From NCBI GenBank assembly GCA_032718475.1, contig JAUCBJ010005452.1, forward strand, positions 1 through 44,607: a stretch of DNA of 44,607 nucleotides, in the 5' to 3' direction. Origin of the DNA: Nemertoderma westbladi. Lineage: Eukaryota; Animalia; Xenacoelomorpha. A program made the translations under genes and the position numbers. Every line of letters starts with the position of its first letter. Positions within the stretch are counted from its first letter, which is position 1. Below the pieces are notes generated by a model that saw nothing but the letters and a program-made list of their open reading frames with translations, was not told the origin of the DNA and ran no database searches. Shown in pieces: positions 1-44,607 of the stretch.

Positions 1-319
1 AAATTAAACCGTCGAACCCAATCTCCCGGGAATATCCAGCGGGTGAATGGTCGCGCACGGATTGGTTTCGACTAGTGTAGTGAATCAAATACTTGTCATA
101 GGCTAAAAAGCGATTTAATATCTAGAAGACATCTTAATTTGGCGGGTTAAACTGCCAAAGGTCTGAAAGCGCGAACAACTTGCTCATAAATCGCCCCCAG
201 TCCATTGAATGTGCCCAAATCCCATGTTCCCGCACCCAGTAGTGATATCGGAATATTCATTTAAAATAAATCCAAAAAATATTCAACTCGCGTTAAGAAA
301 AGTTGAAATACCGCGAACA
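1..319 (-). repeat. 3' LTR of element A (partial)
   Basis: On the minus strand the purine tract TTGGGGGGGAC is followed directly by TGTTCGCGG (starting at 319); ATTAAA lies downstream. No second copy is in the window to confirm it. Confidence 0.65.
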
Positions 320-330
320 GTCCCCCCCAA
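320..330 (-). promoter_or_regulatory. Polypurine tract of element A
   Basis: Reverse complement TTGGGGGGGAC immediately before TGT, the usual Bel/Pao PPT-LTR junction. Confidence 0.65.
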
Positions 331-483
331 TGACCTTCGTGAGGTCTATCGGTAGATCGAGTTTGCGTAGGTCATTTCCCATATAAAAAACCCAAATTTT
401 AATATTGCATAGTCTTGATTAATTTTTTCTAGAGTTAGTTTATTTAAATATAAAAATAAATGTCCCTGGAATATCCTGGTCCT

Positions 484-3084
484 CTATTTCTTACTCTGAT
501 ACGCCTTTCTCCTCTTCGCCCGTCGACTCTCATCGATCGCCAGTGCTGGTAGGGGAGCATCAAAGTCCATCGTGAGCATTGCTTCAGCTTGTCTCCTGGC
601 GGCTCTTCCCTTCGATGGTAGTGGGATCATATCCGTCCGTCTCTCCAACTCGGTGGTGCGTGCCTCTGGGAACCACTTTCCGTCACCGAACTCTTCCTTA
701 TATGAATATAAACGCCTAAGGATCTCGAATGGGCCGAATAATCCAGCGCTTAATAAAAGGTACACGTAATTCAATGGTAGCATCGCTGTCGTATGGAGGC
801 GTTCTGGGAACGAAAAGTACCCGCACGCCATCTCTTGCGCAATATTTCGAGCGCTTCTCCGCACTTTGGTCTTTACGTGGTTATTGGCGTAGGTTTCAAA
901 CATAACCATATTTCCCATAGCGGTTACATCCTTCGTAGGACACTTTATATTATAACGGGGGCTTGCGGAATGTCCATGGAAGCCGCATTCTGTGCAGAGG
1001 TTGTAAAGGGTTGGACAAACCGATACATCGTGGCCCGATGTTGCGCAATAGGGACAGTAGAGTATCCCAAGGAGCTGGAGGCATGAATCGGTAACCCGAT
1101 TTCTCTTTCCGCGTGGGCACTGCTCCGAACCGCAGTTTCCGCACACCTCTAGTTGTATCTCCCGACCGAAGAATATCGGAATCGGGACGCCGGCGTAATA
1201 CTCAAGTCATCGGTCGCTTTTGGGAATATTCGCCGTGGCTGGTAGCCCGCGAAAGGCTGGGCTTTGGCGTAGTATGTTCTCGTTTCGATAACTTTCTTTA
1301 TACCCTGCCGGTCGCATCCCGGGCGCCCGTTTCTGGCGGTGGATCCATTCGGTCTGCTCGGCGTACCATCGGGTAAGTCGCATAGGGTCTTGTGGAATGG
1401 AAGGGGTCGTTGCCACAGCTGGTCGGCGAAGAGGTGCCGGGGCGTTCGACGGAGGAATACTGAGGAGATCTACGGGAGTCGGAGCAAAGCTGGGCCCCTT
1501 AGCAACCTGTATCACTGAGCGGGTCCGTTGGGTGCTGGTACTCGGGATCTCCAAAGACCAGTCTTCTCCCCCCGGGAATGGATATGGAGACAACATCTGA
1601 CATATGTCGCCGAAGTCATTCAACGCGAAGGTAGTTACTAGCTCCCTAGCGGGACTACCGGAGCCAAGTGGGGTGGATATGCCTGCTTCCATCGCAGGTT
1701 CGGCCGAGGCAACCCGTTTGACGGCCGGTTCGTACGCGACTTCCGGATCGAGTTGTCGCTTTGGGGTGGACAGTAGAACACCTTCCTGTAGCCATAATTC
1801 TTCCCCATCCGAAGATATCAGAGGTTCCTCCGCACCGAGGAGATCAGCAATCGTAGGGATGTCAAACGGTCCATTCTCGTCCCAGGATGCGATGACGGTG
1901 AGCGTTTTTGTCTCTCCCAGTGGAATATTCTCTACTGCTTTGAACGCGTGGTCGATAACTTCGTTCCACTCATAGTCGGTAAAGGACCTAGTAACCGCCT
2001 TAATGAGGCTATCAAGAGTCTTACAGATGAACTTGGCTACTGTGTATGATTCCATAACGACGTAGATATAGTTCCGTCGATCCGGATTCTCCCACTTGTG
2101 GTGGATCGTCCACTTTCTTTCTACGTCCTTCCAGCAACTCTCTCGCTCACTCTTTATTTCTAATTCCGGGTACCCACCATATATCTTATTATAATCCTGG
2201 AATTTCTGGGGTTTAAAGTCTATACCGCCGTTTAGCACTGCGAGGTAGCCAATACCGGATTTCGTCTGTCTCACCTCTCGGAATCCTTGCATGAATTCTG
2301 CGGATCGCAACCAGGCTAGCAGTGTTTGGATGTCGACGCAATGACTAATGGCATTGAGATCTTCTCAACGGTTTCTTCCGAAAGGAGCGTTAGCGTAGTC
2401 GTTTCGGACGTCCGCCTTTATATCCGACCCGATTTTAATGACATCGAAATCAAATAGGATCTGTTGGATCTCAGGTGGTAATAGCCAGATCGCTCCGGCT
2501 GTCCGCACCTCCTGTTTGGGTGTCGGGAATATTCGACATATCAACACCAAACCGTCTAGGGTTCCGAGGATGACGACCAAGGATCGACTGTATTCCTTCA
2601 TCCCATACTTCTCCTGGTAGTCGTCGCGATTCTGGATAATTGATATACGTTCCTCTCGCAGCATTGCCATACACTCCGCTAGGTTTCCCCAGTGGGTGAG
2701 GTACATACTCTTGTCGTCGACAAAACTTTGGCATCGCGCCGACGTAATCGCTTTCGAGGTGGGCGTCGCGTTTCCCTCGTTGTCGTATATCAAACATCGG
2801 GATTTGTAGACGCTTTTCCGGAACGTTTCCCAGAACGACAACTCCTCTCCTCCGGTTGCCTTTGCATTCCGAGTTCTTTTCAGTCTCGTACTAACATCGG
2901 TCAACCAGAGTTCTCGTAGATTACGGGAATCCGGTCCCTCTCGCCCGGAGAATTTAATGATTCGCACATTCTCAGCTATCAGGGCATTCCATTCTGTATC
3001 AAAGTTAGGAGATCCAGGCTGTGGATATTCCAGTGAATCGAGTGTATTACGTATTTCGCCGAGAATTTGGCGATTTGGGTCCAT
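484..3084 (-). pseudogene. Accessory ORF3 of element A: DEDDy (WRN/EXD/Mut-7-like) 3'-5' exonuclease plus C-terminal CCHC zinc knuckles; 867 codons with two in-frame TGA
   Basis: ORFs 2365..3084, 1207..2310 and 484..1146 share one frame, separated only by TGA at 2365-2367 and 1207-1209. Motifs: LIYDNEG (ExoI DxE), LPPEIQQILFDFDVIKIGSDIKAD (ExoII), CVDIQTL, KSGIGYLA, W..YVVMES (ExoIII-like), CPYCATSGHDVSVC (CX2CX4HX4C), CTECGFHGH. Confidence 0.75.
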
Positions 3085-3282
3085 ATTTTCAATTATGTCT
3101 ATTGCAAATTTAAGTAAGTTAATTATAAATCTAGAAAGTTTGATTCTATAGTGACTGCAGAATAATTCAGTTTATTTGTAATTCCGTTTATTAATTATTA
3201 TTGCTATATAGGCATCTACCTTCTTATTGCTACTACATTCGGTATTTACAGTTACTATAGCTATACATTAATATCCAACCAG

Positions 3283-3645
3283 TTTTTGACTTTTTATGTC
3301 CTCTTCTTTTTCCAATTCTTTTCCTTTCTACATTTTATACATTTTTTTGTCTTTTTTCACTTCTCATTTATTACTCATTTCACATTTCATTTTTTCATCA
3401 CATTTCATCATTTATTTCCACATTTCATCATTTATTTCCACCATTTTTTACACATTTCATTTATTTCCATTTCATCATTGTGTTATAGCCCCCCGGCTAT
3501 CATCATTTGTTATAAGCGCAGCACCAGGGTGCGCATCATTACATTTTCATCATCATACGCGCGTCATCATTCAGTTTATAGTAGGGTTGTCTGTTTCTTT
3601 TCATCATTTCCAACTACATTCAACCATCTTCTTTGGTAAATTTTC
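3283..3645. repeat. T-rich low-complexity tract (CATTTCATCA-like units)
   Basis: Repeated cattt/catttcatca/tttttca motifs; A-rich on the element's sense strand. Confidence 0.8.
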
Positions 3646-3648
3646 GTT

Positions 3649-4078
3649 GTGGAAGGGGTGTTACGCGGCAATCTGGGATCTACAGCTGGGCTAGTTACAC
3701 CGCCTACGCCCCAAACTGCACACGTAACGGACAATGAAGATGCTGGAAGTGAAGTCACGTGGAATGCACCAGGGACCCACCAGAATAACACTCCCAACAA
3801 CATAAATCTCAGCCGACGAAGTCATGTGGGATGGGGTTACGCAACATTCTGGGATCTACAGCTGGACTAGTTACACCGCCTATGCGCCAAAATCCACGCA
3901 ATGGTCCCACCAGAATAACGCGACTGAGAAACATAAAACCTCTATCGACGAAGTCATGTGGATGCACCATGGACCCACCAGAATAACGGGATAGAGGGGG
4001 TGTTGTGCGGCAATCCGGGATCTACAGCTGGACTAGTTACACCGCGTATGCCCCGAACTGCGCACGCAACGGACAACA
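3649..4078. repeat. Imperfect ~170-bp tandem repeat (about 2.5 units) in the pol-ORF3 spacer
   Basis: Core GGGATCTACAGCTGG(G/A)CTAGTTACACCGC near 3676, 3851 and 4017; CCCACCAGAATAAC near 3776, 3906 and 3974. Confidence 0.85.
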
Positions 4079-7000
4079 AAATACAACACAATGGATACAA
4101 TGAATTCCACTTCAAATCTTTACCATTTCCAATAATCCAATGTCGTTGGTCCTGATGACCAAAATCAGGGTAAACAATTCATAAACTACCCTGCGTCAGT
4201 CGAAACATCTGCAGGGTGATGCTGGACTCCACATAACACACGAGGAAACACAAATACCATTGCGTGGTTACAGTTGGTTTAAGGGGGGTCCATTATTCAT
4301 TGTCAGTAAATCACATTTTAAAGAGTTTGTCAACAGGATGAGAAGGGTTTAAATGGGTTTAGCATTGTCACCAATGTCTGCAGCAGGATCCTGAGTAGGG
4401 AACTTATCACCTCTCTTGGAGTAACCGCTGTCATTGCCTTCGAGAAGGCACAGCCTCCGGATAGGGCGTTGGTAGCGGCCCTTAGCCGTTCGTATCGTCA
4501 CAGTTCTCGCAAGTCCGTCTTTACTTGGGTTTATTGCCACAATTAGCGCCACAGCGGTCTTTAAGGTCTTCCTTAACCAACACCATGTTGCCAACTGCGA
4601 TGTTCCTGTAGGTGTTGTTCCACTTCCTCCTGGTCTGGAGGGTTATGAGGTACTCTTGGGCCCAGATTCTCCACCAATGCGCTGCCAACGCTTGGGCCTT
4701 CTTCCAATTGGTATGTCTCGCAAAATCGTTGGGATCTGGGAACATCGCCTCTGGAAGAATGTTGGTTTTGGGTCTTCCGAGTAGATGGTTAGGTGTAAGA
4801 GGCTCCAGATCTGTGGGGTCGTCGTGAATAGGTACGATGGGCCGGTTGTTTAGGGTAGCCATGATCTTGCAGAATGTTGTGCGAAGGGTGTTGTGGGTTA
4901 CCCAGGTGTCCCCTAATGCGATGCGCATAGATCGTTTTACCAAGTCGATGAGCTTCTCCCATACCCCGCTCGTATGGGGTGCCAAGGGTGTTTGGAAGTG
5001 CCATTGTATATGGTGTTCCCTCCAGACTTGGGATGTGGTCTCTTCTGTGAACCATCCTCCGCCTCTCTAAGTTCTCTTTCTCCTCCCACAAAGTTTGTTC
5101 CATTATCGGAGTACATATGACGACATGTTCCATTGTTTGCCACGAACCGACACAGGGCGTTGAGAAATGCGTGTTGCGTAAGGTTCACTACGAGGTCTAG
5201 GTAGATTGCCCTAGACCTAAGGCATGTAAAGATGGCTCCCCAGCATTTGATGTTGGATCGTCGCTCGATGACTGTAAATGGTCCTAAACAGTCTACTCCG
5301 GTTACGTAGAATGGCGGGGAATCGGACTGCAGTCGCGTGGCTGGTAAGTCGGCCATTCTTTGTGTGAGCGGTGGCGCTAGATATCTTCTGCAGGGAAAAC
5401 AACGCTTTAACACTTTCCGGATCAGTGGCTGGATGTGGGTGATCCAATATCTTTGCCGTATATTAGCCATAATCCAGTTCTATCCCGCGTGATGGTTTTC
5501 CTCGTGATACTGTTGGATTAATATCTTGGCTAGTGTTGACGTTCCGGGCAGAAGCGCTGGGTATTTGACATCGTATTCAACCGGGGCGTTTGCCATCCGG
5601 GTATTCAGTCGAATCAGTCCGTCTTCTCCCATCATGGGTCTCAATTGGTAGACTGGACTGTCCGGTTTCAAGGTTTTGCCCGCACTGAGTTGTTCCCACT
5701 AATCGGGGAAACTTTCTTTCTGGACATATCTAACAATACACTTCTCCGCAATAATGAGTTCTTGTATACTTCATCGAACTATCGGTTTGTTGTCCTTCCA
5801 CCGCAGGAAGTTGCGAAGAGTTAAGATGTGGTGGATGAGACGTCTCATTGAAGAGGTTCGCTCTATCAATAGTTGTAAAGACGCCGCTGGTTGCGTGATA
5901 GTCGCGATATTATAGTGCCTGCCCTAGTCCTTTGCAGGCTCGGTCAGACAACTATATATCTCCACTGTGGCACTTCTATGGACTTTACGGATCCCCTTGT
6001 CGTCTTCGGAGTATTTTCCGCTATCTAGTTCGGGATCGAATCGGGTGCTCGAGGTTAATTGTGGCTGCTGTAGGAATTCCGGGCCTGTAAGCCAGAGTTT
6101 ACTTTTACCGAGTTGTCGTGGGGTGGCGCCTCTGCTCGATAAATCCGCTGGGTTTTCTTTCCCGTTTACATGGTGCCACTGTTCTCGGCCGGTGCACTGT
6201 TTTATCTCAGTGGCTCGGTTCGCTACAAACGTGGTATGTCGCCGTGATGGTGAGTGGAGGTAGTAGAGTACGATACTCGAATCGACCCAGAAATGCTGCG
6301 ATTTGATGGGGATTCATAAGTTCCGCATGATCATGCAGTTCTGCCTTACTGCCCAAACTGCGGCCTGTAGCTCGAGTCTCGGTATCGTTGCTACGAATTC
6401 CCCGGATACCGTCTTAGCCTTAGAGAATAAGAAGCTTGTATCGCCGTTTCCATCCTGACTTAAACTTCTTAGGAAGGTAACTACGCCGATTCCGGTATTC
6501 GATGCGTCAGAGAAGGTATGGAGCTGGAATATATCGGTGGGTAGTTTATCGAGGAAGAATGGTCGAGGGATCCGCATAAGATGTAGATGTTCGAGTTGTT
6601 CCGTCCACTTTCTCCATTTGGCACTGAGGTGTGGGGGAGTTCTTCATCCCAACCCAGTCTTTCTATCCACATTTCTTCAAATGATCAAATTCATTCCGGC
6701 CAATGTTACTGGAGATATGAAGTTTAGTGGATCAAATATAGCACTCTTTATAGACAGACATCCCCTTTTTGTCATGGGCTTGGGTAGGGGGTTATATTTG
6801 AAGATGAACTCATCCAATTCTATGTCCCATTCGATACCGAGTACACGGTGATCCACACCCTCGGAATACATTTTGTTGTCGTCCAGTCTGATTTCCTCTG
6901 GGAACTTTTCCATAAGTTCCTTATCGTGGGATCTAAACTTTACGAGAGGGAAGCCTCCTCTCTTTAAACATTCTACCATTCCCATCGCCAGCTGATATGC

Positions 7001-7623
7001 CTTGTCGACATTATTGGCACCGGCGCATCCGTCGTCTACGTAGAAACATCGTCGGATGGTCTCTATGACTGTCAGAGGGAACTCGTTTTCGCACATAGCC
7101 GCTGTTTTCTTCAGCATGTCACTACATGCCACCGGCGAGTCCTTAGCGCCGAAGATCCTGACAATCATGCGCATTACATCCACATCCTTCAAGGTGAGTT
7201 GACTTATCTCCTGTGGAGTTGATGTTTTATCTGTCCATAATATACGTAAACAGTCTGAGTCTCTTGGTAGCATTCGGACCTGGTGGAACATCGCTTTGAT
7301 GTCGCAGGTGAAGGAAATTCGGTTTTCCCTGAACCTGATCAACACGCCGATGAGTGTACTGTAGATGTTGGGCCCTGTATAAAGTTGGCTGTTCAGGGAT
7401 TCGCCCTGATACATAGCTGCAGCATCATTCACTACCCTGATTTTACCACCCTTCCGAGCTTCTACCACATAGTGGATTGGGAGATAATACGTCCGTCTAC
7501 CCCCTTGCAGTTCATTCTGGGGTACCATTTCCGCCAATCCATCTTCTAGATATCCTCTAATTACATTATTGTATTTCTCCTTTATCTCGGGTAGGTCGTT
7601 TAACCGGCGTAGGATCCCCTTAA

Positions 7624-9176
7624 CCCTATTAAACCCGGGGGGGGGTCAATATGACCCCCCCCGTGGTTTTTTTATTATAATTCTGAAACAAACGCAGTTG
7701 GGAATCTGAAATTTTATGACTTTTCCTAAAAATATATTGTCTTCCTAGTAGTGAAAACCGTTTTCAAAAATATTGGGTACTTTTCGAGTTATAGCACCAT
7801 TTTTTAGCCCTACTTTTGGCACTTTTTTTGAGACGTTTTTTGAAAATTACATTTCATTAAATATGAATTGTAACATCTCTAATTTTGATTTACACCGGTT
7901 TTTTGGTGTTAGAAATTTGATGGAATTCATATCAATTGATTTAGAAATTTCAAACTTGTATTTTTCGGCGGGTACCAAATTTTGGTGCCAGCACCAAATT
8001 TTGAAATAAGTCAATTTTGTAAATTGAACGTTTGAAACTTGTTTTTTACGCAATTGGGGTTTTTTGGGTTTCTGGATTCGATGAAATATATACGAGTTGC
8101 ACCAAGCGTATCAAACTTGTATTTTTCGGTGCTGGGTGCAAATTTTGGTGCTAGCACGAAATTTTGAAAATCCATTCAATAGATAAAATTGCTTGTGACA
8201 ATTTATTTCTTGCGTTTTAGAGGTTTATGGCTGTTCTGAATTCAATGGAAAATATAATTATCGAACTAGACATATCAAACTTGTATTTTTCGGATGTGGG
8301 TGCAAGATGTGGTGCTAGCACCAAATTTTGAAAACCATCAAATATATCAATTGATTGTGTCACCTTGTTTCTTGCGTTATACGGGTTTGTGATGGTTCTG
8401 AATTCAATGGAATCAGTAAAAATTTCATAAGAGTTCTCAAACTTGTATTTTTCGCCGGTGGGTGAAAATTGTTGCGCCAGCACCAAATTTTGGAAAATAT
8501 GCAAATTGATAAGTAGATAGTATCACCTTGTTTCTTGCGTTATACGGGTTTATGAGGGTCCTGAATCCGATGGAATCAATAAAAACAGCACTGGACATCG
8601 CAAACTTGTACTTTTTGGTGATGGGTACGAAATTTGGTGCTAGCACCAAAATTTGCCAAATTACGCCGAAAAATACAAGTAGCAATGATCTGGCATATTA
8701 GAAATGTATACCATTAGAATCAGCGCCCTCGAAAACCTGAAAATGTGAATTTATAGCATCGTATAAGTGAATTAAAAATTTTGTGTTCTAACTGAAAAGT
8801 GCTGGTTACTTGTTTTTTTCATTTTTTTCCTACGCAGAGAGGACTAAACAGCCATTTTTAGTAATCATATCATTTTTTAATATTTTCCAATGTATTTTGC
8901 ACCCCAGAAAACCTGTATTGAAAAATAATTAGCCGAAAATGTATCTTTCAAATTTGGTGAAAATTGTGCACTACTTGTAATTTTGGTGCTGCAATATAAC
9001 CACCCCAGTACATTTTTTCGAAATTTTTTTTTTTCGGTCGGATCCAGACAAGTGATACCTACGTACAAACAAAAAATCAGACGTTTTCGTAAATATTTGT
9101 AGATTTTAGAGGGGGGGGGTCAATATGACCCCCTCCCGGTATTTGTACAACATTTTATAGCCCGGTACTAATAGGG
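7624..9176. mobile_element. Non-autonomous piggyBac-type (TTAA) DNA transposon inserted in pol of element A
   Basis: TTAA TSD at 7620-7623 and 9177-9180; ends CCCTATTAAACCCGGG and (reverse complement) CCCTATTAGTACCGGG; subterminal palindrome GGGGGTCAATATGACCCCC at both ends. Removing it rejoins the pol frame (MALRRL/KGILRRLNDLPEIKEKYNNVIRGYLEDGLAE). No transposase ORF. Confidence 0.88.
7900..8660. repeat. Five ~162-bp internal tandem repeats with palindromic cores inside the TTAA element
   Basis: CAAACTTGTA at 7951, 8112, 8277, 8438 and 8601, each followed by a variant of AAATTTTGGTGC-TA-GCACCAAAATTT. Confidence 0.85.
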
Positions 9177-12100
9177 TTAAGCCTCCTAAGGGCCATGCCG
9201 GCATTATTCGCCATCGGTCTATCTGGGTCTTTCCACAGCATGGGCGAACACCAATGTCCGTCTTTGAAAGTGGCCTGATCAAGGACGTCGATACAATATT
9301 GATCTTCCTTGGACGGGTTCTCGTCCTTTTCAGCAAACTCTTGGGTCTCTAAGTTAAAGTACTTGGTCATTTCCTGCTGGGTTTTTTCAGTTTCTAGGAA
9401 TAAATCCTCGTCCAGGTCGGTGGCTGAACAGTAACCCACGGATGTTGCATTCTCTTTAATCTGGCATTTAGGGAGATATGTATAGGTGTCAGTAGTCTCC
9501 TCTTTGATGCCACATAATGTCCATCCCATGATGGTGCGTTCTGCATAAAAACCGTCGTCCGGCTTTACGGATCGGGTGACGTCTCCGGTTGGTATGTGTA
9601 ATTCCGGTGTGTCGAGTCCAATTAATAGGGTAATTCGGTTCACGTCCAAAGGCGGGCATCGTAGATCTACATCTTCCCGGTCTAGTTGTATGAGAGGTGC
9701 GTATTCAGATGATTGTCGGAACCGCACTCGCAGATCGGTGTGTACCAGAGCGTTCTTGATCGTCAGTTTGACTGTCTCGTAACCCTTCATAACCCCTTCC
9801 ATCTTGAGTTGTACCTCCCCGGACTCCACTTTTCTATGGTCGGTAATAGTTTGTATGGGCCGTTTGCAAGGTTCGTAGTCTAGGCCTAGTTGTTCGAGGA
9901 AATCCCGGTCGATGATGGTTCCGTCCGACCTGTTGTCAAGGAACGCGAGCGTTGTTAAGGATTTCCCGACCCCTTGAATTCTTACTGGGATCACTTTGGC
10001 GAAGACCATGTATCAGCAGTTTATAAGATTGATCGTAGCCGAGATATTTCTCACATATGATACATCGGTGGCAGTTTTAAACGGATTGGTTTCCTTCCGT
10101 TGAATCGTCCGGGTACCCTTAGAGACGTGATTCATTTCTCCTCTCCGTTTGGATTCGATCCTGAACGGGAGGGTGGTAAAATCGAAGTTCGCAGGGATGT
10201 GGAGGAGTGTGTGATGACGTAGGTCATTACAGACCGCGCAGCACGATCTTTGGTCGCAATCCCAAACATAGTGACCTGTTCCGAGACACCGGAAGCATCC
10301 TCGGTGTTTCATTATCGCCTCGAAGCGTGGGACGAGTTCAGCAAACTGGAACTTTCTGCAGAATTCCACCTTGTGTTTCTCTCCGCAGAAAAGACATAGA
10401 AGGGAGGTTGTGGTGCCTTTCCTCTCGGGTTCCCAATTCGCTAGATAACACGCCCATTCCTCGGCTGATGTCGGTTCCTCGTAGTCCTCATCGTCGGAAT
10501 CCTCGGCCATGGTGATGGCCATCGTACTCACCGGAGGGGGGCGGAATCTCGGTTTCGGAGTGGGTGCCCTGCTCCTGGAGTTGTTCTCTATTCCGTCTAA
10601 CTTGGAGAGACTTTGTTTGGAGAACATCGAGTCATTCATGGCTTCGGAGATATCATCTAGGAATGCCAACATTTTGAGGAAACTGGGATCTCGATCTGGG
10701 TGTCTGCGTCGGAGATCTACGCATTTATACGCCCACTTGCTTTGCAGCCATCCGGGGAACTTTCGGGCAATCTGTCGGAGGTTTAGAATGTTGTTTACTT
10801 GTTCCTCCTTATTTAATGGTTTTAGAGTGTAGTAGGCATCTTTCATGGAATCCGAGAACTCTTGGATATTCTGTGGGTCCCCTAGGGACCCAGCGTCCTG
10901 TATCAGTTTCTCGAGTGTCTTATTAATTATAGTTCCGATGTTTCTGTATCTTTTGTCTAGAGTTTTCCATGCGTCGTAGTACGCTTCGTGAGATCCTCCC
11001 TCGAAACATTTAATGATTCGACGTGGTTTGTCACCCAGGTATTGGGATAAATATACCAGTTTTTGTGCGTCGGTTATATCCGTTGACCCGATCTGAGCGA
11101 AGAACCGTTTCTTGAATCCGAGGTAATAGACGGGACCTCCCTCGAAGGTGCGGATCTCCATCTTGGGCATAGCCAGGCGGTTTTCCAAGGCTCAGATGAT
11201 GCCGACGTCGACCGAACTGGAATGACTAGGAGGATTATAGTTATTCACATTCTCTCCCATGCACGATGGATCGATGAGAGGTGGAGTTTTAATGATGATG
11301 CGGTTATGGATTTTCAGTGTGGATGTGAACGGATTGTTGGATCGAGGGGTGGCGTCCCGTTCCAAGTCCTTTTCAGGCTCGTACTGGGGAACGCTCGGTG
11401 CCGTGGGATTAGATGGGAAATAAGGTTCCTCATTCTTAAGCGTAACTGGTGGGGGGTGGAATACCGGTGCTTGTGCCGATAACGTAGACTGTATGGTAGG
11501 CGGGAACTCAGGTTTCGGGGGTTCCGCAGCCGGCGGTGTAAATGACTTTTCTAACTCCGGGACCGGAATTGGCTCATAGTCCTGTTCTATACCCCTTTCC
11601 CAGTTCTCGTATAGTTGAAGGTCCCATTCTATGAGTGCAGCTTCGTAGTCTGCGAGTTTAGCAATGTCCGCATTCTTTTTATGAACCAGAATCGCTTGGA
11701 CCTTGGTGTTCCGTTTACGCATTTCGGCCTCTTGTTTACGTATTTCGGCCTGTTGTTCGGCCTCTCGTTTACATCGTTCAGCCTCTTGTTTACATTTTTC
11801 GGCCCGTTGTTCGGCCTCTCAATTACATAGTTCGGCCTCTTGTTTACATTTTTCGGCTCGTATTTCGGCCTCTTGCATTTGTTGTTTGGCATGTATTTCG
11901 GCCTCCTGTTTATGTCTTTCCTCCGCCAGTGCATCCTTTTCAATTTGCAGTTGGACATACTCGTCTTCCATTTGAGCTTTAAGAGCCAATGCCCTCTGTT
12001 CTCGTAGCTGATCTCGGAGTGGTTGACCCCCTTGGGAACTGCGCGCTGAACCAGATATCTCGCTCCTAGTGCTGGAGTGCTGGTGCCTCGAGGACCCAGT

Positions 12101-12804
12101 TCTTTTTCGCTGAACCACGGTCCTGGTACCGGAGGTCCGTACCGATTCTGCGTCCGCCCTTTCAGTTTGTTTATAATACTGTTCCTCGTAGCCTCTTACG
12201 AGGCTGAGGGTCCTCCGATGTTGCTTGCGGAACTCGTCCAAATGTGCGACGTGTTCTTCGAGTCTGGGATAGTTACCTAGATCAGTTGCGGGAATGAGTT
12301 CCTGATATGCCTGTATCATCCTTTCGTATCGTTGTAATATACTTCGGATATTCTGTAATTGAGTCTGTATATCGCTGAGGGGAGTCTTGGTGCCCTTTAG
12401 CTGTTTTTCGATGCGGTGGTATGCTCAAGTCACTCCGCCTTTGAGAGCTCCCAGTCGACGAGCCATGTTCTTCACATTCGGTACCTCGTCGGTTTCCGAG
12501 TCTGTGTGGGGGTCCATTTCATCAGTATCGGAGACGTTATTCGTCGTCATTCTAGCGCCTCATTGATCGGTAGATATGCGATATCGTAAAATAGTTCTTC
12601 ATAGGTCTCATATTCAGCCTGGACTACCCGAACGGTAATCCTGAATCATCCAACGTTCGTTCCTTGTACTTCGACTTCGACGTGCCAGATTCCTGGCTCA
12701 ACTTGGATTATATCAATAGGTGTGATCGATACTGTTAACCATTGATACTGATCGATACCATTCCCTGTTAACGACTCTCTATATGTGATCTGCTCTACCC
12801 CTAT

Positions 12805-13455
12805 GTGTTCTACCCCCAATTCAATGTCTCCGCTCCCGCGATCTTTCACCGGGAACGACTCTAATAGGGCCTCTGAGTTGGTAGTGAACTTGGTCAGAGG
12901 AAAACCCCCTGTAGCCAAGCACTCCTGTAGGCCGTGAGCCACTTCTGTGGCTTGTTCCGCTGTGTCCTTGGACACCAATCCGTCGTCCATGCAGAAGTTT
13001 CTCAAGATGGACTCAATAACGTCTACTGGATACTTACCAATCTGGGCCGTTGCCGTTTTCTTTAGAACAAACAGCGTGCCGTTGGGACTATCGCGGGCAC
13101 CGAATATCCTGACATACATCTGGTATGTAACCACTGGGCCGGATAGGTCTTCATTCTCGAACCAGATAAATCTGAGACTATCCTGGTCCGCCTTGCAGGC
13201 TCTTACCTGGTGAAACATCGCCTCGATGTCACAAGTAAATGCGAATCGCCACTGTCTAAAGCGTAACAGTATCCCTATCAAATAGTTATTTAAGTTGGGA
13301 CCATCCATCAACTCTGAGTTCAGGGACATACCTCTATAGACTGCTGCGCAGTCATTGACTAATCGGACTTTGTCTGGTTTGTCAGGGTGAGTCACATAGT
13401 GGTGTGGAAGGTAATAAGTCTGGTCCGTCACTAAGTCCGGGTCCTCTACCTTCCC
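12805..13455 (-). pseudogene. Orphan Bel/Pao reverse transcriptase fragment (element E)
   Basis: YYLPHHYVTHPDKPDKVRLVNDCAA, GPNL, DIEAMFHQV, FGARDSP, FCMDDGL, GGFPLTKF; the sequence differs from the RTs of A, B and D. Confidence 0.85.
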
Positions 13456-16400
13456 AGCAACGTTTTCTTGCTGCGCAAACCACTTGGTTCGAAGTTGTAG
13501 CGTAGGCAGATAATGTTTTTCGAAATGGTCAGCGAAACGACGGGATAATAACTGCATAAGTTGCCAAGTTTGTCGGCAGTATTCGTCTCCGTCCGTGATT
13601 TCCGAGCGTGGGAGCATGGCTACAGGTTTCTTCAGTAGGAAGTGCGCGGGTGTTAGCGCTTCCAGGGAGTCGGGACTCGATGAGACTGGCATAAGCGGTC
13701 TCTCGTTGAGATAGGCGGCGATTTCCTCCATTAACGTCCGCAAAAGTTCGTCGGTGAGATACGCGCGGCACGGCACTATAAAGTGAAATGCGGTCTTCAC
13801 GCTCCTGATTAATCTCTCCCAACTTCCTCCCCACCAAGGGGCGTCGGCGGCGTTGAAGGTCCAGCTAGACGCTGTTACCCTTAGCTGACCGTCCACCTGT
13901 CTTTGATTCCAATCTTTGACGTAAGCCCTGATTTCATTGTTGGCACCAATGAAGTTCGTTCCCTTATCTGATCTCATCGTGTTACTAGTTCCAAAGCGAG
14001 CGATCTGTCGGCGTAAGCTCAATATCAAGCTATTGGTAGATAAATCGTTCACCATATCGAGATGGATAGCTCTACAAGTCATACAGACAAAGATGACACA
14101 CCATCTCTTGACTATAGTCCTAGCACGATATACTTCAATAGGGCTAAATAAATCCACACCAGTATTAGTAAAGTGTGGTTCATGTAAAGTGTAGTCCCTG
14201 CGAGACGTCTGGTGTTCCAGATTTCCAGTCTCTCTCTCTGATTTCCACAACAGACTTATTTGTGGCGGGGGAGTTTAGATCCACAGCGTCGTCTCCGGAA
14301 ATGTGTAGTACAGACAGATCTATCACGGGTTTAAATAACTTTGATTTACTCGTCCGAGTTTTAGGTTTGACTTTCTCCGCTCCCTTGGCTTGTCTAATCT
14401 CAGCCGTGGTAAGATGAGGAGGCCATTCATCTTCTTCTTTACTTAGGAAGTCAGGTCCACCCAACCAGTCCGGAGTATCTGTCAGTTCTTGAGGAGTTGC
14501 TCCTCTGGAGGCGATGTCGGCTGGATTAATCGTCCCAGGGCAATGTCTCCATTGATCTACATTAGTGCGACTAAGTATAATGGCTACTCTGTTGGTAACG
14601 AAGACGCTGAACTGACAGACTTCATTGGTTATATACTCCAAAACGAGTAAAGCATCAGTCCAATAGACAGTTTTCTCCAGTGGATAGTCGATCTGTTCTG
14701 TTACATTCCGGCCGATGGCTGTAGCGTATAGAGCCGCTTTTAACTCCGCTCGAGGAACTCGTAGCTTGTTGTTTATCAAGGCCTTAGAAACAACCAAGGC
14801 AACTTTAATTCCATCTGGAGTTTCAACCCTCAGGTAGGCTACTATACCTATTCCCATATCGCTGGCGTCTCCAAACACATGGAGTTGATAGGAATACGTG
14901 GGGAGAACATGACCAAAATATGAACGGGAAATCGTAAAGTTCTCGATGGATGGTAGAGAATCTTCCCATTTCATCCACTTCTTTAGTAGTTCTCCCTTAA
15001 GTGGATCGTCCCACGAGTGGTTTTCAAGCCACATTTGTTGCACTAAGCTCCGAGCAACCAATATAACTGGGCTAATAAATCCCAATGGATCGAAATAAGT
15101 GCTCAGGATACTTAGACAAATCCGTTTAGTTCGAACTGGATTATCTCGCTGTTTTAGCTGGAAAAACAGGATATCTCTCTCCGTGTCCCATTTCCAAACC
15201 AAGCATCTTGGTTTCTGGAAGATCGTCCTTGATTAGGTCCAGGTCTTTAACTCCTCGGTCCTCTACCGGGATCGATTCCAGAAACTCACGGGAGTTACTT
15301 GTGAATTTAGTTAGTCGAAATCCACCTCGTTTCAAACACTCTACCGTTCCCTTGGCAACATCAATGGCTTCTTCCACCGATGGGAGGGACTTTAAATTAT
15401 CGTCCATGTATATATCCCATTTGATGTTGTCGATAACTGCTTTAGAAAAGGCATCTCGGTTGTCATCAGCAGTGGTGCGCACCACTGAACAGGCGTTCGA
15501 GGGGCTCGAGATGATCCCGAAAGCCTGGATGGTCATCCAGTACTCCACCGGTTTTTGGTTGAGGTCTCCTTCAGGCCACCACAGAAATCGTAGGCTGTCT
15601 CGATCCCTATCCAGCGCCTTAACTTGTAAGAACATGCTTTCTATATCCGAGGCAAATGCGATCGAATATTGCCGTAATCTTAAGAGTATTCCCAACAAGG
15701 ATTGGAGTAAGTTGGGCCCCGGCAACAACTCAGAGTTAAGGGATTGGCCCATGTAAAGGGCGGAGCCGTCAAATACTACCCGGACTTCGTTGGGTTTACC
15801 GGGTTTGGGAACGTAGTGATGGGTTAGATAATACGTTCTCTCAGTTATGGGTGTTTCTTCTGGTACTCGCTCCACGTATCCCTTATCGATGAATTTCTTC
15901 AGCTGGTTCTTGTACATCTCTTTAGCTGAAGCATTTGCCGTAAGGCGCCGATGTAGTTGCGCGATTCTCTTCTCCGCCAAGGGTCGGTTATTTATAAAGT
16001 TGGGTTCTCGCCTTCGGAATGGCAGACCAATCTCATACCTCCCTTGATCTCTAAGGAAACGTGTAGTCGTTTCCTGGATCTGCTTGGCTCTTTCCTCCTC
16101 GACCGATAGTGCTTTGTCGTAGGAATTAGGCTCTACAGCTTCTTGAGTAAAGAATCGTACGGCGTGTTTGTCGCGAATCTTAGCGTTATGTCGATCTATC
16201 ACCTCATTTAGCTCGTTGTTGTAGTCGAGTTGTCCGCCATGATGGATGAGATGGCAAAGGTGCACTTGGTTTCTCCAAGCTTCACTTTCAGTGAGGAGGT
16301 CTATTGTATTTTCCTCATCAAATAGTTGGGTAATATTGTCGTTATCTGAGGAGTATGGTGTTCCCTCAGGTGTGATTTCTCCCTCACTGATTTATTCTTC

Positions 16401-19400
16401 CCATTCACTCACCTGATGTATTTGTTCAGTGGGTAATCTTTCCATGAGCGTTCTACGGGAAGGTCCAGTGAAGTACCAACCTACTCTAGTTCTTCCCGCA
16501 TAGGTTTGCAATGGTTGCGGTCGAGCAGGTCGTTTCTCTAATGTCTCAAGCACCTCATGCGCATTTTGGCCGATTAATATTTGCACCCCTGGGTAGTCGG
16601 TGTTGAATCTAGGGATATTATGTTGCTGGGTAAAATCGTCTTCATCCCAGTTGTAAGGCTCCACTTGGCTAGTAGCAAAGTTCTTTATCGCCACCATTTT
16701 TACCGACCTTACGCTATGTTCTCCTAGTTCATCCTGGGGAGTGGACAACGCACCCACGTAGTAATCTGTAGCTACTGTGGATTTCCAAACCTGCATAATT
16801 CCTGAAAGGTTCAACTTAGTTCGGAACTTGGGTTGTCCAGCAAAGATGTCTTCGGCTAGTTCTTTGTCGATGAATGTTCCTGTGCTGCCGGAGTCCAGGA
16901 GGGCGTTGACTATAAAACTCTTACCTAATCCGTGGACTCTTAGCTGAACTACGGGGAATTCCCGGATTCCGACGTTGGAAGTTGGCGCTTTCCAAGATGG
17001 TTGTCTGTCAGGAATAACCGGGTGCGGGTTCGTTATCGGTTTCAGTCTCATATGTAAGCGCTCGATACACCGCGGTGTTTATCAGATAACAGGATTCGTT
17101 TTCATCGGGGAATTCGTCCGTGTAAAATCCTTCCGTCTCAGAGCTGTGGTCAGTGTCATTCACATCACTGAATTGGACATGTAGTTCGGACTCACTTACC
17201 TGACTCGTGCTGTTTCTTTCAAATTCGGTGTGCAGCAAGATATGATGTTTCGCGCCGCACTTAGCACACCTCGCGTCGGAGTAACAGGTTCGCCGTTGGT
17301 GTCCTTGTCTGAGACAATTATAACACAACCGCTTATCCCACATGACTTCGCGTCTATCCTTTAAGGATTTCTTTAAGAATTCATCACACACACTTAAACG
17401 ATGGGGCCCGTCGCACAATGTACATTTTGGTTTGATGTTACTTACTTTACCTTGGGTAGTGTTGTGCACACTTGTTCTTTCCTCGGGCTTTCTTCCATGA
17501 ATTCTCTTAGGAGACATAGGAGGAGTTTTTGTTACCTGTTCTCTCCTGTCCATGGTTCGAGACTTAAATTTACTTACATCTTTAGGTGCTTTGTTGACAT
17601 AGTAAGATCTGTCGGTGTCTTTCCCGCTGTTCTCCTCTTGAGAGGTCTGGCTTTCGCCGTCGTCTGTATAACACACTGGTGTTACCTTTCTCCTAGAAAC
17701 GGGTTTTTCACTTACCTTATTTTCCAGTGTCTTCTCTCGGGACTGCTTTAGGAGCTGTAATTTTACCTCTCCATTTAAGAATGACATGAGATCAGCCATG
17801 GTAGGGTCTCTTTGTTGTTGTTCCATCATATATAGAACTCTTTTGTCCCAACGAGTACCCACTCCACCCTTTGGCAAGGTAGATGCTACAGCTCCAATAA
17901 CCATAGAACTCTGATATTCATGGGACTTACCTAGCCAATCTAATTGTCTACAGATCTCCTGGATCTCATCGGAAAATTCTATAATCCCGCTGCTAAGAAA
18001 CTTTCGGGGCGCTACCAATTTTGCATACAGATACCTAGCTATGTTAGTCCTATTACCATACCTGATGTTTAGTGTATCCCAAACTTGTCTTAATCCATCT
18101 GGATGTCCAATAAACTTTAACGCCATTAACTTGGGAGATCCTTCCAAGCACTCGATGAGGAATCTAAGTTTCTCTCCGTTAGATAGCACAGAGTTCTGTA
18201 TGTTATCTTTATAATATTCATTAAAAGGTAACCATTTCATATCATCTCCATTGAACTTGACGATCTCTCCCACCTTTACCGCTTGAAGGGCTTCGGTTAT
18301 AGCCATTTGAAGCGTAAAACTTTCTTGGGCCATCGTATTATTTAATATCGAGTTATTGGTATATATATTTCTCGGATTATGATCAGGTCTATATGGAATA
18401 TCATTATCAACAGGTTTATAATTACTCTTAATAGGGTTTATTATAGGAGTTTCTACTTCACTAGCAGTATAGATGCGTGTAGGCTCCACACCTTGCGCAT
18501 GAAATACTTTAGACCTAACAGGTTGACACATTGTTACAGGGGGTGGTGGTATACTCCTTTGTATATTTACTAATTTATCGCGTTCTAACGCGATACTCTG
18601 CTGCACTTCTTGCAACTCTAACCTACCTTCTCTTACTGTTCCCTTTAACTGTTGAACAGTCCCTTCCATCTCTCGGACCTGCTGGGAGGAACGCAAGCGC
18701 TGTTCCTCCAATTGTCCGAGCAGGAGATCCATCCCCCGCCGTCCCTCATCCACCCACTCGACCACCGAAGCGGGAGCCGCCAACATAGTAGCGGGTAGAC
18801 GAGGGACGACGGGCGATAAATCGTTGATGTCTCGCTCGGCGTCCAAGACTGGGACTGATTCTGGGGCTATTCTACTGCAAAGGGAATTTAGAGTTAGGTT
18901 CTGGAAGTACAGGTGTCTCTATCACAGAAGGGGTGGCTTCGAGCACAGGCCCAATTATTTCAGGCTCATCTACTATAGTAGGGAGTCTTTCTACTCTAAT
19001 AATTTGGTCTATGGGTTCTGGACTACCTAAGTCTACACTAGCTAGTTGCCTTCTCACAGCTGGGGGCAAATTAGGCAACTTCTGATGGTGGGGCATTCTT
19101 CTACGCCTGCTGGAACGAGATCTATTTCCTCCGCCTTCAGGATCTGTTGTATCGCCTTCATCAGATGATGTAAATCCCTGTCTCTTGGGAGTAGATCGAC
19201 TTATCATCTGCATCTGACTAGCTGTTCTCTGTTTATCTATGTAGTCTTGCTTCTCTTAAAGATTTTCCAACTCTAGTTGGGTTGTCTCTTCAGACGCCCT
19301 CCGTTCTGCTTCTACCACTGCCTCTGCCGCTTTTCTTTCTGCTTCTGCCACTGCTACCTTTCTTTCAGCCTCTGCCTCTGCCGCTGCCGTTGCCGCTTTT

Positions 19401-20887
19401 CTTTCAGCTTCTGCCACCTTTCTTTCAGCTTCTGCCACTGCCGCTGCCGTTGCCGCTTTTCTTTCAGCTTCTGCCACCTTTCTTTCAGCTTCTGCCGCCT
19501 TTCTTTCAACTTCTGCCGCTGCCGCTTTTCTTTCAGCCTCTGCCACTGCCGCTGCCGTTGCCACTTTTCTTTCAGCTTCTGCCACCTTTCTTTCAGCTTC
19601 TGCCGCCTTTCTTTCAACTTCTGCCGCTGCCGCTTTTCTTTCAGCCTCTGCCGCTGCCACTGCAGCTGCCGCTTTTCTTTCAACTTCTGCCACTGCCGCT
19701 GCTGCTGTCTTTCGGTCTTCTATTCGTTTTTTCTTTAATTGTTCTTCCTGTTCCCTAGCGATGAGGATGCTTTCATCAAATTTAGCCTGCTCTGTGGCTA
19801 ACATTTCCGCATCTAATGAGTCTAACACAAATTTGGCTCCCTCACTAGTAGGATGAAGTCCAGCTAGCCATCTCCTTAGCTCTTTGTCACCTATAAATCG
19901 TTGATAGTCCGACAGATAGATGTCAATGGTGTCCTTCTTCTGAGGTTTCTCTGATGTAACTTCGCTTTCCACCTGAGAAAAGGTAGCGTCTGTTGATTCT
20001 CCGTGGGTCGAGCGTTCAGTTAGTTGAATTTTCCATTGGGTCGTTCCTTGGACTTTAAGACTCACCCGTTGGAACCAAGTCTTTACGGCAACTTGCAACG
20101 ACGTGTCTTGGCTTCTCTTCGAGGCTTCCTCAAAGGCCGATAGGATTAGTCTGATTCTTAGGATTCGTTCTCGAACTTGATAAAGCAGCTCTCCCTGCTC
20201 TTGAGGTCCTTGGGGTTGTTGAAACAGTTGTTCCTCTAATCGCTCCAAAGAGCTGAAGAATCCCTGTACATATCCTGCTGCCGACCTCTTCCACACAGCT
20301 GGATCTCTAGTGTCCTTTACCACTCCCATCCTGTATAAGTCCTCCCAGGCAGCTTCCGATAAGTTAAACGGGAGTCCGGGTCCGGGGAAGTTCCATTGCG
20401 TCTCGACAATAGACTTCAGTTCCTCCATTGTGTATCCCACATAACTGTACTTGGTCGATCGCTTACTTCTCGCCCAATCGATTTGATGTTCCTCCACCGC
20501 AATCAATACCCTAGTGAGTACGGCTTCAGGAAGTATGAGAAGTGGATCCAAATAAAATGCTTCTGCCATCTTTGCTCCGCGCTCGGGTGTCAACTCCACA
20601 GCATCTGAACTACCGGAGCTATCGGGCCGCTGAGAAATAAGTTCTCGGTTCGGGTGTTGCTGCTGTTTAACAGCTGCCTCTTGGTCCCGCTTGACTTGAG
20701 CCCGAGTGCCTATGATAGACCTATGGTGCTTTACTAGCCTAGGGTCTGATACTACTACTGGAGGGATGACCTTTCTTACAGTAGGATGGGACTTGAACTT
20801 CGGTCTCAGATGTTCCGCACTCCTATCTGAATCGCAGACTGTTGTTTCTAGGAGACTATCTGACAGAGTTTGCTTTGTGTCAGCCAT
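13456..20887 (-). pseudogene. Bel/Pao gag-pol polyprotein of element B (stops, frameshifts, IN N-terminal region deleted, IN C-terminus truncated)
   Basis: Gag knuckles CTLCDGPHRLSVC / CYNCLRQGHQRRTC / CAKCGAKHHILLH; PR LLDSGS; RT IYMDD; RNaseH FGDAS, VPRAELKAA, NPADIASRG; IN GVDLFS, SDKGTNF, WERLIRSVK. In-frame TAA at 19256 and 16392 join adjacent ORFs. Confidence 0.92.
19300..19710 (-). repeat. Coding minisatellite giving an Ala/Glu/Arg/Lys coiled coil (AEAERKAAAA / AEAERKV) in gag of B
   Basis: Repeated GCAGAAGCTGAAAGAAAAGCGGCA-type units, in frame within ORF 19256..20887. Confidence 0.9.
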
Positions 20888-22133
20888 GTTTGATTGTACA
20901 GTTGAATGCCTACTACTATAACGACAGTTAAAGCAAGTCTAGTAATTCAGTATCAACTGTAAGCCTAGTAATTAATTACCGATAATCTGTATAATAACAT
21001 AACTCTGTATAAAACAGAGTTATGACTTATACTAAACACAATGAGATGGCTACTGATTTTCGTAAATAGCGCATTCTTTAGGAGATGCTTTATTATCTGT
21101 CACACTACTGCACACGACTTCACACTGTTTCACACTGATCTGCCGACCGTCACTGAATTTAACCATATATAAGGAGGATAGCAACTGACACATGTAGGGA
21201 TTATGAAATAGCATTTAATGCACACTAAAACCACTGTAATGTAAGTCGCAATTGCTACCGGTAACCGGTCCCTCTAACCTTTAGTAATCAAGAAGATTGG
21301 GTGTTTTATGATTATTTATCGGTATTCTGAAAATATAACAACATATCCATCAACATATAACAATTAATAACAGACAGTAAACAGAAGTAAAATAATGCGG
21401 TGATAGTCAGCCAGTATCGGTAATACCGGTACCACAGGTGCCAAGTGACCAGTTGTTATGGTTAGTTGCACAGTTGCACAGTGCAGTAGGGCCAGGATAA
21501 TAGATTTACGTTCCTATAATCAAAGCCGTCTAATGTTGGCCAAAGTCTGAAACTTCTAACACAGAAGTACAGAAGAATTTCCAAGCAGTTGTTCTCGCTC
21601 AGAAAGGTAAATAAAGACCGTAATGCCTTGCACGGTTTTCCGTAGGCCTCTGTGCAAGATAAAATGAAAATCGCTCTGATTGGCCGAGCCTGAACAAAGA
21701 GAGGTTCCACATCGACAGTAAATCAGCTGACAGATTTCGTCATCTGAACTACAATCTATTTAGAGTATTAGCGCATTGCGGCATAAAATGGCTTGTTATG
21801 TCCGCTAAAATACCCACACAGTACATTGCGGAGAAAATGGCTTGTTATGTCCGCTAAAACACCTTCACGGTACATTGCGGAGAAAATGGCTTGTTATGTC
21901 CACTAAAACACCTACACAGTATATTGCGGAGAAAAATGACCTGTTATATCCACAAAAGCTTTTACATACACTACTCTCCCTATCACTCACCTCTGGCCGG
22001 GCTGCTATGCAATCCTTCCTTACAGTAGTGGTAGGGGATCCTAATACTATTAATTCCACTGGCTCATCCTCACTAGTTACTGTCTCATACTCCTGTTCAC
22101 TTACGTCAGCGTCGCTCGCTGCGTCGTCATAGT
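20218..22133. repeat. Tandem segmental duplication, copy 1 (1916 bp)
   Basis: Nearly identical to 22135-24901 once the 847-bp element plus its 4-bp TSD is removed; only a few C/T and G/A differences seen. Confidence 0.95.
21774..21959. repeat. ~49-bp tandem repeat, about 4 units
   Basis: Unit CATTGCGGAGAAAATGGCTTGTTATGTCCGCTAAAACACC...GTA. Confidence 0.9.
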
Positions 22134-22804
22134 AGTTGAAACAGTTGTTCCTCTAATCGCTCCAAAGAGCTGAAGAATCCCTGTACATATCCTGCTGCCG
22201 ACCTCTTCCACACAGCTGGATCTCTAGTGTCCTTTACCACTCCCATCCTGTATAAGTCCTCCCAGGCAGCTTCCGATAAGTTAAACGGGAGTCCGGGTCC
22301 GGGGAAGTTCCATTGCGTCTCGACAATAGACTTCAGTTCCTCCATTGTGTATCCCGCATAACTGTACTTGGTCGATCGCTTACTTCTCGCCCAATCGATT
22401 TGATGTTCCTCCACCGCAATCAATACCCTAGTGAGTACGGCTTCAGGAAGTATGAGAAGTGGATCCAAATAAAATGCTTCTGCCATCTTTGCTCCGCGCT
22501 CGGGTGTCAACTCCATAGCATCTGAACTACCGGAGCTATCGGGCCGCTGAGAAATAAGTTCTCGGTTCGGGTGTTGCTGCTGTTTAACAGCTGCCTCTTG
22601 GTCCCGCTTGACTTGAGCCCGAGTGCCTATGATAGACCTATGGTGCTTTACTAGCCTAGGGTCTGATACTACTACTGGAGGGATGACCTTTCTTACAGTA
22701 GGATGGGACTTGAACTTCGGTCTCAGATGTTCCGCACTCCTATCTGAATCGCAGACTGTTGTTTCTAGGAGACTATCTGACAGAGTTTGCTTTGTGTCAG
22801 CCAT
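22127..22804 (-). pseudogene. Duplicated, truncated 5' end of element B gag ORF
   Basis: Matches the first ~223 aa of ORF 19256..20887 with two substitutions; ends at the duplication junction. Confidence 0.9.
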
Positions 22805-23089
22805 GTTTGATTGTACAGTTGAATGCCTACTACTATAACGACAGTTAAAGCAAGTCTAGTAATTCAGTATCAACTGTAAGCCTAGTAATTAATTACCGAT
22901 AATCTGTATAATAACATAACTCTGTATAAAACAGAGTTATGACTTATACTAAACACAATGAGATGGCTACTGATTTTCGTAAATAGCGCATTCTTTAGGA
23001 GATGCTTTATTATCTGTCACACTACTGCACACGACTTCACACTGTTTCACACTGATCTGCCGACCGTCACTGAATTTAACCATATATAA

Positions 23090-23936
23090 CCCTATTCCAC
23101 CTGGGGTTGGGCAGAATCTGCCCAACACTTTTTATTTTTAGAAATTCATGATGATGATTTTTATGTATTATTATGAAATTCATTGACTTTTCCTAGAATT
23201 TAATTGGCTTTCTGATGGTTACAAAATATTTTTTTCATCATTTATACTTTTTGTGCTATGGTGTGTTTTTCATATCATAGGTACATTTTTTTATTATAAT
23301 ATATTTATTAGCCTAACTGGTAGAAAAGATAATCCATGGTTGGATAGTTCCCCTGTCAACAAGCTAGAATACAACCAATTACAGTCCAGGACATTCACTT
23401 GGCTGGGTTGTAAAGTTAAATTCAAACACGAGATTGTCTACTGCTTGGATTAGTACACATCAATCACATTATTTTTTAATAACAAAATACTAAACAGACA
23501 GATAAGCAAGCAATAAGTCTACTAGGATAAAACAACAATCACCATTGAAACCAGTATATTCCTAATGTAATACAGCAGACATAAACAGAGGTGAATAAAT
23601 TTATTCAATAACAGCACCCCTGCAAGCAAAATTTTCACTTGGGATGTCTGGCAGAGTTAGGCAGACAGTGGTGTTGGGAGGAGTATGTATAGTATTATCT
23701 CATCTTTTTACTATAATGGGTTATCTTCATGATAATTAATTTATATGGATATATTATTTTAAATTATGAATATATAAAACTCAGAACAGATGCATTATAT
23801 ATTTTTCTATACACCTGCGAAAATTTGGAAAGTTTTGATAAAATTATCATTACTTTTTAGTGTATAATAAACTGTTGGGCATATTATGCCCAACCCCAGG
23901 TGGAATCTCGGACAAAAGAGCCCAGGTGGAATAGGG
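23090..23936. mobile_element. 847-bp non-autonomous piggyBac-type element (MITE) with ATAA TSD
   Basis: Perfect 16-bp TIR CCCTATTCCACCTGGG / CCCAGGTGGAATAGGG; ATAA at 23086-23089 and 23937-23940; empty site with a single ATAA at 21169-21172 in the duplicate; subterminal palindrome GTTGGGCA-N5-TGCCCAAC at both ends. Confidence 0.92.
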
Positions 23937-24541
23937 ATAAGGAGGATAGCAACTGACACATGTAGGGATTATGAAATAGCATTTAATGCACACTAAAACC
24001 ACTGTAATGTAAGTCGCAATTGCTACCGGTAACCGGTCCCTCTAACCTTTAGTAATCAAGAAGATTGGGTGTTTTATGATTATTTATCGGTATTCTGAAA
24101 ATATAACAACATATCCATCAACATATAACAATTAATAACAGACAGTAAACAGAAGTAAAATAATGCGGTGATAGTCAGCCAGTATCGGTAATACCGGTAC
24201 CACAGGTGCCAAGTGACCAGTTGTTATGGTTAGTTGCACAGTTGCACAGTGCAGTAGGGCCAGGATAATAGATTTACGTTCCTATAATCAAAGCCGTCTA
24301 ATGTTGGCCAAAGTCTGAAACTTCTAACACAGAAGTACAGAAGAATTTCCAAGCAGTTGTTCTCGCTCAGAAAGGTAAATAAAGACCGTAATGCCTTGCA
24401 CGGTTTTCCGTAGGCCTCTGTGCAAGATAAAATGAAAATCGCTCTGATTGGCCGAGCCTGAACAAAGAGAGGTTCCACATCGACAGTAAATCAGCTGACA
24501 GATTTCGTCATCTGAACTACAATCTATTTAGAGTATTAGCG

Positions 24542-24727
24542 CATTGCGGCATAAAATGGCTTGTTATGTCCGCTAAAATACCCACACAGTACATTGCGGA
24601 GAAAATGGCTTGTTATGTCCGCTAAAACACCTTCACGGTACATTGCGGAGAAAATGGCTTGTTATGTCCACTAAAACACCTACACAGTATATTGCGGAGA
24701 AAAATGACCTGTTATATCCACAAAAGC
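24542..24727. repeat. ~49-bp tandem repeat, about 4 units (duplicate of 21774-21959)
   Basis: Same unit as in copy 1. Confidence 0.9.
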
Positions 24728-25001
24728 TTTTACATACACTACTCTCCCTATCACTCACCTCTGGCCGGGCTGCTATGCAATCCTTCCTTACAGTAGTGGT
24801 AGGGGATCCTAATACTATTAATTCCACTGGCTCATCCTCACTAGTTACTGTCTCATACTCCTGTTCACTTACGTCAGTGTCGCTCGCTGCGTCGTCATAG
24901 TCAGCATTGTCGTCGACAATTATATTAATGCTATCGTCAGTTGGCGGTCCAGCCGCCGTCTCATAGCTGTCCTCTAGTGCCTCTTTCGCTGAGACACTCA
25001 T
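24633..25001 (-). CDS. Putative acidic ORF/exon of unknown function in the 5' leader of element B
   Basis: True ATG preceded by acceptor-like TATTATTTAG; D/E/S/T-rich translation; GTATGT donor-like site near 24737 just before the 49-bp array. No homolog recognised. Confidence 0.35.
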   Translation of the reverse strand: MSVSAKEALEDSYETAAGPPTDDSINIIVDDNADYDDAASDTDVSEQEYETVTSEDEPVELIVLGSPTTTVRKDCIAARPEVSDRESSVCKSFCGYNRSFFSAIYCVGVLVDITSHFLRNVP

Positions 25002-28000
25002 AGTCTAAATAATATTTTGCCTTCCGGCTAGAATCTCGCAAAAATTCGAGATATATATATATAATTTAATCGAAAATACGGTTAAATTATTTGTCAAATA
25101 ATTAGTTGGTCTCAAAATGTCAAATAAATTTGCAATATAATATTGGGAATTTAATAGGATATAGTTATAGTAAATACCGGTATAATATTTAAACAAAATA
25201 TTAATTCCATAGCTATTATATAGCATTTAAATACCGGTATGACACAAAATAATTTCTGAATCTAATTCAAAATATTCAAAAAATGAACTTGCCACCCAAA
25301 TATTTCTAATTTTATATATAGCTCTAATCAACGTAATTTTAATTTCAAATATTATGTGTATCCACTAGCGCGTGGCTACACCTTCGGGTTGCGACACTCT
25401 CTCTCTCTCTCTCTAACTTGAGCGATTCAAAAAACCATGGCCGGCTAAACCGAACTATCCTAACAATAAATTGAGTTCAGCTTCGCAGTTAAACAACCGG
25501 TAATTTTTTACTGCTTCCACAAATACAATAATGGTGCCAACAGAACAACTAACCTTGTTTGGTGTGGGATTCCACGTCCGCGTCCAAAGTCTCAGGCTCT
25601 TCGCTGATTACAAACCGAACCTGCAGGCCCACACAAACCCCAAACTCAGAAGCTCCGTCTCGCCATGTATCTCCAGATGGTATAAAACAACTAAGCGGTT
25701 ATCTAACATACTGGTACAAAACTCTAGAATTTATTATAAAAATAATTTTGACCGAAACTGAATTCTCACAAACCTAGCTAAAATTTTTCAAAAAACTTAC
25801 TAATTATAGCTTGCCCTAACGGCCTAATGAACTGCTGTATTTGCGATTAGTAAACGCACTACCGTACATCCCACCGTACGCAGTACAGTAAATAAAAAAG
25901 TACACCAACCTAACAGCCTAAGAATACTGTATGTGGTACAGCAAAACAAATATATTTTCTACCATATGCAGGACAGCAAGTCAGCCTAGTGCACTACTGT
26001 ACCACTGTATTGCGACTAGTGAATACAGTAATCTAACCTAACAGCCTAATAATACACTCTTTACTGTTGCAAGCAACAGCAAATAATCTCATGCTTTACA
26101 GTTAAACTAGCCACCCCTTGACTAACTGTTAAAGACATACAGAAACGTGCTTTACTGTTAAACAGGGGCGATCAGGAGCGCGCTATTACTACTGCAGAAC
26201 TGCTAAATACAAAACTGCTACTTACCGTTGGATGGCGCTAACCTGCCGTCTGCTAATATATTTTACTAATTTTCTACGGCTCCTGCAAATCGCTTGTTCC
26301 TTTCTCTACCGATCACTCCATAGAGAGCTAACTGTTCGAATCTATGAGCCACGCGGGAATAACCAAAACAATACACCCGAATCGGCTCCCTAAGCTACCG
26401 GTACTTAAAACGAGTGTTAGAGGCTTGACACTCAGTGTGTATTCTTATGGCCCAATCTTACTGCTAAAATGCGCAAATAACCACGTCCTTTCTAATCGCA
26501 AATACTGGGGTTCCCTAACGGAAAATGTGAATGTGAGAATATTTAAAATAATCAAAGTGGAGCAGAATGTCTTATTGGGGACTGACGCTATGGGTCTAAA
26601 CTTGCCTTCGGCTGGCTTTAGGCCAGCAATTTACTACTGTGTTCTGTATACTGTGATCTAGCTTATCGACCGCTATTTTCAAATAACCGCCCAGCGTGAA
26701 TAGTTTACAGTACTCCAAATTATTACCTTAACTACTCTCCGCTATGCTGCAATACAAACTCTTAATTTTACTAATTAATTACAGTGTACTAATTACTAAG
26801 TATTCCAGAATGCGCAATTCTAATTTATTACACAACGGGTTACACTAGTAACAGCCTAAATACCGTATTATTTTTGACCTAATCAGTAATTATTTATCGT
26901 AAACTAAGAATAGAAATCAATCAAGGGAAAAGGGCGCCTATCCAAGCATTCATAATTTAATCAGGCACACTTTAGCAACACACCAATCAATGTAACAATC
27001 AATAGTTAATACTTACCAATTTATAGTTCTTAATGTACAATTTACAATCTTCAGTTCACAATTCACAGTTCGCAACTCGCAACCTACAGTTCGCAGTGTA
27101 AAGCATGAAGGCCTCTCCCGGGTACATGTAGGCTTCCTAACTAACCCGATTCCTGCCCCCCTAATACTACAAAATAGAGACAAAATCTGGATCATCAGCC
27201 CCCTAATTACTGTACCAGCGAGCAGTCTTCTCTCTACACTGCTAGCCTTCCGCCCGCAACGGTGACCCCCCACCAGCGTTGCTCGCCCTTTGAATCCTCC
27301 GCACTCCCTTCGTCGCTAAACCCCCAGTGCGCCCGCCGCACCTAGCGGTACCTTAGCCCTCCATCTAATGAGTAGCTACCGTAACGGCGCATACAATCAT
27401 ACAGTCTGACAGTCTAATGAAATCGCGTGGGATTATCGCATCTTAATCACATAGAACCATTAATTAAAGGGTAGAAATCATAGTTCCGATTGTAATTAGC
27501 AGTAATCATTGAGATTAAAATGAGAAACACAGCAAGAAATAAGCAGAAATTACAAATTTGCGAATTATTGCAAGAAAACAATTATAGAATTTACAAAGTA
27601 AATTACAACAGCAACTGAGATTGAGGGACACTGAGATTACATTGCACATACTGGAAAAACGGCCAATTCATAGGTGATTCATGAAGGATGATGCAATAAT
27701 TCTCTGATTGGTTCCCCAATCCGCGCTACCATTAGACCAACCTGGAAGCAGCTATTATTATTAGCCGGATTGTGAACCTATTCCTCCTTGGAATCACAAA
27801 TCGTCACCATATGGTAATTTTGGCGTTGCTTAATTTAGCGGTACTAATAATACGGTACATGAAATCTAATTTAGCGCTAATATAAAAGAAAATAAAACAA
27901 ATATGTAGTTAGTCCTATTGAAGCTAATAACAGCAAGCTTATATCAAGGGTTTCATAGGAAACTTGCTACCGTGGAACTATTTACTTATATTTTACTACA

Positions 28001-28283
28001 AAATTACATAGGTAGGACTACATACTGTATAAAATGGATAAATTCAAAAATATGGGCGTTTTACTTTCCTTATCTAAATATGGTTGCGCGTCTTTCTGGC
28101 TTATCTAAATAATTATACTGTATGATGGCTAATATAGGTACACAGCGCCATATATCGTAACAACAACCGATCCGGTATTTCTCCTGGAGGGTTCTCATTC
28201 TCATATCTTTCAGTTTCGAGAGTAAACCGCTTGTGGTCGCAACTCCTACAAGCATCTTTACAGATTTTCTAGAAAATCTCAAC

Positions 28284-28677
28284 TGTAAGCGGATTCAATT
28301 CCCTGCACTACCCACCGAAAATTGGATTAGTGGCATTTTACCAATTATAGTTGGCGAGGTGACATTACCAATAATAATGTCACCTCACAACCAACTAAGG
28401 CGATAGACGCCGCAAGCCACAGGGAGAGTTGAGAGGTCAAACCATCTCAGAGGGACAAACAGGCTAGCAAGGCTAGCACGTGGGGATAGTCGCAACAGGG
28501 AGTGGTGAGGTGACAATTAATCAGGTTAAGCCAATAATTGGTGGGGAAACACATTGGAGGTGATTAGAGCGCATCTATTGGACAGGCTTCTCAGTAGAGT
28601 AGAACTGATTTAATATGTGTTAATAATAATATAACTGTTGCACTTATTGATTCTAATTCAGTTGGTTTCCATACAGT
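28284..28677 (-). repeat. Putative R/U5 part of the 5' LTR of element B
   Basis: Minus strand reads ATTAAA-TCAGTT ... GCTTACA; long hairpin GAGGTGACATTA-N7-TAATGTCACCTC at 28356-28386. Confidence 0.45.
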
Positions 28678-28914
28678 TGTGAGACCGGGACAGTTTTTAA
28701 CTGTCGTCACTACTGTGCTATTATATTCTGACTGTGTTATTATTACGTTCTGTGATTATAATGACTGACAGTAAAAACTTCGGCCTATTATATATCCAGA
28801 CTACAAGTTTAGCAGCCTACGGACGCGGCGTCACGTATAACACACACCGGTCGGGATTCATGCCAACTTCGTTGGCCAACTGCGGGACTGCCAACTTCGT
28901 TGGATCCTGTCACA
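28678..28914 (+). repeat. Putative short (237-bp) 5' LTR of element C
   Basis: TGTGA...TCACA termini; initiator-like CAGT at 28691; AGTAAA at 28770-28775; lies directly upstream of the plus-strand gag region. Confidence 0.6.
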
Positions 28915-28925
28915 GTTAAAAACTG
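28915..28925 (+). promoter_or_regulatory. Non-tRNA primer-binding site candidate GTTAAAAACTG
   Basis: Immediately follows the LTR end; lacks TGG; exact reverse complement of CAGTTTTTAAC at 28691-28701. Confidence 0.55.
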
Positions 28926-29219
28926 ACCAACAACTCAACAGAAAGAAATAAACTGTGACCACAGCTACCAACAGGAGCGAACACAAGGTCCAGGCCCCAA
29001 GGTCCAGAGGGAGAGACGATCCCGCCGCGAACCCCGAGCGTTAGAGACGACACGATTCGGAAAGCAGCAACGAGGCAGTACTGGCCCGCCACACCGGATT
29101 CGACAACAAGGGACGCTCCGGATGTTGAGGAGGAGGGCGGCCGAGTACGAGGAGGAGAGGAGAGCGAGTCGAAGCGTGATCAGAGCGGCGAACAAGGTAC
29201 CGAAGTAGCTGGCTGACCA

Positions 29220-29962
29220 ATGGCCGAGGGTGGCGAATGGCCCACCAGAACGGCAACAGTGGGGCCGATGGTAAGGCGCCGGATGAGGAGGGAAGGCCAA
29301 GTACAGGAGGAAGACGTCGGGATGAGCAATCGCCTACGACGAGGGTACAACACCACCAGGAGGTTGTTGAAGGAAGCTAGAGAGGGAAGAAAGGTAGACC
29401 AGCCCAAGTTGTACCAGAGGCTAGGTGAGTGCAACAAAAATGTTCGCTACCTAGTCCGATTTGGGCAGGGGGAACTAGCAAGTGAGAGGGTGAGGGGGGT
29501 CGCCACAGAACTGTTCGAATTGTGGCGATCCGAGGTGGTGGAGGCTAGCGTGGTGTATGTAGGGCTTTATCTAGTAGATGCGATGGGAGTCCGTCGCAAC
29601 TGAAAAGTCCACTACATCCTCTGCGAAAGCAAGAAGAGTGTTAGAAATAGATCTGGTATGTCAGCTAGATATTGTTGCGCTGGATCAAAAGGAACTAGAG
29701 AGACATCTGGATGAGTGGACCGCGTTACTAGAGAGGGAGAGGGAGCTAGCGAGAGAGTGGAAAGAGATGGCCGAGAAGGTGGCAAGAGATTATAGAGAGC
29801 GGGAGGCAAGGGAGGCGGAGTGGGCTGAGAAGGAAATAAGTGAGCGCAAAGAGCGTGAGGAGAAAGAAACGAACGAGCGCAGAGAGCAGGAGGTGAAGAA
29901 AGCTGAAAGGATTGCGAGAGAGGCAGAATTGGCTGATCAGAGTATTAGAGAGGATAGAGAGA

Positions 29963-30018
<56 letters not shown>

Positions 30019-33000
30019 GTATGCGGGATGATAAATACCCGGTTGTGGGGGTTAATGCAATATAGTCCCCCCAGCCCAAGTTGTACCAGAGGTTAGGTGA
30101 GTGCAACAAAAATTTTCGCTACCTAGTCCGATTTGGGCAGGGGGAACTAGCAAGTGAGAGGGCGAGGGGGGTCACCACAGAACTATTCGAATTGTGGTGA
30201 TCCGAGGTGGCGGCGGCTAGTGTGGTGTATGTAGGGCCTTATCTAGTAGATGCGAGGGGGATTAAGTTAGTGGGATGGGCAGACCCACACGACACCGAAC
30301 CCGAGGTTAACCCCGAAGATTCGGTGTCGTCGGTTAGCAGGAACGCTAGTAGGCATGGGAAAATTAGTAGGACGAGCAGGCGACGGGAGTCCGTTGCAAC
30401 GGAAAAGTCCACTACATCCTCCGCGAAAGCAAGAAGGGTGTTGCGAGATAGATCTGGCGTGTCAACTAGACATTGTCGCGGTGGATCAAAAGGAACTAGA
30501 GAGACAACTGGATGAGGGGACTGCGCTACTACTGTATAAATCAACAGTGTGAGGCTAATGGCATGGCAGTATAATTAATGTCAACGTGGGGGAAACAGGC
30601 AATTTGCCTAGTGAGGGCAGGGAGGAACGCGGGTAAATAAACCCAGTGAGGATAAAACTAACGTGTCGACTGGAGGGGAACATGGGCATGGGGGCGAGAT
30701 AAGAGGTGATGGGTGGGGGGAAGTGGGCACGGGCACCCCACAACAACCAATTAATGATGAGAGGGGAGGGGGGGCAGAAAACGTCCCACAAGCGTCGGCA
30801 GATAATACGCGCGGTGAGTTAAGTGAATCGTGGTACCCGACGACAGAGGAAAGGGGGGGGGGGGGGCAACAGAGGCCCCACGGGTGTCGGCAGATAATGC
30901 GCAGGGTGAGTTAAGTGAACCGTGGCATCCGACGACAGAGGGTAATGGAAGGACTGCGAATATCCACGGGGCTGTCCAACCAGGCAGAGGGAGGGCTGTT
31001 GGTGCTGTAAGCAGCCAAATGAGGAAACGTCGAGCCCACTTGGAAGATGGAAGAAGGACAGTGGAGTTCATCCAGGAGGTTGATACGAGATCTCATGAAG
31101 GAGGACATTATGCCGATTATACTGGGAGAGATAGTGGAGGCGATAGGGTAGCGCGAATGCCAGCATTGGACCCAGAGGTCATGGCATACATACTGGTTAA
31201 TAGGCAAGAACCTGATAGGCCTATACCGGTACCTGCACACCAGTATGACTATAACATGTAGGGACACAATATATATCCAGGGGAGGGGGGGGGGGGGGGG
31301 TATTGCAGATAGGTGTATGGGCCCCAATATAATTACATCGACACCAGTACCAAACATAACATCGGTGGGGGGGGGGGGGGGCAGGGTGACATTCCCCTAT
31401 TACAGTATCCGCAATATACACAACCAAAAACAAGAACCCCAATCCCCTCAGATCCAAACAAATCATTCGACACAGAGATCTGGAGGGGACCGCTACCCCC
31501 AATGATATATCCCACTCAGGGAAAGTCGACGAACCCGAGAGGCGAAGCACACCCAACATTAAAGGAGCCTGTATCTCTACCGTCGAGCGCTAGAAGTTCA
31601 AGCGATGGGAATGGCATCACTCATCGACACGCAAAAAACTAGAATTGAGCTGCCACCCATAGAGCATTTCAAGTTTGATGGTAGCAAGCCAGAAGAATAT
31701 CTACAATTCCGGGAAAAAGATATTTTGACAAAAAATCTCACACAGACGGAGTGCCTTAAATATCTACAAATCTATACAGGAAAACAAGCTTACGACATCG
31801 TGAGACAATACCAAGGTATTGAAGGAGGATTAACGACTGCATGGAGAGCCCTGGACAGGGAATTTGGCTATCCTGTGAAGATTATCCGACAAACCTTAAG
31901 GGGAATAACATCAGGCGGACTCGCAGACAACCCTTTTAGCATCAAGACTTTCGCTAACAAAGTAGAGAAAGCGCTAATAGTATTATAGACTCTAGATGCA
32001 CCTTACGAACTCAATGCATTGAACAACATCACCACGATAGCGCAGGCACTACCGATCTGGCTGAGAAACAAATGGAGAAAGATCGCTTTCTCCACTCGAG
32101 AAAAGAAAGGTGTGGAGCCAGGATTGAAGGAGGTGTCGAACTTCCTGAACTACGAGCCGGAGCTAATAATGGATCCAGTCTGTCCGTTCAGTCTGTCCGA
32201 ATAACGGATCACTACTATACTGTCCTCACTATAGTAGTGAGGACAGTCTAGGCAAGGTACTGAAAACGGAATTCAGCCTACCTAAACCAGAACATAGTCA
32301 GGCAGATGCATTTCCGAAAGTGAGACAGTCGCTACCACATGCAGCCACACAGGGGACTTCAAGTCCACAGAGAGCTTGGAGTAGAGCCACACCGTGGTAG
32401 GGACAGAAGCAAAGTAACAACACAAACAAATACAAACCCAATACCCCCAGTAGGCCGAGTCCAAGTAACCAAAACACTAAACCACCAGATATGTCAAAGG
32501 CACAATACGTGAAGCGCTATATAAGGAACGCTACAATCCCGAATACAAATGTCAATTGCATCGAGATGGGACACATAAGTCCATAGACTGTAAGCATTGG
32601 CAGGCGATACTCAAACAAGGTTGGATAGCCTACACTGGTAAAAATGGACTATGTCATCGATGCGCGGTAGGAGGTCGCAGAAAGGATGAATGCCAGGAAC
32701 CACCGATAAAATATGCCGAGACTGATGGGACTGGAGGCCAAACCATGGCAACGAGCACCATGGGAGCAAGGAGGAAGAGGACAGTACTACTCGGAGTAGT
32801 ACCAGTGAGAATAATAGGAGAGAACTGGGTATCGGTTATGACATTAATGTTGGTCAATAGTGGAGCAGCGTTCACGCTAACGGAGAGTTGGGTGGCCGAG
32901 AAGATAGGATTACGAACCAGGCCAAGTAAAATGGCGGTGACCACGATCTCAAGCAAAGACGAGGTCATGAAGATGAGGAGGGAATGATGGAGATTGCAGC

Positions 33001-33366
33001 GAGAACGCCAGTGTGCGACTATGGGGCTACCATCGAACGCATTCAGATAATACAGTCGATCAACATTAACGCCAGGCGACCTACGAAGATCGAGATCAAC
33101 CAGTACCAGTACCTGGACGACATCGACTTTTCCGTACTGGAAATGGACGTCCCAAAAGTGTCTCTCAGAGTCTGAATGGACTATCCGAAGGCCCACGAGA
33201 GACTACAAACCATTTTCGGCGATGACAGAGAGCGAGACCCGATGGGCATTCTCACGCCATTTGGGTGGACGCTCACTCGCCCAATTAAGACGAGGACACC
33301 GTTTGGCGTATCCGAAACATCTGGATGCATGCTGTCCGGTACCGTTGAGGACATAGAACAGAAACC
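29220..33366 (+). pseudogene. Degenerate, 3'-truncated Bel/Pao gag-protease of element C
   Basis: VNPEDSVS; FKFDGSKPEEYLQF..LKYLQIYT..AWRALDREFG; LPIWLRNKW; GLCHRC; VLLGVVPVRI..LVNSGA (degenerate DSG); ILTPFGWTL. No RT or IN follows. Confidence 0.85.
29399..30530 (+). repeat. Internal duplication in gag of C (29399-29730 and 30071-30530) flanking a (GA)n microsatellite at about 29955-30016
   Basis: Both copies start CCAGCCCAAGTTGTACCAGAGG; copy 1 lacks 128 bp (30256-30383 in copy 2) between GCGA microhomologies. Confidence 0.88.
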
Positions 33367-33560
33367 AAAGACGGGCGATAGGGAGGTCCCATATGGGAAG
33401 CTGCCCGAGCAGAAGTCAAAGACGAGCGATGGGGAGGTCCCATATGGGAAGCGCCCAAGCAGAAGTCAAAGACGGGCGATGGGGAGGTCCCATATGGGAA
33501 GCGGCCCGAGCAGAAGTCAAAGACGGGTGATGGGGAGGTCCCATATGAGAAGCAGCCCGG
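33367..33560. repeat. 51-bp tandem repeat, about 4 units, with palindrome TCCCATATGGGA
   Basis: Units start at 33367, 33418, 33468 and 33519. Confidence 0.92.
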
Positions 33561-33607
33561 GGAAGGACACCAGGAGTCGGAGATGGGTATGGATCTGGAT
33601 CATATGA

Positions 33608-33802
33608 ATTGTACTTGGGGGAACTATTGTGACACCTCCATTGTTATATAGTGTCTGGTTGGAGATGTGTGCATTGTACTTGGGAGACCCAATATGACAC
33701 CTCCCATGTTATCTGGTGTCTGGTTTTTAGATGTGTGCATTGTACTTGGGGGACCCAATGTGACACCTCCAATGATATCTGGTGTCTGGCTTTAGATGTG
33801 TG
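33608..33802. repeat. 65-66-bp tandem repeat, 3 units
   Basis: TTGTACTTGGG..TGACACCTCC..GTGTCTGG..AGATGTGTG at 33609, 33674 and 33740. Confidence 0.9.
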
Positions 33803-34156
33803 TAGACAATAGTGGCGACCCACTATTGTAGCTACCAGTAAGTAAGTAAGATATAAAATGGTAGCTTAGGGTGAAGCACAAAGACTCGGACTGGTCTGGC
33901 AATAAATATGTGTTTTGGGTATAGGGTAGAGTTGAGTCGGGTTGAGTGTGGCAGTGACTTAAGACAATAACGGGATCAGAAAGGGAAATATAGCGGTCTA
34001 TCTTTGATGTGGGGACATTTAGATAAAGTGATACTAGGGACACGGGCTGGATAACTAATGGCGGCTGAAAACGTGGTTGAATGTACATAAATATAACATG
34101 AATAGTAATATATTGAATAACGTCTAATATAGAATTAATATAAGGATATACTTACA
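33803..34156 (-). repeat. Putative U3 part of the 5' LTR of element B
   Basis: Minus strand starts TGTAAG at 34156, the exact inverse of the CTTACA end at 28284-28289. Inner boundary unknown. Confidence 0.35.
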
Positions 34157-34985
34157 GCTCTAATAGGGTAACGCTACGATTATTGAAACTGGTCCCAACG
34201 GCTTTAATCCTGTTTGTAGTTGCAGTTATCGAACGCAATGCACAATAAAATATTCACGAAATATCGAGTACTTGTACACTACAACACATTATATCACATA
34301 AGTAGTCCAGGCACACCGAGTAAAATATAATCTAAATATTGCTCACATCACAGACAAAACTGCAGGTACTGTAAAATATTGGAAGAATGCTACACACACT
34401 GCATATTGCAATATTTCTCGGGTTTATATACCGCGTATAATCAACTATATGGCATCTACAATTATTACAATAGGGAAATATAAACTAACTAACCAATCAG
34501 AATACGCTACGACTCTTAACTAAGCAAACACATGTTCACTGTAGCCTACAGCCTAGCAATATAACAACCTCATATCCTATTAGCGTTTTGAATCAACTGG
34601 CCAATAAACATGACTCCCTCTGATAAGTATAACAATGGTAAGCAACTGCAGAACGGAATGCAATATGTATGTGTAAAATTAATATGTTGCGCAGTCAATT
34701 ATATGAAATAAGGTACTGACCAGTACACTGCCTCCGTAATTAAAGTGAAACTGAAATTACAAATATAATTATATGAATATAATTGACTGCCTCCCGGAAT
34801 ATGTGTAACGTATTACGAAACTACAAACACAACAGGGCCTATATAGTTACAAACTGAAAGTAAATTAAATGTGATTCTATATATACCAAATATACTATAC
34901 AACTGCATATAAAATAGTGAACAACTGCGATTAAAGACAAGCTTTCCTCACGCACACTATAATCACGCATATTATACATACAACA
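34157..34985 (-). repeat. Putative 3' LTR of element D (probably truncated by element B)
   Basis: Minus strand GGTGGGGACGGTACG then TGTTG at 34985; CCAAT at 34493; TATATAAA at 34423-34430; ATTAAA at 34203-34208. Confidence 0.5.
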
Positions 34986-34992
34986 CGTACCG

Positions 34993-35118
34993 TCCCCACC
35001 GAATTGCCCAACCAAGGACCTTAAGCTGAGGATGTTACACACACACACCAATCCCCACCGAATTGCCCAACCAAGGACCTTAAGCTGAGGATGTTACACA
35101 CACACACATACAACCCCC

Positions 35119-35149
<31 letters not shown>

Positions 35150-35152
35150 ACC
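34993..35152. repeat. 59-bp direct duplication next to the PPT, followed by poly-C and (CA)n
   Basis: TCCCCACCGAATTGCCCAACCAAGGACCTTAAGCTGAGGATGTTACACACACACAC at 34993 and 35052. Confidence 0.9.
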
Positions 35153-35668
35153 AATAGGGAAGGAAAGCTTGCACTTTATGAATACTTATAACTATATTTT
35201 ACCTAGCACACTACCTATAACTTTTAATAATAAAAATAATTAATTCAGATATACATTGAAATTCTCACTGTCGCTGCAATAAGTTTTAAACAATAAAATA
35301 ATGTTAGATTTATTAAATTTGATAAAATTCAACAGGAGCCGTTGGGACATTTAATATACGAGATTAAGTGAACTATATAACGTACAAAGATTACTGATTA
35401 AGTTATTTATAATAATAGTGCCGTACAGTACAAATCAGGTCAACGAATCAAATAGTAATCAAAATAATCAAATAGCTACTCATAGTGTTCCTTCGAAGTT
35501 GATACATCGAGTTATTGATGTCCTTTTAACTCAATAGTTAAGTGAATATCTGCCGAAATGAAACGAATTAACGCACCACTTAACCGCTAACCACAAGCTG
35601 TATGTGATTCGATATTTATACACCGAGCCAACCAACTATATCTGACCCATATGGCTGTTATATTTGAA

Positions 35669-36440
35669 AGACCCAGGCTGAAATCGACCCAGGGCTAAGG
35701 ATAATTCAAGTAGACCCAGGCTGAAGTCGACCCAGGACTAAGGATAATAATTCAAGTAGACCCAGGCTGAAGTCGACCCAGGACTAAGGATAATTCAAGT
35801 AGACCCAAGCTAAAGTCGACCCAGGACTAAGGATAATTCGAGTAGACCCAGGGTGAAGTCGACCCAGGACTAAGGATAATTCGAGTAGACCCAGGCTGAA
35901 GTCGACCCAGGACTAAGGATAATTCGAGTAGACCTAGGCTGAAGTCGACCCAGGGCTAAGGATAATTCGAGTAGACCCAGGCTGAAGTCGACCCAGGACT
36001 AAGGATAATTCGAGTAGACCCAGGCTGAAGTCGACCCAGGACTAAGGATAATTCGAGTAGACCCAGGCTGAAGTCGACCCAGGGCTAAGGATAATTCGAG
36101 TAGACCCAGGCTGAAGTCGACCCAGGACTAAGGATAATTCGAGTAGACCCAGGCTGAAGTCGACCCAGGACTAAGGATAATTCGAGTAGACCCAGGCTGA
36201 AGTCGACCCAGGACTAAGGATAATTCGAGTAGACCCAGGCTGAAGTCGACCCAGGACTAAGGATAATTCGAGTAGACCCAGGCTGAAGTCGACCCAGGAC
36301 TAAGGATAATTCGAGTAGACCCAGGCTGAAGTCGACCCAGGACTAAGGATAATTCGAGTAGACCCAGGCTGAAGTCGACCCAGGATTAAGGATAATTCGA
36401 GTAGACCCAGGCTGAAGTCGACCCAGGACTAAGGATAATT
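35669..36440. repeat. 18 x 43-bp minisatellite in the 3' UTR of element D
   Basis: Unit AGACCCAGGCTGAAGTCGACCCAGGACTAAGGATAATTCGAGT; near-identical copies with no unique spacers. Confidence 0.97.
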
Positions 36441-36741
36441 AAGCGTTGGAGGCGGCGTGAATCTAAAGGAGTTGATTGTCGTTCGTCCATGCGTAGTTCG
36501 GCGTATCTCCTTTAAGTTGACTAGTGTAGAGTAGAATGAGATATAATTTGATGTAATAACTTTGGAAATAAACAAAGAAATAATTATTATTACATTTCCA
36601 TAATAAATTCATATCATCCCAGTCGTTGTCACTCGGTGATACTAATATCCACATTACATTATTACAGTTCTAAAATCCATTTAGTGGAGAGGTCCAATGC
36701 CATACATATTCGTCATTATACATAACATACGTATTATTACA

Positions 36742-36815
36742 TATATTACTTTATTCGCCAGCGTATTATATTACTTTATTCGCCAGCGTATTATATTACT
36801 TTATTCGCCAGCGTA
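36742..36815. repeat. 25-bp tandem repeat, 3 units
   Basis: TATATTACTTTATTCGCCAGCGTAT. Confidence 0.92.
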
Positions 36816-36917
36816 GAGTATCATTAATAAAGTCACTAAATATAAGTTAGTCTTCTTTAATTCCGGAGTTGCCAGTACATATAAATTATTCTAGATCTAT
36901 TCGAACGAAACCTTCTA

Positions 36918-37108
36918 CTTCTAGGGTTGATGCTACATAAATCCATTAATTACATAATAACGCAGAGTTTAATTAATTACTTCAATACTTCAAGGGTTGA
37001 TAGTACACAACTTCCATTACGTACATAATAAGGCAGAGTTTAATTAATTACTTCAAGGGTTGATGGTACAAAACTTCCATTACGTACATAATAAGGCAGA
37101 GTTTAATT
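36918..37108. repeat. ~63-bp tandem repeat, 3 units, directly after the pol stop of D
   Basis: CTTCAAGGGTTGAT..ACATAATAAGGCAGAGTTTAATTAATTA at 36918, 36988 and 37051. Confidence 0.9.
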
Positions 37109-37119
37109 GAATTATCATA

Positions 37120-40100
37120 CTATTGAATTGCGTTCATATTATTATCGTGAGCAATGTCAGACGAATCTGCTGAGTCCTCATTTGCTCGTTTTGCGTCAGT
37201 TTCTTCCTCTGTAATTGTCGCCTCGAGCAAGCATAGCTTTGTGACATGTCTAGAGTAGATTGTGCCGCCACACCTAACTTGTGCTGATCTAACACAACCG
37301 TCGGATCCTAGATTTACAGAGTCTATCACCCCGGTGATCCACGTTCGTCTATTCTTTGTGTCTGTCATTTGAAGTACAAGGTCGCCTGGTTGTAGGTTTC
37401 TTTTCTTAGTGAACCACTTTTGTCTTTCTCGCAACAGCGGTAAGTATTCTAGAAGCCATCTATCCCAGAATATTTCAGTCAATGCCTGTGCCTGCTTCCA
37501 GGTCTTTCGACAATATATATCACCCTCCTCATATACCCCAGGGCAAGGTGAAACTATCTTACGTAATAACAAGTCGTTTGGTGTCAGTACCTGGTCGGCA
37601 GTCGGATCATCTGTTACTTTACAGAGCGGTCTTGAGTTCATAATTCTTGCTGCCTCAGCGAGTGCTGTTCTCACTACGCCTTCGGTGACTAGCTTGTTTC
37701 CTAGGGCAACACGTAAAGCATCCTTAGCAGGCCGATTCAATCGTTCCCAAACTCCAGATGTGTGAGGTGCATAAGGTACTTGGAACTCGAATTTCGTTTG
37801 AGGGCCTAAGTTGTGTTGAATTCGTGAAACGTCCCAGTGGTCGATTGCGTCAGATAATTCGGTTTCGGCTCCGACGAAATTTGTTCCATTGTCGGATCTG
37901 AGTAGTTTTACATTTCCATATTGGCAGACAAATCTACGGAAGCAGTTTATGAATGTGCTTGCAGATAGATCTTCCGCTAAGTCTAGTGCAACGGCTCGAG
38001 AGACTAGGCAAGTAAAAATTACGCCCCACATCTTCACAGATCTTCTGCCCTGTTGTACAAGCATAAATCCCCAATAATCAACACCAGTGTAGGTAAAGCA
38101 GGGTTCAAATGCTGTAATGCGATCGATGGGTAGAGGTGCCATTATTTGGTTAAGTGGAGTTGGGTTGCGAACTTTGCAGGGTACACATCTGGATACAATA
38201 CGTTTTACCAAAGAAGGTCCCCCCACAATCCAATAAATTTGTCTTACTATCGCCAAAGTATGATCTCTGCCTGTGTGCATGTTCTCTGAATGTGTATACC
38301 TCACTATCAACCTGGTCACTGGGCAACTGGAGGATAGGATTATGGGTTGTGCCATATCAGGGTTTGTTGGTGTCTTCACCAATCGGCTGTTCATACGTAT
38401 TACGCCATCCTCTCCTAGAAAAGGACATAACTTAAATATGTTGCTGTTTCTGTGTATGGGTTTGTTCACTTTCAAACTTGCTAGTTCAGTTGGATATGTC
38501 TTTTGTTGTGAATATTTCAATACAAGGACACGTGCATCCTGCACCTCGGCTAATGTTAGAGGATACTGTGATTTTGGTGCTGGTTTTGGCAGAGAGTTTA
38601 ACACATCGCGTTTCACAACCTGTATCGTTTGTTTTTTCTTGGGTTTGTTCACAGGCTTCACTGTTCCTTCTTTATCATTGACTGACTTTGCATTAGAACA
38701 TAATGATTTCGGTAGTACCTTAATCTTCTTCTTTGGTATTAACCTTTGCTTAAGACTACGTCTTAAGCGAAATGAGCGAATATACCACATTTTAAAACGC
38801 ACCAACCAAGCAACAGTTCTAATCAAAGGAATCCAATCTCCATAATATGAAAGCAGCTTGTCTAGTAACAGATTTGTGGTATTTGTAGGTGTTTCGATTG
38901 TTATCATCACATCAATTGAATGTAATTGTGCATAGTCTATCGAACTAGTAGGGATAGGTTCTACATCGTCTCGTGGGCCCATGTCATTAACTTTGCGTTT
39001 AGATTTTATTTCAGCAGTAGGATCCAAGTCCTTACCAGTATATTGCTGAGTAGCATTTGGCCATTCTAGTTCATCAGTTTGTAAGAATTGGGGTCCTTTT
39101 GACCATAGGTCAAACTTATCAATGAAGTCTAGTGGGAACGCCCCACGACTGGCCATGTCAGCTACATTGTCTATTCCCTTCACATGATGCCATTGATTTG
39201 GATTAGTACTCTCGACGATTTCACCGACTCTATTAATTATGTAGGTTGGATACCTTTTATCCTGGTTTGCTATGTATTGTAACGACGTTCTGGAATCACT
39301 CCAAAAATGTGTCGCATTTATAAATAGTTCTACTTCATCATGTATTATGATTGACATTCTAGTGGCAAGAACACAAGATTGCAACTCCTTTCGGGGTATA
39401 GAAACAAACTTCTTTCGCGCAGTTCTGGTTTTTGCCAGTACAAATGCTGTCGATACTTCATATTGCGGTTGTTTGCAACTTTCATTGATAATGGTATTTG
39501 GTGTTTCTTCTGTCAAAGCTCTCCTAAGTTGACGCAGGTATGCAACAGCTCCTAATCCAGTCTCACAGGCATCACAAAATATATGGAGTTCTATGCGATC
39601 TGAACTCAAGCGATTCGAAAAATAAGCACGGGGTAATGAGAGTTCGTTCAAACAGTCCAACTGGCGACTCCATTCGTTCCAACGTGTAAGAAACTCAACA
39701 TCCAATTGGGTATCCCAGCTAGGGGTTGATATGGACAACTCCCGCATAAATCTCTTGCCGATAAGTAATACAGGAGCAACTAATCCTAATTTGTCATAAA
39801 TAGATGCCAAACTAGATAAACAATTCCGTTTTGTAGTTGGAAACTTTCTTGGGCTGACTTTAATACTGAAGGTATCTGCCTCCGTGTCCCACTTAACACC
39901 TAATGCCCGGGTTGTAGGGAGTTTGTCGAGGTCAAGGTCTAGGTTTGGGTCAGCTCTCTTCGTTTGTGGAAGCTTATCAAGAAGTTCCCGCGAATTGCTT
40001 TTAAATTTTGTTAGATTAAAACCACCTTTCTTCAAGCATTCGATTAAACCAGTTGCGATCTCATAAGCTTCATTAACTGATCCAGTCGATTTCATCCCAT

Positions 40101-43100
40101 CATCGACATAAAAACCACTAAGTATAGTCTTTATTACTTGTGGGGAGAAGTCTTGAATATTATCTTTCGCGGTCTTTCGCACCATTGAGCAGGCGGAACA
40201 TGGGGATGAACGTGCTCCAAATATCTGAACAACCATTTTGTATACATCAGGATCGCGTTTCTTTGAATCCTTGTCATACCATAAGAATCTTAGGCTATTA
40301 GAATCTTCTTCAGTCGTGTTTACTTGATAGTACATACATTCAATGTCACAGGAAAATGCAATTTTATCCTGCCTAAATCTCATCAGTACGCCTAATAGGT
40401 CGTTGGTAGCATTTGGTCCTTCCAGAAGTTGTGAGTTCAAAGACATTCCTTTGTATGTTGCAGCTGCATCGAACACAATTCGAATCTTATCTTTATTTGG
40501 ATTTACTACATAGTGATGAGGGAGATAATATGCATTATGATCATCTGCAAGCTCCTCAGTCTCTAACTTTCTAGCATAACCTTTTGCTATATAATCCTCC
40601 AAAATTTCTCTGTACTCGTTCTCTCTTCCTGGGTTTGTGGCAAATCTTTTTGTCAGACTTTTCAATCTTGCAATAGCGAGTGGTTTGTTATTTATTAACT
40701 GTCGGTCTTCATGTTTGAATAACAGTGGTACCTGGTAATGCCCAGTTGGCAAAAGTACGGCCTTCTCTAGGAGATTTATAGCTCTCTTATCACTTTCAGT
40801 TTTGTACACCTTACCTTCAGGTGTTGTAAAGCCTTGTCCCTCTTGGCTCCAAAAGTGTGCCAACTGTGTGTAAAGATCATTATCAGGATCGGTACTTATC
40901 GGATAATTTATTGGATCGTATATTGGTTTGTTCAATGTTTCTATTAGTGAAGGGTTGTCCATCACTTCCCCCACACAGGCTTGCATGGACTCCTCTATAT
41001 AGCAAAGTCTAGGACCAGTCACACACCATCCAAATATGCCTTCTATCGCAAAGGGTTGTTTATTCACATCACTCCCCCAGCACTGTGCAGTCCGTATGTG
41101 TGCTGCTGGTACATTGCTTCCCAAAATCACAGAAATCTTATGAACATCGACAGGTGGGTAGTCTAATTTATCTCTAATGTTATAAAAATGGGGCCAATCA
41201 ATCATCCTTGAGTCAGGTAATTGTGTGTCAAAATGCATGCTTTCGTGAACATTCATATTGTTCATAACTAGTTCTCCATGATATCCCGGTAGCATAGCGC
41301 TTATTGTACACTGAGTTCTAGCTATTTCGACAAGAACACCATTTTCTAATAATGTATTTACTTTTATGAACCTTTTTTCTGATGGAAGGTTCATCAAATC
41401 CACTACTCCTTTATCCAAGAAACAGGTGGTAGATCCTCCATCCAGTATGGCGAAGGTAGTGATAGGAATTCTATCCATAAACTTAATCAGTACAGGAATA
41501 ACTGGTACCATAGCTCCCTCCAGATATTCTGTATTTACAAGAAGACCAATTTCACCTTCCCGTGGCTTAGGATGCATTGATTGATGAGCTGGTGTACTGC
41601 TCAGTGGGTGGAGTAGAGTATGGTGGTTTATACCACATTTTGTGCATGTTGCTTTCGACTGACATTTTTCTGTGAGGTGCATTCCTAGACAATTAGTGCA
41701 CCAATTGTTGCTTTCAACATGTTTCTGCCTTTCCCCTAGGTTCAGTTTCATGAAGGATCCACATGAATATATTCGGTGACCAATTCCACCACAGTAAATG
41801 CACTTGTATGCTGCCTCCTTGAAAGGTCTGACTATAGATGGACCTGTTGGATTTGTATGATTCTTATTGGGTTGTTGCTGTTTATTTGGGTTTAATACAG
41901 GTTTACGATAGGTTTGTTGTAGTTGCATTGGAGATTGAAATCGTGCCGTCAGTGGCTGATAGTCTGGATTTGATAAAGGTGGTGGTGCAACATGATGCAA
42001 AGGATATGGTCCATTTTCTGACATATGGGTGTAGCCTTGATTTGCTCCATAGTATTGTTGATTGGTATTTCCGTAATGGGTATCAGTGAGTAACATGGTT
42101 GCACGGGGATGTTGTGGAAATCCCAGCCTCCCTGGCAAATTCTCAAAGGAATTGTGTTGTGATCCATCATTTGGTGGACGAAATGTTGTTTTATTATTGC
42201 CTCCCCGATCCTTGTTCTGGCCCTTGCCATATCCTTGAGATGATGATGTGGAATCTTCGATAGCCTTTCTATTGACTTTAAATACTGAGTTACAGGACAC
42301 TCCTGCTGACCATTCAATATGCTGTACTACATCATTGAAAGTTGGTTGTCTATTATGGATCATTTTTAATTCATGAACACGTTTTTGCCATTTATACTGC
42401 ACATGAGTGGGGCAGACACTTATTATTCTTTTCATATGCTCTACACTATTCATTTCATTAGACCGTCCCATTTGTTCCAATAACTGTGTTGCTTGCATGA
42501 GGTTATCAGCCAATTCTCTCAATCCAATGATATCATTATCACCCAGGCGAGAGATATCAACGAGTTGGGATATTGTCTTATCAACTATTTGTAATGAATT
42601 TCCATAACGGTCATTTAGTATTTCCAAGGCTTTAGCATATCCAGACTGCAGCCCTTTCACCTTCCGTATAGCAGTATGTGGTGTTCCACGGGTATATTGT
42701 AACAGGTAATTAAGTCTTTCAGAGTCTGTAATGTCATGGACATGAACTCTGTCATAAAAGGTTTGAATGAAGCTGACAAACTCAATAGGATTACCAGTGA
42801 ATGGTTCTGGAATTTGTGGTGGCAATGTTAAACGCATAACAACATTTTTCCAAACTGATTCTGTAGTTGTTGACTGTCCTACATTATTTGTAACTGCGCC
42901 AGTGCCAAGGATTGAATTAGAGTTCGAATCGTTGTGTGTACCCAGAATCTGAGCTAGAATAGTATCAGCCTTAGAAATTAGCCGACCTCTTACCCTACTG
43001 TCACATATTTCATTGTTTCTGGAACTTGAATTTTCAGGTTCGTCAGGCATATCTGTATCCACCTCATGTTCTCTTACTTTGGTTATCTTTCTAGGACTGG

Positions 43101-44607
43101 AAATAATTACTTTGTTGTAATTTCTGTCTTGTTCTCCACTCGCTTTCCTACCATGAGATTCTGTTTGTGTTGCCATGGTAACTGACTGCTTGTGATCATC
43201 GGGTTCGAACATATTCTGTGGTTGTTGTTGTTCCGGAGAGTAAACGTTTGTGACCTGTCTTTGTGAATTGCAACTAATATATATAGGTTCTGGCTCAGAC
43301 AGCACTGGGCTGACGATGGCTGCAGGATTAAGCACAGTTGATAATTCTGTAGTCTGCTTTGCAGGTACATAAATGGGAGTAGGCACTAAAGGGGGTTTTA
43401 CCAAGGAATGCTCCTGAGTTGCTCTTATGCCATTGCTCCCGTATGGTCGAGGTAGGAATGGTGGTTGGATACGAGATTTAAACACTGGTACAGGGTGTGG
43501 AATGGCTATTGGATTTGGGCCAGCTTGCAAATGATATGGGGTGCCACGTGGGTTGTAGTGTACTGCTGCAAGAGGCCCTCCTTGCAAGCATGCAGCACAT
43601 TCCTGGTCATTGCCATCTTGTTTCTCTTCAATAATTGTGTCAAGTTCGGCTGCCCTTCCAGTTACTGGTCGTTTAATTGGGTTCAATGACCTTGCTGTAG
43701 ATGCAATAAAGTTTGAATGCTTTACAGGAGTATCAACATATTCAAAACAGTTATGCTGTGGTGCATCTGAGTAGGATGTATGGTACCGTGCCACTCTCAT
43801 CGATTTCACTTTTAGGCCAGGTGTCGACTGCGTGTGGCCCAAAGACACTGACCCACCTTTCGCTTGAATGTGTAATCTCGGCTCTAAGTTATCCATTTTG
43901 GGCTGTTCAAGCTCATGCTCAGTCAATTTTATAGAGTGATCTTTGGAATTTCCTACAGTATCGGGGAATGTACTGACATTCCCAGAGTGAGGTGCAGTTC
44001 GGTTTACTGCAGTGGCTTTATTTTGGCAATTATGAACATCGATAGACACCGAAGCATCATTATCAAGCTGAACTGATTCATTTTCATTAACATTAGATGG
44101 CTGATATTTTGAAATTTTATCTAAAACATTAGGATCATTTTTGGGTTGATAACTAGGGCTAATGTAACTAGTACCTGCTACACCATTATCCACTAACATA
44201 AATTTCGGTACATTACTTTTTCCACTGGCTGCATTACACACTTCAACAGTCGCACGAACAGGTGTACCAACTCCACTTCCACCCATACGTCCATTTGGTA
44301 CTTCAGCACTCCGCTCCATTTGCACTCTACTAACACTAACACTACTAACAGGTACCGGTATCACATTAATGTTGTCACTAATAGAAATACTTGCATTGGC
44401 ACATGGAACATCAGGGTCTATCGATATTCGCGAATTTTTTGTTTCCTGAATTTTTTCCCCAGATTTATTTTGGGCGAAATCCCTTAATGCAGCATCCCGT
44501 TCCAATAATTTTAATCTGGCCCTGGCTAATTTTGCATTGTCATTAGCTTCCTGTAACTTTACTTTCACCTTTAATGCTCGCTCTTGATGCTCATGCTCAG
44601 CGCGGTG
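37120..44607 (-). CDS. Intact Bel/Pao gag-pol polyprotein of element D (more than 2482 aa, 5'-open at the window edge)
   Basis: Frame stays open to 44607. Gag CIYCGGIGHRIYSC / CTNCLGMHLTEKC / CTKCGINHHTLLH; PR ILDGGS; RT YYLPHH..RIVFDAAA..FYVDD; RNaseH FCDAC, SIPRKELQS, NVADMASRG; IN HSENMH..CVPC, GVDYWG, SDNGTNF, GVWERL. Confidence 0.97.
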   Translation of the reverse strand, partial: HRAEHEHQERALKVKVKLQEANDNAKLARARLKLLERDAALRDFAQNKSGEKIQETKNSRISIDPDVPCANASISISDNINVIPVPVSSVSVSRVQMERSAEVPNGRMGGSGVGTPVRATVEVCNAASGKSNVPKFMLVDNGVAGTSYISPSYQPKNDPNVLDKISKYQPSNVNENESVQLDNDASVSIDVHNCQNKATAVNRTAPHSGNVSTFPDTVGNSKDHSIKLTEHELEQPKMDNLEPRLHIQAKGGSVSLGHTQSTPGLKVKSMRVARYHTSYSDAPQHNCFEYVDTPVKHSNFIASTARSLNPIKRPVTGRAAELDTIIEEKQDGNDQECAACLQGGPLAAVHYNPRGTPYHLQAGPNPIAIPHPVPVFKSRIQPPFLPRPYGSNGIRATQEHSLVKPPLVPTPIYVPAKQTTELSTVLNPAAIVSPVLSEPEPIYISCNSQRQVTNVYSPEQQQPQNMFEPDDHKQSVTMATQTESHGRKASGEQDRNYNKVIISSPRKITKVREHEVDTDMPDEPENSSSRNNEICDSRVRGRLISKADTILAQILGTHNDSNSNSILGTGAVTNNVGQSTTTESVWKNVVMRLTLPPQIPEPFTGNPIEFVSFIQTFYDRVHVHDITDSERLNYLLQYTRGTPHTAIRKVKGLQSGYAKALEILNDRYGNSLQIVDKTISQLVDISRLGDNDIIGLRELADNLMQATQLLEQMGRSNEMNSVEHMKRIISVCPTHVQYKWQKRVHELKMIHNRQPTFNDVVQHIEWSAGVSCNSVFKVNRKAIEDSTSSSQGYGKGQNKDRGGNNKTTFRPPNDGSQHNSFENLPGRLGFPQHPRATMLLTDTHYGNTNQQYYGANQGYTHMSENGPYPLHHVAPPPLSNPDYQPLTARFQSPMQLQQTYRKPVLNPNKQQQPNKNHTNPTGPSIVRPFKEAAYKCIYCGGIGHRIYSCGSFMKLNLGERQKHVESNNWCTNCLGMHLTEKCQSKATCTKCGINHHTLLHPLSSTPAHQSMHPKPREGEIGLLVNTEYLEGAMVPVIPVLIKFMDRIPITTFAILDGGSTTCFLDKGVVDLMNLPSEKRFIKVNTLLENGVLVEIARTQCTISAMLPGYHGELVMNNMNVHESMHFDTQLPDSRMIDWPHFYNIRDKLDYPPVDVHKISVILGSNVPAAHIRTAQCWGSDVNKQPFAIEGIFGWCVTGPRLCYIEESMQACVGEVMDNPSLIETLNKPIYDPINYPISTDPDNDLYTQLAHFWSQEGQGFTTPEGKVYKTESDKRAINLLEKAVLLPTGHYQVPLLFKHEDRQLINNKPLAIARLKSLTKRFATNPGRENEYREILEDYIAKGYARKLETEELADDHNAYYLPHHYVVNPNKDKIRIVFDAAATYKGMSLNSQLLEGPNATNDLLGVLMRFRQDKIAFSCDIECMYYQVNTTEEDSNSLRFLWYDKDSKKRDPDVYKMVVQIFGARSSPCSACSMVRKTAKDNIQDFSPQVIKTILSGFYVDDGMKSTGSVNEAYEIATGLIECLKKGGFNLTKFKSNSRELLDKLPQTKRADPNLDLDLDKLPTTRALGVKWDTEADTFSIKVSPRKFPTTKRNCLSSLASIYDKLGLVAPVLLIGKRFMRELSISTPSWDTQLDVEFLTRWNEWSRQLDCLNELSLPRAYFSNRLSSDRIELHIFCDACETGLGAVAYLRQLRRALTEETPNTIINESCKQPQYEVSTAFVLAKTRTARKKFVSIPRKELQSCVLATRMSIIIHDEVELFINATHFWSDSRTSLQYIANQDKRYPTYIINRVGEIVESTNPNQWHHVKGIDNVADMASRGAFPLDFIDKFDLWSKGPQFLQTDELEWPNATQQYTGKDLDPTAEIKSKRKVNDMGPRDDVEPIPTSSIDYAQLHSIDVMITIETPTNTTNLLLDKLLSYYGDWIPLIRTVAWLVRFKMWYIRSFRLRRSLKQRLIPKKKIKVLPKSLCSNAKSVNDKEGTVKPVNKPKKKQTIQVVKRDVLNSLPKPAPKSQYPLTLAEVQDARVLVLKYSQQKTYPTELASLKVNKPIHRNSNIFKLCPFLGEDGVIRMNSRLVKTPTNPDMAQPIILSSSCPVTRLIVRYTHSENMHTGRDHTLAIVRQIYWIVGGPSLVKRIVSRCVPCKVRNPTPLNQIMAPLPIDRITAFEPCFTYTGVDYWGFMLVQQGRRSVKMWGVIFTCLVSRAVALDLAEDLSASTFINCFRRFVCQYGNVKLLRSDNGTNFVGAETELSDAIDHWDVSRIQHNLGPQTKFEFQVPYAPHTSGVWERLNRPAKDALRVALGNKLVTEGVVRTALAEAARIMNSRPLCKVTDDPTADQVLTPNDLLLRKIVSPCPGVYEEGDIYCRKTWKQAQALTEIFWDRWLLEYLPLLRERQKWFTKKRNLQPGDLVLQMTDTKNRRTWITGVIDSVNLGSDGCVRSAQVRCGGTIYSRHVTKLCLLEATITEEETDAKRANEDSADSSDIAHDNNMNAIQ

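What the first reader, a model, noticed from the sequence alone, without database searches (positions are those of the whole stretch)
484..3084. Bel/Pao element carrying a DEDDy exonuclease + zinc-knuckle gene in the env position
Seen: three track ORFs form one 867-codon frame with two TGA stops, lying between the integrase end (4349) and a PPT/LTR junction (330/319), with acceptor-like AG sites just upstream of the ATG (3099-3100, 3155-3156). Established: DxE ... KxGxxIxxD ... W..YxxxD is the DnaQ/DEDDy fold of the WRN exonuclease, EXD1/EXD2, Mut-7/Nibbler and RNase D; several of these act in piRNA/RNAi pathways. Here ExoIII reads YVVME, so the last Asp is Glu. The C-terminus has one canonical CX2CX4HX4C knuckle plus two CX2C-type modules. 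Inference: a captured RNA-binding nuclease or pseudo-nuclease expressed from a spliced subgenomic RNA, possibly a suppressor of small-RNA silencing or a primer-trimming/proofreading aid for RT. Exonuclease add-ons may already be known in some nematode BEL elements, so novelty needs checking.
Basis: partly seen in the sequence, partly recalled or inferred. Interest (0 to 1): 0.85.

Follow-up and report, generated by a model that had tools for sequence, protein, structure and literature searches.

The report
BEL/Pao retrotransposon carries exonuclease-knuckle gene
A broken copy of a many-copy BEL/Pao jumping gene, likely from an animal, carries an extra gene where an envelope gene would sit, for a protein with the predicted fold of an end-trimming nuclease joined to three zinc knuckles; it likely grips and trims RNA ends to help the element against host silencing, a type of cargo already described in unrelated rotifer elements.

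Summary
3084-484 (-) is one 867-codon frame with two TGA stops, between a BEL/Pao integrase stop and a polypurine tract/LTR start. The N-terminal half has the DnaQ/DEDDy fold (best solved match EXD2, Foldseek E 2e-4, from a low-confidence model). Catalytic candidates are D101, E103, D225, Y341 and E345. The last-position Glu recurs in 2 of 3 nuclease-intact relatives, so it is probably a family trait. The C-terminus has three knuckle-type modules and a conserved helical tail. Three DNA runs hold about 800-1350 diverged contigs each on part of the ORF. Differences among copies are mostly silent (8 of 10), those unique to this copy are not (8 of 27): an element gene kept by selection, seen in a dead copy. 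One distant relative lies in an LTR-like layout. The splice claim is unsupported: the AG sites are at chance level and no RNA run was listed. DEDDy-like ORF3s are published for rotifer LTR elements, and this scan noted Rrp6-like ones in Gypsy elements on other DNA. I found none in print for BEL/Pao. Verdict: new variant of a known kind; function untested.

The parts
484..3084 (-). ORF3 of the BEL/Pao element: 866 codons plus stop, broken by two in-frame TGA codons
1990..2832 (-). DnaQ/DEDDy-like 3'-5' exonuclease domain (about residues 85-365). ExoI D101/E103 at 2784-2776, ExoII D225 at 2412-2410, ExoIII Y341/E345 at 2064-2050
2590..2775 (-). About 60-residue insertion after ExoI, at a site where relatives also vary in length
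   Evidence: alignment A2
2365..2367 (-). First in-frame TGA, inside the nuclease domain
1165..1887 (-). Pro/acidic low-conservation linker (about residues 400-640)
1207..1209 (-). Second in-frame TGA, at the end of the linker
940..1143 (-). Three Cys modules (C648-C715). The middle one is a canonical CCHC knuckle; the first lacks the His that relatives have
754..900 (-). Conserved helical tail of the knuckle module (F729, E730, A733, T739, G755, Y773, L777 invariant in 7 of 7 aligned sequences); no structural match found
321..328 (-). Polypurine tract
1..319 (-). Start of the 3' LTR (TGT at 319), running off the window; a second LTR-like start lies at 177
3085..4348 (-). Non-coding spacer between pol and ORF3: three ~83-bp direct repeats, then an AT-rich stretch (29% GC) with TATA-like and AATAAA words
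4349..7615 (-). pol 3' part: RT (YVDD), RNase H, integrase, DUF5641; 7 stops in the main frame and two frame changes
7616..9179 (.). Nested 1,564-nt high-copy insertion interrupting pol
   Evidence: joint 7615>9180 in run X1
9180..12517 (-). gag (DUF1759, triple Cys-His box) and protease; 4 stops; 5' LTR not present upstream

Best explanation
This is the third gene of a multi-copy BEL/Pao LTR retrotransposon, seen in a decayed copy, and it encodes a predicted DEDDy-like 3'-5' exonuclease joined to a triple zinc-knuckle module that likely binds single-stranded RNA and likely trims or holds its 3' end, most likely on small-RNA guides or tailed transcripts of the host's silencing pathway. Shown: position, frame, motifs, fold match, many copies, silent-site bias among copies. 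Inferred: it is made as a separate protein from a subgenomic RNA (splice or internal promoter not resolved). Inferred by analogy with trypanosome RNase D: the knuckles supply RNA binding and the nuclease the trimming. Weakest step: the target is host silencing RNA. The reason is that the knuckle module is kept in relatives whose nuclease is dead or absent, which fits a binding or decoy role better than a purely catalytic one. About 0.9 for what it is, 0.75 that D101/E103 are the true ExoI, 0.4 for counter-silencing as the job.
For: Element: BEL/Pao Pfam domains and triple Cys-His gag box upstream, same strand. Fold: Foldseek best EXD2, E 2.2e-4, and all rows listed are DnaQ-type nucleases, their complexes or polymerases bearing one. 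VIA-align best 6k17 Z 7.0, rmsd 6.1, 118 aligned. The 5-sequence profile hits Egalitarian E 0.008 and EXD2 E 0.055. Relative P0002 scores 0.94 with DNA_pol_A_exo1 clusters (34% of members carry it). D101 ranks 1 of 845 windows against the relatives' ExoI block (z 5.0), and still 1 with the D and E columns left out (z 3.7). Family: 6 representatives at E<=1e-3 plus 2 more proteins. The triple-Cys pattern is in 7 of these 8, and P0002, P0003, P0005 and P0009 hold both domains in one open frame. The knuckle profile hits LIN28 at E 2e-4. Copies: 801, 1353 and 1051 contigs on 1195-2830, no majority indel. Summed depth ORF3/pol is 0.89, 0.85, 0.53 (weak by the tool's own warning). Selection: 8 of 10 sites varying among copies are silent against 8 of 27 unique to this copy, Fisher p 0.008; neutral share 0.23-0.32. 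L001 has ORF, purine tract, TG..CA stretch of about 375 nt, TGG word, next ORF. TbRND knuckles raise RNA binding and cleavage (PMC7797062, passages).
Against: Pfam finds nothing in the ORF and the single sequence has no PDB match. The model is poor (mean pLDDT 44) and Z 7 is in the range the tool calls common. Full-length alignments and BLAST put residues 147-152 (no acidic pair) in the ExoI place, and the model was built on that register. ExoIII is Glu, not Asp. No listed contig spans integrase to ORF3. Only 40 of 140 difference rows were shown, chosen by the tool, and 3 rows seen only in run X4 were dropped (1 silent, 2 not); sites share ancestry. The catalytic codons and both stops are not among the rows shown, so their state in other copies is unknown. 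DNA context is known for 1 of 8 relatives, and its second ORF has no Pfam match. Nothing here tests substrate, and DEDDy enzymes also act on single-stranded DNA.
Confidence: 0.7

Rival explanations
1. Same gene, but the nuclease serves the element's own replication: it trims the 3' end of the genomic RNA, the tRNA primer or RNase H leftovers, and the knuckles tether it to element RNA in the particle.
For: Knuckles resemble nucleocapsid and LIN28 fingers. All four acidic positions are filled here and in P0002, P0003 and P0007. Rodriguez et al. propose 3'-end processing of element RNA for the rotifer ORF3s (PMC5408684, passages).
Against: The neighbouring intact BEL/Pao element has no open frame over 84 codons behind pol, so the gene is not needed for BEL/Pao replication in general. 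The nuclease is degenerate or missing in 5 of 8 relatives that keep the knuckles.
Confidence: 0.3
2. The protein is a pseudo-nuclease: residues 147-152 fill the first catalytic strand, the site is dead, and it works only by binding RNA, like EXD1, Maelstrom or Egalitarian.
For: Register chosen by MAFFT on full-length sequences and by tblastn. Glu in ExoIII. The best profile hit is Egalitarian. P0004, P0005 and P0009 lack the acidic set.
Against: The D101 block fits the relatives' ExoI far better (score 11.4 against -6.4). The invariant Phe lies 13 residues before the Asp in all 5 rows of A2. D225 and Y341 are kept.
Confidence: 0.2
3. It is a DNA exonuclease or proofreader for reverse transcriptase, acting on cDNA ends before integration.
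For: EXD2, WRN and polymerase proofreading domains share the fold. Dada and KolobokD DNA transposons carry DnaQ-type nucleases proposed to process DNA ends (PMC3706591, PMC9587614; passages).
Against: It is not fused to pol. CCHC knuckles point to RNA. Proofreading needs catalysis, which several relatives have lost.
Confidence: 0.1
4. The ORF is a passenger: a captured host retrocopy or a separate mobile element that sits in this copy and is not a working gene of the family.
For: No single contig links integrase and ORF in the listed pieces. No termini of the element could be paired.
Against: No introns or own termini seen. Cover is continuous from pol through the spacer and ORF into the LTR (30 of 30 bins in three runs). 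Silent-site bias among copies. No close cellular homologue among 1.84 billion representatives. LTR-like layout in L001.
Confidence: 0.06

Closest known systems
DEDDy-like ORF3 of bdelloid rotifer LTR retrotransposons Juno and Vesta, shared with Athena/Terminons (Rodriguez, Kenefick, Arkhipova 2017, PMC5408684; abstract, passages and section 3.1 read)
   Same: DEDDy-type nuclease gene in the env slot of an LTR retrotransposon; altered acidic set; no membrane domain; activity not shown.
   Different: The host here is BEL/Pao (Peptidase_A17, DUF1759, DUF5641, triple Cys-His box), not the dUTPase-bearing rotifer lineages. The motif is D-E-D-E, not DEED. It is fused to a triple CCHC module with a helical tail. 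Common descent could not be tested.
Trypanosoma brucei RNase D, TbRND (PMC7797062; passages read)
   Same: DEDDy exonuclease followed by an array of CCHC knuckles, which there supply RNA binding; appears among the fold hits.
   Different: TbRND is a cellular guide-RNA trimming enzyme with four knuckles and a 28-residue linker. Here there are three modules, a linker of about 280 residues, and a mobile host. No sign of orthology (profile E 0.4).
EXD2 / EXD1 / Egalitarian / Nibbler (Mut-7) / WRN exonuclease group
   Same: Best structural and profile matches; KxGxxIxxD and W...Y motifs.
   Different: Only 10-19% identity in the fold alignments; long insertion after ExoI; Glu in ExoIII; different partner domains. 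No tree could be built.
Cer19-ORF2 of C. elegans (PMC7084138; passages read)
   Same: Extra ORF with zf-CCHC signature between the LTRs of a nematode element, expressed and heavily targeted by siRNA. That Cer19 is BEL/Pao is recalled, not read.
   Different: The paper's main text never mentions an exonuclease (0 occurrences). Homology was not tested.
Dada (Laccaria, Ectocarpus) and KolobokD DNA transposons (PMC3706591, PMC9587614; passages read)
   Same: Transposon-borne DnaQ-type exonucleases.
   Different: These are DNA transposons; the Dada domain lies inside the transposase and KolobokD's is DEDDh.

Membership tests
BEL/Pao LTR retrotransposons (host element) | Triple Cys-His box in gag with HH in the third finger (as defined in PMC554778) | tested here: met
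   CX2CX3HX4C, CX2CX4HX4C and CX2CX4HH..H in the 10013-11191 frame
BEL/Pao LTR retrotransposons (host element) | gag-PR-RT-RNase H-IN order with Pao-specific domains | tested here: met
   DUF1759 E 3e-12, DUF5641 E 2e-13, Peptidase_A17 fragment E 0.011; YVDD; colinear with the intact BEL/Pao ORF at 37120-44607, 24-41% identity
BEL/Pao LTR retrotransposons (host element) | Two LTRs, primer-binding site, target-site duplication | tested here: inconclusive
   PPT and TGT start at 328-319; 5' end missing, 3' LTR cut by the window edge
DnaQ/DEDDy 3'-5' exonucleases | RNase H-like DnaQ fold | tested here: met
   low-confidence model, but all top hits are of one superfamily
DnaQ/DEDDy 3'-5' exonucleases | ExoI D-x-E and ExoII D | tested here: met
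   D101/E103 rank 1 of 845; D225. A rival register without ExoI exists
DnaQ/DEDDy 3'-5' exonucleases | ExoIII Y-x3-D | tested here: not met
   Y341-x3-E345; Glu also in P0002 and P0003, Asp in P0007. Filed as DEDDy-like (D-E-D-E), not canonical DEDDy
DnaQ/DEDDy 3'-5' exonucleases | Two-metal 3'-5' exonuclease activity | not testable with these tools
   needs an assay
Rotifer Juno/Vesta DEDDy ORF3 | Separate ORF between integrase and 3' LTR | tested here: met
Rotifer Juno/Vesta DEDDy ORF3 | DEED acidic set | tested here: not met
   D-E-D-E here against DEED in PMC5408684
Rotifer Juno/Vesta DEDDy ORF3 | Common descent with the rotifer ORFs | not testable with these tools
   their sequences were not returned by any search
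Rrp6/EXOSC10-type (exonuclease + HRDC) | HRDC domain after the nuclease | tested here: inconclusive
   no Pfam HRDC hit in the window ORF or 8 relatives, but Pfam also misses the nuclease; Rrp6 is second (Z 6.1, tied with EXD2)
env glycoprotein | Signal peptide or transmembrane anchor | tested here: not met
   the one hydrophobic window (2.1 at residue 168) is the nuclease strand pair; relatives peak at 1.1-1.8

The most novel reading that the evidence does not exclude
A previously undescribed, old family of retrotransposon accessory proteins (DEDDy-like D-E-D-E nuclease plus triple knuckle plus an unclassified helical tail) lets BEL/Pao elements attack the host's small-RNA silencing directly. 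Some lineages trim piRNA/siRNA or tailed RNAs with an active site, and others have dropped catalysis and act as RNA decoys: an element-encoded counterpart of Nibbler/Mut-7 and EXD1.
Probability: 0.25. Interest if true: 0.8.

Novelty: new variant of a known kind. Interest (0 to 1): 0.5.

Why it matters
It extends nuclease cargo in the env slot from rotifer lineages to BEL/Pao, with an apparently different nuclease and a new knuckle module, which suggests that LTR elements gain such enzymes repeatedly. The 2017 paper found no clear departure from neutrality in the ORF3s it cloned and left activity untested; here there is a first, limited signal of purifying selection among copies. Natural relatives with full, altered and missing catalytic sets give a ready panel for asking whether animal retrotransposons encode their own tools against piRNA/siRNA silencing, and whether Glu can replace the last Asp of a DEDDy site.

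Tried and rejected
No whole genome is held, so intact copies could not be sought. Pfam on the ORF and its three pieces: no family. PDB sequence search: one chance hit, E 0.23. Word-index homologue searches: none with the single protein; 3 with the nuclease profile, two of them its own members; none with the knuckle alignment, which searched only 1795-5000 aa and is uninformative. Sequencing runs: no RNA holder listed, which says nothing about expression. Splice acceptors: chance level. Viral and prokaryote contig scans gave no locus; one search reported 3 confirmed stretches but returned no locus. The knuckle-module model (pLDDT 60) had no fold match (best Z 2.2), which shows neither novelty nor difference; the Atlas gave zf-CCHC clusters under 0.9. 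No Rfam family and no tRNA. Rejected: D29-x-E31 as ExoI (rank 769 of 845); recoded or programmed TGA (gag-pol has 11 stops and two frame changes; ORF3's 2 stops fit that rate, P 0.14); a membrane protein. Literature: ten searches found no report of an exonuclease ORF in a BEL/Pao element. The library lacks most subscription papers and Repbase notes; Malik 2000 and the Terminon paper are not held; no supplements were read.

Full report
Observation. The minus-strand frame 3084-484 has 867 codons and two internal TGA codons, at 240 and 626; the other two frames have 32 and 40 stops. It follows the stop of an integrase frame at 4349 after a 1,264-nt spacer, and precedes a G-rich tract (328-321) and TGT at 319. 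The proposed acceptors exist as AG words. Acceptor-like sites in the 150 nt before the ATG are not above shuffles (2 seen against 0.54, P 0.09; 1 against 0.22, P 0.21), and equally good sites lie further up the spacer. No RNA holder was listed, so expression is open.

Host element. Upstream on the same strand lie DUF1759 gag, protease, RT with YVDD, RNase H, integrase and DUF5641. Gag has the triple Cys-His box that PMC554778 gives as the Pao/BEL hallmark (passages). The pieces are colinear with the intact 2,495-codon BEL/Pao ORF at the other end of the window. This copy is dead: 4 stops in gag-protease, 7 in RT-integrase, two frame changes, and a 1,564-nt insertion that contigs of run X1 join across. 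Its 5' LTR is missing; fragments of another BEL/Pao element abut at about 12,600. ORF3's two stops fit the gag-pol decay rate (4.9 expected, P 0.14), so recoding is not needed.

The nuclease. Pfam and single-sequence PDB searches found nothing. An exhaustive search of 1.84 billion representatives gave 6 distant relatives at 31-34% identity, and two more came. None has an informative name. A profile of five nuclease regions hits Egalitarian (E 0.008) and EXD2 (E 0.055) first. A model of residues 36-385 is poor (mean pLDDT 44), but Foldseek puts EXD2 first (E 2.2e-4), followed by RICE1, EXD1, Rrp6, trypanosome RNase D, Nibbler and polymerase proofreading domains. VIA-align agrees (EXD2 Z 7.0, rmsd 6.1, 118 aligned; Rrp6 6.1; Nibbler 5.8). 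The Atlas places the same region of P0002 near DNA_pol_A_exo1 clusters (0.94) and unnamed 213-aa eukaryotic clusters (0.95). The fold is therefore well supported although no single score is strong.

Catalytic residues. Two registers compete for ExoI. Full-length alignments and BLAST place residues 147-152, which have no acidic pair. The domain alignment places D101-N-E103 followed by a 60-residue insertion, where relatives also vary. Scoring all 845 windows against the relatives' 21-residue ExoI block ranks D101 first (z 5.0 against 2.3 for the rival), and first again with the D and E columns removed. I take D101/E103 as ExoI; the model was built on the other register and does not test this. 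ExoII D225 is present. ExoIII is Y341-x3-E345: Glu also in P0002 and P0003, Asp in P0007. So D-E-D-E probably is a family trait, although the state of that codon in other copies of this element was not seen. P0004, P0005 and P0009 have lost most acidic residues, and P0006 and P0008 lack the domain.

The knuckle module. A three-part Cys/His pattern is found in the window protein and in 7 of 8 relatives, twice in P0004. A helical tail with seven invariant residues follows. The profile's best solved match is the LIN28 knuckle pair (E 2e-4), then HIV nucleocapsid. The tail has no fold match. The first module of this copy lacks the His that relatives carry. There is no membrane anchor.

Is it a gene of the element? 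Three DNA runs (two samples) lay 801, 1,353 and 1,051 contigs on 1195-2830, mostly 85-99% alike, with no majority indel; a fourth run lays 4. Cover is continuous from gag to LTR, and summed depth over ORF3 is 0.89, 0.85 and 0.53 of that over pol. The tool warns that such depth is no copy number, the runs were found with this stretch, and no listed contig spans integrase to ORF3. Of 140 difference rows the tool showed 40; 3 seen only in run X4 were set aside (1 silent, 2 not). Sites where nearly all other copies differ from the window are silent in 8 of 27, as expected without selection (0.23-0.32). Sites that vary among the other copies are silent in 8 of 10 (Fisher p 0.008; 0.009 and 0.014 at two other cut-offs). 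This is a dead copy of a gene that was under purifying selection while the family spread. The sample is small, chosen by the tool and not independent. The one relative with DNA, P0004 on L001, is followed by a purine tract (2572-2582), a TG...CA stretch of about 375 nt, a TGG-led word like a primer-binding site, and an ORF running off the contig. That is an LTR-element layout, but its class is unknown.

How it likely works. Exonuclease plus CCHC array is the design of trypanosome RNase D, where the knuckles give RNA binding and raise cleavage (PMC7797062, passages). By analogy the protein likely grips single-stranded RNA and trims its 3' end. It is a separate ORF, so it is likely made from a subgenomic RNA. 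It is not required for BEL/Pao replication in general, since the intact neighbour has nothing like it behind pol. The knuckles persist in 5 relatives without a working nuclease, so binding looks like the core function. That tips me to action on host silencing RNA (about 0.4) over processing of the element's own RNA or primer (0.3), a pure decoy (0.2, overlapping with the first) or DNA proofreading (0.1). None of this was tested.

Comparison. DEDDy-like ORF3s are published for rotifer Juno and Vesta elements and Terminons, with a DEED motif; the paper says none had been reported in retrotransposons before and that activity is unshown (PMC5408684). Reviews repeat this (PMC5718144, PMC6431247, PMC6338049; passages). 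DNA transposons Dada and KolobokD also carry DnaQ-type nucleases. Cer19 has an extra knuckle ORF with no nuclease mentioned. PMC3315495 has no mention of an exonuclease either (term search). Ten literature searches found no BEL/Pao case, with the gaps listed under Tried and rejected. Earlier notes of this scan describe Rrp6-like and dead DEDDh ORF3s on other DNA, mostly in Gypsy elements (unchecked AI notes); sequence look-ups found no look-alike of this ORF.

Verdict. It is a real accessory gene of a BEL/Pao family, DEDDy-like rather than canonical DEDDy because ExoIII fails the Asp test. It works, by inference, like an RNase D with knuckles. New variant of a known kind; interest 0.5.

Noticed in passing
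window 7616-9179: Non-coding 1,564-nt insertion in pol with the same 26-nt self-complementary word near both ends and an internal 163-bp tandem array; summed depth is far above pol's. Looks like a nested high-copy non-autonomous element.
   Followed up: partly
window 177: A second TGTTCGCG start 142 nt inside the 3' LTR; contigs of run X4 end there with mixed flanks, and depth over 1-434 is over 20 times the internal depth in three runs. Possibly a related solo LTR inserted into, or sharing the start of, this LTR.
   Followed up: partly
window 3652-4076: Three ~83-bp direct repeats (72-88% alike) in the pol-ORF3 spacer, followed by an AT-rich stretch with six AATAAA and three TATA-like words on the sense strand; no Rfam match.
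   Followed up: partly
window 37120-44607 (-): Uninterrupted BEL/Pao gag-pol frame of at least 2,495 codons, open at the window edge, with no long ORF behind it.
   Followed up: partly
window 12646-24900 (-): A second BEL/Pao element with a 560-codon frame bearing Ala/Glu/Lys repeats ahead of gag, duplicated 5' parts (20215/22132, 21169/23937) and an integrase-to-RT rearrangement at 12646-14274.
   Followed up: no
window 35669-36440: 18 copies of a 43-bp unit, 96% matched.
   Followed up: no
L001 79-2025: Relative P0004 has a truncated, likely dead nuclease and a tandem duplication of the whole knuckle-plus-tail module.
   Followed up: partly
window 12517 and 3084 (-): gag and ORF3 begin with the same three residues (MDP) and nearly the same ten bases around the ATG; may be chance.
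   Followed up: no

Follow-up and report, generated by a model that had tools for sequence, protein, structure and literature searches.

How does an LTR retrotransposon begin reverse transcription when no tRNA primer-binding site (PBS) follows its LTR? The question is raised by a locus in the xenacoelomorph animal Nemertoderma westbladi, in a stretch of 44,607 nucleotides (contig JAUCBJ010005452.1, assembly GCA_032718475.1), referred to below as the window. Remains of Bel/Pao elements are clustered in it, with Pfam matches to Peptidase_A17, DUF1759 and DUF5641. Bel/Pao is one of three large LTR groups in animals. An earlier note on this DNA had pointed to an 11-nt complementarity between one putative LTR and the bases behind it, and had suggested priming by the element's own RNA in the manner of Tf1. 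On the sequence evidence set out here, self-priming in some form, whether internal, strictly Tf1-like, or from the 3' R or in trans, is quite probable.

Structure of the element and limits of its LTR

The element, on the plus strand, is a truncated Bel/Pao LTR retrotransposon of which the 5' end is left. Behind its LTR lies a degraded gag N-terminal region (29220..30552), recognised from open reading frames and repeats, with an internal duplication (29399-29730 and 30071-30531); residues encoded by 29220-29600 gave no Pfam match, and the region is assigned to gag by its position. It is followed by a DUF1759-like Bel/Pao gag core with one in-frame stop (31563..32204; Pfam DUF1759, E 0.0033, below the curated cut-off) and a broken aspartic-protease region (32481..33313; Pfam Asp_protease_2, E 0.0044, below the cut-off; tblastn matches at 32631-32957 and 33080-33313). 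Searches by tblastn with Bel/Pao polyproteins support the gag core and protease, with a best E of 4e-15. Reverse transcriptase, RNase H, integrase and a 3' LTR are absent downstream of the protease region, so that this copy cannot self-prime on its own.

The stretch around the LTR is covered by three DNA runs (X1, X2 and X3) from one organism and two studies. Contigs span 28300-29500 throughout, and the summed depth is high well upstream of 28678, which had been proposed as the start of the LTR. A start at TGT 28284 was predicted from the sequence first and then tested against the loose ends of contigs. Loose ends with unrelated flanks to the left of 28284 were found in 34 contigs of X1 and 27 of X2, with agreements of 0.40 and 0.42; the loose-end cells end in G-rich runs, as expected if some of these copies are 3' LTRs behind a purine tract. 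The inverted repeat at the LTR ends, counted by eye, matches at 10 of 14 nucleotides with a start at 28284 vs 6 of 14 with a start at 28678. The contigs of two studies break at 28284, and the start at 28678 was not borne out; the primer motif consequently lies 407 nt into the LTR and not 13 nt.

The resulting 5' LTR (28284..28914) is 631 nt long and runs from TGT to ACA with an imperfect terminal inverted repeat, its left end being given by the flanks. The right end is placed at 28914 by the terminal repeat, by likeness to the ends of related elements and by short contig sides at about 28903-28927, which together make it probable; it was not seen among the loose-end rows listed, and one unexplained X3 loose-end cell (4 contigs), in which the letter directly behind the terminal CA is not G, counts against it. 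One X1 contig is identical to the window over 28789-29153. Joints in X2 and X3 connect 28903-28927 to internal sequence from 28992 onward, and by these joints other copies carry 28915-28925 and diverge directly past 28923-28927. No second copy of the LTR was found within the window. A minus-strand reading of the LTR was rejected, there being no fitting purine tract or TGG site and the internal gag lying on the plus strand. Another repeat of very high copy number, with a summed depth above 30,000, adjoins the left side of the LTR at 28210-28261.

Complementarity between the LTR and the sequence behind it

Positions 28915-28925 (GTTAAAAACTG) match the reverse complement of positions 28691-28701 (CAGTTTTTAAC) at every letter. 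The former directly adjoins the LTR end TGTCACA, so that the pairing comprises 11 nt at offset 0. We regard 28691..28701 on the plus strand, contiguous in the DNA, as a candidate self-primer, and 28915..28925 on the same strand, abutting the LTR end, as a candidate non-tRNA PBS. No TGG site follows the LTR end, the sole CA followed within 0-5 nt by TGG in 28700-29230 being at 29076. Both observations of the earlier note, the perfect 11-nt complement and the missing TGG, were thereby confirmed. There is no tRNA gene in the window, and a search of 27500-29500 gave no Rfam match up to an E of 1.

When the 631-nt LTR was shuffled 20,000 times with its dinucleotides preserved, at least 11 complementary nucleotides at offsets 0-5 arose in 28 cases. 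Over the window and both strands, 10 of 1,639 ACA positions have at least 10 complementary nucleotides in the preceding 631 nt; those that score 11 or more are the 28915 site, its mirror, a local hairpin at 32221 and the internally repeated sites 4250, 4252 and 8295. The helix between 28691-28701 and 28915-28925 is present in both the minimum free energy and the centroid folds (z -3.20, with 0 of 200 shuffles equally stable), and all 11 of its pairs have a pair probability of 0.99. The predicted folds include this central helix and further U5 stems. Its register is such that the 3' base of 28691-28701 pairs with the first base past the LTR, and in the window copy the inverted repeat reaches 14 bp by pairing of TGT 28702-28704 with ACA 28912-28914; most copies of the family are unpaired beyond the 11-mer.

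Variation among copies of the family

Forty sites in 28210-28970 vary at 25% or more, where shares are those of summed contig depth and not of copies, and exactly one of them falls inside each 11-mer. In the candidate primer, 28692 A>G accounts for 31% in X1 (6 contigs) and 42% in X2 (15 contigs); in the candidate PBS, 28924 T>C accounts for 40% in X1 (5 contigs) and 24% in X2 (2 contigs), at a PBS-side summed depth of only 297 and 187. These two positions are pairing partners and their variants carry complementary letters, replacing an A-U by a G-C pair, the variants being unphased. Both sites lie in CG dinucleotides, which mutate often, and this weakens the covariation; the CG decays that would not be complementary, at 28691 and 28925, stay below 25%.

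The same data bear on how far the pairing extends. Position 28702 is C in 95% (X1) and 85% (X2) of the summed depth, so that the duplex of most of the family stops at 11 bp, exactly at the LTR edge. The three extra pairs of 28702..28704 (plus strand) with the LTR-terminal ACA are mostly private to the window copy, and the 14-bp pairing proposed earlier holds for that copy but not as a feature of the family. Two local hairpins, with TTT and AAA loops, had also been described within the partners; they can fold in the window copy, but one local-hairpin pair is lost with 28702 C (where 28692 G is absent) and one with 28924 C. The latter variant disrupts the local PBS hairpin yet keeps the long-range pair. 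The initiator-like CAGT with which the motif begins in the window copy reads CGGT in 31% (X1) and 42% (X2) of the summed depth.

Predicted transcription start

Motif scans of the plus strand gave several candidate signals in the LTR, all of putative function. A U3-like region with seven CCAAT/ATTGG boxes (28321..28581) is followed by the only TATA-like word upstream of the primer, TATAAC (28630..28635), by the only YYAGTY word in the LTR, the initiator-like TCAGTT (28658..28663), and by AGTAAA (28770..28775), which resembles a poly(A) signal. Since the TATA-like and initiator words, 30 nt apart, form the sole such pair, transcription is predicted to start at about A 28660, 31 nt before the primer, and the primer is therefore likely to be internal and not the first 11 nt of the RNA as in Tf1. 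The Tf1-like geometry that had been proposed, with a start at 28691-28692, 14-bp pairing and kissing loops, is unsupported, given an LTR that begins at 28284 and promoter motifs that favour about 28660.

A primer assembled by splicing, with an acceptor at CAG 28691-28693, was also considered for this family and rejected as unlikely: pyrimidines make up only 3 of the 12 preceding nucleotides, GG takes the place of the AG in 31-42% of the summed depth, and the best spliced score is 9 vs 11 for the contiguous pairing. The AT-rich stretch 28594-28676 (plus strand) ends in a branch-point-like word, a pyrimidine tract and a CAG at 28676. Were the RNA to begin further upstream, the stretch might serve as an intron of the LTR in front of the primer. 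It overlaps the predicted TATA and initiator words, and no donor was established for the acceptor-like site at 28676.

Related Bel/Pao elements

With an RT-RNase H alignment that took the neighbouring element of the window as its seed, eighty loci were collected from metagenome contigs. Both LTR ends were fixed by a direct repeat in 13 of them (the end of L073 was extended by 2 nt by eye), and 67 were without two defined ends; L028 and L058 were excluded as their repeats do not end in CA. The relatives were scored for complementarity, contiguous or spliced, of the post-LTR sequence to their own LTR. Under a strict splice rule, 9 of the 13 reach at least 10 nt vs 3 of 182 mismatched PBS-LTR pairs; with a splice rule widened afterwards, 10 of the 13 reach 10-15 nt, and of 380 mismatched pairs 7 score at least 10, one of these at 11. 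The pairing is contiguous in four relatives (L030 and L053 with 11 nt, L050 and L054 with 10 nt). In the other six (L002 12, L014 15, L032 11, L035 15, L049 12 and L055 11 nt) the primer spans the predicted splice junction of an LTR intron, and five of the six have GTAAG donors, pyrimidine-rich acceptors and predicted introns of 72-164 nt; for relatives such as L014, L035 and L002 the predicted length is 72-77 nt.

The pairing begins 0-4 nt past the LTR end in the relatives. The post-LTR letters differ among the ten, each matching its own LTR and not those of the others, and relatives with ends fixed by direct repeats show a similar wording, with a GT start and an A-run. In a quick RT tree the ten self-complementary relatives lie on separate branches, and two relatives with ordinary TGG sites, L004 and L075, which score 5 and 7, fall together with two named arthropod proteins and away from the self-complementary families. 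The score of L073 is 6 within a 650-nt span; over the whole of its LTR it is 12, one G-U pair included. The distance from TATA box to primer is 133 nt in L014 and 124 nt in L053; in L002 it is 31 nt, which would fit a 5'-terminal primer there.

For ten loci only the LTR start was defined and the end was chosen afterwards; two of these duplicate L032 and L055, and one is the same as L073. Six loci with ends so chosen score 10-13, which is weaker evidence because such scans give chance scores of 10. A further 14 loci without defined ends, together with the window's minus-strand neighbour, yielded one clear case, L005, of the same family as L002; the remainder gave chance-level scores, including chance 10s, and are mostly uninformative. 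The closest gag relative, L003, has no recognisable LTR end, and a scan of IMG/VR returned no relatives. The gag of the window element is at most 33% identical to those of the relatives and is loosely placed on long branches, so that the relatives show a shared signature and not close kinship.

Two pairs of sequences among the relatives differ in ways worth recording. A single contig of L053 contains two LTR versions (1-330 and 6690-7103). In one of them an acceptor-like end immediately precedes the last 5 bases of the primer; the other is intron-less and carries the whole 11-mer. L011 (504-526) and L073 (2243-2265) are sister copies with the same exon-2 start and a PBS one base apart, so that the pair formed is Watson-Crick in L011 and G-U in L073.

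A model for priming and its alternatives

The reading we favour, and consider reasonably likely, is that the window family primes reverse transcription by an internal segment of its own RNA. In RNA beginning at about 28660, the segment 28691-28701 (about +32 to +42) would fold onto 28915-28925. The RNase H of the reverse transcriptase, if Tf1 is a guide, would cut once between positions 28701 and 28702 and free the primer with its 3'-OH opposite the first base past the LTR. Only the last 11 nucleotides of this primer, a capped fragment of about 42 nt, would be paired. DNA synthesis would start at the terminal A 28914, and strand transfer would still be possible with the R that is left (28702 to about 28790). 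The earlier proposal of tRNA-independent self-priming in Bel/Pao thus gains from the matching variants and from 10 of 13 relatives, but not in its Tf1-like details.

Four alternatives were weighed. Were the helix structural or regulatory, serving leader folding, packaging or a translation switch, a tRNA fragment or other host RNA might prime here or nearby, and half-tRNA priming without TGG is known in Ty1/copia lineages (PMC6317226). It is hard to reconcile with this that the post-LTR sites of the relatives differ, each matching its own LTR only, that pairing starts 0-4 nt past the LTR end, where a primer must sit, and that the TGG relatives are without pairing; we consider it unlikely. Similarly unlikely is a strict Tf1-type arrangement, in which the RNA would begin at 28691-28692 and supply the primer with its first 11 nt. 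Length and register are as in Tf1, where the available text gives 11 nt and a cut between nucleotides 11 and 12 (PMC7175516), and the TATA box of L002 lies at a suitable 31 nt; against this, there is no TATA-like word 25-35 nt before 28691, the sole TATA-like/initiator pair gives 28660, CAGT reads CGGT in 31-42% of the summed depth, and two relatives have the primer 124-133 nt past the TATA box.

The source of the primer might also be the 3' R, with its own copy of the 11-mer, or the partner RNA in a packaged dimer. The 11-mer lies between the predicted start at 28660 and the poly(A)-like word at 28770 and would hence be present at both RNA ends, and sequence covariation cannot distinguish its copies; yet the 5' leader alone folds into the helix with a pair probability of 0.99, and cutting the 3' R would presumably harm the acceptor for strand transfer, which makes this source improbable. 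Finally, the motif is AT-rich, the right end of the LTR is placed indirectly, and the 10 of 1,639 ACA positions with at least 10 complementary nucleotides upstream recall that such repeats do occur, all of which would suit a chance inverted repeat in a decayed copy. The shuffles (28 of 20,000), the matching variants, and the same signature in similar wording among relatives with direct-repeat-fixed ends render chance very improbable.

Internal self-priming, if it operates as modelled, would have a geometry, with an internal or splice-built primer, unlike that of Tf1. It would explain why annotation tools see such elements as PBS-less, predict their escape from control by tRNA fragments, and supply a precise cut site, 28701/28702, for RNA-duplex cleavage by a Bel/Pao reverse transcriptase. 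We lean slightly towards a wider reading, that a broad animal Bel/Pao branch swapped tRNA priming for an internal self-primer that is spliced together in many families and ready-made in others, the window family among them. Were this so, host splicing and the choice of start site would gate reverse transcription; if many Bel/Pao elements self-prime, the strategy would have arisen or spread in a third superfamily.

Other features of the window

On the minus strand, a Bel/Pao polyprotein frame open for 2,495 amino acids (37120-44607) runs off the end of the window, its 5' LTR lying beyond. The named relatives of the intact polyprotein that neighbours the element are about 35-46% identical to it, and their sources include sea urchins, a tunicate, corals, molluscs and fish. 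Past a Bel/Pao integrase ending near 4430, also on the minus strand, a second frame broken by stops and containing Cys/His clusters lies at 484-3171. It gave no Pfam match, and a stretch of it resembles, by eye, a 3'-5' exonuclease; it is possibly an extra ORF carried by the element of that integrase. A G-run followed by TGT at about 319 (minus strand, at the edge of about 1-320) looks like a purine tract and the start of a 3' LTR.

Upstream of the minus-strand gag at 20887, the segments 21160-21145 and 20956-20941 (minus strand) may represent a degenerate self-primer of a neighbouring family. An initiator-like word occurs there about 15 nt past a TATA-like run and can pair imperfectly with the bases past an ACA; this pairing, which includes wobbles and a mismatch, amounts to -9.2 kcal/mol and is not significant in a strict test. 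Other insertions and repeats include a MITE-like insert of about 810 nt with 38-nt terminal inverted repeats (23094-23906), situated where the duplicated blocks 20215-21172/22132-23089 meet the blocks 21169-22133/23937-24901, a 43-nt tandem array (35618-36562), and a further insert (7650-9150) that interrupts a Bel/Pao pol and has inverted ends and subterminal repeats of 163 nt.

Comparison with known systems

In C. elegans the Bel/Pao element Cer7 is said to supply its own tRNA-like primer, a tRNA mimic with a TGG-type PBS, and the Tor elements of Oikopleura use spliced-leader priming. Unlike Cer7, the window element showed no tRNA or Rfam family at its locus. It is filed as Bel/Pao by its proteins and departs from the ICTV description of the group in its PBS. 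According to that description (PMC8742986), Belpaoviridae are tRNA-primed, with an 18-nt PBS complementary to tRNA-Arg or tRNA-Gly. The window element resembles them in its TG...CA LTR of 631 nt (within the 0.2-1.2 kb given; right end inferred), in its DUF1759 gag and Pao-type protease region, recognised by weak Pfam matches together with tblastn, and in its animal-type relatives; it differs in having no tRNA-Arg or tRNA-Gly site of this kind, as judged by the lack of a TGG-type PBS.

Our literature search, outside which lay most subscription journals, Repbase Reports, GyDB and supplements, found no report of self-priming in Bel/Pao. Among the papers it covered, PMC3118150 nowhere mentions primer, PBS or tRNA, PMC554778 nowhere mentions PBS or tRNA, and PMC3286476 nowhere mentions self-priming. 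For Tcn1 (Ty3/gypsy) and for TAR, Houba and Osr-1 (all Ty1/copia), self-primers have been predicted from sequence, as far as the available part of the source goes (PMC6317226). Its criterion of at least 10 complementary nucleotides starting 0-5 nt past the 5' LTR describes the window element as well. Those elements belong to plant and fungal lineages of other superfamilies, and no splice-built primer is described for them in that part of the source.

Self-priming has been described for Tf1, Tf2, Tj1, Tosmo1-3, Tcry1 and the Tf1/sushi group of Ty3/gypsy chromoviruses, to which the window element comes closest (PMC7175516, PMC4600332, PMC5341516, 10.1101/2022.12.06.519325). Like that group as described there, the window element is without a TGG tRNA site and has an 11-nt LTR segment complementary to a PBS at the LTR end, the complementarity exceeding 10 nt within 0-5 nt of the LTR, and a cut at the 3' edge of this segment would give a primer. 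Unlike it, the element belongs to a different superfamily, its gag and protease being of Bel/Pao and not of Ty3/gypsy chromovirus type, so that it is no member of the group. The Tf1/sushi group is described with a 'pretzel' fold of three duplexes; the predicted folds of the window element show a central helix and other U5 stems. The primer of Tf1 is the first 11 nt of the RNA, where that of the window element probably lies about 31 nt inside and those of the relatives would lie up to about 100 nt inside or be split by a predicted intron.
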